Source: Pristiophorus japonicus (Eukaryota). From it: a stretch of 64,000 nucleotides of DNA. Numbering within the stretch: position 1 is the first letter of the stretch; each line of letters opens with the position of its first letter. Position numbers and translations under genes: made by a program. The stretch spans positions 17,484,001 through 17,548,000 of the forward strand of contig NC_091995.1 of NCBI RefSeq assembly GCF_044704955.1. Reading direction: 5' to 3'. This document shows positions 1 through 64,000 of the stretch, one piece after another. The notes under the pieces are model-generated. The model saw only the letters and a list, made by a program, of their open reading frames with translations. It did not search any database and was not told where the DNA came from.

Positions 1-825
1 AGTTTGCTTTCCCACCCATCTTTATCCACCCTGTTCATTACATCCTCAAGAATTCCAGCAAATTTTCAAACGTGACTTCCCCTTCATAAATCCATTATTG
101 ACTCTGCTTGACTGAATTAAGATTTTCCAAATGTCCTGCTACTGCTTCTTTAATAATGGACTCCAACATTTTCTGAACCACAGATGTTAGGCTAATTGGT
201 CTATAGTTTCTTGCTTTTTGTCTGCCTCCTTTTATAAATAGCAGCAATACACTTTTCAATCTGCTGGGACCGTCCCAGAATCCATGGAATTTTGGTAATT
301 TACAACCAATGCATCCACTATCCCTGCTGCTACTTCTTTAAGACCATAGGATGCAAGCCACCAGGTTCAGGGCAATTATTCGCCTTTAGTGCCATTACCT
401 TACTGAGTACCACCTCCTTAGTGATTGTGATTGTATTAAATTCCTTCCCCCCCCCCCCTCCTATAGCCCCTTAACTCTCCACTGTTGGGATATTTTTAGT
501 GTCCTCTACCTTAAAGACTGAAACAAAATATTTGTTCAGTGTTTCTGCCATGTCCATGTTCCCCATCACTGATTCCCCGGTTTCATCCTCTAAGGGACCA
601 ACATCTACTTTAGCCACTCTTTTCCTTTTTATATACCTGTAGAAACTCTTGCTATCTGTTTTTATATTTCGTGCTAGTTTACTTTCACAGTCTATCTTCA
701 CTTTCTTAACCATTTTTTTAGTCATTTTTTGCTGGTTTTTAAAAGCTTCCCAATCTTCTGTCCTCCAAGTAGATTTGACCACTTTGTATGCCCTTGTTTT
801 TAATTGGATACCATCCTTTATTATA
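1..825 (-). mobile_element. CR1 ORF2 internal fragment, second subfamily
   Basis: KSFYRYIKRKRVAKVDVGPL...LNKYF; similar to 25670-28262. Confidence 0.88.
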
Positions 826-1734
826 AGATGTCAAGTGAGCTAAAATAACTAGGTTAACTTTGAACACGATTTCCAGTTAGAATGGGACTGCAGCACAAGG
901 CATTGCTCATCCAGCTGATAAAGGGGAAGTCAGCATGGCTACTTGGAAGCACTGCAAATAGAAAAAAAGACGCATTTATATAGCGCCTTTCAAGACCACC
1001 ACACGTCTCAAAGCGCTTTACAGCCAATGAAGTATTTTTGGAGTGTAGTCACTGTTGCAATCCTGCACACAAAGCATGATTAATACTTGGAATAAATTTC
1101 CTGATAGAGTAGTGGGGGCAACAATTCTAAAGTCATTTGAGGCAGTTAGTTGTGGGTTTCCAGTCGTGATGAGCTACATAGGATTACATAGGTTATACGG
1201 CACAGAAACTGGCCATTCAGCCTAACCAGACCATGCTTGCATTTATGTTCCACTCAAGCCTCCTCCCGTCTTTCCTCATCTAACTCTATCAGCATGACCC
1301 TCTATTCCCTTTTCCCTCTTATGATTGTCGAGACTCCCCTTAAATGGAAATATACTATTTGCTTCAACCACTCCCTGTGGTAGCAAATTCCACATTCTCA
1401 CCACCCTTTTGGTAAAGAGGGACTTCTGAATTCCTCATTTGTTTTCTTGGTGATTATCTTATATTGATGGCCTGTAGTTATGCTCTTCCCCAGAAGTAGA
1501 AACACTCTCTCTGTATCTACGCTATCAAAACCTTGATAATTTTAAAGGCTTCTATTAGGTCATCCCGCAGCCTGCTCTTTTCAGTAGAAAAGGGACCCAG
1601 CCTGTGCATCTTTTCCTGATAGGTATACCCTCGCATTTCAGGTATCATCCTTGTAAATCATCTCTGCACCCTCTCCAGTGCCTCTATCTCTTTTTTATAA
1701 TATGGTGACCAGAATTGTATCTAAGGGTTAAGTC

Positions 1735-2682
1735 ATGGCAGGACAGCTCGGTCACGTGATATGCTCCTCCTGTACCATGTGGGAACACAGGGACAACACC
1801 AGTGTCCCTGACGACTACATGTGCGGGAAGTGTGTCCACCTCCGGCTACTGACGGTCCGCGTTGCGGAGTTGGAGCTGAAGGTGGATTCACTCTGGAGCA
1901 TCCACGATGCTGAGAATGACATGAGTATCACGTGTAGCGAGTTGGTCTTACTGCAGGAGAAGGGTCCACAGCCAGCGAGGGAATGGAAGACCAGCAGGAA
2001 GAGTAGTGCAAGGAAGGTAGTGCAGGGGTCCCCTGTGGTCATCCCCCTGCAAAACAGATACACCGCTTTGAGTACTGTTGAGGGGGATGACTCATCAGGG
2101 GAGGGCAGCAGCAGCCAAGTTCATGGCACCGTGGCTGGCTCTGTTGCACAGGAGGGCAGGAAAAAGAGTGGAAGAGCGATAGTGATAGGGGATTCAATTG
2201 TAAGGGGAATAGATAGGCGTTTCTGCGGCCGCAACCGAGACTCCAGGATGGTATGTTGCCTCCCTGGTGCAAGGGTCAAGGATGTCTCGGAGCGGGTGGA
2301 GGACATTCTAAAAAGGGAGGGAGAACAGCCAGTTGTCGTGGTGCACGTTGGTACCAATGACATAGGTAAAAAAAGGGTTGAGTTCCTACGAAATGAATTT
2401 AAGGAGCTAGGAGCTAAATTAAAAAGTAGGACCTCAAAAGTAGTAATCTCGGGATTGCTACCAGTGCCACGTGCTAGTCAGAGTAGGAATCGCAGGATAG
2501 CTCAGATGAATACGTGGCTTGAGCAATGGTGCAGCAGGGAGGGATTCAAATTCCTGGGGCATTGGAACCGGTTCTGGGGGAGGTGGGACCAGTACAATCC
2601 GGACGGTCTGCACCTGGGCAGAATCGGAACCAATGTCCTCGGGGGAGTGTTTGCTAGTGCTGTTGGGGAGGAGTTAAACTAA
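1735..2682 (+). CDS. CR1 ORF1p: Cys-rich zinc finger, coiled coil, SGNH/GDSL esterase domain
   Basis: CxxC...CxxC; GDS (VIGDSIVR), GTND and DGLH esterase blocks, typical of CR1 ORF1. Confidence 0.93.
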   Translation: MAGQLGHVICSSCTMWEHRDNTSVPDDYMCGKCVHLRLLTVRVAELELKVDSLWSIHDAENDMSITCSELVLLQEKGPQPAREWKTSRKSSARKVVQGSPVVIPLQNRYTALSTVEGDDSSGEGSSSQVHGTVAGSVAQEGRKKSGRAIVIGDSIVRGIDRRFCGRNRDSRMVCCLPGARVKDVSERVEDILKREGEQPVVVVHVGTNDIGKKRVEFLRNEFKELGAKLKSRTSKVVISGLLPVPRASQSRNRRIAQMNTWLEQWCSREGFKFLGHWNRFWGRWDQYNPDGLHLGRIGTNVLGGVFASAVGEELN

Positions 2683-2759
2683 TATGGCAGGGGGATGGGA
2701 ACCAATGCAGGGAGATAGAGGGAAACAAAAAGGAGGCAAAAACAAAAGACAGAAAGGAG

Positions 2760-5666
2760 ATGAGGAAAAGTGGAGGGCAGAGAAACCCAAGGCAAAGAAC
2801 AAAAAGGGCCATTGTACAGCAAAATTCTAAAAGGACAGAGGGTGTTAAAAAAACAAGCCTAAAGGCTTTGTGTCTTAATGCAAGGAGTATCCGCAATAAG
2901 GTGGATGAATTAACTGTGCAAATAGATGTTAACAAATATGATGTGATTGGGATTACGGAGACGTGGCTCCAGGATGAGCAGGGCTGGGAACTCAACATCC
3001 AGGGGTATTCAACATTCAGGAAGGATAGAATAAAAGGAAAAGGAGGTGGGGTAGCATTGCTGGTTAAGGAGGAGATTAAGGCAATAGTTAGGAAGGACAT
3101 TAGCTTGGATGATGTGGAATCTATATGGGTAGAGCTGCAGAACACCAAAGGGCAAAAAACGTTAGTGGGAGTTGTGTACAGACCTCCAAACAGTAGTAGT
3201 GATGTTGGGGAGGGCATCAAACAGGAAATTAGGGGTGCGTGCAATAAAGGTGCAGCAGTTATAATGGGTGACTTTAATATGCACATAGATTGGGCTAACC
3301 AAACTGGAAGCAATACGGTGGAGGAGGATTTTCTGGAGTGCATAAAGGATGGTTTTTTAGACCAATATGTCGAGGAACCAACTAGGGGGGAGGCCATCTT
3401 AGACTGGGTGTTATGTAATGAGAAAGGATTAATTAGCAATCTCGTTGTGCGAGGCCCCTTGGGGAAGAGTGACCATAATATGGTGGAATTCTGCATTAGG
3501 ATGGAGAATGAAACAGTTAATTCAGAGACCATGGTCCAGAACTTAAAGAAGGCTAACTTTGAAGGTATGAGGCGTGAATTGGCTAAGATGGATTGGCGAA
3601 TGATACTTAAGGGGTTGACTGTGGATGGGCAATGGCAGACATTTAGAGACCGCATGGATGAACTACAACAATTGTACATTCCTGTCTGGCATAGAAATAA
3701 AAAAGGGAAGGTGGCTCAACCGTCGCTATCAAGGGAAATCAGGGATAGTATTAAAGCCAAGGAAGTGGCATACAAATTGGCCAGAAATAGCAGCGAACCT
3801 GGGGACTGGGAGAAATTTAGAACTCAGCAGAGGAGGACAAAGGGTTTGATTAGGGCAGGGAAAATGGAGTATGAGAAGAAGCTTGCAGGGAACATTAAGA
3901 CGGATTGCAAAAGTTTCTATAGATATGTAAAGAGAAAAAGGTTAGTAAAGACAAATGTAGGTCCCCTGCAGTCAGAATCAGGGGAAGTCATAACGGGGAA
4001 CAAAGAAATGGCGGACCAATTGAACAAGTACTTTGGTTCGGTATTCACGAAGGAGGACACGAACAACCTTCCGGTTATAAAAGGGGTCGGGGGGTCTAGT
4101 AAGGAGGAGGAACTGAGGGAAATCCTTATTAGCCGGGAAATTGTGTTGGGGAAATTGATGGGATTGAAGGCCGATAAATCCCCAGGGCCTGATGGACTGC
4201 ATCCCAGAGTACTTAAGGAGGTGGCCTTGGAAATAGTGGATGCGTTGACAGTCATTTTCCAACATTCCATTGACTCTGGATCAGTTCCTATGGAGTGGAG
4301 GGTAGCCAATGTAACCCCACTTTTTAAAAAAGGAGGGAGAGAGAAAACAGGGAATTATAGACCGGTCAGCCTGACATCGGTAGTGGGTAAAATGATGGAA
4401 TCAATTATTAAGGATGTCATAGCAGTGCATTTGGAAAGAGGTAACATGATAGGTCCAAGTCAGCATGGATTTGTGAAAGGGAAATCATGCTTGACAAATC
4501 TTCTGGAATTTTTTGAGGATGTTTCCAGTAGAGTGGATAAGGGAGAACCAGTTGATGTGGTATATTTGGACTTTCAGAAGGCGTTCGACAAGGTCCCACA
4601 CAAGAGATTGATGTGCAAAGTTAGAGCACATGGGATTGGGGGTAGTGTACTGACATGGATTGAGAACTGGTTGTCAGACAGGAAGCAAAGAGTAGGAGTA
4701 AATAGGTACTTTTCAGAATGGCAGGCAGTGACTAGTGGGGTACCGCAAGGTTCTGTGCTGGGGCCCCAGCTGTTTAAACTGTACATTAATGATTTAGATG
4801 AGGGGATTAAATGTAGTATCTCCAAATTTGCGGATGACACTAAGTTGGGTGGCAGTGTGAGCTGCGAGGAGGATGCTGTGAGGCTGCAGAGCGACTTGGA
4901 TACGTTAGGTGAGTGGGCAAATGCATGGCAGATGAAGTATAATGTGGATAAATGTGAGGTTATCCACTTTGGTGGTAAAAACAGAGAGACAGACTATTAT
5001 CTGAATGGTGACAGATTAGGAAAAGGGGAGGTGCAAAGAGACCTGGGTGTCATGGTACATCAGTCATTGAAGGTTGGCATGCAGGTGCAGCAGGCGGTTA
5101 AGAAAGCAAATGGCATGTTGGCCTTCATAGCAAGGGGATTTGAGTACAGGGGCAGGGAGGTGTTGCTACAGTTGTACAGGGCATTGGTGAGGCCACACCT
5201 GGAGTATTGTGTACAGTTTTGGTCTCCTAACCTGAGGAAGGACATTCTTGCTATTGAGGGAGTGCAGCGAAGGTTCACCAGACTGATTCCCGGGATGGCG
5301 GGACTGACCTATCAAGAAAGACTGGATCAACTGGGCTTGTATTCACTGGAGTTCAGAAGAATGAGAGGGGACCTCATAGAAACATATAAAATTCTGACGG
5401 GGTTAGACAGGTTAGATGCAGGAAGAATGTTCCCAATGTTGGGGAAGTCCAGAACCAGGGGTCACAGTCTCAGGATAAGGGGTAAGCCATTTAGGACCGA
5501 GATGCGGAGGAACTTCTTCACACAGAGAGTGGTGAACCTGTGGAATTCTCTACCACAGAAAGTTGTTGAGGCCAATTCACTAAATATATTCAAAAAGGAG
5601 TTAGATGAGGTCCTTACTGCTAGGGGGATCAAGGGGTATGCCGAGAAAGCAGGAATGGGGTACTGA
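2760..5666 (+). CDS. CR1 ORF2p: APE endonuclease plus reverse transcriptase (frame open from at least 2673)
   Basis: NARS, ITETWL, GDFN and SDH endonuclease motifs; [28 protein letters not shown] and FADD RT motifs; no stops over 968 aa. Confidence 0.96.
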   Translation: MRKSGGQRNPRQRTKRAIVQQNSKRTEGVKKTSLKALCLNARSIRNKVDELTVQIDVNKYDVIGITETWLQDEQGWELNIQGYSTFRKDRIKGKGGGVALLVKEEIKAIVRKDISLDDVESIWVELQNTKGQKTLVGVVYRPPNSSSDVGEGIKQEIRGACNKGAAVIMGDFNMHIDWANQTGSNTVEEDFLECIKDGFLDQYVEEPTRGEAILDWVLCNEKGLISNLVVRGPLGKSDHNMVEFCIRMENETVNSETMVQNLKKANFEGMRRELAKMDWRMILKGLTVDGQWQTFRDRMDELQQLYIPVWHRNKKGKVAQPSLSREIRDSIKAKEVAYKLARNSSEPGDWEKFRTQQRRTKGLIRAGKMEYEKKLAGNIKTDCKSFYRYVKRKRLVKTNVGPLQSESGEVITGNKEMADQLNKYFGSVFTKEDTNNLPVIKGVGGSSKEEELREILISREIVLGKLMGLKADKSPGPDGLHPRVLKEVALEIVDALTVIFQHSIDSGSVPMEWRVANVTPLFKKGGREKTGNYRPVSLTSVVGKMMESIIKDVIAVHLERGNMIGPSQHGFVKGKSCLTNLLEFFEDVSSRVDKGEPVDVVYLDFQKAFDKVPHKRLMCKVRAHGIGGSVLTWIENWLSDRKQRVGVNRYFSEWQAVTSGVPQGSVLGPQLFKLYINDLDEGIKCSISKFADDTKLGGSVSCEEDAVRLQSDLDTLGEWANAWQMKYNVDKCEVIHFGGKNRETDYYLNGDRLGKGEVQRDLGVMVHQSLKVGMQVQQAVKKANGMLAFIARGFEYRGREVLLQLYRALVRPHLEYCVQFWSPNLRKDILAIEGVQRRFTRLIPGMAGLTYQERLDQLGLYSLEFRRMRGDLIETYKILTGLDRLDAGRMFPMLGKSRTRGHSLRIRGKPFRTEMRRNFFTQRVVNLWNSLPQKVVEANSLNIFKKELDEVLTARGIKGYAEKAGMGY

Positions 5667-6214
5667 AGTTGAATGTTCAGCCATGAACTCATTGAATGGC
5701 GGTGCAGGCTAGAAGGGCCGAATGGCCTACTCCTGCACCTATTTTCTATGTTTCTATGTTTCTATGTTTCTAATTGTACGGTGTGGTCGAACTAAGGTTT
5801 GATACAGGTTTAGCATAACTTCACTACTTTTCAATTCTATATCACTAAAAATAAACCCTCGTGCTTGGTTTGCTTTTCTTATGGCGTTGATGGCCCGAAT
5901 GCCTACTGTCATCCGAACCTAATTTGATAAATTGAATACTTCGAAATGTTGCTGTAGATACCGCACCACTGCGGTAAGAGTCAATGTTAGACGAAACTAC
6001 TCTCTTATTAACTTGTTAAAATATTGCCATTAATAAAATGTGTACTGTATTGTCACAACATTTCATGCTTTCGTAATTATCTGTATTAGTGATATAATCA
6101 TGTATTATTAGAAAGATAGTGCTAATGTGCTCAATAAAGCGTGCTTGAATAAGCACGTCCTCTCCTCAATGGGCCAATGAATCCTGTCCCAATGCCTTGC
6201 AGAGTAATGTACTT

Positions 6215-8569
6215 AGAAACATAGAAACATAGAAAATAGGTGCAGGAGTAGGCCATTCGGCCCTTCTAGCCTGCACCGCCATTCAATGAGTTCACGGCTG
6301 AACATTCAACTTCAGTACCCCATTCCTGCTTTCTCGCCATACCCCTTGATCCCCCTAGTAGTAAGGACCTCATCTAACTCCTTTTTGAATATATTTAGTG
6401 AATTGGCCTCAACAACTTTCTGTGGTAGAGAATTCCACAGGTTCACCACTCTCTGGGTGAAGAAGTTCCTCCGCATCTCGGTCCTAAATGGCTTACCCCT
6501 TATCCTTAGACTGTGACCTCTGGTTCTGGACTTCCCCAACATTGGGAACATTCTTCCTGCATCTAACCTGTCTAACCCCATCAGAATTTTAAATGTTTCT
6601 ATGAGGTCCCCTCTCATTCTTCTGAACTCCAGTGAATACAAGCCCAGTTGATCCAGTCTTTCTTGATAGGTCAGTCCCGCCATCCCGGGAATCAGTCTGG
6701 TGAAGCTTCGCTGCACTCCCTCAATAGCAAGAATGTCCTTCCTCAGGTTAGGAGACCAAAACTGTACACAATACTCCAGGTGTGGCCTCATCAATGCCCT
6801 GTACAACTGTAGCAACACCTCCCTGCCCCTGTACTCAAATCCCCTTGCTATGAAGGCCAACATGCCATTTGCTTTCTTAACCGCCTGCTGCACCTGCATG
6901 CCAACCTTCAATGACTGATGTACCATGACACCCAGGTCTCTTTGCACCTCCCCTTTTCCTAATCTGTCACCATTCAGATAATAGTCTGTCTCTCTGTTTT
7001 TACCACCAAAGTGGATAACCTCACATTTATCCACATTATACTTCATCTGCCATGCATTTGCCCACTCACCTAACCTATCCAAGTCGCTCTGCAGCCTCAC
7101 AGCATCCTCCTCGCAGCTCACACTGCCACCCAACTTAGTGTCATCCGCAAATTTTGAAGATACTACATTTAATCCCCTCATCTAAATCATTAATGTACAG
7201 TGTAAACAGCTGGGGCCCCAGCACAGAACCTTGCGGTACCCCACTAGTCACTGCCTGCCATTCTGAAAAGTACCCATTTACTCCTACTCTTTGCTTCCTG
7301 TCTGACAACCAGTTCTCAATCCATGTCAGTACACTACCCCCAATCCCATGTGCTCTAACTTTGCACATCAATCTCTTGTGTGGGACCTTGTCGAATGCCT
7401 TCTGAAAGTCCAAATATACCACATCAACTGGTTCTCCCTTATCCACTCTACTGGAAACATCCTCAAAAAATTCCAGAAGATTTGTCAAGCATGATTTCCC
7501 TTTCACAAATCCATGCTGACTTGGACCTATCATGTCACCTCTTTCCAAATGCACTGCTATGACATCCTTAATAATTGATTCCATCATTTTACCCACTACC
7601 GATGTCAGGCTGCCCGGTCTATAATTCCCTGTTTTCTCTCTCCCTCCTTTTTTAAAAAGTGGGGTTACATTGGCTACCCTCCACTCCATAGGAACTGATC
7701 CAGAGTCAATGGAATGTTGGAAAATGACTGTCAACGCATCCACTATTTCCAAGGCCACCTCCTTAAGTACTCTGGGATGCAGTCCATCAGGCCCTGGGGA
7801 TTTATCGGCCTTCAATCCCATCAATTTCCCCAACACAATTTCCCGGCTAATAAGGATTTCCCTCAGTTCCTCCTCCTTACTAGACCCCCCAACCCCTTTT
7901 ATAACCGGAAGGTTGTTCGTGTCCTCCTTCGTGAATACCGAACCAAAGTACTTGTTCAATTGGTCCGCCATTTCTTTGTTCCCCGTTATGACTTCCCCTG
8001 ATTCTGACTGCAGGGGACCTACGTTTGTCTTTACTAACCTTTTTCTCTTTACATATCGATAGAAACTTTTGCAATCCGTCTTAATGTTCCCTGCAAGCTT
8101 CTTCTCATACTCCATTTTCCCTGCCCTAATCAAACCCTTTGTCCTCCTCTGCTGAGTTCTAAATTTCTCCCAGTCCCCAGGTTCGCTGCTATTTCTGGCC
8201 AATTTGTATGCCACTTCCTTGGCTTTAATACTATCCCTGATTTCCCTTGATAGCCACGGTTGAGCCACCTTCCCTTTTTTATTTCTATGCCAGACAGGAA
8301 TGTACAATTGTTGTAGTTCATCCATGCGGTCTCTAAATGTCTGCCATTGCCCATCCACAGTCAACCCCTTAAGTATCATTCGCCAATCCATCTCAGCCAA
8401 TTCACGCCTCATACCTTCAAAGTTAGCCTTCTTTAAGTTCTGGACCATGGTCTCTGAATTAACTGTTTCATTCTCCATCCCAATGCAGAATTCCACCATA
8501 TTATGGTCACTCTTCCCCAAGGGGCCTCGCACAACGAGATTGCTAATTAATCCTCTCTCATTACATAAC
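6215..8569 (-). mobile_element. 5'-truncated CR1 copy, near-identical to 3410-5771, tail-to-tail
   Basis: ORF2 fragments 7141-8532 and 6312-7181 are split by a 1-nt frameshift near 7155; the same 3' tail is present. Confidence 0.95.
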
Positions 8570-9499
8570 TTACCGTAAAAGCGTTTTTTCTGTCCTCTTG
8601 TCGGCTGTGTGTTATGAGATAAATATTATTCTTAAAATACTACTGCAGCCTTCCGTCTGCAGCGTTTTATATATAACCCTCCGTTTTCGCAATTTGCATA
8701 ACTTTACAAAAATTCACTCGGCAGTTCGCGAAAGTGTAGAGACTGAGGTTAGTTTTACTCCACGACTGAAACTTTGCACGTAGCTTTCTGGTTGTGTCGC
8801 AACCATTGCAAGCAACCGGTTAGCAAAGAAACCACTGATAAATGGGATTACGTTTCAACATAGAGGGCTACGGTTTTGAAAATTTAAATATAACATGAAA
8901 ACGTCGCATTTGCGATTTGGATTTGCCATGTTATTTTCATGCAGCAGTTACATTGGTTACTATATTAACATGGGTTAGTTCCGTCTTTGCAATAACGTGC
9001 AGACAAATTCTAATCAAACGTCTGAGGCTTTCGCAGGCCAGCACTCCACCAAGCCATGAAATTACTTCTTAAACTGGCAACACATTAAAGCGTCCCTTCC
9101 GACATTTCTTCCACCATTATTTTATCGGACTGAACGTAATCGATTAACACCTCCGAGAAAATAGCAGCGAGGAATAGCCGGAACACGTTAACTGTTTGCA
9201 CATTAAAGAAAAACTTGCACTTATATAGCGCCTTTCACGACCACCGAACGTCCCAAAGCGCTTTACAGCCATGGAAGTACTTTTGGAGTGGAGTCACTGT
9301 TGTAATATAGTATATCCGACGAGGCAATATCAGAGCAGGTGTAATTTCAAGGAATTAAGATCTAAGGCGACTGTGGAGCATAATTGGAATAGATAAGAAC
9401 ATAAGAAATAGGAGCAGGAGTAGGACATTTGGCCTCTCGAGCCTGCTCTGCCATTCAATAAGATCATGGCTAATCTTCCACCTCTGCTCTACTTTCATG

Positions 9500-11950
9500 T
9501 TGTTCCCTTAAAAAAGGGTGGGGCTAACAAATCTAGAGCCCCTGCATGTCAAGGGACATACAGGGTAAGATAAAAAAGGAAGCTTATGACAGACACTGAG
9601 AACTCAACACTGCAGAAACCCTAGAGAAGTATAAGAAGTGCAGGGCTGCAATTAAAAAAAAGATATAAGGAAAGCAAAGAGAGAGAATGAAAGAATGTTG
9701 GCAAATAAAATCAGGGAAAACCCAAAGATGTTTTATAAATACATTAAGAGCAAGAGGATAAACAGAGAAAGAGTGGAACCTATTAGAGATCATAAAGGAA
9801 ATCTGTGTGTGGAAGCGAAAGATATGGGTAGAATTCTTAACAAATACTTTGCATCTGTTTTCACAAAAGAGGGGTGATGCAGATTTTGCAATGAGGGAGG
9901 TGGAGTATGAAATATTAGACGAGATAAACAAAGTGAGAGAGGAAGTATTAAGCGACTTAGCAGCTTTGAAGGTGGTCACTCCCTGGGCCCTGTTGAAATG
10001 TATCCCAGGCTGTTAAGAGAAGCAAAAGAGGAAATTGCAGAGGCTCTGACCAGAATTTCCAATCCTCTCTGGCTACAGGTTTGGTGCCAGAGGACTGGAG
10101 GATTGCTGATGTTGCACCTTTGTTTAAAAAGGGAGAAAGGGATAGACCAAGTAATTACAGGCCAGTCAGCCTAACCTAGGCGGTGGGAAAATTATTGGAA
10201 ATAATCCTGAGCGACATGATAATTCTTCATTTGAAAGACATGGATAGTCAGCATGGATTTGTACAGGGAAGGCCGTGTCTGACTAACTTGATTGAATTTT
10301 TCGAGGCAGTAACCAGGAAGGGCAGTGCATATCATGTAAAGTATATTGATTTTAGCAAAGCATTTGATAAGGTCCCACATGGCAGACTGGTCACGAAAGT
10401 AATAGCCCATGGGATCTATAGCAAAGTGGAAAAATTGATCCAAAAGTGGCTCGGAGGCAGGAGGCAAAGGGTAATAGTTGATGGGGTTTTTGGAAGGCAG
10501 TATCCAGTGGGGTTCCGTAGAGCTCGGTGCTTGGTCCCTTGCTTTTAGTGGTATATATCAATGACTTGGAAAATGTTGGGGGTATATTAAGAAGTTTGCA
10601 GATGACACTAAAATAGGCTGTGTGGTTGATAATGAAGCTGCGGGCTGCAGGAAGATATCAAGGTACTCATCAGGTGTACAGAACAGTGGCCAATGGAAAT
10701 CAATCCGGAGGTAATGTATTTGGGGACGTCTAACCAGGCAAGGGAATACTCATTAAATCGTGCAACACTGAAAAGTGTAGAGGAACAAAGGGACCTTGGA
10801 GTGCAAGTCCACAAATCCCTGAAGGTAGCTGGGCATGTAAATAAAGTGGTTAAGAAGGCATATGGAATACGTGCCTTTATTAGTCTAGGCATGGAATACA
10901 AGAGCAAGGAGGGTATGCTTGAACTGTCGAAAACGCTGGTTAAGCTGAAGTTGGGGTACTGTGTGCCGTTCTGGTCACCACATTACAGGAAAGATGTGTT
11001 CGCACTGGAAAGGGTGCAGCGGAGATTTACAAGAATATTGCCTGGACTGGCGATTTTTTGCAATGAGGAAAAATTGGAGATAAGAACATAAGAATATAAG
11101 AAATAGGAACAGGAGTAGGCCATATAGCCCCTCAAGCCTGCTCCGCCGTTCAATAAGATCATGGCTGATCTGATCATGGACTCAGCTCTACTTCTCCGCC
11201 CGCTTCCCATAACCCATTATCGTTTAAGAAACTGTATATTTCTGTCTTAAATTTATTCATTGTCCCAGCTTCCACAGCTCTCTGAGACAGCAAATTCCAC
11301 AGATTTACAACCCTCAGAGAGAAGAAATTTCTCCTCTGTTTTAAATGGGCAGCCCCTTATTCTGAGATTATGGCCTCTAGTTCTAGTCTCTCTCATTAGT
11401 GGAAACATCCTCTCTGCATCCACCTTGTCAAGCCCCCTCATAATCTTACACGTTTCGATAAGATCACCTCTCATTCTTCTGAATTCCAATGAGTAAAGGC
11501 CCCACCTACTCAACCTTTCCTCATAAGATGCTAGGTCTGTTTTCTTTGGAACAGAGGTGGCTAAGGGGAGACCTGGTTGAGGTGTATAAAATTATGAGGG
11601 GCCTGGATAATGTGGATAGGAAGGATCTGTTTCCCTTGGCAGAGGTTTCAACAACCGGGGGTATACAGTTAAAGTAATTAAGGGGAGATTTAGAGGAGAT
11701 ACGTGGGGAAATGCCTGCACCAAGAGAGTAGTGGGGGGTCTGGAACTCACTGCCTGAAAGTGTGTTAGAGGCAGAAAAGCTCACCACGTTTAAAAAATAT
11801 TTGGATGTGCACATAAATTGTCGTAACCTACAGGGCTATGGACCAAGAGCTGGAATGTGGGATTAGGCTGAATAGCTCTTGGTCAGCCGATGCAGACATG
11901 ATGGGCCGAAATGGCCTCCTTCTAAGCTGTAAATTTCTTTGATTCTATGA
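9500..11950 (+). mobile_element. Degenerate CR1-like LINE with a nested antisense CR1 3' end (11085-11527)
   Basis: RT motifs [15 protein letters not shown] and FADD in broken ORFs; ends in an ATTCTATG tail. Confidence 0.85.
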
Positions 11951-13315
11951 TTCCTACACTATTGCCATATCCCTTGATTCCCTTAATATCCAAAAATCTG
12001 CCAATCTCTATCATGAATATATTCAACGACTGAGTCTCCACAGCCCTTTGGGTATAGATAACTCCAAAGATTCACCACCCTCTGATTGAAGACAGTTCTC
12101 CTCATCTCAGTCCTAAATGGCTGATCGCTTATTCTGAGACTGTGGCCCCTGGTTCTACACTGCCCATACAGGGGAAATATGTTCGCAGCAGCTAGCCTGT
12201 TAAGACCGGTACGAATTGTGTATGTTTCAATGAGATCATCTCTCAGTCTTCTAAACTCAGTAGTACAACTTCATGAATGGGAAATATATTTCAAAGCTCT
12301 TCCCAAAATATCAGCCATAATTTGAGCAATATGTCAATCTCGAAGTATACTATTAATACTGAACGCGTGGCGATGAACCTAAACCAGATCTCTCACACTG
12401 GACAGGTTGTTATCTGATCGTTAATCCTTGCCTCATCTCTAGCTTGCAACTTTTACACACCATATTGCAATCTTTCTCTTCTCTCCCTATTTCATCGATG
12501 TCACTATTGTCGCTGTTGCCCCTTTATGTAACCTCCCTGGTTTCTCTTAACCATAAATTGCCCAATTCTGCACGCCTCCCTGCAACCTCACCCTGTTGAA
12601 ATCAAGACCGTTGCACAGAGTTCTATTTTATTGGGATGCCAAAACTGTGAAACGCCTTACCCCCATGAAATAATTGACGCCAATGGGGCGTAAAATAAGA
12701 GAAGGTGCAATCGGATGCAGGACCGAACCCGAGCCATTCCCGCCAGGCAGGCTAAATTACAATTAGAGCTCAAGGACCCCTCCCCCCAAATGTAGCTACA
12801 TGCTTTGCGACCGTTTTACTTACTCACCTTTCCGTTCGTTCAACAATTGTTCCATATCACGTCTTCCGCTGCCTCTTACATAAGAGCTACCTGCAAAATA
12901 AGTCTACTGTTGCTTCTATTCAACAGATGGAAACAAACGAATTATGGAAAGGTGAAACAAGAAGAATAAAAGTTGGAAATAGACTACAGTTCACTAAGCA
13001 TCTGAAAGAGAAAGACAGGTTCGTGATTATGGGATTGTTCGTCCGCACAGCTACTTATATTAAGTTTGACATTAACATAATCCATTGACACCTGCTCACC
13101 GAGCGAAACGGTAGATTCAGACATTTTATTCAGTAGGAAATAGGACAGGAATAAATTAGTGTGTTCAATACATTGCAGATACACAGAATAGCTGTGGACA
13201 TTTCACTCCGTTACCTCATATCCTGCCGTGTCTAACCTCACAGCGCAGGTGCACAATGGCATTAATGACCCGATTCTCCAAAAGCGTGTTATGTTGCTAC
13301 GGTACTGCAGCAGTA

Positions 13316-13349
13316 ATGAACTCAATCTGGATATGGACCTTTACTTGCG
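13316..13349 (+). CDS. Gene 1 (NCR3/NKp30-like) exon 1, leader: MNSIWIWTFTC(V)
   Basis: gcagtaATG start and a phase-1 donor G|GTAATT. Joined to the V exon it gives the signal-peptide-like MNSIWIWTFTCVTTVAA-ETITV. In-frame upstream ATGs at 13256 and 13265 are alternative starts. Confidence 0.65.
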
Positions 13350-14189
13350 GTAATTAGTTACTTTTTCAAAAAAGAAAATAGAGAGGCGCGGATAAAGCCA
13401 AACGAATAAAGAGTTTATTCATATTGCGCTACCCAATTGAAATAGTGAACAATTATTATTTTATCAACTGCTACTTGATCAGGGACAACAGAACCCAGAG
13501 TCTGTGTATCTATCTTTTTTACACGCTGTGTACTTTGTCCATGATCGCATTATTTTAGAATGTAATTTTTTTCCTCATTCCTTAGTTGCAGCTAGATGGG
13601 AGTTGATCGCAGTTTCAGTGCGCATTACTCTCTTGTAATGTGCAATTTCAAATGTTATCTGTAAGTTTGTGAATGTGGCATGGTTTGCAATGCGGATAGA
13701 AATAGGCTGAGCAACGATGCTGGCGTCCAACTGCAGTCCCCTTTGCTATTTTTAGAATTTTAAAATGTGGATTTAATAGAAATGACACTTTTATCACCGA
13801 TTTGAGAGTTTCATGTAGATAGATAGAAATATGGACAGTTGAATTGATAAAAATTGGGGTAGATATATAGACAAATTGATTCATCCATCCATCAATCCAG
13901 ACATCGAGATGGCAAGGTAGATCTGTAGCTACGAACACTTGAAACATTGTGATGCATGTCTATACATAGCTGGTTTGGATTGCTACTGATTATATTTTTT
14001 ATTAAATTTGTTCGGCTGTAAGTTTCAGAACAGTTCAGCTGATGCAATAGCTTAGCTCCAAACAGCATCAATCAGCAACAGAGCAGTTGTTGGATTAAAT
14101 AGCAGAGTGACGATTAAATGCGCGCACTCTTCCATTCTTCTTCACAACTCACCATGTATAAATATTAATGAAGGGTATCAGATGAAAGG

Positions 14190-14555
14190 TGTGAAAAATA
14201 GGTGATCTGAACGAGGTTTTCAAGATATTAAGGGGAACAGATAAGGTAGCTAGAGATAAACTATTTCCGCTGGGTGGGGAGTTTAGGGGGAATAGTCTAA
14301 AAATTAGAGCTAGACCTTTCGGGAGTGAAATTAGGAAACACTTCTACACACAAAGGGTTGTAGAAGTTTCGAACTCTCTTCTGCAAGGTAATTGTTCATT
14401 TTACATTGGAGTTTGAAAGCTTTCTGTTGATCAAAGGTATTAAGGGATATTGGCCAAAGGCGGGTATATGGAGTTAGGTCGCAGATCAGCCATTAAATGG
14501 TGGAGCAGGCTCGAGGAGCTGAATGGCCTCTTCCTGTTCCTATGTTTCTATGTGT
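14190..14555 (+). mobile_element. CR1 3' fragment
   Basis: Degenerate ORF2 C-terminus and 3'UTR tail. Confidence 0.7.
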
Positions 14556-14959
14556 GGAAATAAGCCCATATGGAGCATAAACGCCAGTTAAACCAGTTGG
14601 GTTGAATGGCCTGTTTCTGTGCGGTAGACTCTATTCAATTCCATGTGACTATGTTAATCAACTAATAGCTCCTTTAGTGTATCATTTTTGCTTTGATGCC
14701 ATGCGGTGCTCAGCAATGCAATGAGATGGAAATGATAGCAAGACTGTTATTACAAAAGCAACATTATTACTATTACACTCTGCAGGAGGGTTGGGGGGTG
14801 GAGCGGCGACGGAGGGTGGTACAGTCTCACCGATTGAGCAGTGTACTTTACCACCTTCAGTGTCATTTAAATGCTGCACACATAGATTTATGCAGCCATA
14901 TGTTTCTATCACATGAACCGAAAAATATTTTTAACCTCAAACCTTCTTCATTTACACAG

Positions 14960-15304
14960 TTACGACCGTTGCTGCGGAAACTATCACAGTAATTCAAATC
15001 CCAACCTTTGTGAATGCTACGGAGGGACAGAAGGTGGATTTGTTTTGCACGTATACTGGTCCTTTAGGGATCGGTGAGTACGTATGGCACAAGATCACTA
15101 AAGATGGATTGGTAGTCACCGAAACAATTGTGAAATACAGCGGTCGGGTGTCTCGGGCAAGTGTGGAAGATTTCAGAAAGTTGAGGGACGCTTCCATTAA
15201 AATCATGGATGTGAGACAGTATGATTCCGGCATCTATTATTGCACAGTGGAACTAATGGGATTCGAGAAAATCCACGGAGCAGGAACAACACTCAATGTA
15301 GCGC
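14960..15304 (+). CDS. NCR3: Gene 1 exon 2: VJ-type IgV domain, NKp30/NCR3-like
   Basis: Acceptor tttacacag| and donor C|GTGAGT, phase 1-1. Has the B-strand Cys (LFC), Trp (IGEYVW), YSGRV, DSGIYYC and a germline J-like HGAGTTLNV. Colinear with human NKp30 as recalled (IGSVTW...FRGRL...DASIYVCRVEVLG...GNGTRLVV). The symbol indicates family, not orthology. Confidence 0.88.
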
Positions 15305-15476
15305 GTGAGTGCATTTTTTTGCTTTTGTATTGAGGATTGAATTACTGCATAAGAGGCACACGGATACCGGTTTGTTATAAGTCAATATATGAAAGAATGT
15401 CTGTACACGGAGATGACTGCATTAGGAAGAAGTGCCTAGCGTGAAATAATACTCAGTTACTGTAGCGGATGGTTGC

Positions 15477-15498
15477 ATCTATCTATCTATCTATCTAT
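15477..15498 (+). repeat. (ATCT)n microsatellite
   Basis: atctatctatctatctatctat. Confidence 0.85.
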
Positions 15499-16799
15499 GC
15501 TACAGCATCGAAGAAAGAACGCGAGGTAAGAGGGACAAAAGTGAGAAAGGATAAATCGAAGTACAGAATGAAAATCACAGAAAGAAAATTAAAGCAAATA
15601 TTTCATATTGTGCATTTGTTTTAAGTTTTCTAATCACACAATTAGTATCCCACAACTAGAGATAAGATTGCAGTTGATCACAACATCAAGAGTTGCTAGA
15701 AACTAACAATAAAAAGGCAAAATTAGTTGCAGAAAGTTGCAGGAAATTAATGAAATATATGTCTAAGGATAACTAACATATGTAGAATAGCGCAATAAAT
15801 AACACCGTTGATCAACAAAACCAAGAAATATAACTGACAGCAGATCAGTGAGGTGGATTTTGGTCTTTACCGTTTGGGTGTTCAACATCGACTGGCGGAG
15901 CCCAGAACGGAAAATCTGGCAGGGAGCTTCACAAGACGCTTGCAGAAGCCCCCGGATTGTTTTTCCATTAATTTTAAAGGGAGGAAATCTGTTTTTTTGC
16001 CGCGGGACCATCCTCGCCGATTTTACGGTTAGGTGCTCCGCCCCAGCGATTATTTAATGTATTTAATTATTTAATGCAGGGGTTGGGCAACAATGACGCA
16101 GCCGAATTGATTGTCCATCGCTGCCGCCTTGAGAAGCAATGTTGTAGTTTCTAAGATAGTGATAGAATAAAGTGGTGTGCGGGAGGGTTGAGCGAGGGAG
16201 GAAGGATTGTGCGTGTGATTGCTAGGAGGACTGCTTGAATATACTAGAGTCCATGGGGCAATTTTAACCTAATCTGCCATTCGAGAAACTGGAGCAACTC
16301 TGAGGTTATACCCCTAATTTTGCCTTTTCATTGAACTCAGAGTTCCACTCGATCCTGAAGGTTTCCCTCCGCGTGAGTTAATTAAATCTGCCCCAATATA
16401 TGGCTGTGAAACAGAAATTGGATATAGGTATGAGAGAATCGAGGAGAGAGATAAACTGTGCTTTTGAGAACGGGGCAGATATAAAGAAGGCGAAGAGGTG
16501 ATTTGCTGGAGGTGTTTACAATCTTGAAGAGTTTAGATACAGTAAATAAAGATAAACTGTCTCCACTGGCTAAAGGGTTGATAACCGCAGCTTTAAGATG
16601 ATTGGTAAAATAATTAGAGGCGACATGAGGGAAAACCATTCTCCAAAACGAGTGGTTAGGATTTGGAATGCACTGCCTGAACGTGTGAATACAGATTCAA
16701 TAGTAGCCTTCAAAAGGGAATTGGATAAATTCTTAAATGAGAAAAAATTGCAGGAATATGGAGAAAGAGCAGGGAAGTGGGGTCAACTAGACTCTTCAA

Positions 16800-17250
16800 G
16801 TGGCAGCTGTGGCTCAGTTGGTAGCATGCTCGCCTCTGAATCAGAAGATTGTGGGTTCAAGACCCCTCCAGGAACATAAATCTAGATTGACACTCGCAGT
16901 GTAGCGTGGAGGGAGGCTGCAATGTCGGAGGTGCTGTCTTTCGGCTGAGACAATAAACCGAGTCCTGTCTACTCTCTCAGGTGGACTCAAAAGATCCCAT
17001 GGCATGATTTCGAAGAAGAGCACGGGAGTTATTCCCGGTGTCCATTTCAATATTTATCTCTAAACATCACAAAAACAGATTATTTGGTCATTATCACATT
17101 GCTGTTTGTGGGAGTTTGCTGCGTGCAAGTTGGCTGCTGCGTTTCCCACATTACAAAAGTGACTACACTCCAAAAGTACTTCATTGGCTGTAAAGCGCTT
17201 TGAGACGTCTGGTGGAACTGCATGACGCTGTATAAATGCAAGTCTTTCTT
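16800..17250 (+). mobile_element. tRNA-derived SINE (DeuSINE/SacSINE1-like)
   Basis: A box TGGCTCAGTTGG and B box GGTTCAAGACCC; core and tail shared with copies at 40553, 56013 and 59955. The family name is tentative. Confidence 0.8.
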
Positions 17251-18045
17251 AGAAACATAGAAAATAGGTGCAGGAATAGGCCTTTCGGCTCTTTGAGTCT
17301 GCACCGCCATTCAATGAGTTCATGGCTGAACATGCAACTTCAGTATCCCATTCCTGCTTTCTCGCCATACCCCTTGATTTCCCTAATAGTAAGGACTACA
17401 TCTAACTCCTTTTTGAATATATTTAGTGAATTGGCCTCAACAACTTTCTGTGGCAGAGAATTCCACAGGTTCACAACTCTCTGGGTGAAGAAGTTTCTCC
17501 TCATCTCGGTCCTAAATGGTTTACCACTTATCCTTAGACTGTGACCCCTGGTTCTGGACTTCCCCAACATTGGGAACGTTCTTCCTGCATTTAACCTGTC
17601 GAAACCCGTCAGAATTTTAAATGTTTCTATGAGATCCCCTCTCATTCTTCTGAACTCCAGTGAATACAAGCCCAGTTGATCCAGTCTTTCTTGATATGTC
17701 AGTCCCGCCATCCCGCGAATCAGTCTGGTGAACCTTCGCTGCACTCCCTCAATAGCAAGAATGTCCTTCCTCAAGTTAGGAAACCAAAACTGTACACAAT
17801 ACTCCAGGTGTGGCCTCACCAAGGCCCTGTACAACTGTAGTAGTACCTCCCTGCCCCTGTACTCAAATCCCCTCGCTATGAAGGCCAACATGCCATTTGC
17901 TTTCTTAACCGCCTGCTGTACCTGTATGCCAACCTTCAATGACTGATGTACCATGACACCCAGGTCTCGTTGCACCTCCCCTTTTCCTAATCTGTCACCA
18001 TTCAGATAATAGTCTGTCTCTCTTTTGTGGTAAAAACAGAGAGAC
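17251..18045 (-). mobile_element. CR1 3' fragment of the young family, with a short 5' inversion
   Basis: ORF 17340-17975 matches the ORF2 C-terminus; TSD-like TCTTTCT at 17244-17250 and 18047-18053. Confidence 0.9.
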
Positions 18046-18388
18046 TTCTTTCTAGAGTACTCTTCGAAAGAGCAGGCGCAGACTCCATGGGCCGAAGGGC
18101 TTCCTTTTATTCTGCATTATTCTATGATTCTATGGTGTGCATATGACGGGGATTTGTTGGAGTAGATAATTATTTTCGTCCCATTCTTTATGTCGCCAGA
18201 GCAGAGGCAATCTCTCCAGACACATCTACGTGGTCACTACACATAGCAGTTAGTGAATTTTTAAACAATTGGGTGTGACACTCCCAAAATCTAAGATGCA
18301 ATTGGGCGCTTTGGGATGAAACACAAATACTGAGTGCGTTTTTGAGGCGGGAGAGAGAAGAAAATGATTATCCTTTTTTTCACTGTAG

Positions 18389-18526
18389 GTCAGATTGATA
18401 GAACTGAAACACCCGTTAATAACCAAGATGGACTCAGAGGTATTATGCTTGGTGGTGCGGGAGGAATGGCAATTATGCTGATCACTTTTGCAATTGTGCG
18501 CATTGTGCGTTCTTGTGAAAATAGAG
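18389..18526 (+). CDS. Gene 1 exon 3: stalk plus transmembrane (QIDRTETPVNNQDGLRGIMLGGAGGMAIMLITFAIVRIVRSCENR)
   Basis: Acceptor ttttttcactgtag| and donor G|GTAATT, phase 1-1. Hydrophobic segment with an N-terminal Arg as in NKp30, and GxxxG motifs. Confidence 0.85.
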
Positions 18527-18687
18527 GTAATTACAAATTACATAGAAAGATAATGTACTGTTTCTAGCTATAATTGCAGCATCCTTACAGAACTCATGTT
18601 AACAACAAACAGTTCCAATTCACACAATTAAATGGAGGAAAGAATACTTTAAATCTGCTAATCTTGCTGCATTTGTATTCTTTGCAG

Positions 18688-18709
18688 TAGCCACTGAACA
18701 GCCACAAAG
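18688..18709 (+). CDS. Gene 1 cytoplasmic micro-exon (VATEQPQ)
   Basis: ttctttgcag| acceptor and AG|GTTGGT donor, phase 1-2, open frame. An alternative donor lies at 18714. Confidence 0.65.
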
Positions 18710-18797
18710 GTTGGTAACACTCAAAATTACTGGTTTATATTTATGGAATGTAGTTCGGAAACAACTTTCGCATCTTTCTTCTTTTGGTGTCTTGCAG

Positions 18798-18826
18798 TTT
18801 CATCGAGCTTTCCGATAAGGTTAAAG
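18798..18826 (+). CDS. Gene 1 cytoplasmic micro-exon (SFIELSDKVK)
   Basis: gtcttgcag| acceptor and G|GTAAGC donor, phase 2-1, open frame. Confidence 0.7.
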
Positions 18827-18929
18827 GTAAGCATGATGTATGGATAATCGGATTCAGGTTGTGTTCTAGGCTAAAGTTTAAATGAGTACATCATCTAGTA
18901 ATTTTCAAATAATTACTTGAATGGTTGCC

Positions 18930-19900
18930 GCAAGGAAGAGGGCCATTCTGCCCGTTGAGCCTCTGCAAGAGTATTTCAGCTAGTTCCACTCCTCCCACCT
19001 TTTTCCTGTAGCCCTGCAAATCTTTTTATTTCAGGTATTTATCCAATTCCCCCTTGAAAGCAATGATTGAGTCTGCCTCCACCACTTGTACATTCCAGAT
19101 CCTAACCACTCGCAACATAAAAAAGTTTTCCTTATGTAGCCTTTGGTTCTTTAACCAATCACCTTAAATCTGTGCCCTCTAATTCTCGACCATTCTGCCA
19201 ATGGGAAGAGTGTTTCTCTATCTACTCTGTCGAGACCCCTCATGATTTTGAACATTATCAAATCTCCTCTCAACCTTCTCTATTCTAAGGAGAACAACCC
19301 CATCTTCTACTGTCTATCCATGTAACTGAAGTCCCTCATCCCTGGAATAATTCTCGTAAATCTTTTTTGTACCGTCTCCAAGGTTTTCAAATCCTTCCTA
19401 AAGTGCGTTGCCCAGAATTGGACACAATACTCCAGTTAACCAGTGTTTTATATAGGTTCATAATAATTTGCATGCTTTTGTACTCTATACCTCTATTCAT
19501 GAAACCCAGTATCCTGTAAGGTTTTTTTAACTGCTTTCTCAAACTGCCCTGCCACCTTCAACAATTTGTGCACATATACCCCTTGGTCTCCCTGTTCATG
19601 CACCCCCTTTAGGATTGTACCCGTTAGGTTAGATTTTCTCCCCTCATTCTTATACCAAAATGTGTCTCTGTGCACCTTTCTGCATTAAAATATATCTACC
19701 ACGCATCAATCCATTCCACCAGCCTGTCTATGTCCTCTTGAAGTCTATCACTATCCTACTCACTGTTCACTATACTTCCAGGTTTTGTGTTATCTGCAAA
19801 GTTTTAAATTATGCTCGGTACAGCCACATACAAGCCATATATATCAAGAATAGCAAGGGTGCTAGTACTGACCCCTTGGGAACACCACTGTATATTTGAT
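18930..19900 (-). mobile_element. Old CR1-like LINE 3' fragment
   Basis: Degenerate RT C-terminus (KVAGQFEKAVKK) and 3'UTR. Confidence 0.75.
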
Positions 19901-20589
19901 AGAACTTTTCTGTTTGCTTGTTTGCCTTTGGTTTGCAGACATTATCCATTTTAATTTATACCACATTTCTCTTGCTGAGGTTATGGTTCCTCCCAGGAAA
20001 TGCCAACTGATCCTGTTGTCACCTGATATTCACACTTTTAGCTGTCCGACAGGCATTAAAGGGTAACAGCAAGGGCCAGTAAACCTGGCTCTCTAGTGCA
20101 TGGACCACAATTGCAGAACTATTGTGGGTCATAAATACAAGATAGTTACTAATAAATCCAGTAGGGATATAAGGAGACATGTTTTTACTTAGTGTGGTTA
20201 GAATGTGGAACTCGCTACCAGAGGAAGTTGTTGAGGGAAAATAGCTTAGATGCTTTCAAAAGGAAACTAAACAAATACACAAGAGAAGAGGGGACAGAAA
20301 GATGCTGAAAGGCTGAGATGATGTAGATGCAATGGGAAGTGATTCGTGTGGAGTATACACACCAGTACAGACTAGTTGGGCTGAATGGCCTGTTTGTGTG
20401 CTTTATATTCTGTGTAATTCTGTTCACCACAAGCCAGCAACTGGAGCGGAGACTTTCGAGCATAATTTCCTGTTTGGTGTTTCTGGGCCAAGCCCAGGTA
20501 TTCATTGGCGCTAAACCAGGGAAGAATATCCATGACCAATTTCTGCTCCATCTCAAGTGCACATTAAAATAGAAAGCACGCTGCTCAAC

Positions 20590-20960
20590 CAAAAGGCAGA
20601 TAGTGGAGGCACTTTTACTGATTTCAATGGGTCGCTTCTAGGAGATCTGGACTACCAACTCTTAACTTGGTTGCGGCTTCAGGTAATGAGGTGGAGCAGA
20701 GGTGCACTGAAGTTTATGTCCTGCAATGTAATACGGGAAAGATATACACGGTCATAGTTTCCTGCTGTGTGCTGCACAACCAAGCCATTAACAGGGGAAT
20801 CCATGGAGTAGCGAGAAGTGGAGCTGGCAGAGGAGAAACATGAGGATTTGGAAGACGAGGAAGATGTGACTGCAGCAGATCGTAGGGCTGTTGGGCTGTT
20901 ACTTGCTGAAGCATCAGGAGAAAGGCTATCTTGGAAATCTTCTCATGTCATTCAGAATAA
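20590..20960 (+). mobile_element. PIF/Harbinger transposase C-terminal remnant
   Basis: From 20751 reads VIVSCCVLHNQAINRG (Harbinger CCxLHN motif), preceded by a SRGALKF segment and followed by an acidic stretch. Confidence 0.65.
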
Positions 20961-21119
20961 CCCCTCGAGTCCATTCATTCCTCGTCAACTTCCACTCAAA
21001 TAAAGACAACCCTGGAAAGCAGAATCTGCGTCCATCTACAGTCCTTGCAACATTAATTAATCTATTGTAAAAATAGCCTCAACTCCCAGTAGCACCTAAA
21101 GGGCTTTGCCCAAAGCATA

Positions 21120-21900
21120 ATACTCATCAGTTGACTGGATGAGTGCAGCTCCAAGCACACATAAGAAGTTCGACACTATCCAGGACAAAACAACCAGCTT
21201 GATTGGCACCACATCTACTATCTTAAACATTGACACCCTCCACCACCGGCGCACCGTGGCTGCAGTGTGTACCATCTACAAGATGCTCTGCAGCAACTCA
21301 CCAAGGCTTCTTCGGCAGCACCTCACAAACCCGCGAACTCTACCACCTAGAAGGACAAGGGCAGCAGGCACATGGAAACACCACTACCTCCAAGTTCCCC
21401 TCCAAGTCACACTCCATCCTGACTTAGGTATATATCGGCCATTCCTTCATCATCGATGGGTCAAAAATCCTGGAACTCAGGATGAGTTGTCCCGAACCAG
21501 GGGGGTCACAGTCTCAGAATAAGGGGTTGACCATTTAGGACTGAGATGAGGAGAAACCTCTTCACTCAGAGGCTGGTGAATGTTTGGAATTCTCTACCCC
21601 AGCGAGCTGTGGAGGCTGTCTTTGAGTATATTCAAGACAGAGATCAAATGTTTTTTGGGGGCATTAAGAGAATCAAGGGATATGGGGATAGTTTAGGAAA
21701 GTGGAGTTGAGGTAGAAGATCAGCCATCTTGCTCCTAATGACTATGTTCTTATATTCTAACTCCCTCCCCAACAGCACTGTGGGAGCACCTTCACCACAC
21801 AGAATGCAGCAGTTCAAGAAGGCGCTACCTTCTCAAGGGCAATTAGGGATGGGCAATAAATGCTGGTCTTGCCAGCGATGCGCACACCGTAGGAATGACT
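21120..21900 (+). mobile_element. Non-LTR retrotransposon 3' fragment with a nested CR1 3' piece (~21490-21755)
   Basis: DTIQDK...LHHRRTVAAVCTIYKM is a LINE C-terminal motif; related fragments lie at ~57000 and ~58530. Confidence 0.65.
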
Positions 21901-22467
21901 ACAAAAATAATCAGCAGTCAGTGCATTTATTGGAAAGAAATCCGAAACGATGCTTCCCCTTTCTGCCAATGGCCATATTTTGTACATAGTCAATTAGTTC
22001 CTACTGTCTTCAAGCTGGCACATTGCATTAGGCCAGCTTCAGACTGCAGCTCATCTACTGGTGTGGAAACCCAAGCCCTGGCTCATGCGGAAATTCAACC
22101 CTTAAATGTGTACAGATTGCCTACAGGGCTGTTTGTGCACTGCATCAATTTGAAATAACTTTCGGTAGATTTATCAAGTGTCACAGAGATCCAATAATGC
22201 TCGCACACACCATATAAACCACTTTTCTAATGGAACTGGAGTCAACCCCAAAGTCAAGCCCTCCAGGGTGTCACACGCTGCTTCTCTGTGGACTTCATTC
22301 TAATCCAACTCTTAATTTTATTAGCACTCATTTAGCTACTGTCCTAATATATTGCATTAGACCACACGGTCCTAAGTTCTATGGTTATTATTACACTGTA
22401 TTGCAAGGTATGGTTGCATGTTTTATAACAGTGCTCTTACAAATTATGTGGTTTAATTTCATGTAAG

Positions 22468-22514
22468 ACATGGAGGACTGCAGCCCAATGTCTCAATCCA
22501 AAGATCAGCATCAG
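22468..22514 (+). CDS. Gene 1 cytoplasmic micro-exon (DMEDCSPMSQSKDQHQ)
   Basis: tttcatgtaag| acceptor and CAG|GTATGT donor, phase 1-0. Confidence 0.6.
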
Positions 22515-22630
22515 GTATGTATCATAATAGCCGAAGTCAAGTATTTAACTTACAATAAGCACACAGATGTGTTCTCATTTCTCATCACTGATTTTATTTT
22601 TACATTTCTACACGTTAAAATGACATAAAG

Positions 22631-22674
22631 GTCCATAGAGCAGAATATCCGTATTTAATAAAAATAGAACCGAG
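22631..22674 (+). CDS. Gene 1 cytoplasmic micro-exon (VHRAEYPYLIKIEP)
   Basis: First AG after a long AG-free pyrimidine tract; donor AG|GTAAGA; phase 0-2; contains YPYL. Confidence 0.55.
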
Positions 22675-23667
22675 GTAAGATTTTTGTGGCTGTTCTCCCA
22701 ATTTTCCACTGAAACCTTGGCGGAAACCCAAGAGAAAGGTTGGAAAATTGGCAGAACAGCCATGACAATTCTTTTCCTTGATGTCTTTGTTCAGCTCAGC
22801 CCGGACTTGGGGGTTTCTCCTCCTGTGCTGGCTGGTCTGCAACCTTTGCATTCCTTCTATTTTCTTTGTTAACTTCCCTTCTACAGTGATTAGAAATGGA
22901 GTGTGTTGAGCATAGCATGACTCCCAAGTCTCTTTGTACATCGTCCCCAACCAAACTCAAAACCATTGATTGACGGAAGCAAGTCTTCAATTGGTCTTCC
23001 AATGTGAAAGACACCTATATGGGATTACTCACTTGCAAATGCTCTTTGGTTATTTCTGTAATGCCTTGGCTGCTTTTTCAAACTATATGCTTCCTGCCAC
23101 TGTTTAGTGCCAGCTGTAAATTTCGTCAATTTTTATTGCGTTTCCAACTTCAGGTCAATTTGATAGATAAGGAGATGTTAGGGTTCCCCCAATCAAGCAC
23201 CATGAGTCTCCTCCAAATACATCTCAAGCTGGTGTTATTTAGCTAAGCAATACCAACTGCTCAACTGTTAACCACATCCCAGTTTTTCCCAGGATAAACC
23301 GTGTGCAGCTTTTCACGTGGAACTCCAACAAAAGCTTTCTGGAAGAATTGGCAGACTGGCTTTGAATCACTTTGGGTGTTCTAACCATCCTGTGCTGCAA
23401 CTGTGGTGGAAGATCGGCGGAAACAATTGCAAAATTACATCAACAGCATTTATACAGTTTTCCAGGGGTTTTCCTGAATTTGCGCTGAAGTTACGGTGAA
23501 TGATTGGGAGGAGAGGTGTAGAAATTGAAAACCACTGTAATTGGGCTTTGAAACATTAATTTGCTATGCTATTTGTTAACAAGTTACACAATTGAATGTT
23601 TCAGATGCTAACTGATGTCCTCTCTGCTTTATTTAAATTGAGATAGTAATATTTGCTATTGGAACAG

Positions 23668-23707
23668 AGGCGTTAACTCATCGATAATTTTGGGTGATTG
23701 CAAAAGG
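23668..23707 (+). CDS. Gene 1 cytoplasmic micro-exon (RGVNSSIILGDCKR)
   Basis: ggaacag| acceptor and AGG|GTATCT donor, phase 2-0. It restores frame between the flanking exons, but the splice sites are weaker. Confidence 0.45.
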
Positions 23708-23814
23708 GTATCTAATGTGAAATGGGTTGACACCTCAATCAACATAAGCTTGTATCTATTGATGATCAGCTGTTTATTCTACTTAAATGTTTGCGCACAT
23801 CTTATTTTCGTTAG

Positions 23815-23856
23815 GAGCACCTTATTTATCCATCCACGTCTCAACAAGTGTATTCG
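23815..23856 (+). CDS. Gene 1 cytoplasmic exon (EHLIYPSTSQQVYS), first half of ITAM
   Basis: cttattttcgttag| acceptor and TCG|GTAAGA donor, phase 0-0. Confidence 0.75.
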
Positions 23857-24089
23857 GTAAGAATATTTTTCCTTGCAGTTCTTCAACAGGGCAATCAAGT
23901 ATTATATGTGAGTTACTTTACTGTGAAGTGAAATAGAATCTAAAACCATCAATTAATTAGGGGTTTACCTTTCCCCCAATTCCCTACCCACCTCTCTTGG
24001 AGATTATGTGGCTGTGGGGGAGGAGGAGATAGCTATGAGAGTCCAGCCATCCTGATGTGGGGCAGGCTTATTGGACCAACTTGTCTTTT

Positions 24090-24850
24090 CATAGAAACAT
24101 AGGAACAGGATTGGGCCATTGAACCCCTTGAGCCTGTTCCGCCATTCAATGAGATCATGGCTGATCTGCGACTTTACTCCATAGACCCGCCCTTTCCCCA
24201 TACCCCTTAATACCATTGGTTAACAAAAATCTATCAATCTCAGATTTGAAATTAACAACTGATTGAGCATCAATTGCCGTTTGCGGAAAAGAATTCCAAA
24301 TTTCCACCACCCTTTGCGTGTAGAAGTGATTCCTAATTTCACTCCTGAAAGGTCTGGCTCTAATTTTTAGATTATGCCCCTAGTCTTGGACTCCCCAACC
24401 AATGGAAATCGTTTGTCACTATCTTTGTTCCCCAAAATATTCTGAAAACTTTAATCAAATCACCCGTTTATCTTCTAATTCTTGGGAATACTTGGGAATA
24501 CAAATCTAATTTGTGTAATCTCTCCTTGTAACTTAACTCGTGGAGTCCGGGTGTCATTCTGGTATACTTACGCTGCATTCCCTCCAAAGGCCAATATATC
24601 ACCCTAAAGTTTGGTGCAAGAACTGCTCACAGTACACCAGGTGTGGTCTAACCAGGGCTTTGTTTAGCTGCAGTATAAACATTACCCCCTTGTTCTCTAG
24701 TCCTCTAGATATAAATGCCAGCATTCCATTAGCCTGTACCTGGGGTCATGACATTCTAATGATATATGTGCCTGAACCTCCAAGTGTCTTAGGACCTCCA
24801 TTGCTTTTTTTAAAAGCTTTTCTCCATTTAGAAAATACCCATATTCCTGC
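24090..24850 (-). mobile_element. Old CR1 3' fragment
   Basis: CR1 3'UTR and degenerate RT tail. Confidence 0.75.
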
Positions 24851-25210
24851 CCGTCATTTTCATATTTAAGTGCCCCATGCTGCAGCAGCAGGTCATGTGT
24901 ATCTCACTCTCATCACCATTTTTCGCCTGTAACCTTAGAGAGGGCTGGGCTATCTGCCTCCGACAGCCAGTTTCTCGATGGATTTGGGTTGGCTAGAGGC
25001 AGAAAGCTCGTGAGAAATATGGTCCGGGGTGCACAGCGAGACCTGCGCTGCCTCTTTCCAGAGACATTGGAGCACAATACGCAAGTAACATTCGACCATT
25101 AATAATAAGATGCCGCTCACAATGCAGATGCATACTCCGTTAAGTTTTGAAGCGATTGCAAATGAACTTCCGGTCTGAACTTTTAATACAGCTCTGTTTT
25201 TTTTCCAAAG

Positions 25211-25270
25211 GAGTTGCGGAAACAAGATGTATCATTTTATAGCGAGCTGCACAGGTACTTTCTTGTGTAA
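25211..25270 (+). CDS. Gene 1 ITAM exon (ELRKQDVSFYSELHRYFLV*)
   Basis: ctgttttttttccaaag| acceptor, phase 0. Completes YSEL-x7-YSEL. Reads through to TAA at 25268-25270, or splices at AG|GTACTT (25254) to a later terminal exon. Confidence 0.78.
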   Translation, partial: ELRKQDVSFYSELHRYFLV

Positions 25271-25669
25271 TGTCACAATTCTTGCTTGAAGAAAAATAAA
25301 TGACAATGGTGAAAAAGATCTTGACAATAAAAGTTAATATTGAAGGTTTCAAATTTAAATTCGACCCTGCTCCGCTATTCAATGAGACCATGGCTGATCT
25401 TCGAACTCAACACTTTCCGCCCCAATCCCCATATCCCTTAATTTCTGTAAAGTCTAAAATCTATCTTTTTCAGCCTTGAATATACTAGACGCCTCAGCAT
25501 TCACAACCCGTTGGGGTAGATAATTCCAAAGATTCACAACTCTGTGAGTGAAGAAATTCCTCCTCATCTCAGTCTTAAATGGACGACCCCTTATCCTGTC
25601 ACTATGCCCCCTAGTTCTAGACTCTCCACCCAGGGGAAACAATCTCTCAGTATCGGTGTATTTACATAA

Positions 25670-28262
25670 TAAGAACTTAAGAAATAGGTGCAGGAGTAGG
25701 CCATACGGCCCCTCGAGCCTGCTCCACCATTTACTATGATCATGGCTGATCTGATCATGGACTCAGGTCCACTTATCTGCCCACTGCCCATAACCCCTTA
25801 TTCAGTTATTGGTTAAGAAACTGTCTATCTCTGTCTTAAATTTATTCAATGACCCAGCTTCCATAGCTCTCTGAGGCAGCGAATTCCACAGATTTACAAC
25901 ACTTTAAGAGAAGAAATCCCGACTCATCTCAGTTTTAAATGGGCGGTCCCTTATTCTAAGATTATGTTCCCTAGCTCTAGTCTCCCTTATCAGTGGACAC
26001 ATCCTCTCTGCATCCACCTTGTCAAGCCTCCTCATAATCTTACATGTTTCGATAAGATCACCTCCCATTCTTCTAAATTCCAATTAGTAGAGGCCCAGCC
26101 GACTCAACCTTTCCTGATAAGTTAACCTCCTCATCTCTGTAATCAACATAGTGAACCTTCTCTGAACTGCCTCCAAAGCAAGTACATCCTTTCTTAAATA
26201 TGGAAACCAAAATTGTACGCAGTATTCCAGGTGCGGCCTCACCAATACCTTGTATAACTGTAGCAAGACTTTCCTGCTTTTATACTCCATTCCCTTTGCA
26301 ATAAAGGCCAAGAAGATTCCATTGGCCTTCCTGATCACTTGCTGTACCTGCATACTAACCTTTTGTGTTTAGTGCACCAGGACTCCCAAGTCCTGCTGTA
26401 CTGCAGCACTTTGCAATTTTTCTCTATTTAAATAATAATTTGCTCTTCGTTTTTTTTCTGCCAAAGTGCATAACCTCACATTTTACATCAGTATACTCCA
26501 TCTGCCAATTTTTTGCCCACTTACTTAGCTTTTCTATGTTTTTTTAGAGGTTTTTTGCATCCACCTCACACATTGCTTTTCCTCCCACCTTGGTATCATC
26601 AGAAAACTTGGCTATGTTACACTCGGCCCCTTCATTCAAGTCATTGATATAGCTTGGAAATAGTTTGGGACCCAGCACTGATCCCTGCGGCACTCCACTA
26701 GTCACTGCTTGCCAACCAGAGAATGCATCATTTATCCCGACTCTCTATTTTCTGTTAATTAGCCAATCCTCTATCCATGCTATTATATTACACCCAATCC
26801 CGTGACCTTTTATCTTGTGCAGTATCCTTTTATGTGGCACCTTGTCAAATGCCTTCTGGAAGTCCATTTACACCACATGCACTGGTTCCCATTTATCCAC
26901 TCTGTTCGTTATATCCTCAAAGAATTCCAGCAAATTTGTCAAACATGATTTCCCCATCATAAATCCATGCTGACTGCCTGACTGAATTATGCTTCTCCAA
27001 ATGTCCTGCTACTGCTTCTTTATCAACGTACTCCAACATTTTCCCAACCACAGATGTTAGGCTAACTAGTCGATATTTTCCTGCTTTTAGTCTGCCTCCT
27101 TTTTTAAATAGGGGCGTTACATTTGCAGTTTTCCAATCTGCTGGGACCTCCCCATAATCCAGGGAATTTTGGGAAATTGCAACCAGTGCATGCACTATCC
27201 CTGCCGCTACTTTTCTTAAGACCCTAGGATGCAAGCCATCAGGTCCAGGGGATTTATCCACCCATTATCTTACTGAGTATCACCTCCTTAGTGATTGTGA
27301 TTGTGTAAAGTTCCTCCCCCACTATAATCCCTTGACTATCCACTGTTGGGATATTTTTAGTGTGCTCTACCTTAAAGACTGATGTAAAATATTTGTTCAG
27401 AGTTTCTGCCATCTCCATGTTCCCCATTACTAATGCCCCGGTTTCGTCCTCTGAGGGACCAACATTTACTTTAGTCACTCTTTTCCTTTTTTATATACCT
27501 GTGGAAACTCTTCCTATCTGTTTTCATGTTTCGTGCTAGTTTACTTTCATAGTCTATCTTCCCTTTCTTAATAATTTTTTTAGTCATTCTTTGCTAGCTT
27601 TTAAAACCTTTCCAATCTTCTGTCCTCCCACTAGAATTTGGCCACTTTAGATTCCCTTGTTTTTAATTGGATACCATCCTTTTTTTCTTTAGTTAGCCAC
27701 GGATGGCTAATTTTTGTTTTACACCTTTTCCTCCTCACTCGAATATATTTTTCTTGAGAGTTATGAAATATCTCCTTAAATATACTCCACTGATCATCAA
27801 CCGTCCTACACTTTAATCTATTTTCCAGTCCACTTTAGCCAACTCTCCCCTCATACCTTTATAGTCTCCTTTATTTAAGCTTAGTACGCTGGTTTGAGAT
27901 CCAACTTTCTCGTCCTCCATCTGAATTTGAAATTCAATCCATGCTATGGTCACTCATTTTAAGGGGATCCTTTACTAGGAGATTGTTTATTAATCCTGTC
28001 ACATTACACAGGACCAGATCTAAGATAGCCTGCCCTCTAGTTGGTTCCATTACATACTGCTCAAAGAGCCGTCCCTTATGCACTCTATGAACTCTTCCTC
28101 AAGGTACCTTGACCAAGGTGATTTGTCCAATCAATATGGAGGTTAAACTCACCCATGATTATTGCTGTACCCTTTTTACAAGCCCCTGCTATTTCTTGGT
28201 TTCTACTCTGACCAACAGAGTTGCTACTGTTAGGTGGCCTATAGACTACGAACACCAGTGAC
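25670..28262 (-). mobile_element. Degenerate CR1 (second subfamily), EN to 3' end
   Basis: Broken ORFs with [18 protein letters not shown] and RPHLEYCVQFW; (TTCTTATG)-type tail. Confidence 0.9.
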
Positions 28263-29065
28263 TTATTTGGCTGGTCTTCTACCTCAACTCCACCTTCCCA
28301 CACTATCCCCATATCCAGTGGTTCGCCCAGTATCCAAACCTCTATCGATCTCTGTCTTGAATATATTCAATGACTGAGCCTCCACAGCCCTCTGGGGTAG
28401 AGAATTACAGAGATTCATACCTTTCTGAGTGAAGAAATGTCTCCTCATCGCAGTCCTACATGACCCAATCTGATTTGTGTTGATTTTTGCTGGCACTTTT
28501 CTCATTTTTCTTCAGATAACTGTGTTCCCACAAGACAGGCAGTGAAAATGTGGATGAAAGATCGAGCAGTCACTAGGCGCCTGGCCGGTGAATGGAACAT
28601 TTGTATCCACATGACGTCTAACTCAACTTTTACTCTGAAACTAACGGAGCATTTGGGGAGGGAGAATGCAAAGTTGTTTTTTGACAAAAGTCGTCGCAGT
28701 TATTTTTGATTAAATTACTAAATTCATGCTTGAAGGATACTTATTCAGTACTCTGAACAATGTGTTTGGTATTACCATTTTACATAGCTTGCAATACTCT
28801 GAAATACCGCAATGAGCATATGCCTAAAATATGTAGTGATGGAATCCAAGTTGTATCAGCCCTCGCAAATGATGAAACTGATCGGAAGACAAAATCTGAA
28901 ATATATATTACCGAACATTTAAAAAAGCAAGATAAAGCATGTACTGGACCGAGTGAAAGGTTATTAATTGTTTGTCTGCTGCGACTTGTAGATATTAAGC
29001 TGGTAACTGTTTAAATAATGGTGATTTTAACTGAACTATAAAATAGAGAAAATAGAAAGAAATAT

Positions 29066-30810
29066 AAGAACATAAGAAATAGAAGCAAGAATAGTCCATA
29101 TGGCCCCTCGAGCCTGTTCTGCTACTTAATACAATCACGGCTGATCCAATCATGGTCTCAGGTCCACTTCCCTATCTGCTCCCCATGACCCCTTATTCCC
29201 TTATCGGTTAAGAAACTGTCTATCTCTGTATTAAATTTATTCAATGTCCCAGCTTCCGCAGCTCTCTGAGGCAGCAAATTCCACAGATTTACAACGCTCT
29301 GAGAGAAGAAATCCCACCTCATCTCAGTTTGAAATAGGCACACATTATTCTAAGATTATGCCCCCTACTTCACGCCTCCCCTATCAGTGGAAACATCCTC
29401 TCTGCATCGACCTTGTCAAGCCCCCTCATAAATTTATACGTTTCAATAAGGTCACCACTCATTCTTCTGAATTACAATGAATTCCTACTCAACCATTCCT
29501 CATAAATCAACCCCCTCATCTCTGGTATCAACCTTTCCTGATAAGTCAACCCCATCATCTCTGTAATCAACCTAGTGAACCTTCTCTGAACCTCCAAAGC
29601 AAGTACATCCTTTCTTAAATATGCAAACCAAAACTGTACGCAGTATTCTAGGTGTGGCCTCAACAATACGCTGTATAACTGTAGCAAGACTTCCCTGCTT
29701 TTATACTCCAACCCCTTTGCAATAAAGGCCAAGATTCCATTGGCCTTCCTGATCACTTGCTGCACCTGCATGCTAATCTTTTGTGTTTCATGCACAAGTA
29801 CCCAAGGTCCCACTGTACTGTGACTCTTTGCAATTTTTCTCCATTTAAATAATAACTGTCTCTTCGATTTTTTTTCTGCCAAAGTGCATAATCTCACATT
29901 TTCCAACAGTATACTCCATCTGCCAAATGTTTGGCCACTCACTTAGCCTGTCTATATCCTTTTTCCCTTTTTTTGTGTCCTCCTCACACATTGCTTTTCC
30001 TTCCATCTTCGTATCATCAGCAAAATTGGCTATGGTACACTCGGTCCCTTCATCCAATTTATTAACATAGATTGTAAATAGTTGGGGTCCCAGCACTGAT
30101 CCCTGTGGCACCCCACTAGTTACTGATTGCCAACCCAAGAATGAACCATTTATCCTGACTCCTTGTTGTCTGTTAGTTACCCAATCCTCTATCCATGATA
30201 ATATATTACCTCCAACCCCATGAACTTTTATCTTGTGCAGTAACCTTTTATGTGGCATCTTGTCAAATGCCTTCTGGAAGTCCATTTACACCACATCAAC
30301 TAGTTCCATTTTATCCACCCTGTTCGTTGCATCCTCAAAGAATTCCAGCAAATTTGTCAAACATGACTTCCCCTTCATAAATCCATGTTGACTTTGCCTG
30401 ACTGAATTATGATTCTCCAACTGTCCTGCTACTGCATTTTTAATAATGGACTCCAACATATTCCCAACCACAGATGTTAGGCTAACTGGTCTATAATATC
30501 ATGCTTTTTGTCTGCCTCCGTTTTAAAATAGGGGAGTTACATTTTCTGTTTTCCAATCTGCTGGGACCTCTCCAGAATCCAGAGAATTTTGGTAAATTAC
30601 AACCAATGCGTCCACTATCACTGCAGTTACTTTTCTTAAGGTCCTCGGATGTAAGCCATCAGGTCCAGGGAGACTTGTCCACCTTTAGTCCCAATATCTT
30701 ACTGAGCACCACCTCCTTAGTGATTATGATTGTGCTAAGTTCCTCCCCACGCACCCCCGCACCCCCCACCCCACCCCGCCTCCCTATAGCCCCTTGAGTA
30801 TCCACTTTTA
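29066..30810 (-). mobile_element. Degenerate CR1 (second subfamily), RT to 3' end
   Basis: [17 protein letters not shown] and FADD in fragmented ORFs. Confidence 0.9.
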
Positions 30811-33169
30811 TCTAATGGATTCTTTACAGCTGAAAGAAAAGTTGAAAATACTGGATGCACACAGCAGATCAGTCAGCATGTTAAATTGACACAAAGGTTA
30901 AAGTTCTGACTATCATGTTCCGATGAAGGGTTGCAAGCTAAATATTAATCATTTTAATCTCATTCAGATGTTAAGTGTTGCACAGGTCATCAATTTTAGT
31001 TTTCATTAAGAATGCATGTTACATAAGAACACCATATCATAAAAGATAAGAACTAGGAGCAGGAATAGGCTATTCGGCCCCTTGAGCTTGCTCCACCATT
31101 CAGTAAGTTCATGGCTGATCTTCCACCTCAAATCCACTTTCACACGCTATCCCCTTATCCTTTGATTCTCTTCATAGCCAAAAATCTATCGATCTCTGTC
31201 TTGAACGTACTCAAAGACTGAGCATCCACAGCCCTCTGGGGTAGAGAATTCAAAAGACTCACCACCCTTCTCATTTCAGCCCTGGTTCTAGACTCTCAAG
31301 CCTCTCAGCATCACGTTAATTGATTCCCATGTATTTGGAGTTTTCTAGGCTTATTCACATCGGGAATATTGGCCAAAAAATGATTTACAGCGGGTGGGGC
31401 TGGGGGAGGCGCGGGACGATCTTAATTTTTTGTGCGAATTTGATATGAATTCATCTTTTCTGCCATTAAACGCTGTTTAGGTCTGCAAATAGTGAATTAC
31501 CTGGGCACACAGAACATAATGTCTTCCGAGAACGTACTTTTATACTAACGAGGCATCTTCCCAATGAGAGTAATTTTCCGCTGGCCCGCTGGAGGCAGAA
31601 CACCTCACCGCTAGCAGCACATATCTCGAAATGTCAGGTGGGCAGCCAATTCGTATTGGTTGCGTTAAAATTAATGGATGGGAAACCGAGGGCTGACATT
31701 GCGAGATTTGCTGGGAGGCGATACCGCAAGCCAGGTACGCGCTAGCAGAAAATAGGGTCTATTATTGACAAGTTGCAAATGACTTGGTAGCAAATACTTG
31801 ATACATCTTTTGATTGTTAACGTTCGTTTGTATTTGCAATTCATATCGTGAAAAATGCTGTTTTTTTCTCTGACAATAAAGCGATCTTTATTGCATTCCC
31901 ATATTGGCATGCGGCTATGAAAATTGTATTTGTGTAATTTATCATTTATTTCAGATTTTTAGCCCGATTTAATCATAGATTATCCGCAACCGCCATTCAG
32001 TGAGATCATGGCTGATTTTCGACATCAACTCCCCTTTCCTGCCCTATCCCCATATCCCTTGATTCCCTTAATATCCAATTTCCCGGTGTGTTATTAATCT
32101 TTCTGCAGTTGATGCTATGGATATGGACTTTCAAAAGGCATTTGACTTGTTGGCAAATTTGAAGCCCATGGGGATTAAAGGGCCACTGGCAGCACGGATA
32201 CGAAATTGCCTAAGAGACAGAAATCAGAGATATTGGTGAACGGTTTGCTTTTCAGACTGGAGGGTAGTAAACCGTGGTGTTCCCGAGGGGGCAGTGTTAG
32301 GACCACTGCTCTTTTTCAGAACATAAGAACATAAGAAATAGGAGCAGGAGAAGGCCATTCGGCCCATCGATTGTGCTCCGCCAATCAATAAGATTATGGC
32401 TGATCATCCACCTCAACTCCACTTGCCTGTACTACCCCCATATCCATTGATTCCATAATATCCAAAAATCTAGCGATCACTGTCTTGAATATACTCAACG
32501 AATAAGCCTCTACTGCCTTCTGGAGTAGAGAATTCCAGAGATTCACCACCCTCTGAGTGATAACGGCGTGGAGTTGGGTATCCAGGGCACAATTTCAAAG
32601 CTTGAAGATCCTACAAAACATGGAAATGTAGTGAACAGTGAGGAGAATAGAAGCAGACTTAAAGACATAGAAAGACTGGTGAAATGTGCAGACACATGCC
32701 ATATGCAATTACACACCAAGCTCGATTTTCTTATGCATTGCAGTCAATTTGACAGCCAATACCAATTTTGCACCTATGGCTAAAGCTTAATTTACAGGTT
32801 TATGGAGGGAGTCACAGGTCGCACGGAGGTCCTCTTCCCTACCCGTCGGCAGACCTCCCCAGCAGATCTACTTGCCGACTTGCACGTTGCAGAGAAGGTC
32901 ACAAGCAGGGATGTGGTCAGGAGCACTTGGGTGCACCGCTGCAAATGTTTCAATGATTTCAGTAGATCACAAAACTTTAGTACAAAGCCACACTAAACCT
33001 CATCCTGCTATGCCTCTCATCATATTGCCACCACTCTGCCTTCCCCATCTTACTCCTACACATCCTTACTCATGCCAACTTAGCTTGGACCTCCACCCAT
33101 CCCTCGCTATCTATATTATCACATCCCCATCTCCCCATCTTATTAGCCAGCTCTCACACTCACCCTCAT

Positions 33170-34035
33170 AAGAACATAAGAACACAAGAAATAGGAATAG
33201 GCGTAGGCTATACGGCCCCTCGAGCCTGCTCCGCCATTCAATAAGATCATGGTTGATCTGATCATGGACTCAGCTTAACCCGCTCCCCATAACCCCTTAT
33301 CCCGTTATAGTTTGAGAAACTGTCTATTTCTGTCTTAAATTTATTCAATGTCCTAGCTTGCACAGCTCTCTGATGCAGCGAATTCCACAGATTTACAACC
33401 CTCTGTGGAAAGAAATTTCTCCTCAGTTCTCCTCATGATCTTATTCTAAGATCATGCCCTCTAGTTCTAGTCTCCCCATCAGTGGAAATAGCATCTGTGC
33501 ATCCACCTTGTCAAGCTCCCTCATAATCTTATACGTTTCAATCAGATCACCTCTCATTCTTCTGAATTCCAATGAGTAGAGGCCTAACCTACTCAACCTT
33601 TCCTCATAAGTCAACTCCCTCATCCCTGGAATCAACCTAGTGAACCTTCTCTGAATTGCCTCCAAAGCAAGTATATACATTCGTAAATATGGAAACCAAA
33701 GCTGCACGCAGTATTCCAGATGTGGCCTCATCAATACGTTGTATAACTGTAGCAGGACTTCCCTGCTTTTATACACCATCCCCTTTCCAATAAAGGCCAA
33801 GATACCATTGGCCTTCCTGATCACTTACTGTATCCTTTTGTGTTTAATGCACAATTACCCCCAGGTCCCGCTGTACTGTGGCACTTTGCAATCTTTCTCC
33901 ATTTAAATAATAACTTGCTCTTTGATTTTTTCTCCCAAAGTGCATGACCTCACACTTTCATACATTACACTCCATCTGCCAAATGTTTCCCCACTCACTT
34001 AGCGTGTATATGTCCTTTTGCAGATTTTTTTGTCC
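33170..34035 (-). mobile_element. CR1 3' fragment
   Basis: ORF 33441-33824 matches the ORF2 C-terminus. Confidence 0.88.
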
Positions 34036-34319
34036 AGGGGGATTGTTCGTCGAATACAGTTACCTCCCTCTCTCTTGTTCACTTTTTAAAACGGCGTCAC
34101 TCTGTATTATCCTCACTGCTTCTCTCTCTTCAAAACACAGTTCCTCTATTTCTCACAACAGCCCCTCTCTTTCTCTCATACTATTAACAGATGCTCTATT
34201 TTCACGGCACCAAACTCTTCTAAGTGGAATAGCTTCTCGACCAGCAGGACATGCAAATAGCCAAAAGGAGACTGCGGATTGGAGAATAGAGGAGCCATTT
34301 TAATATTATTGAGGGGATA

Positions 34320-34998
34320 TGTGGCCAAATCGCTGAAGGTGGCAGGGCAGGTTGAGAAAGCGGTTAAAAAAGCATTCATGATCGTGGTCCTCAGATATAG
34401 AGGCATAGAGTACAAAATCAAGGAAATTATGATGAACCTTTATAAAACACTGTTTAGGCCTCAACTGGAGTATAGTATCCAATTCTGGACACCACACTTT
34501 AGGAAGGATGTGAAGGCCTTAGAGATGGCGCAGAAAAGATTTACGAGGATGATTCCAGGGATGAGGGACTTCAGTTATGTGGATAGACTGGATAAGCAGG
34601 GGTTGTTCTCCTTAGAGCAGAGAAGGCTGAGAGCATATTTGGCAGAGGTGTTCAAAAGTATGATGGGCCTAGTCATATTAGATAGAAATAAACTTTTCCC
34701 ATTGGCGGAAAGGTTGAGAACCAGAAGACACAGATTTAAGGAGATTGGCAAAAGAACCAAAGGCGACATGAGAAAAAACGTTTTTAATGAGCGAGTGGTT
34801 AGGATCTGAAATGTATTGCGTGATTGGCTGCTGGAGCCAAACTCAATCCTGACTTTCAAAAGGGAATTGTATAAGTGTCTGAAGGAAAATAAAAATGCAG
34901 GGCTACGAGGAAATGGCGGGGGAGTGGACTAGCTGAAGTGCTCTTGCAGAGAGCCAGCACGGGCTTCCTTCTGTGCTGTAACCATTCTATGATTCTAT
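34320..34998 (+). mobile_element. CR1-like 3' fragment (ATTCTATG-tail family)
   Basis: ORF 34279-34809 contains KVAGQVEKAVKK...RPQLEY. Confidence 0.85.
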
Positions 34999-35260
34999 AA
35001 TTACAGCCAGCAGTGTGAGAAGCTGGATAGAGGCGGGCAATAATGGAAGAAACACATGAAAGATAAATTAAAACTGAAATAAACATTTTTCAAAGTACGA
35101 AATCTAAGCAGAAACCCGAAAGAGATTTGTCGCTTGAAGACTGTGTCAGTAGCACCGTCACTCTCCCAGCGAACAGGTTGGAATTGTCTACAGTGTTTGA
35201 ACCAACTGGAACCTGAACTGGGATTAGCTGTTTTGAATTGTCCTGCTATTTTATTGACAG

Positions 35261-35745
35261 GTAGCTATGAGATATTTAACTGGTCCTAGGTTTGCGGTGC
35301 TTCAGCTCTTTATTAAGGCCACATCTTACACAATATTCCAGCTCTGTCCCTGCTGCGTAAAACAAAGCGTCAGACCAGTTCACTGAAAAGGGCCTGAGCG
35401 TTAATGTCACAGAAGGGCCCAATCAGATCACAGAACCGAAACCTCTTTGTCAAGTTCATCTAATGGGCCAATCGCATGCAGAAGTGGGACTTCATTGTTA
35501 AGTTGATCTAACGGAACTATCTGATCGAGAAAATTCGAAGGAGTTTTTTTTGCTGTTGATATGGATGTAATGATAAAAACCGAATTTGTTTTCTGGAAGG
35601 GTTTCTGTACAAAGTTTCAAACGAAAATCTATTGCCATGTTTAGAGGTCACAGATGATATTTCATCCATTATGTTTATTTAACCACATCACTATTGGTTG
35701 AATCTGCTTCCATTATATATATTAATAAATTACAGAACACCGAAG
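35261..35745 (+). other. Candidate alternative terminal exon and 3'UTR of gene 1 (would give ...YSELHR*)
   Basis: ttttattgacag|G-TAG is phase-2 compatible with the 25254 donor; AATAAA at 35724. It has the same G-plus-stop terminal design as gene 3. Confidence 0.3.
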
Positions 35746-36519
35746 CACAACAAACGGAAACAAGAGACTGCAATGTCCAGAATATGAATATGATTATTAC
35801 TGCTAGGAAACTAATAATAAAACATACAATAAGAAAACACAGAAAATGCTGGAAGAACTCAACAAGCCAATCAAAATCCGTGGTGGGGAAAGTTGTGGGG
35901 GGGGGGGGGGAATGCTTCAACGGTTCTGACCAAAGAGCTACAGGTGAAAGGTTGAACATGTTCGTTCTCGCCACAGATACTGAACCGACCTGTTGAGTGT
36001 TCCAGCATTTTATGTTTATGTTTCGGATTTCCAGCATCCGCATTTTGTCATTTAGGGGCGTGATGGAGGAGGAGCACATTTCCAGTCCAGATAGAGGGAC
36101 ACGCGTGGGGAAAAAAAGAGACAAAATAAGGGAGAATGATCGAGCAGCAAAAACAGGGTGACCAAAGTAGACGGCGACCAAATCTTAAGCAACTTGTTCC
36201 ATTGCATCACATCCTGGGCCGGAATTTTCTTCACGCGGAGGGGCAGTGTTCATTTTTTTCTGCGTCCTTTCTTTTGAAAATCGAGTTGACCTGGTTTGTA
36301 GGCAGAAATGAATCCAAACTTAACAGTCTGGGCGGCGATAATTGTTTCTGGTAAGATGTTTAAACACGTTTTAATCTATTTGGTTATGTTCAACCGTATT
36401 GTCCACTATTCGTTACTAACAGGACTCCATGCAACATAATCATGGGAAATTTCACTCACTTTGGAAAATAGTATAAAAATGATAGATGGAAATATCAGTG
36501 GATTAACCGTTCTCCTGTT

Positions 36520-36955
36520 CAGCCATCACCCCTGTGCTCGCTGACTTACATTGGCTCCCGGTTAAGCAACGCCTTGCTTTTAAAATGCTCACCCTTGGCA
36601 TCTCCCTTCCCTATCTCTGTAATCTCCTCCAGCCTCACAACCCCCCCCCCCCCCCCCCGAGATGTCTGCGCTCCTCCAACTTTGGCATCTTGATTTTCCC
36701 CGATTATAATCGCTCAACCATTGGTGACTGTGCCTTCAGCTGCCTGGGCCCCAAGCGCTGGAACTTCCTGCCTAAACCTCTCCGCCTCTCTACCTATTTC
36801 TTACTTTAAGACGCTTCTTTAAACCTATTTGTTTCACCTTTCGGTCATCTTCCCTAAATCTCCTTTTGTGGCTGGGTGTCAAATTATATTTTATGACAAT
36901 CCTGTGAAGCGTTTTACTACGTTAAAGGTGCTATATAAATGAAAGTTGTTGTTGC
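36520..36955 (+). mobile_element. L2-type LINE 3' fragment
   Basis: LADLHWLPVKQR motif; AFS...P..WN; (GTT)n tail. Confidence 0.75.
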
Positions 36956-36984
36956 TATGACATATTGTAAACATTCTGACTGGG

Positions 36985-37335
36985 ATGGATAGACTGGATG
37001 CTGGGTGGATGCTTCCCCTGGCTAGGAAGTCTAGAACAAGGGGTCACAGTCTCATGATACGGGTTGGAAATTTAGGACTGAGATGAGGAGAACTTACTTC
37101 ATTCGGGGTGGTGAACCTGTGGAATTCTCTACCACAGAAGGCTGTGAAGGCCAATTCACTGAATATATTTAAGAGGGAGACAGATAGATTTCTAGACACC
37201 AAAGGCATCAAGGAGTATAGGGAGAAAGCGGATATATGGTGTTGAGGTAGAGGATCAGCCATGATCATATTGAATGGCAAAGCGGGCTCGAAGGGGCGAA
37301 TGGCCTACTACTGCTCCTGTTTTCTATGTTTATAT
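36985..37335 (+). mobile_element. CR1 3' fragment
   Basis: ORF2 C-terminus and 3'UTR tail. Confidence 0.8.
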
Positions 37336-37967
37336 GACATCGCTCTCTGCATATTCTAAATCGGATTTTAATAAATTGACAACAAACGGGTTAATCTCTG
37401 CTTTAAAAGTCGAGGACAGAAACGTGGGACGGCTCATCCTAAAGTAGCAAACAGTAATTTGGGGGTAGTTACGTTTAATACAGGATCACGTTCTATAACC
37501 GCTGTGCAAAAAGGATTTTTCAGGATTTGTTCACCACGATTAGAGCGACTCCAAGCTGCACTATTTTCATACTTACAGACCCCAATGTTACTAAACAACG
37601 CCCCTGTTCCGCTCCGGCATAATAGCCATCTGTGGTATACATGCCCCGATAGCCTTATTCCCTCAATATTAAATATCGGTAACTCTTCGTTTGAATGTAC
37701 GAGCTTATCTATGCATTTCCAGTTGATCCTAAATATTCATCAAACGGAGGGGTACCGGCTCTGGTTAGTTATAATCACTATCGGGCCAGGCACAATAGGG
37801 GTTGATTGCAGAACAAGTCTATTTTTCCCAACAAGCGGTCTTTAAAAATCACTACATTTAAAGCACCGAAATTGATTACAGTATTAACAGCTACCCCATA
37901 TTTAGAACGTCGACTCTTTACAGTTCTGGTGGCCAGAGCATTTTAGATAGCTAGGATCTGTGTTATC

Positions 37968-38435
37968 ATAGAATCACGAATGATTACAGCAAGGAAGGAG
38001 GCCATTCGGCCCGTCGATCCCGTGCCGGCTCTATGCAAGAGCATTTCAGCTAGTCCCATTCCCCGCGCTTTCCCCCTAGCCTTGCAAATGGTTTTTCCTT
38101 TAGGTACCTATCCAACTCCTTGAAAGCCACGATTGAGTCTGCCTCCACCACTCTCTCAGGCAGTGCATTCCAGATCCTAATCACTCGCTGCCTACAACGT
38201 TTTTTCCTCATGTCATCTTTGGTTCTTTTGCCAATCACCTTAAATCTGTGTCCTTTGGTTCTCGACCCTTCTGCCAATGGGAACAGTTTCTCTCTATCTA
38301 CCCTGTCCACACCACTCATGATTTTGAACACCTCAAATCTCCGCTCACCCTTCTGTGCTCTAGGGAGAAGAACCCCAGCTTCTCGCGTCTATCCACGTAA
38401 CTGAAGTCTCTCATCCCGCGAACCATTCTTGTAAA
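37968..38435 (-). mobile_element. CR1-like 3' fragment
   Basis: ORF 38050-38331 contains FKIMSG...LFPLAEGSRT. Confidence 0.8.
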
Positions 38436-38748
38436 TATAAATACGCAAACAGTTCATTTGTCCTGGTAATTTATTATTTAATGTAAAGATTTAGTGATGT
38501 CAATAACATACAACGGGCAGGTATCTCCCAGGTCTTGCGCCAGTGGCTAGGCCGAGCCTGTGATCAAACCAAAGTCTGGTAGAACCAAATATACTGAAAT
38601 GGTAAGGGATTTAAAGCAGGTTAATTGGCCCCAACCTACTGCGTGGGTGGAAAACCAATGTGGAATATAAATTGAATTTGTTTTAGGAACAAAATTATAC
38701 AGCTGGAAGTCAGGTAAGTGTCCAAAATCAAAAGAAGGTAGTGTGGTA

Positions 38749-39508
38749 AGAACATAAGAACATAAGATATAGGAGCAGGAGCAGGCCATACAGCCCTTCG
38801 AGCCCGCTCTGCCATTCAATAAGTTCATGGCTGATCTGATCTCGACCTCAACTCCACTTCCATTCCCATTCCCTATAACCCTTGACTCCCCTGAGTTCAA
38901 AAATCTATCTACATCAGCCTTGAATATATTCAATGACAGCCTCCACAGCTCACTGGGGTAGAGAATTCCAAAGATTCACGAACCTCTGAGAGAAGAAAGT
39001 CCTCATCTCCGTCTTAATTAGGCAACCCCTTATTCTGAAACTATGCCCTCTAGTTCTAGATTCCCCCACGAGGGGAAGGATTTTCTCAGCATTTATTCTG
39101 TCAAGCCCACTCAGAATCTTAACTGTTTCAATAAGATCACCTCTCATTCTTCTAAGTTCCAATGAGTACAAGCCCAACCTGCTCAACCTTTCCTCATAAG
39201 GCAACCCGTTCTTCCCAGGAATCAACCTAGTGAACATTCTTTGAACTGCTTCCAATGCAAATATATCCCTCCTTAAATAAGGAGACCAAAACTGTACGCA
39301 GTACTTCAGGTGTGGTCTCACCAACGCCCTGGTCAGTTGTAGCAAGACTTCCCTACTTTTATACTCCATCCCCCTTGCAATAAGTGGCAACACTCCATTT
39401 GACTTTCTAATTATTGCTGTACCTGCATACTAACTTTCTGTGTTTCATGTACGAGGACCTCCCAGATCCCTCTGTACCATAGCATTTTGTAATCTCTCCA
39501 TTTAAATA
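38749..39508 (-). mobile_element. CR1 3' fragment
   Basis: ORF 38950-39393 matches the ORF2 C-terminus. Confidence 0.88.
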
Positions 39509-40093
39509 GGAGTAAAGCTATATGGCTGACTTGTCAAGTACAAAGACAAATACGACGCAAGTAAAAATGTGTTTAAAAAATAAATTAAAGGCACCTAATG
39601 CACAACAAGACAATGGCAGGTACCAGAAACAGGTTAACAACTCTATTAAAACAGCTAAAAGATGAATTGAAACGGGCTTGGTAGACAAGTGTAGTAACAA
39701 TGAGAAATATCCTTCATCTGCGTGAAGATTGAGAGGATCGTCACAGACACTATTGGGCCTTTGAATGATTTATAAGGACTGATTAGAAATGACTCTCGCG
39801 GTCTGGCAGAGATACTACATGAGAATATCGCACCAGTCTTCACTCAGACAGAATTGTTTGGCGTTGTTAATAATAACGTTGTTAATCTTGATATAGTTAA
39901 ACACACAGTTTTAGACTGCAATGGAATGGAATATCAGGGCTGCGTATAACTGATGGCCAATTTGATACTACTCGCATTGCATTGCCGGTAAAGGTGAATT
40001 TCTAGCCAAACCCGTTTCCCGTATTGCTGTTTTTATTTCGGATTTTTATAATTGGAGTATTTTTAACGTCAGATATGTCCTATTATATAGCAG

Positions 40094-40431
40094 GACGAAC
40101 GTTTGGAAACCTCACAGTAATGGAAATCCCGCTCTCGGTTATTACAACTGAAGGCGAGACTGTGGTCCTAAACTGCTCGCATAACGGACCAGCCGGGATA
40201 GCCGCATACACATGGTATCTAAACATTCCAGATGGGACTGAGGTGACAACAAAACATCACAGTATACAGGACGCGTGTTTCGAGCGGATTTGAAGGCTTT
40301 CTTCGAAAGAAACCACGATTCACTACAAATAGCAGACAGCAAGTTGGTTGATTCAGGAACCTATTATTGCAAAGTGGAACACGTGGAATGCGGGGAAACA
40401 TATTGACCAGGGACAAGCCTTACTGTAACAA
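40094..40431 (+). pseudogene. Gene 2: NCR3-like IgV exon, inactivated
   Basis: atatagcag| acceptor and A|GTAAGT donor. Reads NLTVMEIPLSVITTEGETVVLNC...AYTWY, then after a 1-nt deletion near 40249 continues KTSQYTGRVFRADLKAFFERNHDSLQIADSKLVDSGTYYCKVEHVECGETY*PGTSLTVT. TGA at 40404-40406 replaces the first Gly of the GxG motif. Confidence 0.88.
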
Positions 40432-40552
40432 GTAAGTATTTCTCCTTAGTTTTGGAGAAACAATTTGTAAAGGAAAAAGTGACCCCGACCACAATGGAAT
40501 ACACCCAGGTCTTTTTAATTGAAAATTTCTTTCTGAGTTTTAAAAAATAAAG

Positions 40553-40990
40553 AAGAAAAGAAGACTTGCATTTATAGAATGCGTTTCCTGACCACCAGGG
40601 TCCCAAAGCGTATGTTGAAGTGTAGTCACTGTTGTAACGTAGGAAATACAGCAGCCAACCTTCACACAGCAAGCTCCCACACACAGCAATGTGATCATGA
40701 CCAGATAATCTGTTTTAGTGATGTTGATTAAGGGGTACATATTGGCCAGGACACCGTGTCTCACTCCTCTGCTCTTCAAAAAAGTTCCTTGGGATATTTT
40801 ACGTCCACCCGAGAGAACGTTGATTTAATGTCTCATCCAAAAGGCGGCACCTCCGAAAGAGCAGCAACCCCTCAGTACTGCACTGGGAGTGTCAACCTAG
40901 ATTTTTGTGCTCAGGTCTCTGTGGAGTGGGAACTTGAACCCACGACCTTGTGCGTCAGAGCTGATGGTGCTACGAATTGAGCCACTTGCT
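40553..40990 (-). mobile_element. tRNA-derived SINE
   Basis: Reverse complement of the 16800 SINE, including the A and B boxes. Confidence 0.8.
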
Positions 40991-41109
40991 GACCTAAAAT
41001 ACCAACACCTACGTTGAAGGTCTGTCTCAATATCGGACTGAGGAAGATGGAAGATGAGATAAATGAAACAGTATTGATGGGCTGCTTCAAAGCTTGATCT
41101 TTAAATCAC

Positions 41110-42033
41110 GTTAATGATTTAGACGAGGGGATTAAATGTAGTATCTCCAAATTTGCGGTTGACGCTAAGTTGGGTGGCAGTGTGAGCTGCGGGGAGGATG
41201 CTATGAGGCTGCAGAGTGATTTGGATGGGTTAGGTGATTGGGAAAATTCATGGCAGATGAAGTATAATGTGGATAAATGTGAGGTTATCCACTTTGGTGG
41301 TAAAAACAGAGAGACAGACTATTATCTGAATGGTGACAGTTTAGGAAAAGGGGAGGTGCAACGAGACCTGGGTGTCATGGTACATCAGTCATTGAAGGTT
41401 GGCATGCAGGTACAGCAGGCGGTTAAGAAAGCAAATGGCATGTTGGTCTTCATAGCGAGGGGATTTGAGTACAGGGGCAGGGAGGTGTTACTACAGTTGT
41501 ACAGGGCCTTGGTGAGGCTACACCTGGAGTATTGTGTACAGTTTTGGTCTCTTAACCTAAGGAAGGACATTCTTGCTATTGAGGGAGTGCAGCGAAGGTT
41601 CACCAGACTGATTCCCGGATGGCGGGACTGACATATCAAGAAAGACTGGACCAACTGGGCTTGTATTCACTGGAGTTCAGAAGAATGAGAGGGGATCTCA
41701 TAGAAACGTTTAAAATTCTGACGGGTATAGACAGGTTAGATGCAGGAAGAATGTTCCCAATGTTGGGGAAGTCCAGAACCAGGGGTCACAGTCTAAGGAT
41801 AAGGGATAAGCCATTTAGGACCGAGATGAGGAGAAACTTCTTCACCCAGAGAGTGGTGAGCCTGTGGAATTCTCTATCGCAGAAAGTTGTTGAGGCCAAT
41901 TCACTAAATATATTCAAAAAGGAGTTAGATGTAGTCCTTACTACTGGGGGCGGGGGGAATCAAGGGGTATGGCGAGAAGGTAGGAACGGGGTATTGAAGT
42001 TGCATGTTCAGCCATGAACTCATTGAATGGCGG
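41110..42033 (+). mobile_element. CR1 3' fragment lacking its terminal tail
   Basis: ORFs 41170-41631 and 41619-42017; fused directly to an antisense copy. Confidence 0.9.
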
Positions 42034-44890
42034 AACATTGGGAACATTCTTCCTTCATCTAACCTGTCTAAACTCATCAGAATTTTAAACATTTCTATGA
42101 GATCCCCTCTCATTCTTCTGAACTCCAGTGAATACAAGCCCAGTTGATCCAATCTTTCTTGATATGTCAGTCCTGCCATCCCGGGAATCAGTCTGGTGAA
42201 CCTTCGCTGCATTCCCTCAATAGCAAGAATGTCCTTCCTCAAGTTAGGAGACCAAATCTATACACAATAATCTAGGTGTAGCCTCACCAAGGCCCTGTAC
42301 AACTGCAGTAACACCTGCCTGTCCCTGTACTCAAATCCCCTCGCTATGAAGGCCAACATGCCATTTGCTTTCTTAACCGCCTGCTGTACCTGCATGCCAA
42401 CCTTCAATGACTGATGTACCTTGACACCCAGGTCTCGTTGCACCTCCCCTTTTCCTAATCTGTCACTATTCAGATAATAGTCTGTCTCTCTGTTTTTACC
42501 ACCAAAGTGGATAACCTCACATTTATCCACATTATACTTCATCTGCGATGCATTTTCCCACTCACCTAACCTATCCAAGTCACTCTGCAGCGTCATAGCT
42601 TCCTCCTCGCAGCTCACACTGCCACCCAACTTAGTGTCATCCGCAAATTTGGAGATACTACATTTAATCCTCTCATCTAAATCATCATGTACAATGTAAA
42701 CAGCTGGGGCCCCAGCACAGAACCTTGCGGTACCCCACTAGTCACTGCCTGCCATTCTGAAAAGTACCATTTACTCCTACTCTTTGCTTCCTGTCTTGAC
42801 AACCAGTTCTCAATCCACGTCAGCACACTACACCCAATTCCATGTGCTTTAACTTTGCACATTAATCACTTGTGTGGGACCTTGTCGAAAGCCTTCTGAA
42901 AGTCCAAATACACGACATCAACTGGCTCTCCCTTTTTCTCTCTACTGGAAACATCCAAAATAAATTCCAGAAGATTTGTCAAGCATGATTTCCCTTTCAC
43001 AAATCCATGCTGACTTGGACATATCATGTCACCTCTTTCTAAATGCGCTGCTATGACATCCTTAATAATTGATTCCATCATTTTACCCACTACCGATGTC
43101 AGACTGACCGGTCTATAATTCCCTGTTATCTCTCTCCCTCCTTTTTTAAAAAGTGGGGTTAAATTGGCTACCCTGCACTCCATAGGAACTGATCCAGAGT
43201 CTATGGAATGTTGGAAAGTGACTGTCAATGCATCCGCTATTACAAGGCCACCTCCTTAAGTACTCTGGGATGCAGACCATCAGGCCCTGGGGAATTATCA
43301 GCCTCCAATCCCATCAACTTCCCCAACACAATTTCCCGACTATTAAGGATTTCCCTCAGTTCATCCTTCTTACTGGACCCTCTGACCCCTTTTATATCCG
43401 GAAGGTTGTTTGTGTCCTCCTTAGTGAATACCGAACCAAAGTACTTGTTCAATTGGTCTGCCATTTCTTTGTTCCCCGTTATGACTTCCCCTGATTCTGA
43501 CTGTAGGTGACCTACGTTTGTCTTTACTAACCTTTTTCTCTTTACATATCTATAGAAGCTTTTGCAGTCCTTCTTAATGTTCCCTGAAAACTTCCTCTCG
43601 TACTCCATTTTCCCTGCCCTAATCAAACCCCTTTTCCTCCTCTGCTGAGTTCTAAATTTCTCCCAGTCCCCGGGTTCGCTGCTATTTCTGACCAATTTGT
43701 ATGCCACTTCCTTGGCTTTAATACTATCCCTAATTTCTCTTGATAGCCACGGTTGAGTCACCTTCCCTTTTTTATTTTTACGCCAGACAGGGATGTACAA
43801 TTGTTGTAGTTCATCCATGCGGTCTCCAAATGTCTGCCATTGTCCATCCACTGTCGACCCCTTATGCATCATTCGCCAATCTATCCTAGCCAATTCACGC
43901 CACATACCTTCAAAGTTACCCTTCTTTAAGTTCTGGACCATGGTCTCTGAATTAACTGTTTCCTTCTCCATCCTAATGTAGAATTCCTCCGTATTATGGT
44001 CACTCTTCCCCAAGGGGCCTTGCACAACGAGATTGCCAATTAATCCTCTCTCATTACACAACACCCAGTTTAAGATGGCCTCCCCCCTAGTTGGTTCCTC
44101 GACATATTGGTCTTGAAAACCATCCCTTATCCACTCCAGGAAATTCTCCTCCATCATATTGCTTCCAGTTTGGTTAGCCCAATCTATATGCATATTAAAG
44201 TCACCCATGATAACTGCTGCACCTTTATTGCATGCACCTCTAATTTCCTGTTTGATGCCCTCCCCAACATCACTACTATTGTTTGGAGGTCTGTACACAA
44301 TTCCCACTATCGTTTTTTGCCCTTTGGTGTTCTGCAGCTCTACCCATATAGATTCCACATCATCCAAGCTAATGTCCTTCCTAACTATTGCATTAATCTC
44401 CTCTTTAACCAGCAATGGTACCCCACCTCCTTTTCCTTTTATTCTATCCTTCCTCAATGTTGAATACCCTTGGAAGTTGAGTTCGCAGCCCTGATCATCC
44501 TGGAGTCACGTCTCTGTAATCCCAATCGCATTATATCTGTTAACATCTATTTGCACAGTTAATTCATCTACCTTATTATGGATACTCCTTTCATTAAGAC
44601 ACAAAGCCTTCAGGCTTGTTTTTTTAACACTCTTTGTCCTTTTAGAATTATGATGTAGTGTGGCCCTTTCTGTTTCTTGCCTTTGTTTAATCGGCCTTCC
44701 ACTATTGCTTTTTACCTTTCTACCATCTGTTTCTGACTCCATATTACTCGCCCTGTCTCGCTGCATAGGTTCCCATCCCCCTGCCATATTAGTTTAAACA
44801 CTTCCGAACTGCATTAGCAAATGTTACCCCCAGGACATCAGTTCCAGTCCTGCCCAAGTGCAAACGGTCCCTTTTGTACCGGTCCCACTT
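42034..44890 (-). mobile_element. CR1 copy from the ORF1 end through most of ORF2, 3' end missing
   Basis: ORFs 43240-44457, 42866-43228 and 42258-42629; ORF1/ORF2 junction at ~44790. Confidence 0.92.
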
Positions 44891-45829
44891 CAATTGGATC
44901 ACCCTTTAATCTTCTATATTCAAGGGAATAGACACCAATTCTAGGCATAATTTAACCGTTTTTCTCCCGATATCATTCTGGTGCGTCTGTGCTACTCCCC
45001 CTCGAAAGCCAAAATATGCTTCCTGCAGTGCTGTGCACAGAACTGAATGCAGATCTCCAGATGGGTTCTAACCAGAGCTGTGTACAGCCTAGATTTTGCA
45101 CTCCAGTTTCTGGGACAAGGAATTGAACCCACAACCTCCATGACTCAGAAGCAAGAGTGCTATGAACTGAGCCATAGCTGACACCATTTGCAGAGAAATA
45201 GGTCTTTATAACTACTTATTGTTAATCAATGCTAATCTTCTTCGAATCTGGAAACTGAGTCTTTGCGATTCGACTTGTCAAAATCAGTCTTGCTGAGATA
45301 TGTTAACAATATTTGTTCTAATATACATATTTCTATTGAATTTTGCAACAGGAGGACGGCGGCAATTGTTTAGAATAGGAAGAGTTGAAGTCGAATTAAT
45401 AAGCATAAAGATCATCGCCAGACAACCAGGCACGTGGAACCAGTGCACTTCCGAAGTTAATGAAGTCAGCTCTATTCTTAATACAAAGTTTCTAGCTGCA
45501 GATGTCCGAGTTCCTGGGCACTAATGGAGCCTCGTAGGCAGCCAACCGCGGGTTGGAAAGCCGCTGATACACTGCCAAAGCTTTTCTGTCCATTTGGATT
45601 CGTGATTAGATGGCAGAGGGCCATGGTAAATGTCGCCCCTAATTTCCGAGAAAGACAAAAAAATAACGGTTTAATGCGAATATTAGGGTAGAAAGACTTA
45701 TAGGTAAATTCTGTTATTATAAAAAGTGCATGATATTTGCAAAGACGAGGGCCTAGAAATTCGTCTCAGACAGTCCTCAAAATGGGCTGTGCATTCTAGG
45801 CAGCAGCTGATATTCAACTCCGTTGCAGT

Positions 45830-46525
45830 CAAGGGCCCCAAACACTCCTTCCAGGCGAAACATTGATTTACTTGTATTTCTTTCAAATTAGTATAGTTCA
45901 TTTGCTGCTCATGATGCGGTATCCTCTATTTTGGGGAGACGAAATGCAGATTGGGTTATCGCTTTGTGGAGCAACTCCATTCATTCCGCAAGCAGGACTC
46001 CGAGCCTCTGGTTGCATGTCACTTCAATTCTCCGCTCTGACTACTCTTTCCTCGACCTCTTACACTGTTCTAACGAAGCTCCTCCTAAGCTCGAGGAATA
46101 GTACCTCATCTTTCGATTAGGCACTTTACAGCCCTTTGCACTCAACACTGAGTTCAACAATTTCAGGTCGTAATTACTGCTCCCATTCTTTCGGATGGCA
46201 GCTGTTGCTGACGATTTTGCTATACCCATTTACACCTCCTCTGGACCCATCTTTTGATTCTTTACTTGTCCTATTACCATCTCCTTTCGCCATGCACCAT
46301 CATCCTTTTTGTTATTTAATCTCTCTTGCTTGCCACTCTATCACAGAGCTTCCCTTTTGTACTTTCCTCTTCCCCTCTTCCCGCACTTCCTTAAATCTGT
46401 TATATATCTCTAACTTTGTCCAGTTTTTATGAAAGGTCATCGACTGAAATATTAACTCTGTATCGCTCTCCACAGTTGCTGCGTGACCTGCAGAATGTTT
46501 CCAGCATTTTCTGTTTTTATTTCAC
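45830..46525 (+). mobile_element. Penelope-like element fragment (GIY-YIG endonuclease)
   Basis: Degenerate FTC.S..LV...C..CG.LY.GETK.RL motif near 45860-45960, then EE..LIFRLGTLQP...N.EF. Confidence 0.72.
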
Positions 46526-46759
46526 GTTATATTTCACATCAATTAATCTGATATTTAATTATTATTCGGATAAAATTTCTTAAGTCATAACGCATTTATA
46601 TTTAATGAAGTATTGATGTATTTTGTTAATGCACATTTGATGCCGCAATATTAATAATGTAATTAAATGTGGCCTTTCACTCCTGGAATCTAGATTCAAA
46701 TGTACGCCACCTAATGGCATGATCACCCATCTATCACCTGACTGTAAGCATTCTATATA

Positions 46760-49230
46760 ACATAGAAACATAGAAAATAGGTGCAGGAGCAGGCCTTTCG
46801 GCCCTTCGAGCCTGCACCACCATTTAATATGATTATGGCTGATCATGCAACTTCCGCAGTCCACTCTTGCCTTCTCTCCATAACCCCTGATCCCTTTAAC
46901 CGTAAGGGCCACATCTAACTCCGTTTTGAATATATCCAATGAACTGGCCTCAACAACTTTCTGTGGTAGAGAATTTCATAGGTTCACAATTCTCTGGGTG
47001 AAAAAGTTTCTCCTCATCTCGGTCCTTTATGGCTTTCCCATTATCCTTAGACTGCGATCACTGGCTCTGGACTTTCCCAGTATCGGGAACATTCTTTCTG
47101 CATCTAACCTGTCCTATCCCGTCAGAATTTTATATACTTCTATGAGATCCCCTCTCATTCTTCTAAATCCAGAGAATATAAGCCTGCTCCATCCAGTCTT
47201 TCTTCATATGTCAGTCCTGCCATCCCGGGAATCAGTGTGGTGCACCTTCGCTGCTCTCCGTCAATAGCAAGAATGTCCTTCCTCAGATTAGGAGACCAAA
47301 ACTGCACACAATACTCAAGTTGTGGACTAACCAAAGCACTGTACAACTGCAGCAAGTCCTCCCTGCTCCTATACTCAAATCCTCTCGCTATAAGGCCAAC
47401 ATACCATTTGCTTTCTTAACTGCCTGCTGTACCTGCATGCCTACTTTCAATGACTGATGTACCATGACACTCAGGTCTCGTTGCACCTCCCCTTGTACTA
47501 ATCTGTCACCATTTAGATAATAATCTGCCTTCCTGTTTTTGCCACCAAAGTGGATAAACTCACACTTATCCACATTATACCGCATCTGCCATGCATTTTC
47601 CCACTCACCTAACCTGTCCAATTCACCCTGCAGCCTCTTAGCATTCTCCTCACAGCTCACATTGCCACCCAGCTTAGTGTCATCTGCAAATGTGGAGATG
47701 TGACATTCAATTCCTTCGCCTAAATCATTAATATCTATTGTAAATAGCTGGGGTCCCAGCACTGAACCTTGCAGTACTCCACTAGTCACCCCTTGCCATT
47801 CTGAAAATGACTCATTTATTCCCACTCTTTGCTTCCTGTCTGCCAACCAGTTCTCTATCCACGTCAATACATTATCCCCAATCCCAACTGCCTTAATTTT
47901 GCACACTAATCGCTTGTGTGGGTCCTTGTCAAAAGCCTTTTGAAAGTCCCAAATACACCACACCCACTGGTTCTCCATTATCCACGCTACTAGATACATC
48001 CTCAAAAAATTCTAGAAGATTTGTCAAGCAAGATTTCCCTTTCATAAATGCTGTCTTGGACCGATCCTGTCACTGCTTTCCAAATGCGCTGCTATTATAT
48101 CTTTAATAATTGATTCCAGCATTTTCCCCACCCAATGTCAGGTTAACCGGTCTATAATTCCGTGTTTATTCTCTCCCTCCTTTTTTAAAAAGTGGGGTAA
48201 CATTAACTACTCTCCAATCCACAGAAACTGATCCAGATACATGGAATGTTGGAAAATGACCACCAATGCATCTACTATTTCTAGTGCCACTTCCTGAATT
48301 ACTCTGGGATGCAGATTATCAGGCCCTGGGGATTTATCGGCCTCCAATCCCATCAATTTCCCTAACACCATTTCCTGACTAATAAGGATTTCCCTCAGTT
48401 ACCTCAGTTCCTCCTTCTCACTCGGTCCTCTAGTAATTTCGGGATGTTATTTGTGTCTTCCTTATTGAAGACAGAACCAAAGTATTTATTCAATTGGTCT
48501 GCCATTTCCTTCTTCCCCATTTTGAATTCACCTGATTCTGACTGCAAGGGAGCTACATTAGTCTTCACTAATCTTTTTCTCTTCACTTATCTAGAAGCCT
48601 TCCCCAACCTCGCTACTATTGTTTGGTGGTCTGTACACAACTCACACTAACGTTTTCCACCCTTTGGTGTTTCACAGCTCTACCGATATAGATTCCACAT
48701 CATCCAAGCTAATGTCCTTCCTTCCTATTGTGTCAATCTCCACATATTCCACATCATCCAAGCTAACCAGTAAAGCTACCCCATCTCCTTTTCCTTTCTG
48801 TCTATCCTTCCTGAATATTGAATACCCCTGGATGTTGAGTTCCCAGCCTTGGTCACCCTGGAGTCACGCCTCCGTAATCCCAATTACATCATATCCATTA
48901 ACAGCTATCTGCGCAGTTAATTCAACCATCTTATTACGAATGCTCCTCGCAATGAGACTCAGAGCCTTCAGGCTAGTTTTTTTTTTACACTATTTGTCCT
49001 TTTAGAATTATTGTTGTAATGTGGCCCTTTTTGATTTTTGCCGTTGATTTCTCTGCCCTCCACTCTTACTTTTCTCCTTCCTACCTTTTGCTTCTGCCCC
49101 ATTTTACTTCCCTCTGCCTCTCTGCATAGATCCCCATCCCCCTGCCATATTAGTTTAAACCCTCCCAAACAGCACTAGCAAACACTCTGCTTAGGACATC
49201 AGTTCCGGTCCTGCCCAGGTGCAGACTATC
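46760..49230 (-). mobile_element. CR1 copy with an internal deletion (~48595), ORF1 end to 3' tail
   Basis: Fragmented ORF2; junction TTTAAACTAA at 49159-49150. Confidence 0.9.
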
Positions 49231-49869
49231 CATTTATGCAACAGTGTTCATGGGCCCATAGCAAAAGTATGCTCAAATTCAGTACACCTTATTTTATAAT
49301 GATATAGTGCAGGATGGAACAATTGATTAAAATATGTACCAGCTGCAAGCTTTGTTATCTATACAAGGAGACGTAGGAACACAACTTTCTAGAGCTAAGT
49401 TAATGCATGTAAATTGTGAAAAGAAAAACATTAGTTTGCAAAGGGATGTCTCAGGCCATGCTCTTGTGCCGATAAGGTGTACATAGGTGTTGAAGTTAAT
49501 TCGTAATATCTTATTCATAGTAAGCCCATCTGTTTCATTTTATTCAATGTACACAATGTCATCCTGAAATTAATATATTATTGAAATAATGCCACCGCTC
49601 ATGGTATAGTCATATTTTTTCGATTAATTGGGGGCTTCTGAACATAATGGGGGCCCGCCCTCACCTGTACGAGCATTTGTGCATTGCCAGTAGTGGTAAT
49701 CGGGTAGCCAACTAAACTTTCAGATTTAGCACATTGCTCCATCCTAGTGCATCCAACACCAAATATAGTGAAACTTGGTCATCTGGCACATACCGGGGCT
49801 CCAAACAGGGAATTTATAATCTAAGTAGGTCAATATATCTTAATATATCTTGATCTTTGCCCAAGGTAT

Positions 49870-50342
49870 AATTCCATTACAGAGATGAGAGACTACAGTT
49901 ACATGGATAGACTGGACAAACTGGCGTTGTTCTCCTCAGAGCAGAGAAGGTTGAGAGGAGATTATGAGAGTTGTGTTCAAAATCATGAGTGGTCTAGACA
50001 GAGTAGATAGTGAGAAATTGTTCCCATTGGCAGAAGTGTTGAGAATCACAGGACACAGATTTAAGGTGATTGCCAAAAGAATCAAAGGCAAGATGAGGGA
50101 AAACATTTTTTACGCAGCGAGTGGCTGGGATCTGGAATACACTGTCTGAGCGGGTGGTGGAGGCATTCTCAATCGTGCCTTTAAAAAGGGAATTGGATAA
50201 ATACCTGAAGGATAAAAATTTGCAGGGCTACGGGGAAAGCGCAAGGGAGTGCGACTTGATGAAGTGCTCTGGCAGAGAGCTGGCACGGGCTCGATGGGAC
50301 GAATGGCCTTCTGTGCTGTAACTATTCTATGATTCTATGATT
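49870..50342 (+). mobile_element. CR1-like 3' fragment
   Basis: ORFs 49964-50149 and 50121-50321; ATTCTATG tail. Confidence 0.8.
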
Positions 50343-52294
50343 TTAAATAGAGTCTTAAATAAATCCTTGCCAACTTTACATTCCATAACAGATATTTTAG
50401 AGTCCTGCTCCAAGCATTTCCCTTCGTGACATTTAGAATGCATTTCAGTTTACTCCAAATAAACAGAACAGAACTTAAATTGAAATAGAGCACTCTTTAT
50501 GTATGCTATTTTTATGCCCGGATTTTGTGGTAAGAGTAACGGTGAAGCTATCAGCGCTCACTAATTAAAGTTTAAATTGGAGAGCAAATTCTGATGCCTG
50601 CACACGCACAGTTAAAGCGGTAATTGGAATGTTGTACTCGGAGTTTTCCTGTTCCTTCAGAAGCTTTGCTATAAAAGTATTTCGCCGAGAGATTCGGCAT
50701 ACACATATATTGTTGTGAGAACCCATCTGTTTCACTAATATCCTTTAATGTTAGAAATCTACCATCTTTGCCCGGTCTGGCCGATATGTAACTCCAGACC
50801 CACAGCAATGTTGTTTAATCTTAACTGCCCTGCTGATGTGGCTGAGGAGGCAACTCAGCTTTATTCAAAAAGGCCACTCGCCACCACTTTCTCAAGGGCA
50901 ATTTGGGATGGGCAATAAATGCTGACTTTGCCTGCAACGGCCACATCCAATGAATGAATAAAAAAACATCATCCAATGGCGTGGTGTTGCGGTACTTACT
51001 CACTCGATCTCCTATTTAGTGTTTTCCGACCTATGCACTGTTAATAATCAATAAATATCTCCAAATTCCATGATAACATTTCATTTTGTAAAGCAAAGCA
51101 CTCTGGCATATTTCGGAGTTGATGGGGCCGTTCCTCATTTTTTCATTTATTCGTTTCTGCTGGGTGGTACCGATCGGGAATGCAGTAGGATTGGACCCTA
51201 CCCACTTTACATGTTTTCCCGGAGGCGAAGGTGATGATCCAGTGGCAGGGAGCTCTGGAGATGGATGTGGTGCTGTTTTTCGATGGGCACAGAGGACTGG
51301 ATTAGTCATGAGGCGGCTTCTAACAGTCCATGGGCATGAAATTCTTTGTGGGCGTTTGGGCAAAACGGGCACTAATGGATGGGCAGCAGATTTTAGACGC
51401 CACCTAAATATCCTATTGCATTTATGGTTGTTTCAGTATCACGTGTTAAGCACGAGCGCCCAAACTTCATTTGGCTTTCATTAGCTCTTTGTCCGCATTA
51501 ATGTAGTTGTTGCCCAGACTTTTATTTATTGGAATCAGGAGTTTGACAATAAGTATTTCAGACTGGCATCTGGGGGAAATGGTGAAAGTTAGTTCTTATT
51601 ATGCTCGCTTGTTGTGTGGAAAGTGGGGGCAAAAACGGCCAGTATCGCAGCGTTATGCCCTGTGCCCCAATGACAGCCGCATTAGTTTTATGGTTTTGAG
51701 ACGTCCGGAGCGACCACCTTGGATAGGCGTTAGACCTCTTCAGTATGTGCATACCCTTTTCTCCAGTATTTCCTTCGAAGTCATAGTGGATGATTAGGAA
51801 ATTCTCGTGGAAATTCAGTCCCTAAACTGTATAATAAATAGTTCGGAGGCAAGAAACATCAGTTAAAATAATACAATTTAATTAAAATCGATTAGTAATC
51901 AATCTTAAAAGTATTTATTCATCGAACTTAGCTTAGTAAGGAATATAACAACACTATAATGGCCTTGAGCTATTGCAGAGATCTGATTTCTGTGTCTTTG
52001 AGTTTACTTATTTGCAGAAACTTATTTGCCTAGATAAGCTGGTTCTGGTAAATATGATATATATTGGGGAGAGTGTTTACCATGGTGTACACTTTTATGT
52101 CATGAGGGCCCAACAGCACAGTGTAAAGCTATTTGCAATTTTTTATTCATATTTTACATGATTTTGTTTTACAGTGAAATAAATTTCTACAACTAAAACG
52201 AAATTTACTGCGTAGTCCGAAATATTTCCTTTGAAATGCAAGGAAAGGTTAGGAAGTTACCAAAGGCAAACATTTATTTCAGAAACTGAAACAT

Positions 52295-52990
52295 AACAAG
52301 AACAACATCTTGCATTTATATAGCATCTTTAACGTAGTAAAAGGTCCCAAGGTGCTTCACAAGAGTGTTATACATTTTTTTTGACTCCAAGCCACATAAG
52401 GAAATATTTGGGCAGACGACAAAAAGCTTGGTCAAAGAGGTTGGTTTTAAGGAGAGTCTTATAGATAGAAATATTACATCGGATTACATAGAATATACTG
52501 CACATAAACAGGCCATTCGGCGCAACCAGTCCATTTATGCTCCACTCGAGCCTCCTCCCATCTTTCCTCATCTAACTCTATCAGCATAATCCTCTACTCC
52601 CTTCTCCCTCATATGCTTATCTAGCTTCCACTTAAATGCATCGATAATATTCGCTTCAGCTTCTCCCTGTGGTAGCGAGGTCCACATTCTCACCACTTTT
52701 TGGGTAAAGAAGTTTCTTCTGAATTCCTTAGTAAATTTATTGATGACTATCTTATATTGATGGCGTCTAGTTATCTAGAGAGGGAGAGAGGCAGAGAGGT
52801 TTAGGGAGGGAATTGAGGGCTTGGGACTTTGGCAGCTGAAGGCACGGCCACGAATGGTGGAGCGATTAAAATTGGAAATGCTCAAGAGGGCAGAATTAGA
52901 GGTGCCCAGACGTCTTGGAGTTTTGGCGGGTTGGAGGAGATTACAGCAATAGGGAGGAGTGAAGCTCTGGAGGGATTTGAAAAGAAAGAT
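52295..52990 (-). mobile_element. L2 3' fragment with a nested CR1 3' end (~52475-52775)
   Basis: Homologous to 36520 and 61320, and to 1176-1480 for the insert. Confidence 0.65.
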
Positions 52991-53644
52991 GACTATTAAA
53001 TACATATTTTCAAATCTAAGAAGAACCGAAGCATTTGATGGCAGAATAACTAATGATCCACATTGCAGCTATTTAATGATCCACATTGCAGCACCTTACC
53101 AACATGAAAATATTAAAGAGTCTTTGTGCCAAAAGTCTATCCTGTAAATGTCTTTGAATCGTTTCACAAATAGCGAACTGCAAATTTATCAAGTTGCCTC
53201 GCTGAGACTTGTGTACTTTAAGAATAATTTGCATGTATGTAGTCTAAGCGGAAGACAATTTTACAATCTTCGGATTAGAATAAGTCTTTGTATCTGAGTG
53301 CATCCGTGTTTTCCGTCCATCTGCCCAGTTTCTCTGTGCCATCTTCTTCCTGCTGAAGTCAAAAGAAATAAATGCACATGTCGAATTATTACTACATACT
53401 CTGGGAAATCTCTGAATGATTATTCAGTAAGGAATAGTTCCTGATTGGTTGGGAATGAAATACACTTTAGTATCAGGAACAGGATTTTCACTATATGATG
53501 TGAAAATTGAAGACTTGACAATCTGTTCTAAGTCCAAGAGACTTGAAGTAAGCGAACTGAAGAAAAGGCAATATTCCAAACACAATCCAAAATTCTTGTG
53601 ATCAATAATGCAGGTATCTTCCATGTCATATTTATTTTAATTTC

Positions 53645-55915
53645 ACTGGGGAAGAGTGAACATAACATGGTGGAATTCTTCATTAAGATGGAGAGTGACA
53701 CAGTTAATTCAGAAACTAGGGTCCTGAACTTAATGAAAGGTAACTTCGATGGTTTGAGGCGTGAATTGGCTAGAATAGACTGGCAAATGATATTTAAAGG
53801 GTTGACTGTGGATAGGCAAAGGCAAATATTTAAAGATCACATGGATGAACTTCAGCATCACTGCCTGGAGTAAAAACAAAACGGGGAAGATGGCTCAACC
53901 GTGGCTATCAAGGGAAATTAATGATAGTGTTAAAACCAATAAATTGGCCAGAGAAAGCAGCAAGCCTGAGGACTGGGAAAAATTTAGAATTCAGCAGAGG
54001 AGGACAAAGGGTTTACTTAAGAGGGGCAAAATAGAGTATGAGAAGAAGCTTGCTGGGAACATAAAAACTGACTACAAAAGCTTCTATAGATATGTGAAGA
54101 GAAAAAGATTAGTGAAGACAAACGTAGGTCCCTTGCAGTCGGATTGAGGTGAATTTATAATGGGGAACAAAGAAATGGCAGACCAATTGAACAAATACTT
54201 TGGTTCTGTCTTCACGAAGGAAGACACAAATAACCTTCCGGAAGTACTAGGGGACCAAGGGTCTAATGAGAAAGAGGACCTGAAGAATATCCTTATTAGG
54301 CAGGAAATTGTATTAGGGAAATTGATGGGATTGAAGGCCGATACATCCCTGGGGCCTGACAGTCTGCATCCTAGAGTACTTAAGGAAGTGGCCCTTTGAA
54401 ATAGTGGATGCATTGGTGATCATTTTCCAACAGTCTATCGATTCTGGATCAGTTTCTATTTACTAGAGGACAGCTAATGTAACACCACTTTTTAAAAATG
54501 GAGGGAGAGAGAAAGCGGGTAAGACATCAATAGTAGGGAAAATGTTGGAATCAATTATTAAGGATGAAATAGCAGCGCATTTGGAAAGCAGTGACAGGAT
54601 TGGTCCAAGTCAGCATGGGTTGATGTAGGGGTAATCATGCTTGACAAATCTTCTAGAATTTTTTGAGGATATAACTAGTAGAGTGGACAAGAAAAAACCA
54701 GTGGATGTGGTGTATTTGGACTTTCAAAAGGCTTTTGACAAGGTTCCACACAAGAGATTGGTGTGCAAAATCAAAGCACATGATTTTGGGGTAATATACT
54801 GACGTGGATAGAGAACTGGTTGGCAGACAGGAAGCAGAGAGTCAGGATGAACGGGTCCTTTTCAGAACGGCAGACAGTGACTAGTAGAGTGCCGCAGGGC
54901 TCAGTGCTGGGACCTCAGCTCTTTACAATATACTTCAATGATTTAGATGAAGGAATTGAGTGTAATATCTCCAAGTTTGCAGATGCCACTAAACTGGCTG
55001 GCGGTGTGAACTGTGAGCGGGATGCTAAGAGGCTGCAGGGTGACTTAGACAGGTTAGGTGAGTGGGCAAATGCATGGCAGATGCAGCATAATGTGGATAA
55101 ATGTGAGGTTATCCACTTTGGTACCAAAAACGTGAAGACAGAATATTATCTGAATGGTGGCAGATTAGGAAAAGGGGAGGTGCAACAAGACCTGGGTGTC
55201 ATGGTTCATCAGTCATTGAAAGTTGACATACAGGTACAGCAGGTGGTGAAGAAGGCAAATGTTATATTGGCCTTCATAGCTAGGGGATTTGAGTATAGGA
55301 GCAGGGAGGTCTTACTGCAGTTGTACAGTGCCTTGGTGAGGCCTCATCTGGAATATTGTGTTCCGTTTTGATCTCCTAATCTGAGGAAGGACGTTCTTGC
55401 TATTGAGCGAGTGCAGCGAAGGTTCAACAGACTGATTCCCGGGATGGCTGGACTGACATATGAGAAGAGACTGGATCAACTGGGCCTTTATACATTGGAG
55501 TTTAGAAGGATGAGAGGGGATCTCATAGAAACATATAAGATTCTGACTGGACGGGGCAGGTTAAATGCGGGTAGAATGTTCCTGATGTTGGGTAAGTCCA
55601 GAACCAGGGGACACAGTCTTCGGATAAGTGGTGGGCCATTTAGGCCTGAGATGAGGAGAAACTTCTTCACTCAGAGAATTGTTAATCAGTGCAATTCCGT
55701 GCCGCAGAGAGTTGTTGATGCCAGTTCATTGGATGTATTCAAGAGGGAGTTAGCTATGGCCCTTACGGCTAAGGGGATCAAGTGGTATGGTGAGTAAGCA
55801 GGAAAGGGGAGGGGTAGTGAGGGAATGATCAGCCATGATCTTATTGAATGGTGGTGCAGGCTCGAAGGGCCGAATGGCCTACTCCTGCACCTATTTTCTA
55901 TGTTTCTATGTTTCT
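53645..55915 (+). mobile_element. Degenerate CR1 ORF2 plus 3' tail
   Basis: Multiple stops and frameshifts; RT motifs retained; TTTCTATG tail. Confidence 0.92.
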
Positions 55916-56012
55916 ACTCCAGATGTTTCGGATTACCAGTACTCTTCATATTTTTATACAAACTGTTACCAATCTTTTATCTTGAAATGCGTGATACAGT
56001 GTTTTTTTACTG

Positions 56013-56388
56013 TCAGCTGTGGCCTGGTGGGTCAGAAGGTTGTGGGATCAAATGCCACACCAGGGAATTACTGAGGGAGTGCTGCACTGTCGGAAGAGAA
56101 GTTAAAGCGAGGCCCTGTCTGCTCTCTCAAGTGGACGCAAAAGATCCCATGACACTATTTCGCAGAAGAGCAGGGAATTATTTATCCCTCAATCAACATA
56201 ACAAAAACAGATGACATTGTCATGATCACATTGCTACTTGTGTGAGCTTAGTGTGCGCAAATTGGCTGCCGCGTTTCCCACATTACTACAGTGACTACAC
56301 TCCAAAATTACTCAATTGCCTGTGAAGCACTTTGAGACATCCGGTGGTCGTGAAAGACGCTATATAAATGCAAGTCTTTCTTTCTTTT
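56013..56388 (+). mobile_element. tRNA-derived SINE
   Basis: Homologous to 16800-17250. Confidence 0.75.
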
Positions 56389-57666
56389 GACCACCAGTTA
56401 TTGAGCTTTAACGCGTTATTTTACTTGACTAAATGAGTTTGTCACCTAATTGGGGTAACTTTTCCTCTGCGCACCTTTGGCTCATTCGCTGTGTAGGCGT
56501 TCCGAGTCGAGCGCTTGCTTTGGGAGTCTCCTGGCTGGCATGCGAACAACGTGGCCTGCCCGGCGGGTCAGGGAATAGGAAGCTCCCCCGCTGGGTCAGG
56601 GAATGGGAGGCTCCCCTTCCGGCTCAGGGAATTGGGGTTAGAAATAAGTGTTTATGTACAATTTAATCTTACTCAAGCACATTACATAGAGTAGAACAAG
56701 GCAGCATATATTCGAACATAACGCACCTTAGCATTGTTTTTCCCTATGGATCAATATGGGGAGGCAGATTGTTCACTGTGAGGCGGACGGTGTTTATTTT
56801 ACAAGGATTCAAGCGTTATGCCATTTGAGGCACATTATATTATTCTGCTACTAAGGTGGGAAAACATCTCCTGAAAGCCACACAAGCCAATTATAGTTAA
56901 GTAAACACAGGCTCAGGTTAATGTTAAAATTTCTAATTTAAACAATTAAACTCCGATGAAACTGTAGTCAGTAGGAACAGTAGAGGTGCATTGGAGTACC
57001 GTCACCTCCAAGTGCCCCTTCCAAGTCACACACCTGAATTGGACATATATCATTTTTCCTTCACTGTCGCTGGGGCAAAATCCTGGAACTTACGACCTGA
57101 CAGCATTTTGGGTGTACCTTCACCACATGGACTGCAGTGACTCGAGGAGAAGTCCCACCACCTCCTTCTCAAGGGCAACTAGTGATAAACCAGCGACGCT
57201 CACTTCCCGAGAACATAGGAAACAAAAGTTTTCATACAACCTGTGGGGAAGCCTTATTTCTCCTGAGGGCATCGAGTCGAAAGATGGCCCTGCGAGAAGG
57301 CCGTAAGGAAATGGAAAATCTTGGGAAGTGGATGGTCTGAGATTGGCGTTCGATGCACTATTTGGGGGAGAGAACAGGTTCCACATGAATTGAAAATCAG
57401 TACTTCCATTACCTCCTTTGATGGGGAAACATATTCGCCAAAAAGACAATTAAAAATGATAATTTTAATAGTAAAAGTGATAGCTTCGGATCACATTGAT
57501 AGCAAATCACTGCCATAGTGTAAAAATGTGCTGCGCTTTAAACCACGGGATTGAGATTTCCAGTTGGAGTATGACCGTGATTTAGCCTTTCAGCAATCGT
57601 ACCAGACATTCACGCTACCTGCCACTATTATGACCTCAGATTGGATGAAAAGAACTGAAACTATTA

Positions 57667-58067
57667 TTTATTTTATGCACAGTTGTGCCAGATAAGAATG
57701 ATTGAAAAATAACAAAAGGGTACTACTGCGTTACCTGAAAACAATGCATGTTTGATGGGTTTATGTGTGGTTACTGAATTTCGCCATTATACCTTCACGG
57801 ACCACTATACTTGCTGTTTGCATGTTTACCTGGAAATGTTCTCTTTATTTTAGCTTTATATAAAAAGCGGGTTACTAAAATAACAGAGAAATGAAGTTCA
57901 GACTAAGTCATTGCCATTTGTAGATTACTTGACAACGAATGGATTTAGTTGGTGGTGACGATGGGGGAGGGGCACCATACACTTCTTTCACACTAGCAGA
58001 TATCCTATATGAATATAATGTGGGGCGGAGGTGGGGGGGGATACCAGTTCCGGTATTCGATATAATG
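57667..58067 (-). other. Duplicated distal set of gene 3 tail exons (58045-58067 SIISNTGT; 57793-57829 GKHANSKYSGP*; terminal exon from 57734)
   Basis: Homologous to the proximal exons, with conserved AG/GT sites and AATAAA at 57672-57667. Exon B has a CGA>TGA stop. Confidence 0.55.
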
Positions 58068-59107
58068 CTGAACAGACAAAAGTTCACGATACTCAATGAA
58101 AAGCAAGTATTAGGAAACCAAATAATGAAACACAGTGATAAAGGAATATAGAAAATTTGGTAGGGAAGTGAAAGCGGGAGATTAGAAAGGCTACATGGGA
58201 CAATGGCAAAAATAGTAGCACACAATAAAGCATTATACCCTTTCGTGTGGAACAGTACCTTAAATATACTGTAATTAATTCAGCACTGAATTGATAGAGT
58301 TTCCGGCCGAAATGGATTAAAAATTACATAAATTATTGACTGTGCACAATGTTTGTGCTACGCCACATACTTTATTTTAAACATTCGCTCAAGACCTTGG
58401 ATCGTGTATTTCTGTGCAACACGATTTGAGAGAAATATATTCTAGAATGACCAAAATACTCTTGGGCTACAGAACGAAAAGCAAGTATCAATTGATATCA
58501 AAAGGATGTCAGCCGTGGTCAGCCGAATTGGACATATATCGTCTTTCCTTCATTGTCGTTGGGTCAAACAGCATTTGGGAGTACCTTCACCACATGGACT
58601 GCAGTGACTGAAGGAAAAAGACAATCACCTCCTTCTCAAAGGAGCTAGAGATGAATCAGCGACGCCCACTTCCCGAGCACCTATAAAATAAACATTTGCT
58701 GCCGGTGGGGAAGCCTTATTTCTCCGGAGTGCATTGAGTCGAAAGATGGCCCTGCGAGAAGGCCGTAAGGAAACGGAAAATCATAGGAAGTGGATGGTCT
58801 AAGATCGGGAAGAGAACAGGTTCCACATGACTTGAATGCTCAGTACTTCCATTACCTCCTTTGATGAGGAAACATATTCGACAAAATAAAATGTAAAAAG
58901 CTAATTTCAATAGTAAAAGAGATAGATTGCAATCACATTTATAGCAAATCACAATCTTAGTGTAAAATTGTGATGGGCTTTTAACCACGGGATTGAGATT
59001 TCCAGTTGGAGTATTACCGTGATTTAGCCTTTCAGCAATCGTACCAGATATTCACCCTACTGCCACTATTTTGACGTCAAATTGGATGTTAATGACCGAA
59101 ACTATTA

Positions 59108-59175
59108 TTTATTTTATGCAATTTTTTGCCTGATAAGAATTATTGAAATATGACATATGGGCGCTCCTGCTTTAC
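59108..59175 (-). CDS. Gene 3 terminal exon, proximal copy (G+TAA, short 3'UTR)
   Basis: tgtttgcag|G-TAA; minus-strand AATAAA at 59113-59108. Confidence 0.5.
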
Positions 59176-59252
59176 CTGCAAACATGCATGTTTGATGGGG
59201 TTATGCGTGGTTTCTGAAATTCTTGGTAAAAGCAATAATGCCTGCATTATAC

Positions 59253-59289
59253 CTTCGTGGAGTAGTATACCAGCTGTTTACATGTTTAC
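59253..59289 (-). CDS. Gene 3 cytoplasmic micro-exon B, proximal copy (GKHVNSWYTTPR)
   Basis: catttccag| acceptor and AG|GTATAA donor, phase 1-2. Confidence 0.55.
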
Positions 59290-59495
59290 CTGGAAATGTT
59301 TTCTTTGTTTTAGCTTTATATAAAATGCGGGTTACTGAACTGACAGATACATAAATTTGGGACCAAGTTATTGCCATTTCTAGATTACTTGACAAGTAAA
59401 GGATTTGGTTGCTGGTGACGACGGGAGAGGGGCACAATACACTTCTTTCACATGAGGAGATATCGCATGTGGATATAATACAGGGGGAAAAATAC

Positions 59496-59518
59496 CAGTT
59501 CCGGTTTTCGGTATAATG
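59496..59518 (-). CDS. Gene 3 cytoplasmic micro-exon A, proximal copy (SIIPKTGT)
   Basis: ttatgttcag| acceptor and G|GTATTT donor, phase 2-1 matching the TM exon. Confidence 0.6.
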
Positions 59519-59954
59519 CTGAACATAAGCATTTACTGCAGTTCACGATATTCAAGAACAGCAAATATTAGGAAGCTAAATAATGAAAGGCAGTGAAAAA
59601 CGAAGCTAGAAAGTGTGGCAGGGAAGTGAAAGCGGGAGATTAGGAAGGCTAAATGAGACAAAGAACAGCACACAATAAAACACCATGAGCTTTCATGGGG
59701 AACAATACTTTAAATCTATCTTAATTAATTCAACAATGAATTGGTAGAGTTTCCGACATAAATGGTTTAAAGATTACTTAAATTCTGGACTGTGCCATGT
59801 TTGTGCCATGCAACATGCCTTATTTAAACATTCGCTAGAGACCTTTGATCATGTATTTCTGTACAACACGATTTAAGATAAATATATTCTAGAATGACAA
59901 AACAATCTTGGGCTATAGCATAAAATTCAAACATCAATTGTTATCACATCGATG

Positions 59955-60515
59955 TCAGCCGTCGTTCATTGGGTAGCATCTCTCGACTCTGAGCAAGAAT
60001 ATTGTGGGTCCAAGTCCCATTCCAGAGACTGGAGCACAACAATCTAGGCAGACACCCCAAGTACAGTACTGCAGGAGCGCTGCACTGTTGGATGAGAGGT
60101 TAAACCGAGGCCCCGTCTGTCCTCTCCGGTGGACGTAAAAGTTCCCATAGCACTATTTCGAAGCAGAGAAGGGGAGTTATTCATGGTGTGTCCTGGTCAA
60201 TAGTTGTCCCAGAGTCAACATAACAACAACATGTTATCTGGTCATTATCATATTTGTGTTTGTGGGAGCTTGCTGTGCGCAATTCTGAAATACCGACTTA
60301 AAAAAAAATTGAAATAGAGATAGATTGACAAATTAACAGATATCTGGTTATTACCACAGTACTGTTTGTGGGAGTTTGCTATGCGTAATTGCTGCCGTGT
60401 TTCCTACATCACAACAGTGACTACACTTCAAAAGCACTTCATTGGATGTATCGCACTTTGGGACGTCCGATAGTCATGAAAGGCGCTATATAAAATGCAA
60501 GACTTTCTTTCTTTT
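59955..60515 (+). mobile_element. tRNA-derived SINE with an internal partial duplication
   Basis: Homologous to 16800-17250. Confidence 0.75.
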
Positions 60516-61319
60516 TGCAGGTTAGGCTGGTTTATAAACCGTTGGAGTATTTATCTGTGTCAATCGGCCACTGTCCCTCAATTATATAACTGGCTATTGC
60601 AGGATTTTCATAGAATCCCCATTTTGAGAAACACGACCATGTTATCTGTCGCGTCCGTAGCAGTTAAATTAAATAACTCCGAGCTGCATGTAACAAAACA
60701 CATGGGGTGAATTCTCAGAGGGGTATCTCCCCGCCCCCCCTCACCCCCCTCCCCCCGCTAACAGCAGCAAAATGGTTGGTAACCCTGGAGGCTCGGCGTA
60801 AACTATCCAGTAGTGTCAATCCATCTCTATTTCAATTTTTTTTAAATTGCGGTACTTCAGAATTGTTAATATCACCTCTTTGAGCCTCGGAATGTATATA
60901 AGTCATGCTGTCATGTGCTAAGTAGTAATTAATTATGGTAGCACTTAATTCTACTTTTCAAGACCTGATGAATATAAATAGTCCTGATCACAAAGACATT
61001 GTGTATGTGATCTGCTTTAAGAATGGCCAAATTCATTATTTGCAAATGCACTACGGAGCTCAATGTGGACTTAGTCTGCGGACACAAAATAAGTTCGTTG
61101 CGGCACTATATCATCCCACAATTTTTCTCTTGTAAGTAAAATCACTTGGATTTTCTGTGGAGGTTCTTCTCACCTCGCAGAAGAGCTAGAAAAACCTTGG
61201 GAAAGCAATGAAATAGTACGGAGAAAGCTCGAACTGAAACCAGTTTACTATTTTCAGTAAAATAGCTGGACACTTTTGGAGGGACATATCAATTAAATAT
61301 TGGGAAGATGGAAGCCTTT

Positions 61320-62110
61320 GTTTTCGGTTGCCGCCACAAACTGCGTTTCCTAGCCACCAACTCCATCCCTCTCCCGGGCAATTCTTTGGCGCAGAACCAG
61401 ACTGCTCACAAGCTTGGTGTCATATTTAACCCTGAAATGAGCTGCTGACTACATATCCACGGCATAACTAAGACCGCCTACTTCCTAACATCGCCCGTCT
61501 CTGCTCTTGCCTCAGCCCATTCACTGCTGAAACCCTCATCCATGCCTTTGTTAGCTCTAGACTTCACTATTCCAAAGCACTCCTGGTTGGCCTCCCATAT
61601 TCTACCCTAACTAAATTGAGGTAATTCAAAACTTGGTTGCCCGTGTCCCAACTTGCATCAAGTCCCGACGTACATTGGTTGCCGCTTAAGCACATCTCGA
61701 TTTCAAAATTCTCATCCTTATTCTCAAATCCCTCCATGGCCTCACCCTTCCCTATCTCTGTAATCACCTCCAGCCTTACAACCCCCCAAGATATCTGTGC
61801 TCCTCAAATTCTGCTCTCTTGAGCATCCCTGACTATAATTGCTCAACCATCGGTGGCCGTGCCTTCAGCTCCCTAGGCCCTACGATCTGCAACTCCCTCC
61901 ATAAACCTCTTCTCTTCTCTACCTCTCTTTCTTCCTTGAAGACGTTGCTTGAAATCTACCTCTTTGATGAAGCTTTTGGTCATCTGCTGTAATTTCTTCT
62001 TACGTGGCTCAGTGTCACATGCTTGTCTTATATTACACCTGTGAAACGCCTTAGGATGTTTTACAACTTTAAAGGCACTATATAAATACAAGTTGTTGTT
62101 GTTGTTGTTA
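61320..62110 (+). mobile_element. L2-type LINE 3' fragment
   Basis: AETLIHAFV.SRL, HWLP; (GTT)n tail. Confidence 0.78.
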
Positions 62111-62291
62111 TGTTTCCTTGGACGCCCTGAGCACTTTGCAAACGCATATCATCTCAATTTATATGCCTTGGGAGCAGGTATTTACCTCTCCCCACTTTAA
62201 AAACACAACGTTGAGAGGGGGCTCGCGTTTTTTAAACATACTCGCAGCTCAGATCCACATTTAAAGGAACCAGTCTGTGCAGTTCTGCTTG

Positions 62292-62650
62292 AACATAAGA
62301 ACATAAGAAATAGGAGCAGGAGTTGGCCATTCGGCCCCTCGTGCCTGCTCCGACATTCAAAGGATCATGGCTGATCTTCCACCTCAATTTCAATTTCCCG
62401 CCCAATCTCCATAGCTCTTGATTCCTTAGAGTCAGCCTTAACTATACTCAACGACTCAACATCCACAGCCCTCTGGGCAAATGTCTCCAAACATTCACAA
62501 CCCTCTGAGTGAAGACATTCCTCCTCATCTCGGTCTTAAATAGCCTACCCCTTATCCTGAGACTATGCCCCCTAGTTCGTGACTCTCCAGCCAGGGGAAA
62601 CAACTTCTCAGCATTTACCCTGTCAAGCCCCTTCAGAATCTTATATGCTT
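62292..62650 (-). mobile_element. CR1 3' fragment
   Basis: ORF 62448-62678 and 3'UTR tail. Confidence 0.8.
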
Positions 62651-62739
62651 TATGCTTGGCTGGAACCCAAGTGCACATCGGTATCTTCAGTGTGTCTGCA
62701 TCCTACATTCACGATACGATAAACCTTTTAAAAATTAAT

Positions 62740-63135
62740 TCACGGAATGTGGGCGTTGCATTTATTTACATCGCAAGGTTAGCATTTACCCATGCCTAAT
62801 AGCTCTTGAGTGGCTTGCTAGGCCATTTCAAAGGGCAGTTAAGAGTCATCCACGTTGCTGTGGGTCTGGAGTCATATACAGGCCAGACCGAGTTAGGACA
62901 GCAGATTTCCTTCCCTAGATAGAATAGATACAATGGACCTATTTCCAGATGGGTTTTTATGAGAATCCTGTAGTTACATGGTCACCATTACAGATGCTAG
63001 CTTTTTATTCCGCATTTTTTAACTGAATTCAAATTTATACCCAACGGCCATGGTGGGATTTGAACTCATGTCTTCGGATTATTAGTCCAGGTTTCTAGAT
63101 TACTAGTCCAGTAACATTACGACTGTACTACCGTT
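62740..63135 (-). mobile_element. Second tRNA-derived SINE family
   Basis: Minus-strand B-box-like AGTTCAAATCCC at ~63066-63055; a related fragment lies at ~50710-50960. Confidence 0.55.
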
Positions 63136-63245
63136 CATTCATTTTACGGAACCAGAATGTGATTGTTGTGCTAAATAATTATAAAATACTTTTACATGCG
63201 TTACCAACAGTTAATAATACATATATTGACAGTCGCTACAATTAC

Positions 63246-63387
63246 CTCCTCTGACGGAAGCAGATAGCGACGATGATTCCAAAAGCTGCAAGTAAAGCTA
63301 TCACTACTGCTCGAACACGCCAGAGAATCCAGACATCGGTGAAGATGCTTATAGTATCTTCGGTGCTCGTTTCCTTACGTTCGTCAC
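63246..63387 (-). CDS. Gene 3 stalk plus TM exon (DERKETSTEDTISIFTDVWILWRVRAVVIALLAAFGIIVAICFRQR); V exon presumably beyond the window
   Basis: Minus-strand acatttcatag| acceptor and AG|GTAATT donor, phase 1-2, open frame. Hydrophobic helix with N-terminal Arg residues; same architecture as gene 1 exon 3. Confidence 0.75.
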
Positions 63388-63544
63388 CTATGAAATGTTA
63401 TAACAGACTTAAAAATTCTCCATATCTCTTTGTGGTCCAAGGCAACAAGTAACAAAATGGGGCTAAGACGCCCTCCGTTCTGAATGTTCGCCTTCGCCAT
63501 CCAGGATACTAACCTGGCAGGGTAGATAGCTCGCCCTTTAAATC

Positions 63545-64000
63545 GTAGAATCATAGCATTTTTTTACAGCACAGCAGGAGGACATTTCGGCCCATCGTGT
63601 CCGTGCCGGCTGACAAAAAGCTATCCAGCCTAATCTCAGCTCTACGCCCGTAGCCTTGTAGGTTATGGCACTTATAGCGCATATCCAGGTACAATGCTTT
63701 TAAAATGTAGTGAGGTTTCTGCCTCTACCACGCTTTCAGGCCGTGAATTCTAGATCCACACCACCCTCTGGTTGGTAAAAATTCTCCCTCAAATCCTCTC
63801 TAAACCTCCCAACAAATATATGTAGTCTGGTGGTTGACCACTCTGCTAAGGGAAAAAGGTCCTTCCTATCGACTCTATCTCGACCGCCCATAATGTTATA
63901 CACGTCAATAAGGTCTTGAGGTGTTTCAAAGAAAACAACCCCAGCATATGTAATATTTCCTCATAGCTAAAATTCTCCAGTCCTGCGAACAACTTCATAA
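63545..64000 (-). mobile_element. Old CR1-like 3' fragment
   Basis: Similar to 11530-11950 in reverse. Confidence 0.7.

Follow-up and report, generated by a model that had tools for sequence, protein, structure and literature searches.

The V and transmembrane exons found in a 64-kb window of Pristiophorus japonicus DNA (the whole stretch that was analysed, from contig NC_091995.1) belong to an intact-looking gene of the shark NKp30 (NCR3) family. Downstream micro-exons may provide this gene with a long cytoplasmic tail, and there is about an even chance that this tail ends in a classical ITAM.

Structure of the gene

The initial annotation had proposed a gene of ten exons, most of them very short. 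Nine of the ten are found at the positions implied by the claimed lengths, with AG/GT borders on each (Table 1), and the resulting 801 nt with an ORF of 266 codons could be reproduced with each of five candidates for exon 8. The leader, V and transmembrane exons are real, with correct phases and strong splice sites, and go far beyond what is expected by chance. In exon 2 as well as in exon 3, the required frame is the sole open one. Furthermore, the leader in exon 1 and the beginning of exon 2 are similar to the leaders of the relatives, which continue into ...ITVIQ.

Table 1. Features of the NKp30-like gene, numbered from the first letter of the window
Feature	Position	Strand	Remarks
Exon 1	13316..13349	+	Start codon, most of the signal peptide; phase-1 end; donor 94th percentile
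Exon 2	14960..15304	+	Germline-joined VJ-type IgV, phase-1 introns on either side; Cys-Trp-Cys core, YYC, GAGTTLNV
Exon 3	18389..18526	+	Stalk, TM helix with two tandem GxxxG, basic stop-transfer RIVRSCENR; acceptor 99.9th, donor 97.8th percentile
Exon 4	18688..18709	+	22 nt, first tail micro-exon; acceptor 99th, donor 96th percentile
Exon 5	18798..18826	+	29 nt; acceptor 97.7th, donor 99.9th percentile
Exon 6 (uncertain)	22468..22514	+	47 nt; donor 99.7th percentile, acceptor weak (64th-72nd)
Exon 7 (uncertain)	22631..22674	+	44 nt, contains YPYL; donor 99.8th percentile
Exon 8 candidate, most protein-like of five	23668..23707	+	40 nt; polar, open in the required frame alone
Exon 9	23815..23856	+	42 nt; IYPS, then YS of the predicted first ITAM tyrosine module; acceptor 97th, donor 97.8th percentile
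Possible in-frame extension of exon 9	23857..23907	+	Second donor at 23907; first YxxL lost
Exon 10	25211..25270	+	EL, seven-residue spacer, YSEL, HRYFLV, stop; acceptor 97th-99th percentile
Two AATAAA polyadenylation signals	25295..25331	+	25 and 56 nt past the stop

The window contains this gene, one dead V exon and repeats, and nothing else. When the window was compared with itself, no paralogues of exons 3-10 came up in the vicinity of the dead V exon, and ARAGORN found no tRNA in a SINE-like head at about 16.8 kb.

V domain, transmembrane segment and family

The whole V domain, together with a J-like strand of the type GxGTxLxV, is contained within a single exon. In Pfam this exon matches V-set (8e-11), and its best sequence match in the PDB is NKp30 (3e-7), with 33.6 bits versus 29 for SIRP. 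The V structure predicted with AlphaFold has a pLDDT of 93.7, and a fold search with this model again places NKp30 on top (3noi, TM-score 0.84, rmsd 1.7), SIRP reaching 0.76 with an rmsd of about 4. The margin of NKp30 over SIRP is therefore modest by sequence and clear by structure. Among the relatives, an “NCR3-like” protein of the horn shark Heterodontus francisci is nearest in V (61% identity); the identity is 51% with an elephant-shark NCR3 fragment and 48% with the nurse-shark NCR3 QTT61898.1, and frog NCR3-like proteins are also among the nearest relatives. These NCR3 names are automatic annotations, except for that of the nurse-shark entry. A search with the V exon alone found no protein in its length range, and a family profile search returned only five proteins. 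Sequence, fold and named relatives all speak for the description as an NKp30-like, non-rearranging VJ receptor.

An NCR3/NKp30 family in the nurse shark, with eight subtypes, has reportedly been described by Kinlein et al. in 2021 (Immunogenetics 73:333), in line with the mention of a shark family in the initial annotation. The gene described here is a new member, and possibly a new variant, of this known family.

The transmembrane helix has a hydrophobic core of about 19-20 residues (IMLGGAGG...FAIV), with a hydropathy peak of 2.18 over a 19-residue core, and the GxxxG motif noted before is present in duplicate. It had also been stated that the helix contains an arginine. Arginines do occur at its outer edge (GLRG) and at its inner edge (RIVRS), but both sit at the boundaries of the core and none within it, so that an arginine inside the membrane is rejected. 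The suggested recruitment of an adaptor through such a residue appears doubtful, given this boundary position of the arginines and their lack of conservation among the nearest relatives. The transmembrane and tail sequences as a whole are unrelated to those of the shark NCR3 relatives.

Tail micro-exons and the candidate ITAM

When exons 9 and 10 are joined in phase 0, the predicted tail reads YSEL-x7-YSEL and ends in ...HRYFLV and a stop; the motif exists only with the predicted 23856-25211 join in this phase. At this junction a phase-0 intron would split the motif between YS and EL, and in classical ITAMs it is likewise a phase-0 intron that splits the first tyrosine module (PMC4536121). The predicted tail also follows the rule of two YxxL/I modules with a spacer of 6-8, classically 7, residues. 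At position -3 of the first tyrosine, where the classical consensus is D/E/N (PMC4536121), there is a Gln (..SQQVYS), which departs from it. The two YSEL modules use different Ser and Leu codons and are therefore not a recent DNA repeat. Within 60 nt after the motif the stop and two AATAAA signals are found. By chance alone, about 0.09 split ITAMs of this kind, flanked by strong sites, would be expected in this 11-kb stretch, and the minus strand of the window has one canonical-split ITAM pattern by chance. On the whole, the sequence signals favour a tail end that encodes a built-in ITAM, a reading to which we give moderate confidence.

In the initial annotation, this motif was already taken as an ITAM of the receptor's own. 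Its canonical spacing and the classical position and phase of its split hold up, but no relative has such a tail and the frame of exon 9 is a predicted one. The extra tyrosine motifs YPYL and IYPS reported along with it are indeed present. Among 179 fetched related proteins none has a tail like the predicted one, and the single-V relatives that were fetched contain no ITAM. Matches of each tail-exon peptide to 150 relatives, and of 159 fetched proteins to the window, are at chance level, except for short YSE[L/I] matches.

It could also be imagined that the tail is real and inhibitory or ambiguous, which seems unlikely though not negligible. Exon 10 would then be the terminal tyrosine-motif exon of the family, spliced to the 23907 donor or to some other exon upstream, and a single ITIM-like motif, with no ITAM, would recruit SHP-type phosphatases. 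The SFYSEL of exon 10 fits S/I/V/LxYxxI/V/L, most of the fetched relatives have ITIM/ITSM-type tails, and the frog NCR3-like proteins have a C-terminal YSE[L/I] end (...YSEIP), the Xenopus DVSLYSEI resembling the DVSFYSEL of exon 10. The donors at 23907 and 23856 are equally strong (3.09 versus 3.21), use of 23907 keeps the frame, and the 93-nt reading of the extended exon 9 is open. However, exon 10 begins with xL exactly seven residues ahead of YSEL, and a Tyr-x in phase 0 stands before the nearest strong upstream donor, as in the classical ITAM split. The coincidence of both features is roughly estimated at 0.06 x 0.15.

Farther upstream, the evidence for the ITAM-bearing tail is of unequal strength. 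That the tail exons are tiny, as claimed, is confirmed, since every one of them is shorter than 61 nt. In exons 4, 5, 9 and 10, both splice sites are at least at the 96th percentile. Exon 7 is open in the required frame alone, and in exons 6 and 9 all three frames are open. The acceptor AG of exon 6 is part of a GTAAG with a donor score of its own; the local matrix ranks the acceptor of exon 7 low (32nd percentile), and it rises to the 86th percentile once the long AG-free upstream pyrimidine tract is counted. Besides the exon 8 candidate in Table 1, there are four others with AG..GT borders (22795-22834, 23114-23153, 23749-23788 and 23770-23809); all five keep the 266-aa ORF, and in all five the splice sites are mediocre. 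A search for exon chains by crude dynamic programming arrives at exon 9 with scores that are similar for all three phases. In contrast to the leader, V and transmembrane exons, the tail exons are not far beyond chance. The ten-exon model is thus upheld for the placement of nine exons, but its 40-nt exon is not unique and the path proposed through the tail is not singled out.

Tiny exons are easily found by chance, and the micro-exons might be chance ORFs in a short-tailed receptor, ending after the transmembrane exon or by way of the 18714 donor and a stop in exon 5; any signalling would then proceed via an adaptor, as in mammalian NKp30. Reading through exon 3, there is an ORF with a stop after 13 codons and an ATTAAA at 18627, and one relative with a similar V, from a catshark, combines a short tail with a transmembrane Arg. 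The stop in exon 5 after the 18714 donor, foreseen in the initial annotation, is confirmed. Nevertheless, this donor is weaker than the 18709 donor of the model (-1.2 versus 2.0), the splice sites of exons 4 and 5 are very strong, exon 4 is open solely in the frame set by exon 3, and the transmembrane core is without arginine. We regard a short tail as improbable.

An equally small probability is given to a silent or decaying gene in a cluster of fast turnover, with V and transmembrane exons that are intact but remain unexpressed or yield non-productive transcripts only. The dead V paralogue is located 25 kb downstream, and LINE and SINE copies crowd the introns. In addition, no annotated protein of the gene turned up in the searched collection, although it includes at least one sawshark protein (P0145). 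A search of sequencing runs with the V exon listed none, which is not evidence of absence. Against decay, all three large exons are open and have strong splice sites.

Finally, in what is a very improbable scheme, the choice of 5' splice site might let a single locus switch its own signalling, the VJ receptor being made in activating, inhibitory and adaptor-type forms: 23856 would give the ITAM, the equally strong 23907, 51 nt downstream and in frame, only the ITIM-like SFYSEL, and 18714 or the read-through of exon 3 a motif-less short tail.

Possible signalling, related receptors and significance

The protein starts with a signal peptide, followed by a single germline-joined VJ IgV domain, a short stalk and a glycine-rich transmembrane helix. 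Its cytoplasmic tail is most likely assembled from the downstream micro-exons, the last two of which would encode YSEL, seven residues and YSEL. While the V and transmembrane gene and its place in the family are shown by the analysis, we infer the splicing of the tail, expression, phosphorylation and a ligand. Ligand binding would cluster the receptor, Src-family kinases would phosphorylate both ITAM tyrosines, and Syk/ZAP-70 could dock through its tandem SH2 domains. The receptor would then need neither CD3-zeta nor FcR-gamma to activate the cell.

The closest known receptors are the shark NCR3/NKp30 proteins, that is, those of the nurse shark and the “NCR3-like” proteins of Heterodontus francisci, Carcharodon and Scyliorhinus. 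They share a single germline-joined VJ IgV exon, the organization as a type I transmembrane protein, a location in a large tandem cluster and 48-61% identity in V; in contrast to the gene described here, they have ITIM/ITSM-like, acidic YxxI or short tails. Alignment of the horn-shark NCR3-like isoforms reveals NAGNAG variants, skipping of the transmembrane exon and alternative last exons, and complex tails are therefore normal for the family. Human NKp30 (PDB 3noi, 3pv6, 6yjp) is the best match in V sequence and fold and also has a single V domain, a stalk and a transmembrane segment. It has no signalling motif, and its transmembrane arginine pairs with CD3-zeta/FcR-gamma (PMC6514059), whereas the shark gene has arginines at the membrane edges and a long predicted tail.

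Classical ITAM subunits (CD3, CD79, FcR-gamma, DAP12, TCR-zeta) are adaptor chains with an acidic transmembrane residue and little or no ectodomain, while here the motif would reside on the ligand-binding chain and has Gln at -3. The teleost NILT proteins (e.g., carp NILT1), a few NITRs and CEACAM3-type receptors carry an ITAM or ITAM-like motif in the cytoplasmic part of a chain that also has a V-type ectodomain, in families that, as far as PMC3022915 describes them, mostly bear ITIMs. They belong to other V lineages (NKp44-like or CEACAM), none being in the NKp30 family. In elasmobranchs, the multi-V receptor Chiloscyllium XP_043552676 ends in YMPL-x7-YSEL, the second half of which (D.S.YSEL) resembles exon 10, but its V domains, six or seven in number and antigen-receptor-like, are only about 31% identical to the V described here.

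To our knowledge, no natural-killer receptor other than NKp30 can be followed all the way from sharks to humans. The VJ domain of NKp30 is used to represent the ancestor of antigen receptors before rearrangement. The finding would be useful to comparative immunology rather than a new principle: teleosts and mammals are known to have single-chain ITAM receptors, and families with paired activating and inhibitory members are common. If the ITAM tail is real, it would mean that ligand binding and ITAM signalling can share one chain in the NKp30 lineage, and that the family diversifies by swapping sets of tail exons (ITIM, acidic YxxI, short tail, ITAM).

Family placement and exon model

The front half of the gene, comprising the leader, V and transmembrane (TM) exons, is a real gene, and it almost certainly belongs to the NKp30/NCR3 receptor family. 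Exon 2 encodes a V-set domain (Pfam, 8e-11), with a J-like GAGTTLNV in the same exon. Among solved structures its top sequence match is human NKp30 (3e-7), with SIRP behind, and in a Foldseek search with the AlphaFold model of the domain (pLDDT 93.7) NKp30 chains occupy ranks 1-4 (best TM-score 0.84, rmsd 1.7 A; SIRP 0.76). The NKp30-like VJ receptor proposed in the initial annotation is supported by sequence, fold and named relatives. With the V as query, HMMER gave 356 matches among 1.84 billion representatives. The nearest relatives include the horn-shark 'NCR3-like' protein XP_067865360, with 61% identity in V, and a catshark two-V protein (51-62%), together with nurse-shark NCR3 QTT61898.1 (48%), a fragment of elephant-shark NCR3 (51%) and frog NCR3-like proteins.

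In exons 2 and 3 the required frame is the sole open frame, and their splice sites score in the 97th-99.9th percentile, ranked among all AG/GT sites of the window with approximate vertebrate matrices. The TM core of about 19-20 residues carries two tandem GxxxG motifs, and the arginines that had been placed within the TM lie at both edges of the core, with none inside.

The sequence from 13.2 to 25.6 kb was read directly and the exons were rebuilt from their lengths. The joining of ten exons is a local arithmetic check, and homology searches were run exon by exon. Nine of the ten exons are fixed with AG/GT borders. For the 40-nt exon 8, however, there are five AG..GT 40-mers within 22795-23809, each giving the 801-nt ORF of 266 codons. 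An upstream ATG lies out of frame 25 nt before the start codon (13291-13350, +); the ORF it opens is short and, by eye, spans the exon 1 donor.

Predicted exons (positions set by exon length) and mobile elements
Feature	Position	Strand	Remarks
Exon 1	13316-13349	+	AG/GT borders
Exon 2	14960-15304	+	AG/GT borders
Exon 3	18389-18526	+	AG/GT borders
Exon 4	18688-18709	+	AG/GT borders
Exon 5	18798-18826	+	AG/GT borders
Exon 6	22468-22514	+	AG/GT borders
Exon 7	22631-22674	+	AG/GT borders
Exon 9	23815-23856	+	AG/GT borders
Exon 10	25211-25270	+	AG/GT borders
LINE, apparently intact	1735-5666	+	ORF1 315 aa, GDSL-esterase domain; ORF2 968 aa, endonuclease + reverse transcriptase domains
Truncated RT or EN copy	7141-8532	-
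Truncated RT or EN copy	43240-44457	-
Truncated RT or EN copy	47388-48005	-
Truncated RT or EN copy	54820-55371	+
SINE-like element, intron 2	16801-17250	+	tRNA-like head by eye

A second V exon and the repeats

A second NKp30-like VJ exon (40111-40427, +) is 39-46% identical to the first. Its frame shifts within 40248-40260, and its J motif contains a stop. It is probably a pseudogene exon, since no TM or tail exons resembling those of the first gene occur nearby.

The introns are largely filled with repeats, which overlap none of the predicted exons. Several LINE copies are present in the window, one with intact ORFs. A repeat of about 780 nt, which looks like a young family, has two inverted copies (4980-5756 and 6222-6998), each 94.6% identical to the intron 2 copy (17250-18026), and more copies at 41305-42494. 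The SINE-like element of intron 2 recurs at 40615-40985, 56079-56382 and 59953-60509; no tRNA is predicted by ARAGORN in the intron 2 copy.

The modelled tail

The cytoplasmic tail is a model as opposed to an observation. With the same matrices, exons 4, 5, 9 and 10 have both acceptor and donor at or above the 96th percentile, and in exons 4 and 7 the sole open frame is the one dictated by exons 3 and 6, respectively. The exon 7 donor reaches the 99.8th percentile, and the acceptor of this exon scores poorly when a distant pyrimidine tract is left out of account. The exon 6 acceptor is weak, its AG lying within a GTAAG that itself scores as a donor. All five candidates for exon 8 are mediocre, 23668-23707 being the most protein-like. 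Joint skipping of exons 7 and 8 would likewise preserve the ITAM frame. When exons are chained from exon 5 by a simple best-score search, exon 9 can be entered in any of the three phases at a similar score; its frame is therefore not fixed by sequence alone.

The predicted ITAM and its alternatives

Read in phase 0, exon 9 ends in QQVYS and exon 10 continues with EL, seven residues, YSEL, HRYFLV and a stop, followed by two AATAAA signals 25 and 56 nt further on. This peptide matches YxxL-x7-YxxL, and the intron interrupts the first tyrosine module, which in classical ITAMs is always intron-split (Guselnikov and colleagues, PMC4536121). The Ser and Leu codons differ between the two YSEL, so the pair is not a recent repeat. 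The whole window was scanned on both strands; its 2,791 strong donor-acceptor pairs contain three further independent junction-spanning ITAM-like patterns, one with the same split. In proportion, chance alone would produce about 0.09 canonical-split patterns in the 252 strong pairs that lie downstream of the TM exon, which is suggestive in favour of the predicted ITAM and short of decisive. The spacing and classical split of the proposed terminal ITAM hold in phase 0, but the frame of exon 9 does not follow from the sequence alone. A transcript encoding the ITAM as modelled would have about an even chance of existing.

Two features count against it. Gln occupies a site where the consensus is D/E/N, and a donor at 23907, equal in score to that at 23856, leads to an open 93-nt exon 9 in which the first YxxL is destroyed. 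With that donor only SFYSEL would be left, a match to the ITIM pattern that is also similar to the C-terminal YSEIP of frog NCR3-like proteins; the tail may be ITIM-only instead. A strong acceptor (23879, +) also lies 22 nt past the exon 9 donor, and the ends QQVYS/gtaaga and NQVLY/gtgagt look as if the exon end had undergone a small tandem duplication. If the TM exon donor is read through (18527-18632, +), a stop follows after 13 codons, with ATTAAA at 18627, so that a short-tailed isoform is possible. Finally, the gene may be silent. A search of RNA runs with the V exon listed none, which does not mean that none exists.

Among the fetched proteins, no relative has a matching TM or tail. In this set an ITAM-like string occurs only in a catshark two-V protein, where it is not conserved, and in a bamboo-shark multi-V protein, which has YMPL-x7-YSEL at its C-terminal end. 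The NKp30/NCR3 family is already published, and single-chain ITAM receptors are already known elsewhere. Eight isoforms are predicted for the horn-shark relative, with TM-exon skipping and alternative last exons, so a complex tail is nothing unusual for the family.
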